Shown here one piece after another: positions 1 to 22,591 of a stretch of 22,591 bases of DNA. Positions within the stretch are counted from its first letter, which is position 1; each line of letters opens with the position of its first letter. Below the pieces are notes generated by a model. The model was given only the letters and a program-made list of their open reading frames with translations, had not been told where the DNA came from and did not search any database. Position numbers and translations under genes: made by a program. Origin of the DNA: Arcobacteraceae bacterium (GTDB taxonomy: Bacteria > Campylobacterota > Campylobacteria > Campylobacterales > Arcobacteraceae); the NCBI GenBank assembly GCA_048268245.1, contig JBLWVX010000037.1, forward strand, positions 1-22,591, read 5' to 3'.

Positions 1-207
1 TTTTTCAATTCAAATAGAGATGAATATGCAAATATTATAGAATATGATGATAAATTATATGGTGCACAAACAACAGATGAAGAACTTTTATCTTCAGGTA
101 ATCTTGCTGAGAATCATTTATATGGAGGAGATGGCTTTGATAGTTATAGTATAAAAGATTATGTGACTATTGAAGATGTTTTAGAATTTGAAAAATTAAT
201 AGCTTAA
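1..207 (+). CDS. 3' end of an RTX (hemolysin-type Ca-binding repeat) protein; partial at window edge, possibly truncated
   Basis: Frame 1 is open from the window start to TAA at 205-207 and reads FFNSNRDEYANIIEYDDKLYGAQTTDEELLSSGNLAENHLYGGDGFDSYSIKDYVTIEDVLEFEKLIA*. DDKLYG and NHLYGGDGFDSY resemble RTX glycine/aspartate nonapeptides. Confidence 0.6.
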   Translation, partial: FFNSNRDEYANIIEYDDKLYGAQTTDEELLSSGNLAENHLYGGDGFDSYSIKDYVTIEDVLEFEKLIA

Positions 208-313
208 GAACTAAAAAATATGATGTTTAATTGGTAGAATAAAATTAGTAAAAAAGTTGTGAAATTGATAAAGGAAGATTTTATATGAATAATAGATTTA
301 AAAAGAGGTCAAA

Positions 314-1045
314 ATGTCAGGAATAATTATACTTCCAATAATTCTAATCTATATTTTTGTTGCTTTTTTAATATATAAAATAGTTTTAAAAAGTACAGAT
401 AAAAAGTTTTTTTCAAGAATGGTTTTTATTGCAGTAATAACTTTTCCTTTTTGGGATTTGATACTTCAAAAAACAATTAAAACTATTTATCAATTTCCAG
501 GGGTGTTAGAACCCAAAATATATGCTTATCCTGAGAAAGATGAGAATGGAATGATTGAAAGTTATCAAGTAGAAGTATTAACTATTAATTCTTATTGGGA
601 TTATACTATTGAAGGGAAAATAAAAAATAACTATAAGAATATTTTAAAAGAAAAAATAAAATATTTAGATTTTATTTTTTCTAATGAGGAAAATAAAATA
701 TTTAGATTTTATTTAAATGGTGAAAATATAGTTTATAAAATAATTAACAATGAAAAAGCTAGATTTAAACATAAATGGAAAATCCGTCAAGAAAGAATAT
801 TTGGTTTATACACTCTTGGTGGGCAAGAAGTTTTTGATACAAGAACTAATATGCTTTTAGCAGAGTCTTTTTCTATAGGCTTTCCCGATATAAAGTTATT
901 TACATATGTTAGAAATCATATTTTATTTTTAACAACAGGAACAGGTAATAGTATGATAAATGTATATGGAATGAATAATCATAATAATAATTTATGGCTT
1001 AAATTAGTTTTGAATATAAATATGAAAGATAAAGGAAATAAATAA
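314..1045 (+). CDS. Hypothetical membrane-anchored protein (two N-terminal hydrophobic segments), RTX-locus associated
   Basis: 243-aa ORF with an AGAGG RBS upstream. Two hydrophobic stretches in the first ~50 aa are followed by a soluble domain with no recognised catalytic motif. Confidence 0.7.
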   Translation: MSGIIILPIILIYIFVAFLIYKIVLKSTDKKFFSRMVFIAVITFPFWDLILQKTIKTIYQFPGVLEPKIYAYPEKDENGMIESYQVEVLTINSYWDYTIEGKIKNNYKNILKEKIKYLDFIFSNEENKIFRFYLNGENIVYKIINNEKARFKHKWKIRQERIFGLYTLGGQEVFDTRTNMLLAESFSIGFPDIKLFTYVRNHILFLTTGTGNSMINVYGMNNHNNNLWLKLVLNINMKDKGNK

Positions 1046-1046
1046 A

Positions 1047-1217
1047 ATGGCAATTAATTTAGAAACAATAGAAATAAACGGATTATTAGCTGAATTTGCA
1101 TATTTGCAATTAGAAAGTAGTTGGTTTGATGGATATACTGATGTGGGTATAAAAAGAAGTATATATAATAAATCAGATGTTCTAGACTTTATAGATATTG
1201 CCATAAATGAAAAATAG
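1047..1217 (+). pseudogene. 56-aa gene stub, probably the N-terminus of a larger secreted (RTX/lipase-like) protein
   Basis: ATG lies 1 nt after the upstream stop, with an AAGGA RBS. It translates as MAINLETIEINGLLAEFAYLQLESSWFDGYTDVGIKRSIYNKSDVLDFIDIAINEK*. The TAG stop is the first three bases of the inverted repeat. Confidence 0.5.
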
Positions 1218-1272
1218 GGGTCAGTCGCCACCTTAAAATTTCAAGTTATTTTAAGGTGGCGACTGACCCCTA
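1215..1272. repeat. Perfect 25-bp inverted repeat (REP/MITE-like hairpin)
   Basis: TAGGGGTCAGTCGCCACCTTAAAAT (1215-1239), loop TTCAAGTT, then ATTTTAAGGTGGCGACTGACCCCTA (1248-1272). It is visibly more GC-rich than its surroundings. Confidence 0.9.
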
Positions 1273-1333
1273 CAATTTCTACAATTGACCCTTACAATAG
1301 TAGTGATGAATTAGCAAGTTTTTTTGAAAACAG

Positions 1334-1361
1334 ACTAAAAGAGTTTGAAAACTCTTTTAGT
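1334..1361 (-). terminator. Intrinsic terminator downstream of the NlpC/P60 gene (likely bidirectional)
   Basis: ACTAAAAGAGTT-TGAA-AACTCTTTTAGT hairpin just past the stop at 1380. Confidence 0.7.
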
Positions 1362-1379
1362 GTTCATTGGAAGTTATTT

Positions 1380-2651
1380 TTATAAGATTACTAAGCCTTG
1401 AATCTTTTTTAAGATACTTTTATCTTCATCAAAATCTTTTAGTTCTCTTCCCATATCAAGAGGTGTAATAGTAGCTTTTCCTATGATATGTCTGTATTCA
1501 TCACCATTTGAATCTTTTAGTTTTACACTCCAAACATTGTGCATTACAAGTGGTTCATTATCTTTGATACCAACATAAAGCATAATATGTCCTTTTAGGT
1601 ATACTAAAGTTGAAAAAGGCACTCCGTGTTTCATAAGAAATAGCTTTTTTTGTTTATTTGAAAGTTTTGACATATCTTTATAAAGACCATTTTTTGTTTG
1701 TCCTTTAGAGTTTCTTTTTAAATACTTTCCAAAAGGTGCAAAGAAATCTTTTGTAAAAGAAGAACAATCTCTGTTGTTTAGTAATCCACCCCATCCGTAA
1801 GGTTCATTTAGAAGCTGTTTTGCGATTTTGATTCTATTTTTTGTATTATATTTTATAGGAAAAACTGATACTTCCTCATCTTTTATATTTATATATGAAA
1901 TTTTTGCTTTTTGTTTTTGAACTTTCTTAGCTACTAGATATGTATCATTTTTTTTAGGGAAAATTGTACCTACTTTTATATACTCTCTAAAACCATTTTC
2001 ATATAAAGGAAACTTTTCTTTTGTTGCTATAAAATAGTCATTTGTTTTAAACTCCTTTATAAACTCTTCATCTACAAAAGCAATATCTCTTATACTAACC
2101 CATCCTCCAAAACTAGAAGCTTGAGCATAAACCCATGCTTTATCTTTTGATAAATGGGAGATTATAATAGGTGAGTTTATTTTAAGAAGTGAGTTTTGAT
2201 TATAATCAAAAGGAAAACCTTCCCCTGGTTTTGTTGGTTTAAAAAACATAGGTTGATTTGTAGGTAAAATTCTTACATTTGTATTTTTTAAAGTAATTGC
2301 TTTTTTCTTTAGTGTATTGTAGTTTTCAAAGTTTGCATTTGTTTCTTGCTTTATAAACCAATCTAATGAAGCTTTTTTGTAGTTTTCTAAGTAAACCTCT
2401 CTTAGTTTGTAGTTTAGTCCCCACATAGCTTCTATTTGGTTATATGACACTTCTTTTTGACTCCAAGGTGAGAAATGCTTTTCTAGAAGTTTATAAGCTT
2501 CTTTATTTTGATTCATAAAGTTGTCATCTGCTAACTTCTCTTTTATATTTATATCTGAAATTTCTATTTTTTCTATGTTTTTACTAGTACAAGCAGTAAA
2601 TAAACTAGCTATTAAAATGATAAAAAATGTATTTAATATAGTTGTTTTCAT
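1380..2651 (-). CDS. SH3-domain NlpC/P60 (C40) peptidoglycan endopeptidase lipoprotein
   Basis: Lipobox LFTAC; SH3-like segments (WVYAQASSFGGWV); catalytic PYGWGG...RDCSSF, GHIMLYVG and downstream His (VMHN). Confidence 0.9.
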   Translation of the reverse strand: MKTTILNTFFIILIASLFTACTSKNIEKIEISDINIKEKLADDNFMNQNKEAYKLLEKHFSPWSQKEVSYNQIEAMWGLNYKLREVYLENYKKASLDWFIKQETNANFENYNTLKKKAITLKNTNVRILPTNQPMFFKPTKPGEGFPFDYNQNSLLKINSPIIISHLSKDKAWVYAQASSFGGWVSIRDIAFVDEEFIKEFKTNDYFIATKEKFPLYENGFREYIKVGTIFPKKNDTYLVAKKVQKQKAKISYINIKDEEVSVFPIKYNTKNRIKIAKQLLNEPYGWGGLLNNRDCSSFTKDFFAPFGKYLKRNSKGQTKNGLYKDMSKLSNKQKKLFLMKHGVPFSTLVYLKGHIMLYVGIKDNEPLVMHNVWSVKLKDSNGDEYRHIIGKATITPLDMGRELKDFDEDKSILKKIQGLVIL

Positions 2652-2744
2652 TTTATAATCCTTTTTAAATATTTTATAAATGGATTGTATTAAAATAAGA
2701 TTGTAAATAAGTTAAAGTATGACTTTAATTTAATAAACTTCACT

Positions 2745-2769
2745 AAAAAGAGGTTTTAAACCTCTTTTT
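2745..2769 (-). terminator. Intrinsic terminator of the tsoY-like gene
   Basis: AAAAAGAGGTTT-T-AAACCTCTTTTT hairpin directly at the stop codon. Confidence 0.7.
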
Positions 2770-3929
2770 TAGAATTCAAACTTTGTTTTTAGTTTGAAGA
2801 AATAAATGATTGTTTTAATTTGAATATAAATAAATGGAAGCATCAATAAAAAGTATGCTATAGAGTATTTTGCAATAACTGTATTAAAAGTTAGACCAAA
2901 ATTTATAAAAAACATACCAAATACAAAAAATGCAACACCTGGACAAATAAGTGCAAAAGATACAGGTGATTTATCCTCTCCATTTACGTATTTATCAAAG
3001 TATCCAATCTCTTTCATTACTTTGTATCCTAAAAGTCCAAAGATTACTTGAAGTGATACAATTGTTGCAGTTAAAGTAAATAATGACGATTTAGCAAGTG
3101 TTGCTTCAAAGTTATGGTGTAAACCAAAAGTAACTCTAATGGCAGTAATTCCTAAAAGCGTTAAAATTGGTAAGATAATCCATAAAGAAGGACTAGCTTC
3201 AATTGAAACACCATGTTCAAACATATTTTTAAATCCCATTGTAAGTTTAATAATAAGTAGTAAAATACTAACAGAAGCAAAAAATATAGCTGCAAAAATA
3301 CCAATAGCATTTACTGTGATATTGTGACTCATAGCTCCTGGTGCTGCAAAACCTACAGCTATCATAGCAAAGGCAAAGATTGAAATCATTTGAGAAAGGT
3401 TATTGTTTTTTGTAAAGTCAAAATCTCCTTTTATCAAAAGTCTTGAAAAGTAGTTCATAAATATTTTAAGACCAAAATACCCAGCAACTACAAACCCAAG
3501 AAGTGCAAATGGGAACATATATTCAACTATACTCCATAAATTTGGAACAAAAACAGCTCCTAAAACAAAACATACATTAATAGTCATAGTATATGTTAAT
3601 GGCATTGTCATTAAAGTTATTTCAGAATTTGAATTTACTAACTCTTTATATTTATTTGTATTTTTAAATAGATTAAATTGTTTAGTATTCCAAATTAGTA
3701 GTTTAAAGTGAAAATATGCAAAAACTAGTATAAATACAAGTGAAAAAGCTATCACAAAAGATAGCCATGTCCCTTCAAGTAATTTAGGCATAATAAAATC
3801 AAAGGTTGCCATAGGTACACCTTCATGTGGTACTAGAAACATTAAATACATAAAAAATGATACAGATAATCCTCCTGCTCCTAGTGCAGATAAAAAACAC
3901 ATTGGTGTGAATTTTTCTCTTAGTTTCAT
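2769..3929 (-). CDS. tsoY: TsoY-family (seleno)protein, polytopic membrane protein, Cys-containing form
   Basis: The N-terminal signature PMCFLSALGAGGLSVSFFMYLMFLVPH, plus NNLSQM and FALICPGVA motifs, match my recollection of the TsoY family. About 10 TM segments. Confidence 0.7.
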   Translation of the reverse strand: MKLREKFTPMCFLSALGAGGLSVSFFMYLMFLVPHEGVPMATFDFIMPKLLEGTWLSFVIAFSLVFILVFAYFHFKLLIWNTKQFNLFKNTNKYKELVNSNSEITLMTMPLTYTMTINVCFVLGAVFVPNLWSIVEYMFPFALLGFVVAGYFGLKIFMNYFSRLLIKGDFDFTKNNNLSQMISIFAFAMIAVGFAAPGAMSHNITVNAIGIFAAIFFASVSILLLIIKLTMGFKNMFEHGVSIEASPSLWIILPILTLLGITAIRVTFGLHHNFEATLAKSSLFTLTATIVSLQVIFGLLGYKVMKEIGYFDKYVNGEDKSPVSFALICPGVAFFVFGMFFINFGLTFNTVIAKYSIAYFLLMLPFIYIQIKTIIYFFKLKTKFEF

Positions 3930-4046
3930 TTGTTTTCCTTATAATAAATTGATTTGTAATATTAGTAGAAATTATATTAAATTCTTATGAATAAGTTATA
4001 ACTTTTTATTATAATAATAGTTAATATGGCTTACTAAGCCTTTTAT

Positions 4047-4055
4047 TGCTATAGT
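4047..4055 (+). promoter_or_regulatory. Putative extended -10 promoter element for the GGDEF gene
   Basis: TGCTATAGT (TGnTATAAT with one mismatch), 26 nt upstream of the ATG at 4082. Confidence 0.4.
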
Positions 4056-4081
4056 TTGAGTAATAAAACTAGGGTAGGTAA

Positions 4082-4921
4082 ATGTATAAAATTTCTGTTT
4101 CAAAAGATTTATTTGAAGATATACTATTAAAAAAAACTTCTTTACTTACAAAAAATAGTTCTAAATATTGGAAAAAAGAGTTGCTTGAACCTAAAATAGT
4201 TGATGATAAAATCACATATTCAATAAAACAATTTGAAAAAATTCTTATTACAAATGGATTAGGAGAAGACAAACCACAGCTTGTAGTGGAGTGTAAAAAA
4301 GTGGATTATTCAAGCTCTTTTGATAGATTTGAATTTATTTTAGGGAAAGTCTTTGAGCAAAAAAATACTCAAGTTGAAGAAGATTATAAAGATACTTTAA
4401 TTGAACAACTTTTAAAAGAAAAAGAGTTACTTGAAGACAAAATGAATAGGGATCATCTAACCCAAGTTTACAACAGAAAAAAGATGCAAGAAGATTTAGA
4501 GCATTTTGTAACTCAAAACAACTCAAATCTTTTATGTGGTATTTTTATTGATGCTGATAGATTTAAAGGTATAAATGATAACTTTGGACATGATGCAGGG
4601 GATAGAACTTTACAGTACTTGGCAAATAAACTTCAAAATCATGCCAACTATCTAAATGGTGAAGTTTATAGATATGGTGGAGAAGAGTTTGTAATACTGT
4701 GTTTTTTGCCAAAAGAGCAAATTATTAAAAAAGTTGAAGATTTAAGAATTGATATTAAATCACAAAGAGTTTATCATAGAAATAAAGATATATCTCTTAC
4801 TGTTAGTATTGGAGTTTCTTTTTATGATGATTTTAAAGATAAAGAGTTATTACTTCAAAAAGCTGACGAAGCTGTTTATAAAGCAAAAGATAAGGGTAGG
4901 GATACAGTTGTATATGTCTAA
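4082..4921 (+). CDS. Diguanylate cyclase (GGDEF) with N-terminal ASCH/PUA-like domain and short coiled-coil linker
   Basis: DHLTQVYNR, IDADRFKGINDNFGHDAGD, RYGGEEF, TVSIGV and ADEAVYKAKDKGRD motifs. No TM segment. Confidence 0.9.
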   Translation: MYKISVSKDLFEDILLKKTSLLTKNSSKYWKKELLEPKIVDDKITYSIKQFEKILITNGLGEDKPQLVVECKKVDYSSSFDRFEFILGKVFEQKNTQVEEDYKDTLIEQLLKEKELLEDKMNRDHLTQVYNRKKMQEDLEHFVTQNNSNLLCGIFIDADRFKGINDNFGHDAGDRTLQYLANKLQNHANYLNGEVYRYGGEEFVILCFLPKEQIIKKVEDLRIDIKSQRVYHRNKDISLTVSIGVSFYDDFKDKELLLQKADEAVYKAKDKGRDTVVYV

Positions 4922-4945
4922 ACTAGAGTTTAAAAACTCTAGTTT
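4920..4945. terminator. Bidirectional terminator between the convergent GGDEF and cytochrome c genes
   Basis: AAACTAGAGTTT-AA-AAACTCTAGTTT inverted repeat. Confidence 0.75.
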
Positions 4946-4950
4946 TAAGA

Positions 4951-5229
4951 TTACTTAGCGATTTGATTAGCGATTGCTTCAATATCTGCATCAGATAAAG
5001 AAGAAACTTGACCTTTCATTAAACCTTTCATTGGTCCACCGTATGAACCATCTTTGTAACCTTTCATTGCTGCAATGAAATCTGCTTTTGACAAATCTTT
5101 GATAATCTTAGATTTACCTAATGCTGCTTTTTCTCCGTTTGCACCATGACAACCAACACATTTAGCATATGGGTTTGCAAATGCAACATATGCAGTTAAT
5201 AAAGATGCTACTACTACTAATTTTTTCAT
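4951..5229 (-). CDS. Monoheme periplasmic cytochrome c553-like (class I)
   Basis: Signal peptide (…AYVAFA), CVGCH heme-binding motif, YGGPMKGLMKGQV containing the axial Met region. Confidence 0.92.
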   Translation of the reverse strand: MKKLVVVASLLTAYVAFANPYAKCVGCHGANGEKAALGKSKIIKDLSKADFIAAMKGYKDGSYGGPMKGLMKGQVSSLSDADIEAIANQIAK

Positions 5230-5261
5230 AATTAAATCCTTCTACAATTTTATGATAATGT

Positions 5262-5303
5262 ATTTTAATAAATTTTATATTAGAAGTAATTGATTCTAGT
5301 CAA
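5262..5303 (-). promoter_or_regulatory. Class II Crp/Fnr-family activated promoter of the cytochrome c553 gene
   Basis: TTGAT-TCTA-GTCAA at 5290-5303, one mismatch to TTGAT-N4-ATCAA. TAAAAT -10 on the minus strand at 5267-5262 places the box centre at about -41.5. Confidence 0.65.
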
Positions 5304-5322
5304 TTTTTGTGGAAAAAAAGTC

Positions 5323-5350
5323 GAAAAGATAGTTTTTATACTATCTTTTC
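5323..5350 (-). terminator. Terminator of the mutase-ligase operon
   Basis: GAAAAGATAGT-TTTTAT-ACTATCTTTTC hairpin right after the ligase stop, followed by a T-run on the minus strand. Confidence 0.75.
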
Positions 5351-5351
5351 A

Positions 5352-6923
5352 TTATTTTGAAAGAATTTCGTTTTTTAATTCTTCTTTATTTATTTTATTT
5401 TTGTCGCTAGGAACTAGTGGGAGCGATTTTTTATAAATTATTTTTGAAGGTATCATATAAGAAGCTAGATGTTTTTTAAGTTCAAAACTTATCTCTTTAG
5501 GTGCTAGTTCACTTCTACTTGAATAAACCATAACTATTTCTTCTTCTATTTCTTCATTTGGAACAGAGAAGATTGCACATTGATCAATTTGAGGTAAATT
5601 ATTTTCAACTACTGATTCTATTTCATAAGGACTTACTCTAAATCCTCTTGTTTTTATCATATCATCATGTCTTGATACAAAGTAGAAGTAACCTTCTTCA
5701 TCTTTATAAACATAATCTCCTGTTGCTACAACTATCTCATCAGTTAATTGTCCCTCTAAATCTATTACATCTTTTAAAATTTGAATAGATTTAAATCTCT
5801 CTGCTGTTTCAACTGGTGCATTCCAGAAACCTTTGTAGATATATCCACCTCTATGAATTAACTCACCAATTTCTCTTGGTTTACACTCTTTACCTTCTTC
5901 ATTTATTACATAAAGTTCTACATCAGGTATTGCTTTACCAATTGAATCAGGTCTTATATGTATCTGAGATGGTTCAAGATAAGTTGATCTAAATGCTTCT
6001 GTTAATCCATGCATAGAGTAAAACTTAGCATCTGGGAAGTACTTATCTAAATCTTTAAGCATCTTATGCGTTACATTTCCACCTGATGATGTAAGTACTC
6101 TTACACTTGATAAAAGCTCAGCACTTGGAAGTCTATGTTCATCTTCATCAAACATATTTGCAATATTTACAGGCATTAAAGGAACTACTGTTACTTTATC
6201 ATTTATTAAGTGGTTGAAGAAATCTCCTGCAAGGATAAATCTATGAAGTGCTAAAGTTGCTCTTTTATATAGTGAGCAGAAAATTTGATTTAAACCGTAA
6301 TCAAGGTTAAAAATAAGTGTTCCTGAGATTACATCATCTTCTTTTAACTCTAAGTATTGAGATACTACTCTTGCACTATCGATTAGATTTCTATGAGATA
6401 TTACAATACCTTTTGGTTTTCCTGTAATTCCAAATGAGTAAGTAATAACTGCATTATCATGACCACTTATGTCATTATGAAATGGTTTATTATAGTATTT
6501 ATAAATTTCTTCAAATGAAGGAATATCTTTATGAGCTGTTTCATAAGATAAAATATGCCCATCAAATTTAATCTCTTCTATACTTTCAAGTTTCAACTTA
6601 TCAGTTATAATACATTTGATATCACAATCTTGTATGATATATTCAACCTGTTCAGGTTTTAATAGCTTTGTTAGTGGAACTAAAACATAATCAGTAGATA
6701 AAATAGCAAGTATTGCAATAACTTGATCTATTCCTTTGTTTGAATAAACACCAATTCTACTTCCCTTTGGTAGGTTTAACTCTTTTAAATAAAAAGCAAC
6801 TTGATTTGCTTTTTTTAATAAATCTTCATATGTAATACTTTTTTCATTGAATACTACAGCTGTTTTAGCTGGATGAGATACAGCTGAGTCTTCAAGTAAA
6901 GTTCTTATACAGTTAATAGACAT
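5352..6923 (-). CDS. AMP-forming adenylating enzyme (ANL superfamily), resembling the exosortase-A-associated acyl-CoA ligase family
   Basis: TGKPKGIVISHRN, LDYGLNQI, GLTEAFRSTYL…RPDSIGKAIP, GELIHRG…GFWNAPVETAERF, TGD, RHDDMIKTRGFRVSPYEIE and a C-terminal Lys motif. Confidence 0.88.
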   Translation of the reverse strand: MSINCIRTLLEDSAVSHPAKTAVVFNEKSITYEDLLKKANQVAFYLKELNLPKGSRIGVYSNKGIDQVIAILAILSTDYVLVPLTKLLKPEQVEYIIQDCDIKCIITDKLKLESIEEIKFDGHILSYETAHKDIPSFEEIYKYYNKPFHNDISGHDNAVITYSFGITGKPKGIVISHRNLIDSARVVSQYLELKEDDVISGTLIFNLDYGLNQIFCSLYKRATLALHRFILAGDFFNHLINDKVTVVPLMPVNIANMFDEDEHRLPSAELLSSVRVLTSSGGNVTHKMLKDLDKYFPDAKFYSMHGLTEAFRSTYLEPSQIHIRPDSIGKAIPDVELYVINEEGKECKPREIGELIHRGGYIYKGFWNAPVETAERFKSIQILKDVIDLEGQLTDEIVVATGDYVYKDEEGYFYFVSRHDDMIKTRGFRVSPYEIESVVENNLPQIDQCAIFSVPNEEIEEEIVMVYSSRSELAPKEISFELKKHLASYMIPSKIIYKKSLPLVPSDKNKINKEELKNEILSK

Positions 6924-6933
6924 GATGTTCCTT

Positions 6934-8133
6934 TTAAGATTTTACGCCAAGTGTCCAAATATCATAGTTATTATCCATAACTACATTTGGATTGTGCTCA
7001 GAGTTTAATATTTTTTGATAGAAAAATGATACAATATCTTCAATTTCTTCCGGCTTTAAAACTTTTGTTATTCCACCAGTAAATACGATAGAGTTTAAAA
7101 CTAAAAGCTTAATATTTACATACGAGTTTACATAAGTTGATACCTTACATAAAACTAAGAATATTGCTAATTGCATTAAAATAACTGTTGCTTTAGGACT
7201 TTGCTCTTCAAAAATATTTTCTGTAACTTTTAAGTGTGCAAGTAACTCATAAACAAACTCATTGTTTTTTGCAGCAAAGATTAGTGATTCTTTTGATTTG
7301 TAAACACCAAGTTTTTTAAATACAAGTCTGTCATATTCATTCTCAGTAACCATATTTTCATCTACTAAATCTTTTGAATAGTGAATATCAGTAGTCGCTC
7401 CACCAATATCTATTAGGATATATGGGTCTGCAACTGTAAACTTGCTTCCTATTTGAGGAAGAGTTTTGTTCACAATATATGGTGTTGAGTAGATTTGATT
7501 TGAAGTAATATCATATAAGTGTTTGATGTCTTCTTTACCCATAATATCAGCTTGATAAAGGTTTGTTAAGTACTCTTTCAAATGTTCTTCTTCAACATGA
7601 AGTTTATTTGTAATAATATTTGGTAAAACTTTTAGGTTCTTAATACTCTCACTTAAATATGGTGCATCCTTACTGCTTCCTACAAAAACAATATTTGAAT
7701 AATTTACATCATTTAAAAACTTAAATAATTTTTCATCAAACATACCACTTACAGAGTCAATTCCTCCAACAACTATAACAACATCAATTAATTCACTAGG
7801 AATTGATGTCTTTTCAATATCTTTATAAAGTACTGTATCAATAATATTAATTCCTGAATTAAAAGCAATATTTGTAGCATACTTTAGTGAAAAAGAGTTA
7901 GTAACCCCAATAATAAGTGTGCTTAAACCACCATTTGCAGAAGAACAAATAAATACATCTTCTTTTTCATAGTTATTGATTGTATCTCCACATTTATATG
8001 TTAAGTCATCATAGATGTCTTTATTAAAATCTCTAAAGTGTTGCTCAACACCTTTTGAAGTACTTACTTTAAAATAAGTACTTCCAACATCGATTAAAAG
8101 TTTATCATTTGTATTTTGGTTTACTTGGCTCAT
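6934..8133 (-). CDS. glmL: Glutamate mutase accessory/reactivating protein GlmL (MutL), actin-like ATPase fold
   Basis: LLIDVGSTYFK, CSSANGGL and ILIDIGGATTDIHY motifs; adjacent to the mutase S and E genes. Confidence 0.88.
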   Translation of the reverse strand: MSQVNQNTNDKLLIDVGSTYFKVSTSKGVEQHFRDFNKDIYDDLTYKCGDTINNYEKEDVFICSSANGGLSTLIIGVTNSFSLKYATNIAFNSGINIIDTVLYKDIEKTSIPSELIDVVIVVGGIDSVSGMFDEKLFKFLNDVNYSNIVFVGSSKDAPYLSESIKNLKVLPNIITNKLHVEEEHLKEYLTNLYQADIMGKEDIKHLYDITSNQIYSTPYIVNKTLPQIGSKFTVADPYILIDIGGATTDIHYSKDLVDENMVTENEYDRLVFKKLGVYKSKESLIFAAKNNEFVYELLAHLKVTENIFEEQSPKATVILMQLAIFLVLCKVSTYVNSYVNIKLLVLNSIVFTGGITKVLKPEEIEDIVSFFYQKILNSEHNPNVVMDNNYDIWTLGVKS

Positions 8134-9494
8134 TGCATAATTCCTATATCATGGATAATATCATTTACTATTGATGTAGTATCTTTTTTTAAGTCACATT
8201 GAGCTTTTTCATACTCAAAACACTTATCTGGAATTGGAACTTTTCCTCTTTTGATGATTCTAATATTTTTGTTTTTATCTCTAATTGTAATCATCTCATT
8301 GTTGTTGATAATATGAGGAGAGAATGGCACATCAATTGTTCCATTTTTAATAGAGTTAAACACTTTTCTCCATAAAGTATCAGCAGGGTCATTAAATACA
8401 GCTTCCATAATAGCCATAACTTCTGCTGTTAAGTTTTCTTCCTCTTCTTGATCAACTACATTTGGAAGACCATTTAAAATTCTAAGAAGATATTGAGTAT
8501 TTGCTACTGTTTCAGCATTTGCTTCTTTTGTAGGAATACCTGAAGCTTCTTGATTTGTTTTTGTAATAAGTTTATTAGCTCCAACCATAGCAGCAATAAC
8601 TGTACTCATAGAGATAAGCTCAGAGGCATAGTTTGAATCCATAGGGAAAGCACCCATCCATTGGTGGTACACTAAGTGAATATCAGCATCACCACAGTTA
8701 ATCTCATTTGCATAATGCTTTGCTAGTTTTTTGATAACTGCACCCATTACAATATCTTGATTCATAGAACCAGTTTGAGAGAAAGAAACTGAGAAAGATT
8801 TTACTCCCTCTTCAAGTGATAGTAACATCTCTAATAATTGAATAACAATAGTAATACAAGGTGGAACTAATGTTGCTGTTAAAGGTCCAAATGATTCTCT
8901 ATTTATAGGTTCATTTAAAGTTGAGTATTGTGCACAAACTCTCTCTACATATTTCCAGTATAAAAAGGCCTTATCAAGTGGGAAGTTTTTAGAATAAGGA
9001 AGTAAATATGTAATAGGACCTCCCTCAATCTCAAAAATACCAGATGCAATTGCAGTTTCTATTAGAAGTCTTGCATCAGGAGTACCATGTCTTAATGAAA
9101 TTGGTTTATTAAAATGTGTCATCATTTTTCTAGATGTTCTATATCCATGAGTTACTAATGGATAACCATTTAACATATCAACTTCATTTTCTTCTGAAAG
9201 TCTTAACATCTTTTTTGCTGTTGCATAGTCATTAAGTCTTGTATTTGAATCAACTGTACATGGAAGTACATCAACATTTGCTTTATCAAAAAACTCATAT
9301 AAGGCAAACATTTTGTCATAAGTAGGGAATCCACCTCTTGGTTGAACAAGCATTTTATCTTTTGTTTTAAAGTTATGTGAGATAAAAAGATCTTTTGAAG
9401 CATTTTTTACAAAATCTTCAACTTCTGCAAAATCAAAGTTATCTACATGCTCATTACTTAATATAATGTTTCTCTCTTCTTGTAATAAACTCAT
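8130..9494 (-). CDS. glmE: Glutamate (methylaspartate) mutase large catalytic subunit E
   Basis: QPRGG, DSNTRLN, LNGYPLV, LRHGTPDARLL, EGGPITYLLPY, INRESFGPLTATLVPP, HQWMGAFP, EASGIPTKEAN and GTIDVPFSP motifs. Confidence 0.92.
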   Translation of the reverse strand: MSLLQEERNIILSNEHVDNFDFAEVEDFVKNASKDLFISHNFKTKDKMLVQPRGGFPTYDKMFALYEFFDKANVDVLPCTVDSNTRLNDYATAKKMLRLSEENEVDMLNGYPLVTHGYRTSRKMMTHFNKPISLRHGTPDARLLIETAIASGIFEIEGGPITYLLPYSKNFPLDKAFLYWKYVERVCAQYSTLNEPINRESFGPLTATLVPPCITIVIQLLEMLLSLEEGVKSFSVSFSQTGSMNQDIVMGAVIKKLAKHYANEINCGDADIHLVYHQWMGAFPMDSNYASELISMSTVIAAMVGANKLITKTNQEASGIPTKEANAETVANTQYLLRILNGLPNVVDQEEEENLTAEVMAIMEAVFNDPADTLWRKVFNSIKNGTIDVPFSPHIINNNEMITIRDKNKNIRIIKRGKVPIPDKCFEYEKAQCDLKKDTTSIVNDIIHDIGIMQ

Positions 9495-9907
9495 TAGTTT
9501 TTTCTACCTTCCATGAATTTCTCTAATTCATCTAAACCAGTATTTAAATCAACTTGGTGGAATACTAAATCAAAACCATAGTTTTTAAATCTTGGAACAA
9601 TATCTTCTGCACTACCTGTTCCAACTACTAAGTTACCACCAATCATAAATACTACATCATCTAAAAGATTTCCATATTTTGATTTTAAAATCTTAAGTTC
9701 TCTTGCCCAACCCTCAGCTTCACCGTTTAATGATGAGATTAATAATATATCTGCATTTGTTTCAATTACTGCATCAATAAACTCTTCTAAGTAAGTGTTA
9801 ACTCCAAGGTTAAATACCTCAAAGCCTCTTGCTTGAAGTGAAAGGTCAATTAGTCTGTTTGCTACTACGTGGATGTCGTTTCCAACTACGCCAGTTACTA
9901 CTTTCAT
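9494..9907 (-). CDS. glmS: Glutamate (methylaspartate) mutase cobalamin-binding small subunit S
   Basis: B12-binding DIHVVAN (variant of DxHxxG), ISSLNG and IGGNLVVG motifs; 137 aa; TAATG overlap with the E subunit gene. Confidence 0.92.
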   Translation of the reverse strand: MKVVTGVVGNDIHVVANRLIDLSLQARGFEVFNLGVNTYLEEFIDAVIETNADILLISSLNGEAEGWARELKILKSKYGNLLDDVVFMIGGNLVVGTGSAEDIVPRFKNYGFDLVFHQVDLNTGLDELEKFMEGRKN

Positions 9908-10202
9908 ATTTTCGTACCTAATTTTTTTATAGTTTTTATTTCTTTAAAAAGGCAAATATTTTATCTAAAAAGTGGTTATATTTTTATTAATTTATATATA
10001 AATAGACTTGATAAATAAGTGGCTTTTTTATTTCTAAAAAGTTTCACATTAATTATAAATAATAGTTTATTTATAGTGCTTTTATTCTTTTTTAAGTTTT
10101 AAATTATTAAAATAATAACACAAATTATGATTAAAATTGATTATTAGAAGATGTAAAAACTTTACTTTATTTGATTAAATTAGATTAGAAGGAAGGTGTA
10201 TT

Positions 10203-11630
10203 ATGAAACTAAAAATTAATTTAATGCTATTAGTACTTTTAAATACTATTTTAAATGCAGGTTTCTTTGATAAAGATGTTGAATTTTTAACTAATGAAAA
10301 GCAATTGGAACGAAAATTCCCCACTAATAAAGAAGTAGTATTATCTTATAATAATGTACTTAAAAACTTAAAAACATCAGTTGTAAATATATCTACTAAA
10401 AAAAGAGTGAAATTAGGTTCTTATGCTAATCCTTTTTTTGGAGATCCTTTTTTTGACAACTTTTTTAGAGGCTTTGATGGCCCTAATTTATTTTTCCCTA
10501 AAGAAAGAGTTCAAAGTTCTCTTGGTTCAGGTGTTATTGTAACTAAAGATGGATATATTATCACAAATCATCATGTTATAGATGGTGCAGATGAGATAAA
10601 AGTATCAATCCAAGAAAGCAAAAAAGAGTATGATGCAAAAGTTATTGGAAGTGACCCTAAAAGTGATTTAGCTGTAATAAAAATAAATGCACAAAACTTA
10701 AATGCAATTAAATTTTATGATTCTGATAAAGTAAAAATTGGAGATATTGTATTTGCTTTAGGTAATCCTTTTGGTATAGGACAAACAATAACTCAAGGAA
10801 TGGTTTCTGCAACAGGAAGATCTTCTGTAGGGATAGTTGAATATGAGGATTTTATACAAACAGATGCTCCCATAAATCCAGGTAACTCAGGAGGGGCTTT
10901 AGTTAACTCAGCTGGTTATCTTATTGGAATTAATAGTGCAATAGTAAGTAAAAATGGTGGTAACGTAGGTATTGGTTTTGCTATTCCTTCTAATATGGTG
11001 AAAAATATCACAAAAGCTATAATAAATGATGGAGAATTTACAAGGGCATATTTAGGAGTTAGAATTAGTGATATAAGTGAAGATTTAATAAGCTTTTATG
11101 GTAGAAAAAATGGAGCAATTGTTACAAGTGTAGAAAGTGGAACTGCTGCTGATAAGTTAGGATTAAAAAGAGGGGATTTAATAGTAAGTGTTAATGATAA
11201 AGAAGTTAAATCTTCTTCTTCACTTAGAAATATTATTGGAACTATGACACCTAAAACACAAGTTACTATTAAATATATAAGAGATAAAAAACTTAAAGAA
11301 GGAACTGTTAGATTAAAAAGTATAAAAGATAGAACTTTTAATTCAACAGGATATGGCTATGAGTATAAAGGAATGAAAATAGAAACTTTAACAAGTCAAC
11401 TAAAAAGACAGTTAGGTATTTCTCAAAATATTAAAGGTGTTTATGTTAATAAAGTAGAGGAAAAAAGTAATTCTTATGAAGCAGGTATTTTAGCAGGTGA
11501 TATTATCATACAAGTAGAGAATAAAGAAGTAAAGGATATTGAAAGTTTTAAAGAAATGGCATTAAAAGGCTTTGGTAAAAAAAGATTTTATATTTATAGA
11601 AGAGGAGGAATAATAGTGACTGTTTTATAA
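10203..11630 (+). CDS. htrA: Periplasmic serine endoprotease HtrA/DegP/DegQ (Do family), two PDZ domains
   Basis: Signal peptide; GSGVIV, TNHHV, DLAVIK and QTDAPINPGNSGGAL; two PDZ-like repeats (GLKRGDLI, GILAGDII). Confidence 0.95.
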   Translation: MKLKINLMLLVLLNTILNAGFFDKDVEFLTNEKQLERKFPTNKEVVLSYNNVLKNLKTSVVNISTKKRVKLGSYANPFFGDPFFDNFFRGFDGPNLFFPKERVQSSLGSGVIVTKDGYIITNHHVIDGADEIKVSIQESKKEYDAKVIGSDPKSDLAVIKINAQNLNAIKFYDSDKVKIGDIVFALGNPFGIGQTITQGMVSATGRSSVGIVEYEDFIQTDAPINPGNSGGALVNSAGYLIGINSAIVSKNGGNVGIGFAIPSNMVKNITKAIINDGEFTRAYLGVRISDISEDLISFYGRKNGAIVTSVESGTAADKLGLKRGDLIVSVNDKEVKSSSSLRNIIGTMTPKTQVTIKYIRDKKLKEGTVRLKSIKDRTFNSTGYGYEYKGMKIETLTSQLKRQLGISQNIKGVYVNKVEEKSNSYEAGILAGDIIIQVENKEVKDIESFKEMALKGFGKKRFYIYRRGGIIVTVL

Positions 11631-11644
11631 AACGGTCACTATTA
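11611..11644 (+). terminator. 34-bp near-perfect palindrome over the htrA stop codon (terminator or mRNA-stabilising hairpin)
   Basis: TAATAGTGACTGTTTTA / TAAAACGGTCACTATTA, with a single G:U pair. Confidence 0.55.
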
Positions 11645-11656
11645 GAAGAGTTAAAG

Positions 11657-12520
11657 GTGAAAGAGTTTATTTCAATATTTCAAAAAAATAAAATTGAAAT
11701 TTTAGAAAAGTTATTAAGCAAAATAAAACTTGCTAATTTAAAAGATTTAAAAAGTGAACAGCTTTATGAAGCCTTTTTATATTTTGATGCCTTAGAAACT
11801 ATATATGCTGTAGATGAAAATTTTATTCAATTATCGCCAATTTTTAATAGAAATGATAAAAATGGAGAGTTTATAGTCAATAAAATAAAAAATACACTAA
11901 AGTCAAATACTAATTTAAAGAATAAAGAGTATTTTATAAGCTCACCTTACGTGTCAGATAAAACTAATAAATATATCGTTACTTTTGTTAAAAAAGTTGA
12001 AGATAGACTTATTGCCATGGATTTTGACTTTTTTAAATTATTAAATGAGTATAGTAATACTGATATAAAAACTAAACTTTTTGTAAATATAGTACAAGTT
12101 GTTTATGCAATTATTGGAATTAGTTTAACATTATTTTCTTTGATATTGATTTTTTATTCTATTTATGATTTCGCAAGTCATATATTTGGAATAGCTGATA
12201 ATATATTTCAATCTATTTTCAAATCTACAATTGGTTTAACTTTAGGGTTGGCAATTTTTGATTTAGCCAAAAATCTACTAGATCATGAGGTGATTTTTAA
12301 AAATCATACAAATGAAGCACATGGAAGTAATTCTTTATTGATAAAATTTTTAATTTCTATAATTATTGCATTAGCAATTGAATCTTTGATGATGGTATTT
12401 AAAATAGCGATAAGTGATTATAAAGATATTTTATATGCTATATATTTATTATTTGGGATAGGATTTTTACTTATTTCTATGAGCCAATATAATAAGTATT
12501 TGAATAAAAAGAATAATTGA
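11657..12520 (+). CDS. Membrane protein with N-terminal PDC/Cache-like sensor region and four C-terminal TM helices
   Basis: GTG start. YFISSPYVS…YIVTFV is Cache-like. The C-terminal TM block includes LTLGLAIFDLAK and SIIIALAIESLM. Confidence 0.7.
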   Translation: MKEFISIFQKNKIEILEKLLSKIKLANLKDLKSEQLYEAFLYFDALETIYAVDENFIQLSPIFNRNDKNGEFIVNKIKNTLKSNTNLKNKEYFISSPYVSDKTNKYIVTFVKKVEDRLIAMDFDFFKLLNEYSNTDIKTKLFVNIVQVVYAIIGISLTLFSLILIFYSIYDFASHIFGIADNIFQSIFKSTIGLTLGLAIFDLAKNLLDHEVIFKNHTNEAHGSNSLLIKFLISIIIALAIESLMMVFKIAISDYKDILYAIYLLFGIGFLLISMSQYNKYLNKKNN

Positions 12521-12588
12521 AAATTAAATTTTAATTTTATCTGTAGTTTTTTTGACTATTATTCCTGCAAACAAATAAAAGGTATATT

Positions 12589-13476
12589 TTGAATACTTTA
12601 CATTTAAAAGCGCATATTTTTGTAATGATAGCAACTATTTTAGTCGCAGGTTCTTTTATCGTTACTCAAAAACTTGCAGGATTAATTAGTCCTTTTTCTC
12701 TTATTTTATTAAGGTTCTTTGCATCTGCAATAATTTTAGTACCATTGATCTTTATAAAAAAAAGATATAGAGATAAGATACTATCTACTATGCCAAGAGC
12801 TATGGTAATTAGTTTTTTTTATGCTGGGTATTTTGTTTTGATGTTTGTTGCTTTAGAGACAACAACAGCGTTAAATACAGGGGCTTTGTATACTTTAGTA
12901 CCTTTAGTTACAGCTATATTTTGTATTTTTATTTTTAAAGACAAAATTACTTTATTTCAATGGATTGTATATCTAATAGGAATAGTAGGAACTTTAGGAG
13001 TTGTATTTAAAGCTGATATTTCTTTGTTTTTATCTTTGAGTTTAAATAATGGAGACTTGATATATTTAGTTAGTATTTTATTTATGACTTTTTACTCTAT
13101 TACTATGAAAACTTTATATAAACAAGATGATCCAATTTTATTAGTTTTTTGTACTTTACTTGGAGGTGCATTATGGATGGCTATAATTTTAGTATTTATA
13201 AATGAACCTTTAAACTGGGGATTAGTAAAAGATGAAATGATTTTTTATATGGCTTATTTGGTTATAGCAACTACAATTATTACTTTATATTTATATCAAA
13301 AAGCTACTATTATATTAGGTCCTAAAAGTGTTATGTCTTATATTTATTTGACACCTGCAATTATTGCTATTTTTGTGTATTTTGTAGATGGAGTTACTCT
13401 TTCTTTCCCTGTAATAATAGCAATTGCTATTTCTGTGATAGCAACATTAATTTTACAATTTAAAATAAAGAATTGA
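12589..13476 (+). CDS. DMT superfamily / EamA-family transporter
   Basis: TTG start with AAGG RBS; about 10 TM segments in two EamA repeats (LLRFFASA, ALETTTALNTGALYTLVPLVT, LGPKSVMSYIYLTP). Confidence 0.88.
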   Translation: MNTLHLKAHIFVMIATILVAGSFIVTQKLAGLISPFSLILLRFFASAIILVPLIFIKKRYRDKILSTMPRAMVISFFYAGYFVLMFVALETTTALNTGALYTLVPLVTAIFCIFIFKDKITLFQWIVYLIGIVGTLGVVFKADISLFLSLSLNNGDLIYLVSILFMTFYSITMKTLYKQDDPILLVFCTLLGGALWMAIILVFINEPLNWGLVKDEMIFYMAYLVIATTIITLYLYQKATIILGPKSVMSYIYLTPAIIAIFVYFVDGVTLSFPVIIAIAISVIATLILQFKIKN

Positions 13477-13485
13477 GTAGATTAA

Positions 13486-13518
13486 AAAACAAAGAGTTTA
13501 AGAAACACTCTTTGTTTT
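13486..13518. terminator. Bidirectional terminator between the convergent EamA and DsbA-like genes
   Basis: AAAACAAAGAGT-N9-ACTCTTTGTTTT. Confidence 0.75.
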
Positions 13519-13524
13519 AAAATA

Positions 13525-14166
13525 TTAAAGTTCTGAGTTAATTAACTCAATTAATTGCTCTAGTCCAAAATCTTTTAAAGGTTTTGAGTTTACAAAAAAT
13601 GATGGAGTTTTATTTGCTCCTAAAGTTTTTGCATCGGCTAAGTCTTGTTTGATTATTTCATCAAGTTTAGGATTTTTTACAAACTCCTTTGCTTTAGTCA
13701 TATCAAGAAGACCTGATTTATCTGCTATATTTTCAACTATATCATATTGAGCAACATGATTATTTGTCCAATACTTTTGAGTCACAAATAAAAGTTCTAA
13801 AAGCTCTTTAAATTTACCTTGATCTTTAGCAGCTTCTAATAGTTTTACAACTTTGTCTGAACCTTTATGAAAAGGTGCATATCTATATACTATTTTGATA
13901 TTGTCTTCATTTTGTTTTTTCATTTCTTTCACATAAGGATGAAATAGTGCACAAGTTCCACAAGCAGGGTCAAAGAATTCTACAATTTCAACTTTAGCGT
14001 CTTTTTTACCATCTATATAAGAATAAGGTCTTACTAAAGAAGAGTTATTATTTTGAACTTTTTCAAGCTCTTTTTGGTTTTGTAAATTTTTATAAACATA
14101 CCCTGAAACAAAAAATATTGCTAATAAAGCAACAACTAAAATAATTACAACTTTTTTATTTTGCAT
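13525..14166 (-). CDS. DsbA-like thioredoxin-fold thiol:disulfide oxidoreductase, membrane anchored
   Basis: N-terminal TM anchor; IVEFFDPACGTC CxxC motif; cis-Pro loop KTPSFFVN. Confidence 0.88.
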   Translation of the reverse strand: MQNKKVVIILVVALLAIFFVSGYVYKNLQNQKELEKVQNNNSSLVRPYSYIDGKKDAKVEIVEFFDPACGTCALFHPYVKEMKKQNEDNIKIVYRYAPFHKGSDKVVKLLEAAKDQGKFKELLELLFVTQKYWTNNHVAQYDIVENIADKSGLLDMTKAKEFVKNPKLDEIIKQDLADAKTLGANKTPSFFVNSKPLKDFGLEQLIELINSEL

Positions 14167-14222
14167 TTTTTACCTTTTTTAAACTTTGGGTGAAATACTA
14201 CCATATCAGAGTTAACAAAAAA

Positions 14223-15200
14223 TTAAGGTAGTTGAGATATTGCTTTTATTTTTCCCCTTAAATTTCTATTTACTCTATTTAGTGAACTTTGAATTATACT
14301 TAAACTTTCATTGTCGAAACTGTTTTGTTTTGCTTCAAGATATAAATCTTGAGCAGTTTTAAGATTTTCAAATCTTTCATAAATCAAACCAAGATTATAT
14401 AAGACTTCCCAACTTTTATAGTTTAATTCTTCGTTTAGTTTTTCAAGCTCTTTTTTTGCAATAGTATAGTTTGAATTTTCTATTAATTCTAAAATATCAT
14501 CAAATTTGTTTTCTTGCTGTTCATTTAATTCTAAACTTTTTATTTCATCTATAACTTCAACAGTATAGTAGTTGTAGTGTGGAGATATATCTTGTAAAAA
14601 ATTTATTGCAATATCTTTTGCTAGGTTTGAGTTTATAGTATTTTTGTTTCTATGAAAGTCTGAATAGTAAGGGTATGTTTTATGTCTATAGCACTCATCT
14701 TCAAATTTTGTTTTTGTATATATTTTTGAAAATAGAATTTCATTTGAGCTACTTTTTATTACATCTATTTTTGTTTTTACTTTATAATCTCTTCTTTCAC
14801 ATGGAATAAATTTTTTAACATACTCTATACAAGTTCTTTTTTTTGTTTTTTTATTAACTTCATAAGTAATACATCTTTTTCTATTGAATTCTTCTTCATA
14901 ATAGATGTGATAGTTTAGCGAGGATTCTAAAACTTCTCCTGTGATAATAGCATCTGTATCAAAGCTATTTGTTTTAAGTCTAAATAGTTTTTTATTTTTT
15001 ATAAAAGCAGATGATAGCTTCGCCTCTATTGTTGCAGTTTGATTTATACTGTCATTGAAAAATCTATCAACAAAAACTTTATGGATTTTTTCATCTTTTA
15101 TTTTAGAGGGATGAAGTGATTTTACAGTGATTTTTGTAGCACAGCCACTAAAAATTAAAATGCTTAAAGCTAGCAATATTATTTTTACAAGATTACTCAT
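14223..15200 (-). CDS. Putative lipoprotein with C-terminal TPR-like helices
   Basis: Lipobox FSGC; C-terminal VLYNLGLIYERFENLKTAQDLYLEA is TPR-like; four additional Cys residues. Confidence 0.75.
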   Translation of the reverse strand: MSNLVKIILLALSILIFSGCATKITVKSLHPSKIKDEKIHKVFVDRFFNDSINQTATIEAKLSSAFIKNKKLFRLKTNSFDTDAIITGEVLESSLNYHIYYEEEFNRKRCITYEVNKKTKKRTCIEYVKKFIPCERRDYKVKTKIDVIKSSSNEILFSKIYTKTKFEDECYRHKTYPYYSDFHRNKNTINSNLAKDIAINFLQDISPHYNYYTVEVIDEIKSLELNEQQENKFDDILELIENSNYTIAKKELEKLNEELNYKSWEVLYNLGLIYERFENLKTAQDLYLEAKQNSFDNESLSIIQSSLNRVNRNLRGKIKAISQLP

Positions 15201-15328
15201 AATTATCCCCTTTGAGAAAATTATATTATATTTTAAAAGTATAAAAAAAGTGATAAATAAGAATAAATTAATAGTAAAATGAGATAATATAGCCTTTAAT
15301 TAATTGATTTTAGAAATAAGGATGAAAT

Positions 15329-15808
15329 ATGGGATTTTTTACAGCAGATTTATGTGATGAACACAGTGAGAAAACAGAGGTTTTAGGACCAAACTTCAAG
15401 TCATATGGGGGGAGTAAAAAATTCAGAGGTACAGCTATTACTTTTAAACTAGATAAAAACAACAAAGATTTAGCACAGTTTTTAAAAGAGAATAATGGTG
15501 AAGGAAAAGTAGTAGTTGTAGATGTTGAAGAAAAATACTTTGCAGTTGTTGGTGATAATCTAATGAGATTTGCTGATGATAACAACTTTGAAGGACTTAT
15601 TGTAAATGGTTATGTAAGAGATACTGTTACAACTAAAGACTTTCAAACAGGACTTTTTGCAAAGGGTACTTGTCCTAGAAAATATATACCAGTTCAAGAT
15701 GCACAAATGAATGTCGCTGTTACAATTGATGGAGTAACTATCAATGAAGGTGACTACATTTATGCTGACCATGATGGTGTAGTAGTTTCAAAAGAGAGCT
15801 TAGTTTAA
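15329..15808 (+). CDS. rraA: RraA-family protein (RNase E regulator / HMG aldolase-oxaloacetate decarboxylase fold)
   Basis: TADLCD, FKSYGG, VVGDNL, NGYVRD and GDYIYADHDGVVV motifs; 159 aa. Confidence 0.88.
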   Translation: MGFFTADLCDEHSEKTEVLGPNFKSYGGSKKFRGTAITFKLDKNNKDLAQFLKENNGEGKVVVVDVEEKYFAVVGDNLMRFADDNNFEGLIVNGYVRDTVTTKDFQTGLFAKGTCPRKYIPVQDAQMNVAVTIDGVTINEGDYIYADHDGVVVSKESLV

Positions 15809-16371
15809 TGTATCTTTTTGGTTTTGGTTCACTTATAAATTTAAACAGTGCTCAAAAATCTTTTGAGAGAGAGCTTAGTTATTCTGACTTAATTCCTGTA
15901 ACTATAAAAGGTTATAAAAAAGTTTGGAATAGTATTGAGCATATACAGTTTGATGGCGTTGATATAAATGGAGTATTTTTAAATCTTCAAAAAGATGAAA
16001 ATACTCAAACAAGTGGAGTTGTTGTAAAAATAACACCTCAAGAGTTTGAGGTTTTAAAGCTAAGAGAGAAAAACTACTCACAAGTTACTATAAAAGCTTG
16101 TGATGTAATAGGAGCTGAACTTGATGAAGATGTTGTAGCTTTTATGACAACAAATGAAGAAAAAATAGCAAAAATAGGGGATGAAAACTGTTTTATTCCT
16201 GCAAAGTATATAGATATACTTACAAATGCTTTTGAAAACTATGATGCAAGTTTTGTAGAACAGTTTAAAAAAGAGTGTTTAGAGGATTTACCTTTTGAAC
16301 TAAAGCTGGGAACTTATAGCTTTAGTGATCCAACGCAGCAAAAATTAGCAAAAGAAGGAATCAAAAAGTAA
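15808..16371 (+). CDS. Gamma-glutamylcyclotransferase (GGCT/ChaC-like) family protein
   Basis: N-terminal YLFGFGSLIN motif, GYKKVW, GVVVKI and LKLREKNY with the candidate catalytic Glu; TAATG overlap with rraA. Confidence 0.75.
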   Translation: MYLFGFGSLINLNSAQKSFERELSYSDLIPVTIKGYKKVWNSIEHIQFDGVDINGVFLNLQKDENTQTSGVVVKITPQEFEVLKLREKNYSQVTIKACDVIGAELDEDVVAFMTTNEEKIAKIGDENCFIPAKYIDILTNAFENYDASFVEQFKKECLEDLPFELKLGTYSFSDPTQQKLAKEGIKK

Positions 16372-18588
16372 ATGGCTCAAAACTGTTGTACTATTTTTAC
16401 TTCTAAACTTTGCGATACAAAAAGACAAAGTGCTGATGATAATATAATCACTAAACATAACAATGAACTTCATATAACTTTTTGTGAAAATGACACTTTA
16501 GAGAAGTTTGAAGAGGATTTAAATACTCTTACTGGAAACTCTTTTTTATACTTTTTAAAAAAAAGAGTTTCTAATACTTTTATTTCTGTAGTTTCTGTTG
16601 TTGTTATTATGTTTGCTTTAATTTCTGCTTCTATATATGAAGACTTATTAAAAAAGATAATTTTTGAATTGCCTTTTGAGTGGAAGCTAACAGATACTAT
16701 ATCTTTTGTATTTGTAGTGATTTTCTTTTTAGGTTTGATGATGATGCCTTCTATTTTAGATGGTGAGGGAAGTGAGTTTAAAAATATTTTGGCTTCTTGG
16801 TTTAATAAAGATATTAAAAAACTAAAAAGAGTAAGACTTGCTTTTTCACAGTTTGATAAAAAAACTCCAATTCACATATATAATATAGATTTAGTAAACT
16901 CTAATCATTGGATTTTTAGGATTTTACTTAAAACTTTAGCTAAGAGATTTTCAAATTTAAACTTATATATTAGAAATGACCAGATAAAAACTATAGAAAA
17001 AAGACTTAAACAGTTTGGTGTTTTAAATATTGAGATTCTAAAAGATAAAAGAAAAAATAATAGTTGTGATATTGATTTTCTTTTATCTTCAAAAGAGCAA
17101 AAACTTTACTCACTTATGCAGTTAAGTTCAACAACTATCATAAAAAGAAAAGATAGTAAAATCTTTGTTTCTTTGGAGCTTTTTGAGTATTGTGGAAGAA
17201 ACTTTTTCGAGAATGAAAAAAGCACTTCAACTCAACTAATTTCTGGTTTTCAAAACTTTGTAAATAGAAGTTTTGATGATTTTAGATTTTTAGCTCAAGA
17301 AAAATCAATGCAGATTTACTTTACTTCTCAAGCAAATAGAAAAGAGCTTGAGGATGAGCAAAGAAGACTCTCTTATTATCTTAGAAATCATATAGAAGAG
17401 TGTGTTGAGTATTTTGATAATCCAATCTCACTACTTATTTTGTACTATTATGTAAGAGATGTGGTTTTAGATGAAAAAAGAACTATTGCAATTTTAGAGA
17501 AATTTATTTTATCAGTGTATAAAAAACAGCAGTATGAGTTAATAGATGAGTTTTGGTTTCAAATAGCAGGGGAAATGTTTAATCCTTTAGACATAAACTC
17601 TTTTGAGATGTCTAGTAACTCTTATTATAGAAAGCTTTCTATTGAGTCTTTAAATAAATTAATTTTCTTATTTGAAAGAAATGGACACTTTGAACAAGCC
17701 TTACTTTTAGCAAAATATCTATATGAAATAAATCCAAATAAATACTCTGTATCTATTTGCTCATTATATGAAAGAACAGGGCAGTTTGAAAAAGCTTACA
17801 GCTCACTACCAAAAAGCTTAAATGTAGGAAAAAATAAAAAGCCAAGTGATATAGAAGTGCGATACTTCCAAAGAAAAGCTTGGATAGTTGTAAGTCAAAG
17901 AAAAGATGAAATAAAACAAGAAGGTTTAGATGCACTACAAAATTTACATGAGCTGATATTCTCTCACAATGATGATAATGAACCTTTATGGTTATGGCAC
18001 TATTATAATATCAAAGCAAACTATGCTGAATGGAGTGAGGATTATGAAGGTGCTATTAGTAACTACAAAAAATGTTTATCAATTCCAGCTTTAGGAGCTT
18101 TTGAATATGGAGCTACTTTTGTAAATATGGCAATAGCATATAGATTTATGTATCTAACAAATAATGAACAAAATTTTGATAACATAAATAAGTGCATTGA
18201 ACTTGGAAAACTTGGAGTATTGCTTAAAGAGTCAGTTGGTGATAGGGATGAAATGCCTGTAGTTCTTCATAATCAAGCCTTAAATGTTTTATATAAAATG
18301 ATTTACAGTGATATTGATAAAAAGGCTTTAGAAGAAATAGTTTTCATAACTGATGATGCAATAAATATTTTAGATAGAACAAAATCTATAAAAAGACTTG
18401 GAATGCTTTTAATTGAAAATATTATTTCAAAACAGCTTTTAGAGTTGGATGCTTCAACTAATCTTGAAAGATTGGAAGAACACTATTTACTAGTTGATGA
18501 AAATGAGTCTAAACAGATACAAAACCTATACAAAGAGTTTATAAAAACCAATAAAATGGCAAAAATTAAATTTTTAGATAACACATAA
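16372..18588 (+). CDS. Large hypothetical membrane protein, two N-terminal TM helices and C-terminal TPR-like repeats
   Basis: 738 aa; hydrophobic segments at about aa 68-88 and 108-127; TPR-like FERNGHFEQALLLAKYL, LYERTGQFEKAY and DYEGAISNYKKCL. Confidence 0.75.
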   Translation: MAQNCCTIFTSKLCDTKRQSADDNIITKHNNELHITFCENDTLEKFEEDLNTLTGNSFLYFLKKRVSNTFISVVSVVVIMFALISASIYEDLLKKIIFELPFEWKLTDTISFVFVVIFFLGLMMMPSILDGEGSEFKNILASWFNKDIKKLKRVRLAFSQFDKKTPIHIYNIDLVNSNHWIFRILLKTLAKRFSNLNLYIRNDQIKTIEKRLKQFGVLNIEILKDKRKNNSCDIDFLLSSKEQKLYSLMQLSSTTIIKRKDSKIFVSLELFEYCGRNFFENEKSTSTQLISGFQNFVNRSFDDFRFLAQEKSMQIYFTSQANRKELEDEQRRLSYYLRNHIEECVEYFDNPISLLILYYYVRDVVLDEKRTIAILEKFILSVYKKQQYELIDEFWFQIAGEMFNPLDINSFEMSSNSYYRKLSIESLNKLIFLFERNGHFEQALLLAKYLYEINPNKYSVSICSLYERTGQFEKAYSSLPKSLNVGKNKKPSDIEVRYFQRKAWIVVSQRKDEIKQEGLDALQNLHELIFSHNDDNEPLWLWHYYNIKANYAEWSEDYEGAISNYKKCLSIPALGAFEYGATFVNMAIAYRFMYLTNNEQNFDNINKCIELGKLGVLLKESVGDRDEMPVVLHNQALNVLYKMIYSDIDKKALEEIVFITDDAINILDRTKSIKRLGMLLIENIISKQLLELDASTNLERLEEHYLLVDENESKQIQNLYKEFIKTNKMAKIKFLDNT

Positions 18589-18604
18589 TAAAAAAAGGAA
18601 AAGA

Positions 18605-20695
18605 ATGGATTATATAAGGAATACTATTGATTTAACCCAAGGTTCTATTGAAGAAAAAAGAGAAGAGATAAAAGAGTACTTTCTTCAAACTTATGAATTA
18701 GATGAAAAGTTGTTTGATTTACTAAAAGATGAGAAAAATATTTACGAACAACCAAATAGACTTAGACATCCATTGATTTTCTATTATGGACATACTGCTA
18801 CATTTTTTATAAATAAACTAGTACTTGCAAATATCTTACCAAATAGAGTAAATAAAGAGTATGAATCTATCTTTGCTATTGGTGTTGATGAGATGTCATG
18901 GGATGATTTAGAATCTAAACACTACACATGGCCAACACTTGAAGAAACAAAAGCATACAGAGATAAAGTAAAGCAAATAGTTTTAGACCTAATAGATACT
19001 ATTGAGTTTACAATGCCTATAAATTGGGAATCTCCTATGTGGATTATTTTGATGGGAATTGAACATGAAAATATTCATATAGAAACTTCATCTGTGCTTT
19101 TAAGAGAACTTAAAATCAAATATATGAGTGATGATGAACTTTTTGAGTATAAAAATGAAGAAAGCCATGACTATCCAACAAATGAGTTAGTTGAGGTAAA
19201 AGCTGGAGAAGTTGTACTTGAAAAAGACAGAGAAAACCCTATATATTATGGATGGGATAATGAGTTTTCATACCATAAAGCTAATATCAAAGACTTCAAA
19301 GCTTCAAAATATTTAGTATCAAATGGTGAGTTTTTAGAGTTTGTAAAAGAGGGTGGTTATAATAAACCTGATTTATTTACAGAAGAAGGAAAAGAGTGGT
19401 TAGACTTCTCACAAGCTAAACATCCTACTTTTTGGGTTAAAAAAGAAGGAAGATATTATCTTCGAGAAATAAACAGAGTAATACCTTTACCTTTAAACTA
19501 TCCAGTTGATGTAAATGTATATGAAGCAGAAGCTTTCTGTAAATACTTAAGTAATAAAAAAGGCTTTGAGGTAAGACTTCCAAGTGAAGATGAATACTAT
19601 AGACTTTATGATTATACAAATGCAGGGCAAAAAGAAGCAAATATAGGACTTAAACAGTTTAATCAATCTCCTGTAGATAAATATAAATTTGATGAGTTTT
19701 ATGATGTGAAGGGAAATGTATGGCAATGGAGTATAACTCCTACATATCCTTTTGATGATTTTAAAACACATCCTATTTATGATGATTTTACTACTCCTAC
19801 TTTTGATGATAGACATGCCCTTATGAAAGGTGGGTCTTTTATCTCTTTAGGAAATGAAACTCTAAAGAGTGCAAGATATGCTTTTAGAAAGCACTTCTTC
19901 CAACATGCAGGATTTAGATATGTACAATCTGATAATGAATACAGAACGAAACTAAATGATAATGTATATGAAACAGATGACTTAATATCTCAGTATTGTG
20001 AATTTCACTATGGAGATGAGAACTTTGGAGTTAAAAACTTCCCTAAAAACTCAGTAGATTTAATCAAGCCATATTTAGATGGTGTAGATACTAAAAAAGC
20101 CATGGATTTAGGATGTAGTGTAGGTAGAAGTACTTTTGAGCTAGCAAAAAGTTTTGATGAGGTTTTAGGTATTGACTTTAGTGCAAACTTTATCAATGTA
20201 GGTGTAAAACTTAAAAAGTACGATTCTCTTGTATTTAAAGTAAAAAATGAGGGTGAGCTTTTTGATGAAAAAAGCGTATCTTTAAAAGACTTTAATTTAG
20301 AAGATACAAAAGAAAGAGTTACATTTATGCAAGGTGACGCTTGTAATCTAAAAGATTTATATACAGGATATGATTTAATCTTCTGTTCAAACTTAATAGA
20401 TAGACTTTACTACCCTCAAAAGTTCTTAGATGATGTACCAAATAGAGTAAATCAAAACGGACTTTTAGTGCTACTTTCACCATATACATGGCTAGAAGAG
20501 TATACACCAAAGAAAAACTGGCTTGGTGGATATATCAAAGACAATAAAGAAGTAAAAACATTAGATACATTAAAAGAAAACTTAGAAGATAGATACGAAC
20601 TACTTGATACTATAGATGTTCCTTTTGTGATAAAAGAAACAAATAGAAAGTACCAACATACAGTATCTCAAATGAGTATCTGGAAAAAAAGATAG
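18605..20695 (+). CDS. ovoA: 5-histidylcysteine sulfoxide synthase / methyltransferase OvoA (ovothiol biosynthesis)
   Basis: LRHPLIFYYGHTA, GVDEMSWDD and iron-binding EHENIHIETSSVL; FGE-sulfatase-like YGWDNE, RLPSEDE, GNVWQW and RYAFRKHFFQHAGFRY; C-terminal SAM methyltransferase DLGCSVGR, QGDACNL, NLIDRL and SPYTWLEEYTP. Confidence 0.95.
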   Translation: MDYIRNTIDLTQGSIEEKREEIKEYFLQTYELDEKLFDLLKDEKNIYEQPNRLRHPLIFYYGHTATFFINKLVLANILPNRVNKEYESIFAIGVDEMSWDDLESKHYTWPTLEETKAYRDKVKQIVLDLIDTIEFTMPINWESPMWIILMGIEHENIHIETSSVLLRELKIKYMSDDELFEYKNEESHDYPTNELVEVKAGEVVLEKDRENPIYYGWDNEFSYHKANIKDFKASKYLVSNGEFLEFVKEGGYNKPDLFTEEGKEWLDFSQAKHPTFWVKKEGRYYLREINRVIPLPLNYPVDVNVYEAEAFCKYLSNKKGFEVRLPSEDEYYRLYDYTNAGQKEANIGLKQFNQSPVDKYKFDEFYDVKGNVWQWSITPTYPFDDFKTHPIYDDFTTPTFDDRHALMKGGSFISLGNETLKSARYAFRKHFFQHAGFRYVQSDNEYRTKLNDNVYETDDLISQYCEFHYGDENFGVKNFPKNSVDLIKPYLDGVDTKKAMDLGCSVGRSTFELAKSFDEVLGIDFSANFINVGVKLKKYDSLVFKVKNEGELFDEKSVSLKDFNLEDTKERVTFMQGDACNLKDLYTGYDLIFCSNLIDRLYYPQKFLDDVPNRVNQNGLLVLLSPYTWLEEYTPKKNWLGGYIKDNKEVKTLDTLKENLEDRYELLDTIDVPFVIKETNRKYQHTVSQMSIWKKR

Positions 20696-20714
20696 GAGTT
20701 TCTCCTGTCTTTTT
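20686..20714 (+). terminator. Intrinsic terminator at the end of the ovoA operon
   Basis: AAAAAGATAGGAG-TTT-CTCCTGTCTTTTT, overlapping the stop codon. Confidence 0.75.
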
Positions 20715-20844
20715 GATATTTAAATACTTTTTCGATTTAGTAAATATCTTTAGTCATTTACTCTAAGATATTTTTATTCTTTATTTATAGAGCTTAATGA
20801 AGTTGAAAAAAGAAAGACTTAGAATAAGAAAATAGGAATAAAAA

Positions 20845-21879
20845 ATGTTTGAAGTAAGAGTAGGTGAATGTTATGAGTTAGCTAGTAAATACTTCGCTAC
20901 AAAAGTAATAGATACTTTTAAAGTTGAAGAGTTTGCCATTAGTTATATTAAAAGAAAACTAGATGAAAATCTTAAACTTTTTGCTATTGATTGTCATACA
21001 AAAGAACAATTAATAAAAGCTTGGAAATCACATGGAGATTTTTATTTTATAAGTGCTTATGAGGATTACTATTTTTCAATACACTATGTAGAAGAAAATG
21101 CTCAAAAAATTGTAGATGAAATCAATAAAAAGAAAAAAGAACTTGATGATATTATTTTAAATGAAAATAGGCTTTATTTAGATAGAAGTGAAGAATTTAA
21201 AGAATATGAAAGTAAAAAGAAGAGTTCAGTTTTGAGCCTTATATCTTCATGGCCTAGACATGCTTTTACAAAAACAATTAAACAATATACAAAAGCATTA
21301 GAATTATTATTGCAGCTTTATCCAAACTTAGAAGAACAAACAGATGATAAATATAAAAGAACAGCTTTACACATAGCTTGTAAAGAAGGTCTTTTTATAG
21401 CTATTGAATTACTTTTAAAATATGGAGCAAATCCAAATTCATATGATTATAAAAATTCTCAATCATTAGAATATTTAACAAATTATGCTTGGAGAGCTAG
21501 ATGTGATGGAATGATTCCTATTTATCAATTAATAAAATCAGGAGCAGATATAAATAATTTATCTTTAAATGAAGATGCACAAACAGCCTTAGGTTGGACT
21601 ATTATTTATGGAGGAAATCAATTATCAGTTATCTCTTTCCTTCTTGAAAATAAAGCAGATGTAAATTTAGCAAACAATAAAGGAGAAACACCTCTTATGT
21701 TAGCAGCATCAAGTGATAGAGTTGATATATGTTGGTTATTGTATATGTATGATGTAGACTTATATGCAAAAAACAATAAAGGTAAAACAGCTCTTGATAT
21801 AGCAAAAGAAAAAAAAAGAGAAAAAGTAATAGCATTTTTAGAAGAAGTTATTAAAAATATAAAAATAGGAGAAATGTGA
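20845..21879 (+). CDS. Ankyrin-repeat protein with an unrecognised N-terminal domain
   Basis: RTALHIAC…[41 protein letters not shown] and GKTALDIA repeats. Confidence 0.9.
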
Positions 21880-22517
21880 AAGCCTTCCATTTTGAAAATC
21901 AATTTTCATCTCAGTTATTAAATGAAACAGTTAATCATACAAATATTAAAGTAGGTGTATTCTCTTATTATTCAGGGTATCATCACAAACATGATTTTCT
22001 TGAATGTGTAAGATACTTACATGATAAAAGAAAGGATGTTGATAAGCTTATTATTGGTTCTTTTTGCTCTATTGGATCTGGTGCAGTTTTTGTGATGGCT
22101 GGAAATCAAGGGCATAATATGGAATGGATAAGTACTTTCCCTTTTTATTTTCAAGCAAATATTTTCAAATCATCTAAAAATGCTTTTATAAAAGCAGGAA
22201 ATACTAATATAGGAAATGATGTTTGGATAGGCTCAGAAGCGATGATTATGCCAGGAGTAACTATAGGAGATGGAGCTATAATAGCAGCTCGAGCAGTTGT
22301 GACAAAAGATGTACAACCTTACAGTGTAGTAGGGGGAAATCCTGCTATTTTTATAAAGACTCGTTTTGAACAAAAAGAAATAGCGCAATTACTTACAATG
22401 AAGTGGTGGAATTGGCAAGAAGAAAAAATAAAAGAGAATATGCCTCTTATCTGTAGTCCCAATATTGAAGATTTATGGAACTACTGGAATAAAAATAAAA
22501 AGATTTTAGAAAAATAG
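21876..22517 (+). CDS. catB: Type B chloramphenicol O-acetyltransferase (CatB / xenobiotic acetyltransferase, hexapeptide repeat)
   Basis: [38 protein letters not shown] (catalytic His), [22 protein letters not shown] and KWWNW; GTGA overlap with the ankyrin stop. Confidence 0.85.
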
Positions 22518-22591
22518 GACCCTGTAAATTAAACTGTGTAAACCCACCAGTTACTTTTTAATCACTTAGTATATTTTTCCATAATCTCACT
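22518..22591 (-). mobile_element. Probable end of an IS256-family insertion sequence extending beyond the window
   Basis: GACCCTGTAAATTAAACTGTGTAA resembles IS256-family terminal repeats (GA..CTGT…TGTGTAA pattern, from recall). A minus-strand frame entering from the window edge ends …SEIMEKYTK* shortly before it. Confidence 0.5.

Follow-up and report, generated by a model that had tools for sequence, protein, structure and literature searches.

A conserved cassette of glutamate mutase, an S-docking ATPase candidate and a VinN-like adenylating enzyme in Arcobacteraceae and other marine bacteria

Introduction

The closest described relatives of the locus that we present here combine a glutamate mutase with the activation or the degradation of 3-methylaspartate. 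In the biosynthesis of the vicenistatin-type macrolactams, according to excerpts of PMC10662134, the mutase supplies the 3-methylaspartate that a free-standing adenylating enzyme uses; excerpts of PMC10662134 and PMC11253843 describe this enzyme, which accompanies the mutase in the gene clusters, as specific for 3-methylaspartate. The vicenistatin starter pathway itself, which is found in actinomycete hosts, consists of the mutase VinH/VinI, the adenylating enzyme VinN, the ACP VinL and the decarboxylase VinO. The same amino acid is activated by SlgN1 (4GR4/4GR5), the A domain of streptolydigin biosynthesis, which, in the available parts of PMC11253843, is described as binding its substrate in the opposite orientation and as carrying an MbtH-like domain.

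In the fermentative methylaspartate pathway of Clostridia and some Enterobacteriaceae, GlmS, GlmE and MutL work with methylaspartate ammonia-lyase, mesaconase and citramalate lyase; MutL is a reactivating chaperone and the enterobacterial cluster carries CobA, as stated in portions of PMC4682846. The haloarchaeal methylaspartate cycle likewise joins glutamate mutase to the CoA-ester chemistry of C5 dicarboxylates, and the lyase deaminates ahead of CoA activation (PMC4682846, in part).

Here, we have analysed an operon from an Arcobacteraceae bacterium (GCA_048268245.1) in which the mutase genes are followed by the gene of an adenylating enzyme. The operon is located on contig JBLWVX010000037.1, within a stretch of 22,591 nucleotides that we refer to as the window.

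Organization of the locus

The window contains 23 ORFs of at least 80 aa, including three that lie within longer ones; 22 of the 23 have been scanned with profiles. The features that are relevant to this analysis are:

5322..5351, minus strand: terminator-like hairpin closing the operon (12-pair stem, 6-nt loop, T run), abutting the stop codon of the ligase gene
5352..6923, minus strand: ligase gene, encoding a stand-alone VinN-like adenylating enzyme, probably a 3-methylaspartate ligase as judged from sequence (523 aa)
6934..8133, minus strand: L gene, encoding a GlmL/MutL-like ASKHA ATPase (399 aa)
8130..9494, minus strand: E gene, encoding the glmE-like catalytic subunit (454 aa)
9494..9907, minus strand: S gene, encoding the glmS-like cobalamin-binding subunit (137 aa)
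9908..10202, minus strand: intergenic region upstream of S, common to the operon and a divergent htrA-like gene
15329..15808, plus strand: cassette-linked RraA-like gene (159 aa; PF03737, 120.6 bits)

The ORF coordinates and the hairpin agree with the initial annotation, which had described S, E, L and an AMP-ligase as a co-oriented operon closed by a terminator: S and E overlap by 1 nt, E and L overlap by 4 nt, and a gap of 10 nt separates L from the ligase gene. The membership of the ligase in the operon, also claimed there, is upheld by this short gap, by the position of the hairpin after the ligase and by the gene order of the related loci. No Rfam family was found in 9908..10202; a conserved promoter-like motif pair precedes S in the relatives, and the sole recognisable candidate upstream of S in the window, found by eye, is a -10-like element. 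RNA-library contigs (X9 and X10; two libraries) cover parts of all four genes, which is a weak sign of their expression.

Glutamate mutase subunits

In profile searches, S matches PF02310 (47.2 bits) and NF002612 (156.6 bits, above the cut-off of 110), and it is similar to the S chains of solved glutamate mutases (E 1e-21). In its cobalamin-binding loop, Asp11 and His13 align with the solved chain, as do the SSL and GGN stretches, while Ala16 occupies a position where the solved chain has Gly; these features place S among the small subunits whose loop binds cobalamin in the base-off/His-on mode.

E, which is called methylaspartate mutase in public records, matches PF06368 (385.3 bits) and the solved clostridial E subunit 6h9e_B (E 9.4e-80); with TIGR01503 it scores 371.0 bits, narrowly below the equivalog cut-off of 390.1. 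Counted on the alignment with 6h9e_B, residues R53, R86, R135, E157, Y163 and Y167 of E correspond to Arg66, Arg100, Arg149, Glu171, Tyr177 and Tyr181, which we take to be the glutamate contacts of the solved subunit. None of these six residues varies in the 80 relatives (80 of 80), and 244 of the 454 positions are invariant; the glutamate-binding motifs that had been claimed for E are present, and E is a member of the Met_asp_mut_E family that has the arginine claw, the catalytic Glu and the Tyr residues.

L protein

L belongs to the MutL family, matching positions 2-317 of the 450 of PF13941 with 89.2 bits (cut-off 27), and it remains far from the GlmL equivalogs, with 70.1 bits against a cut-off of 475 for NF040745 and 52.4 against 204 for TIGR01319. 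Its nucleotide-binding (phosphate-binding) motifs are invariant in 27 orthologs, and the best fold matches of its AlphaFold model (mean pLDDT 70.8) are ASKHA kinases and ParM-type proteins, with E down to 2.7e-5 and low TM values of 0.2-0.3; MutL-family membership, ASKHA fold and nucleotide motifs are found together in L. That E falls just under and L far under the NCBIfam equivalog cut-offs has been counted against the explanation that we prefer below.

L is predicted to bind S: the complex prediction scored 0.74 in three of three runs, compared with 0.18 for the best of three controls, and the score mark is one that 116 of 157 solved complexes reach, versus 2 of 215 mismatched pairs. Between runs, at least 100% of the contacts coincide, and the partner pLDDT is 80. 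A search for PDB sequence relatives of L returned none at E<=1, so a remembered complex of the like is unlikely to be the source of this result. L probably serves the mutase as a chaperone or by handling its cofactor. As in the fermentative pathway, S, E and an L-type helper share one operon and the active-site residues of E are conserved; unlike in that pathway, the order is S-E-L, L is shorter (399 aa) and the ligase gene comes next, in the place of the lyase.

Ligase and its substrate pocket

The ligase matches PF00501 (214 bits), PF13193 and the amino-acid adenylation model TIGR01733 (214 bits). Its best NCBIfam match, end to end over positions 2-515 of 517, is the exosortase A system-associated AMP-forming ligase TIGR03098, with 445.4 bits, below the cut-off of 592.35; members of that family work with their own ACP and PLP decarboxylase. 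Unlike in that system, no exosortase context is seen in the window or in the related loci. The long-chain-fatty-acid ligase models of NCBIfam are secondary matches, and public records call the protein 'AMP-binding protein', 'fatty acid CoA ligase' or 'acyl-CoA synthetase'. Among solved structures, its nearest relatives are NRPS A domains.

Over the whole protein, VinN (E 4.8e-40) is a much stronger match than SlgN1 (4gr5_A, E 6.6e-24), which activates the same amino acid and whose MbtH-like domain the ligase lacks. When the comparison is confined to the pocket segment (aa 190-345), VinN (3wv4/3wv5/3wvn) is matched with E 7.5e-8 and the next solved protein with 1.2e-3. In an ungapped alignment with 3wv4_A, VinN residues D230, F231, S299, K330 and R331 correspond to D208, Y209, S280, F311 and R312, which are constant in 69 of 70 alignment rows; the β13-β14 loop aligns without a gap with that of VinN, and with a gap of one or two residues with those of the α-amino-acid A domains of LgrA. 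The ligase appears to share with VinN the amino-group Asp, an adjacent bulky (here aromatic) residue, the equivalents of Ser299 and Arg331, and the β13-β14 loop that is one residue shorter. In this alignment its pocket is closest to that of VinN, no other solved structure matching as well, and the ligase is probably an enzyme that activates 3-methylaspartate. VinN Lys330 is replaced by Phe (F311), with Arg331 kept (R312); in the accessible parts of PMC11253843, Lys330 and Arg331 are reported to hold the α-carboxylate of 3-methylaspartate.

Conservation and accompanying genes

The order S-E-L-ligase is kept in 71 of the 80 related loci, which are assigned by their records to Campylobacterota, to Gammaproteobacteria and, in one case, to an alphaproteobacterium, and the other nine stop at a contig end, inside or just past E or L; with four genes in one order in 71 loci and the rest cut by contig ends, the linkage is far stronger than chance would produce. 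The S-E-L-ligase synteny is conserved over three bacterial classes, and E occurs in 108 of 151 sampled Arcobacteraceae genomes, so the cassette is not confined to a single lineage; it is common, almost unchanged, to many marine bacteria.

The gene order of the proposed four-gene unit stands, but its extent has to be revised, since an RraA-like gene and, in Gammaproteobacteria, an aminotransferase gene accompany the cassette and make the unit larger. In 68 of the 80 loci, tblastn detects an RraA-like homolog; its gene is divergent and lies within ~320 bp of S in most loci outside Arcobacteraceae and in a few Arcobacteraceae loci. The cassette protein is a full-length PF03737 member, but a paralog apart from the housekeeping rraA product (identity 53-58% versus 27-34%), and it barely passes NF006875 (138.3, cut-off 136); three RraA-like paralogs are encoded in the genome of our bacterium. 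All 64 cassette-linked copies in the alignment have an Arg-Asp dyad where E. coli RraA has Arg-Gln. According to sections of PMC5065237, RraA homologs with catalytic motifs are regarded as class II pyruvate aldolases with oxaloacetate decarboxylase activity, and a catalytic Arg and an adjacent metal-binding Asp have roles in RraA-like enzymes. Having both of these residues, as in the HMG/CHA aldolase-oxaloacetate decarboxylase group, the cassette protein is probably a class II aldolase or an oxaloacetate-decarboxylase-type enzyme. No match to RNase E/G (PF10150), the target of RraA, was obtained in the genome.

An AspC/TyrB-type aminotransferase gene adjoins the RraA-like gene in 25 of 37 gammaproteobacterial loci. 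The cassette aminotransferases of five gammaproteobacterial genomes are 77-81% identical, compared with 37-52% for the other full-length paralogs there, and a split Colwellia copy is 66-70% identical.

Lyase, carrier and cofactor supply

The initial annotation had stated that methylaspartate ammonia-lyase is absent from the window; none of the 22 scanned ORFs has a Pfam match to it, and with TIGR01502 the whole genome (99.28% complete) yielded 0 candidates and 0 matches, in a search that had no positive control, 0 of 14 control genomes scoring above the cut-off. In this, the genome differs from both the fermentative pathway and the haloarchaeal cycle.

The locus also differs from the vicenistatin clusters: the 80 loci share no conserved gene for a VinL-type ACP, a VinO-type decarboxylase, VinM/VinK or a PKS, marine Campylobacterota and Gammaproteobacteria take the place of actinomycetes as hosts, and the cassette adds the L ATPase and the RraA-like gene. 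A dedicated ACP with PLP decarboxylase and PKS partners, as VinN has, is not seen here; the genome has one PP-binding match, in an 80-aa frame on contig C2. This single protein, set against the dedicated ACP of VinN-type systems, and the Phe at the position of Lys330 have both been counted against the preferred explanation.

Unlike in the enterobacterial cluster with CobA, no adenosyltransferase gene is linked to the cassette, and neither PF01923 nor PF02572 has a match in the genome. Across the 151 Arcobacteraceae genomes, PF01923 was found in two (both marginal) and PF02572 in none, compared with 108 that have E. The lack of both tested families as a source of adenosylcobalamin again counts against the preferred explanation; the presence of MetH shows that the bacterium uses cobalamin.

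Proposed pathway and alternatives

The explanation that we consider fairly probable is a three-step module, consisting of the mutase, L acting on S and a VinN-type adenylation, with an acceptor outside the cassette. S and E, as an adenosylcobalamin-dependent glutamate mutase, would convert L-glutamate to (2S,3S)-3-methylaspartate, while the L ATPase would dock on S and keep it loaded or reactivated. The ligase would adenylate 3-methylaspartate in the fashion of VinN, i.e. as a β-amino acid at the C4 carboxyl, and this ATP-driven step would pull the unfavourable equilibrium of the mutase forward. The acyl group would then be passed to an acceptor that the cassette does not encode, most likely a free thiol such as CoA; the single housekeeping ACP and an amine are ranked lower. 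The RraA-like metal enzyme, joined in Gammaproteobacteria by the AspC/TyrB-type aminotransferase, may act on the same pool, probably in its 2-oxo-acid form. A simple line from mutase to ligase leaves the roles of these two proteins over, and this has been counted against the explanation.

The earlier proposal of an operon that makes and adenylates 3-methylaspartate without the lyase gains support from the VinN-like pocket, from the synteny over three classes and from the blank lyase search of the genome. The activation cannot be called undescribed, as it tentatively was in that proposal: a mutase coupled to 3-methylaspartate adenylation is known from the vicenistatin-type macrolactam clusters, and the adenylation from SlgN1 of streptolydigin. 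Given these precedents, the novelty lies in a cassette that has neither carrier nor PKS. A bolder extension of the module, to which we give little credence, is that the cassette yields a widespread 3-methylaspartate-derived metabolite by carrier-independent ANL chemistry, possibly 3-methylaspartyl-CoA in free form, an amide or a ring closed when the β-amino group attacks the acyl-adenylate, and that in Campylobacterota, where the known adenosyltransferases tested for are lacking, the S-bound L also loads the cofactor or adenosylates; if this were true of L, the module would be self-sufficient for B12 chemistry.

An alternative that we hold to be unlikely is a catabolic or assimilatory route that bypasses the lyase: the ligase would form 3-methylaspartyl-C4-CoA, a β-amino thioester, which would lose ammonia to give mesaconyl-CoA, and a hydratase and CitE-type lyases encoded elsewhere would lead to central metabolism. 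The elimination is plausible, β-aminoacyl thioesters being known to eliminate easily. As in the haloarchaeal cycle, mesaconyl-CoA hydratase and CitE-like lyases are encoded in the genome: a cluster on contig C7 (L107) comprises a CitE/HpcH-like protein, a fusion of an AMP-ligase with HpcH/CitE (839 aa), the hydratase (PF19315, 89.7 bits), a second CitE-like protein, a class I fumarase and DUF5718, and class I fumarases can serve as mesaconases, as noted in part of PMC4682846. The hydratase is found in 74 of the 108 E-positive Arcobacteraceae genomes among the 151 sampled, but it is missing from the other 34, near-complete ones of one or two contigs included, and present in 23 of 43 E-negative genomes, so E and the hydratase are not coupled; this lack of strict co-occurrence is a further difference from the haloarchaeal cycle. 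Moreover, no candidate aminoacyl-CoA ammonia-lyase is conserved beside the cassette in the 80 loci.

Quite improbable, in our estimate, is a route to 2-oxobutyrate, in which 3-methylaspartate would be transaminated to 3-methyloxaloacetate and decarboxylated by the RraA-like protein, providing 2-oxobutyrate for isoleucine or propionyl-CoA, with the ligase on a side branch or acting on another substrate. It would give a function to the cassette-specific RraA-like paralog of 68 loci, whose invariant Arg-Asp dyad suits a decarboxylase of the oxaloacetate type (PMC5065237, in part) and for which the genome offers no RNase E/G to regulate, and to the dedicated aminotransferase of the 25 gammaproteobacterial loci. 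The route would however not explain the ligase, whose gene shows the tightest coupling to the mutase, and 2-oxobutyrate has an ordinary source in an IlvA-like threonine dehydratase (333.9 bits). In addition, tblastn with the cassette aminotransferase finds no homolog in the genome at E<=1e-5, and in Colwellia maritima the RraA-like copy next to the intact cassette is fragmented.

Finally, it is very improbable that the ligase acts as a common acyl-CoA synthetase on a fatty acid or a small organic acid, co-transcribed for regulation only, or that the mutase substrate is not glutamate: the public names and the secondary fatty-acid ligase matches favour the former, but the amino-group Asp is kept, the nearest solved relatives are NRPS A domains rather than fatty-acid ligases, TIGR01733 is matched with 214 bits and the linkage is invariant wherever a locus is long enough to judge, while the latter is opposed by the invariant glutamate-binding residues of E.

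Organization of the glutamate mutase–ligase cassette

A textbook example of a B12 radical enzyme, glutamate mutase is known from amino-acid fermentation, from the haloarchaeal methylaspartate cycle and from the biosynthesis of a few actinomycete antibiotics. In the window, the mutase is encoded within a compact module whose conservation is very strong, and in which an ATP-driven activation step stands in for methylaspartate ammonia-lyase. The module consists of the genes of the two mutase subunits, S and E, of a GlmL/MutL-like ASKHA ATPase, L, and of an AMP-ligase, arranged as follows:

9907..9494, minus strand: S, 137 aa; PF02310; NF002612 156.6 bits (cut-off 110)
9494..8130, minus strand: E, 454 aa; PF06368 385.3 bits; TIGR01503 371 bits, slightly below the cut-off of 390.1
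8133..6934, minus strand: L-like protein, 399 aa; PF13941 89.2 bits; GlmL equivalog model only 70 bits (cut-off 475)
6923..5352, minus strand: AMP-ligase, 523 aa; PF00501 and PF13193
5351..5322, minus strand: hairpin of 12 pairs followed by a run of T, immediately after the ligase stop

The S and E genes overlap by 1 nt and the E and L genes by 4 nt, while a 10-nt gap separates L from the ligase; the ORF calls and the hairpin thus agree, as written, with the initial annotation, which had described four co-oriented genes with these junctions and a closing terminator. The best curated family for the ligase is TIGR03098 (exosortase-A-associated ligase), at 445 bits, below the cut-off of 592; public records name the mutase proteins methylaspartate mutase and glutamate mutase L. 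The Rfam scan of the window matched no family, so there is no known riboswitch ahead of the operon.

A promoter-like motif pair is located about 40–130 bases upstream of S (loci L020–L079 of the compared set; e.g. L034, about 7470–7575), consisting of a ATTCTAGCA-like box that is followed, some 25 nt downstream, by an extended -10-like TTTTGnTATCAT; since the pair is common to the gammaproteobacterial and Sulfurimonas loci, the control region seems to travel with the cassette. All four genes are partly covered by contigs from two runs that are recorded as RNA, X9 from seawater and X10, an oyster metatranscriptome, and the S/E junction is spanned by one contig of X9; as DNA carry-over is possible in both, these contigs give a weak hint of operon expression. 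The runs were available as contigs only, so that the operon parts left uncovered in X9 and X10 are uninformative, and two further runs (X1, X2) are RNA by guess only.

Residues of the mutase subunits

The alignment of E with the solved clostridial E chains (E-value 9.4e-80) places the motifs that had been ascribed to glutamate binding at Arg66, Arg100, Arg149, Glu171, Tyr177 and Tyr181 of the solved chain, by our own count on the alignment; these are residues that we take to be its glutamate contacts. The corresponding residues of the window protein are R53, R86, R135, E157, Y163 and Y167, and all six are invariant in 80/80 relatives, i.e. in the best 80 of 440; in the same set, which covers three bacterial classes, 244 of the 454 positions of E are invariant. 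The claim that E keeps the glutamate-binding motifs is therefore borne out. Subunit S matches the solved S chains with an E-value of 1e-21 and keeps the Asp-x-His cobalamin loop, with the next Gly replaced by Ala. Judged from these alignments, glutamate is the best-supported candidate substrate of S and E.

The ligase pocket and its closest precedent

Among solved structures, the whole-length ligase is nearest to the adenylation domains of NRPSs and not to fatty-acid ligases, with an E-value of 4.8e-40 for VinN (3wvn_A), the 3-methylaspartate adenylating enzyme of vicenistatin biosynthesis. When the pocket segment (aa 190–345) is searched separately with a cut-off of 0.01, VinN ranks first with an E-value of 7.5e-8, followed by the next solved protein at 1.2e-3; at a cut-off of 1e-8 there is no match. 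According to a review (PMC11253843), VinN binds (2S,3S)-3-methylaspartate as a β-amino acid, its determinants are D230, F231, S299, K330 and R331, and its β13–β14 loop contains one residue fewer than that of α-amino-acid domains. In the ungapped alignment of the two proteins (the numbering of the alignment chain is that of VinN plus 16), D208 of the ligase corresponds to D230, Y209 to F231, S280 to S299, F311 to K330 and R312 to R331; the β13–β14 loop has a gap of one or two residues relative to two LgrA domains and none relative to VinN. The likeness to the VinN pocket is the strongest new support for a putative adenylation of 3-methylaspartate, and the change of Lys to Phe (K330 to F311) is the main reservation.

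The pocket residues of the ligase are identical in 69 of 70 aligned rows. One row stands apart at almost all of the probed positions; it probably represents a second ligase ORF, on the minus strand, of L035, a locus from one Sulfurimonas MAG; this divergent AMP-ligase ORF (562 aa, same BLAST cluster, minus strand) sits a few kb upstream of the cassette. Among the best 150 rows from a library of 50%-identity representatives, where nearer single-domain relatives are invisible, one 525-aa representative lies near the ligase (60% identity) and the other 149 are multi-domain NRPSs at 24–29% identity; the ESM Atlas search returned AMP-binding clusters only, with no functional name. By the comparison with the library, the ligase family is isolated.

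The pairing of a mutase with 3-methylaspartate adenylation has precedents. As described in PMC10662134, the vicenistatin-type macrolactam clusters make 3-methylaspartate with the glutamate mutase VinH, VinI; its loading on a stand-alone ACP is the task of a VinN-type enzyme, with a decarboxylase acting next. SlgN1 of streptolydigin also activates 3-methylaspartate, according to PMC11253843. The pair itself is thus already known, and the proposal of an undescribed activation pathway stands only in a narrower form, for a carrier-less cassette in Gram-negative marine bacteria, of which we found no description in the open-access papers searched. The same papers yielded nothing that joins glutamate mutase with RraA, with Arcobacter or with an epsilonproteobacterial adenosyltransferase, and nothing on a methylaspartate mutase in Sulfurimonas; for a methylaspartate mutase together with an AMP-binding protein, the match is, by its title and abstract, on transcription in Treponema denticola. 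As read from its genes, the cassette would follow the VinH/I–VinN logic minus the carrier and the assembly line, plus the L ATPase and an RraA-like enzyme.

Absence of the lyase, linkage and spread

No lyase domain was found in the 22 ORFs of the window that were scanned, in agreement with the initial annotation, and the genome-wide search with TIGR01502 gave no candidate for methylaspartate ammonia-lyase in the 99.28%-complete genome of this bacterium; as a caveat, all 14 control genomes also fell under the model cut-off.

A scan of one genome per species for relatives of E gave 440 coding stretches, and the linkage of the ligase with the mutase was compared in the best 80 of these; the E proteins of the 80 loci are 80–98% identical to that of the window. 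By record title, 26 of them are of Arcobacteraceae type, 16 belong to other Campylobacterota (Sulfurimonas, Sulfurovum), 37 to Gammaproteobacteria (Colwellia, Amphritea, Halioglobus, Vibrio and others) and one to an alphaproteobacterial MAG. The genes S, E, L and ligase occur in the same order and orientation in 71 loci, and in the remaining 9 the contig ends inside or just after E or L; the linkage of the ligase with the mutase is therefore conserved, contrary to one of the outcomes that the initial annotation had named as refuting its proposal. The E gene is present in 108 of 151 sampled Arcobacteraceae genomes and in 18 of 22 genera, with one genus (g10) having it in no more than 8 of 22 genomes. 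Of 251 sampled genomes of the class, 13 gave a match to the ligase; the two largest families sampled gave none (0/81 and 0/105), while a further family has it, at 59–65% identity, in 6 of its 10 genomes. The cassette has spread by transfer among marine bacteria.

Taken with the VinN-like pocket, the conserved linkage and the missing lyase, the core of the original reading holds: the operon would make 3-methylaspartate and adenylate it. If this is true, marine bacteria have a common, as yet undescribed B12-dependent metabolite or route, which would be an added reason for their need of cobalamin; the four-gene module also occurs in Sulfurimonas-type and many marine gammaproteobacterial records. 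Since the parts of the cassette are small, soluble proteins, the key assays are straightforward.

Candidate acceptors and downstream routes

A single PP-binding protein is encoded in the genome, by a frame of 80 aa on contig C2, and is presumably the housekeeping ACP; when all the ORFs of the best 80 of 440 loci were clustered, none of the conserved genes was that of a carrier, a decarboxylase, a condensation protein or a PKS. From these two results and the isolation of the ligase family, we infer the following order of candidate acceptors: a free thiol such as CoA, then the housekeeping ACP, then an amine or an intramolecular reaction.

If 3-methylaspartyl-CoA were to lose ammonia, mesaconyl-CoA could be taken onward by a gene cluster on contig C7 of the same genome, which resembles a route for C5-dicarboxylates or (methyl)malyl-CoA:

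6579-15072 (locus L107 = C7:12000-30000): extent of the whole cluster, which includes a CitE/HpcH-like protein (376 aa) and an AMP-ligase::HpcH/CitE fusion (839 aa)
Further genes of the cluster: mesaconyl-CoA hydratase (PF19315), second CitE-like protein, class I fumarase, DUF5718

Across the 151 Arcobacteraceae genomes, however, E and the hydratase occur together in 74, E alone in 34, the hydratase alone in 23 and neither in 20, and the cluster was thus rejected as an obligatory partner. A necessary role of the cassette as replacement of threonine dehydratase for isoleucine was also rejected, because the genome has an IlvA-like gene, which makes the cassette dispensable as a source of 2-oxobutyrate; for citramalate synthase, the model TIGR00977 reaches only 186.7 bits, below its cut-off.

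Source of adenosylcobalamin and the role of L

The genome has no match to the adenosyltransferase families PF01923 or PF02572; among the 151 Arcobacteraceae genomes, PF01923 (PduO-type), which we take to cover the EutT type as well, matches 2, both marginally, and PF02572 (CobA/BtuR-type) none. An adenosylcobalamin enzyme with no known adenosyltransferase, across a family where 108 of 151 genomes encode E, is a puzzle. A BtuR-type enzyme is present in four cassette-bearing gammaproteobacteria, and none was found in one complete Sulfurimonas chromosome. The presence of MetH in the genome indicates that cobalamin is taken up and used, and no protein of the methylmalonyl-CoA-mutase family was found in the 151 genomes. 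Either intact adenosylcobalamin is scavenged, or an unidentified protein supplies the adenosylation.

The ASKHA nucleotide-binding motifs of L are invariant, and no sequence relative of L occurs in the PDB at E<=1. Its model is of moderate confidence (mean pLDDT 70.8, pTM 0.50), and in fold it comes closest to ASKHA kinases and ParM-type proteins, with E-values down to 2.7e-5 and low TM values of 0.2–0.3. The model of the L and S complex scores 0.74 in each of three runs, and the best of three controls 0.18; for comparison, 116 of 157 solved complexes attain the mark for this score, against 2 of 215 mismatched pairs. Contact agreement between the runs is at least 100%, the partner pLDDT is 80, and the predicted interface joins residues 77–82, 123–128 and 174–178 of L with residues 41–51 and 78–81 of S. 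The modelling supports the binding of L to S, which would give this poorly understood protein a testable role. MutL is regarded as a reactivating chaperone in PMC4682846; the predicted contact fits this view and leaves room for a role in cofactor loading.

The RraA-like protein, the aminotransferase and flanking genes

Outside the four-gene module, one further gene recurs near the cassette:

15329..15808, plus strand: RraA-like gene, 159 aa, PF03737; 5.4 kb from S

By tblastn, the RraA-like gene is found in 68 of the best 80 of 440 loci; of the other 12, the sequence upstream of S is shorter than 1.8 kb in 6, and the full flank is available in the remaining 6. In most of the non-Arcobacteraceae loci among these 80, and in a few of the Arcobacteraceae ones, it is divergent from S and within about 320 bp, while in most Arcobacteraceae loci other genes intervene. 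In each of four gammaproteobacteria with the cassette, a housekeeping rraA exists apart from the linked copy and is 27–34% identical to the window protein, as against 53–58% for the cassette-linked copies. An Arg-Asp dyad, replaced by Arg-Gln in E. coli RraA, is invariant in 64 RraA-like rows. Three RraA-like paralogs, but no RNase E/G, are encoded in the genome; the neighbours of the other two paralogs are uninformative (methyltransferase, DUF2721, GGDEF, Na+/H+ antiporter, UPF0047). The sequence evidence, in which the protein tree is a quick one, points to a separate, cassette-specific paralog. According to PMC5065237, RraA homologs that carry the catalytic motifs are regarded as class II pyruvate aldolases that possess oxaloacetate decarboxylase activity. 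In Colwellia maritima (L047:6910-7387) the RraA-like copy, beside an intact cassette, occurs as three tblastn pieces in different frames and is therefore probably broken.

An aminotransferase of AspC/TyrB type adjoins the RraA-like gene in 25 of the 37 gammaproteobacterial loci of the best 80. In five gammaproteobacterial genomes compared, the cassette aminotransferases are 77–81% identical to one another, the other full-length paralogs show 37–52%, and a split Colwellia copy 66–70%; the genome of the window has no homolog of it. The two genes suggest that the chemistry includes a 2-oxo-acid form (3-methyloxaloacetate, then 2-oxobutyrate); a simple line from mutase to ligase does not account for them.

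Other genes of the window flank these elements. A ChaC-like ORF (gamma-glutamylcyclotransferase family; 15808-16371, plus strand) overlaps the RraA-like stop by one base, and its homologs hold that position in a few Arcobacter loci only (cluster c29). A 696-aa protein with DinB_2, FGE-sulfatase and methyltransferase domains (18605-20695, plus strand), an architecture that we take to be that of an ovothiol-type sulfoxide synthase, is conserved in many Arcobacteraceae loci close to the RraA-like gene (cluster c10). At 2769-3929 on the minus strand, a TsoY family (seleno)protein is encoded (NF047644, 503.8 bits); the TsoY gene is conserved downstream of the cassette in Arcobacteraceae, as are the genes of a small cytochrome c and of a GGDEF protein.
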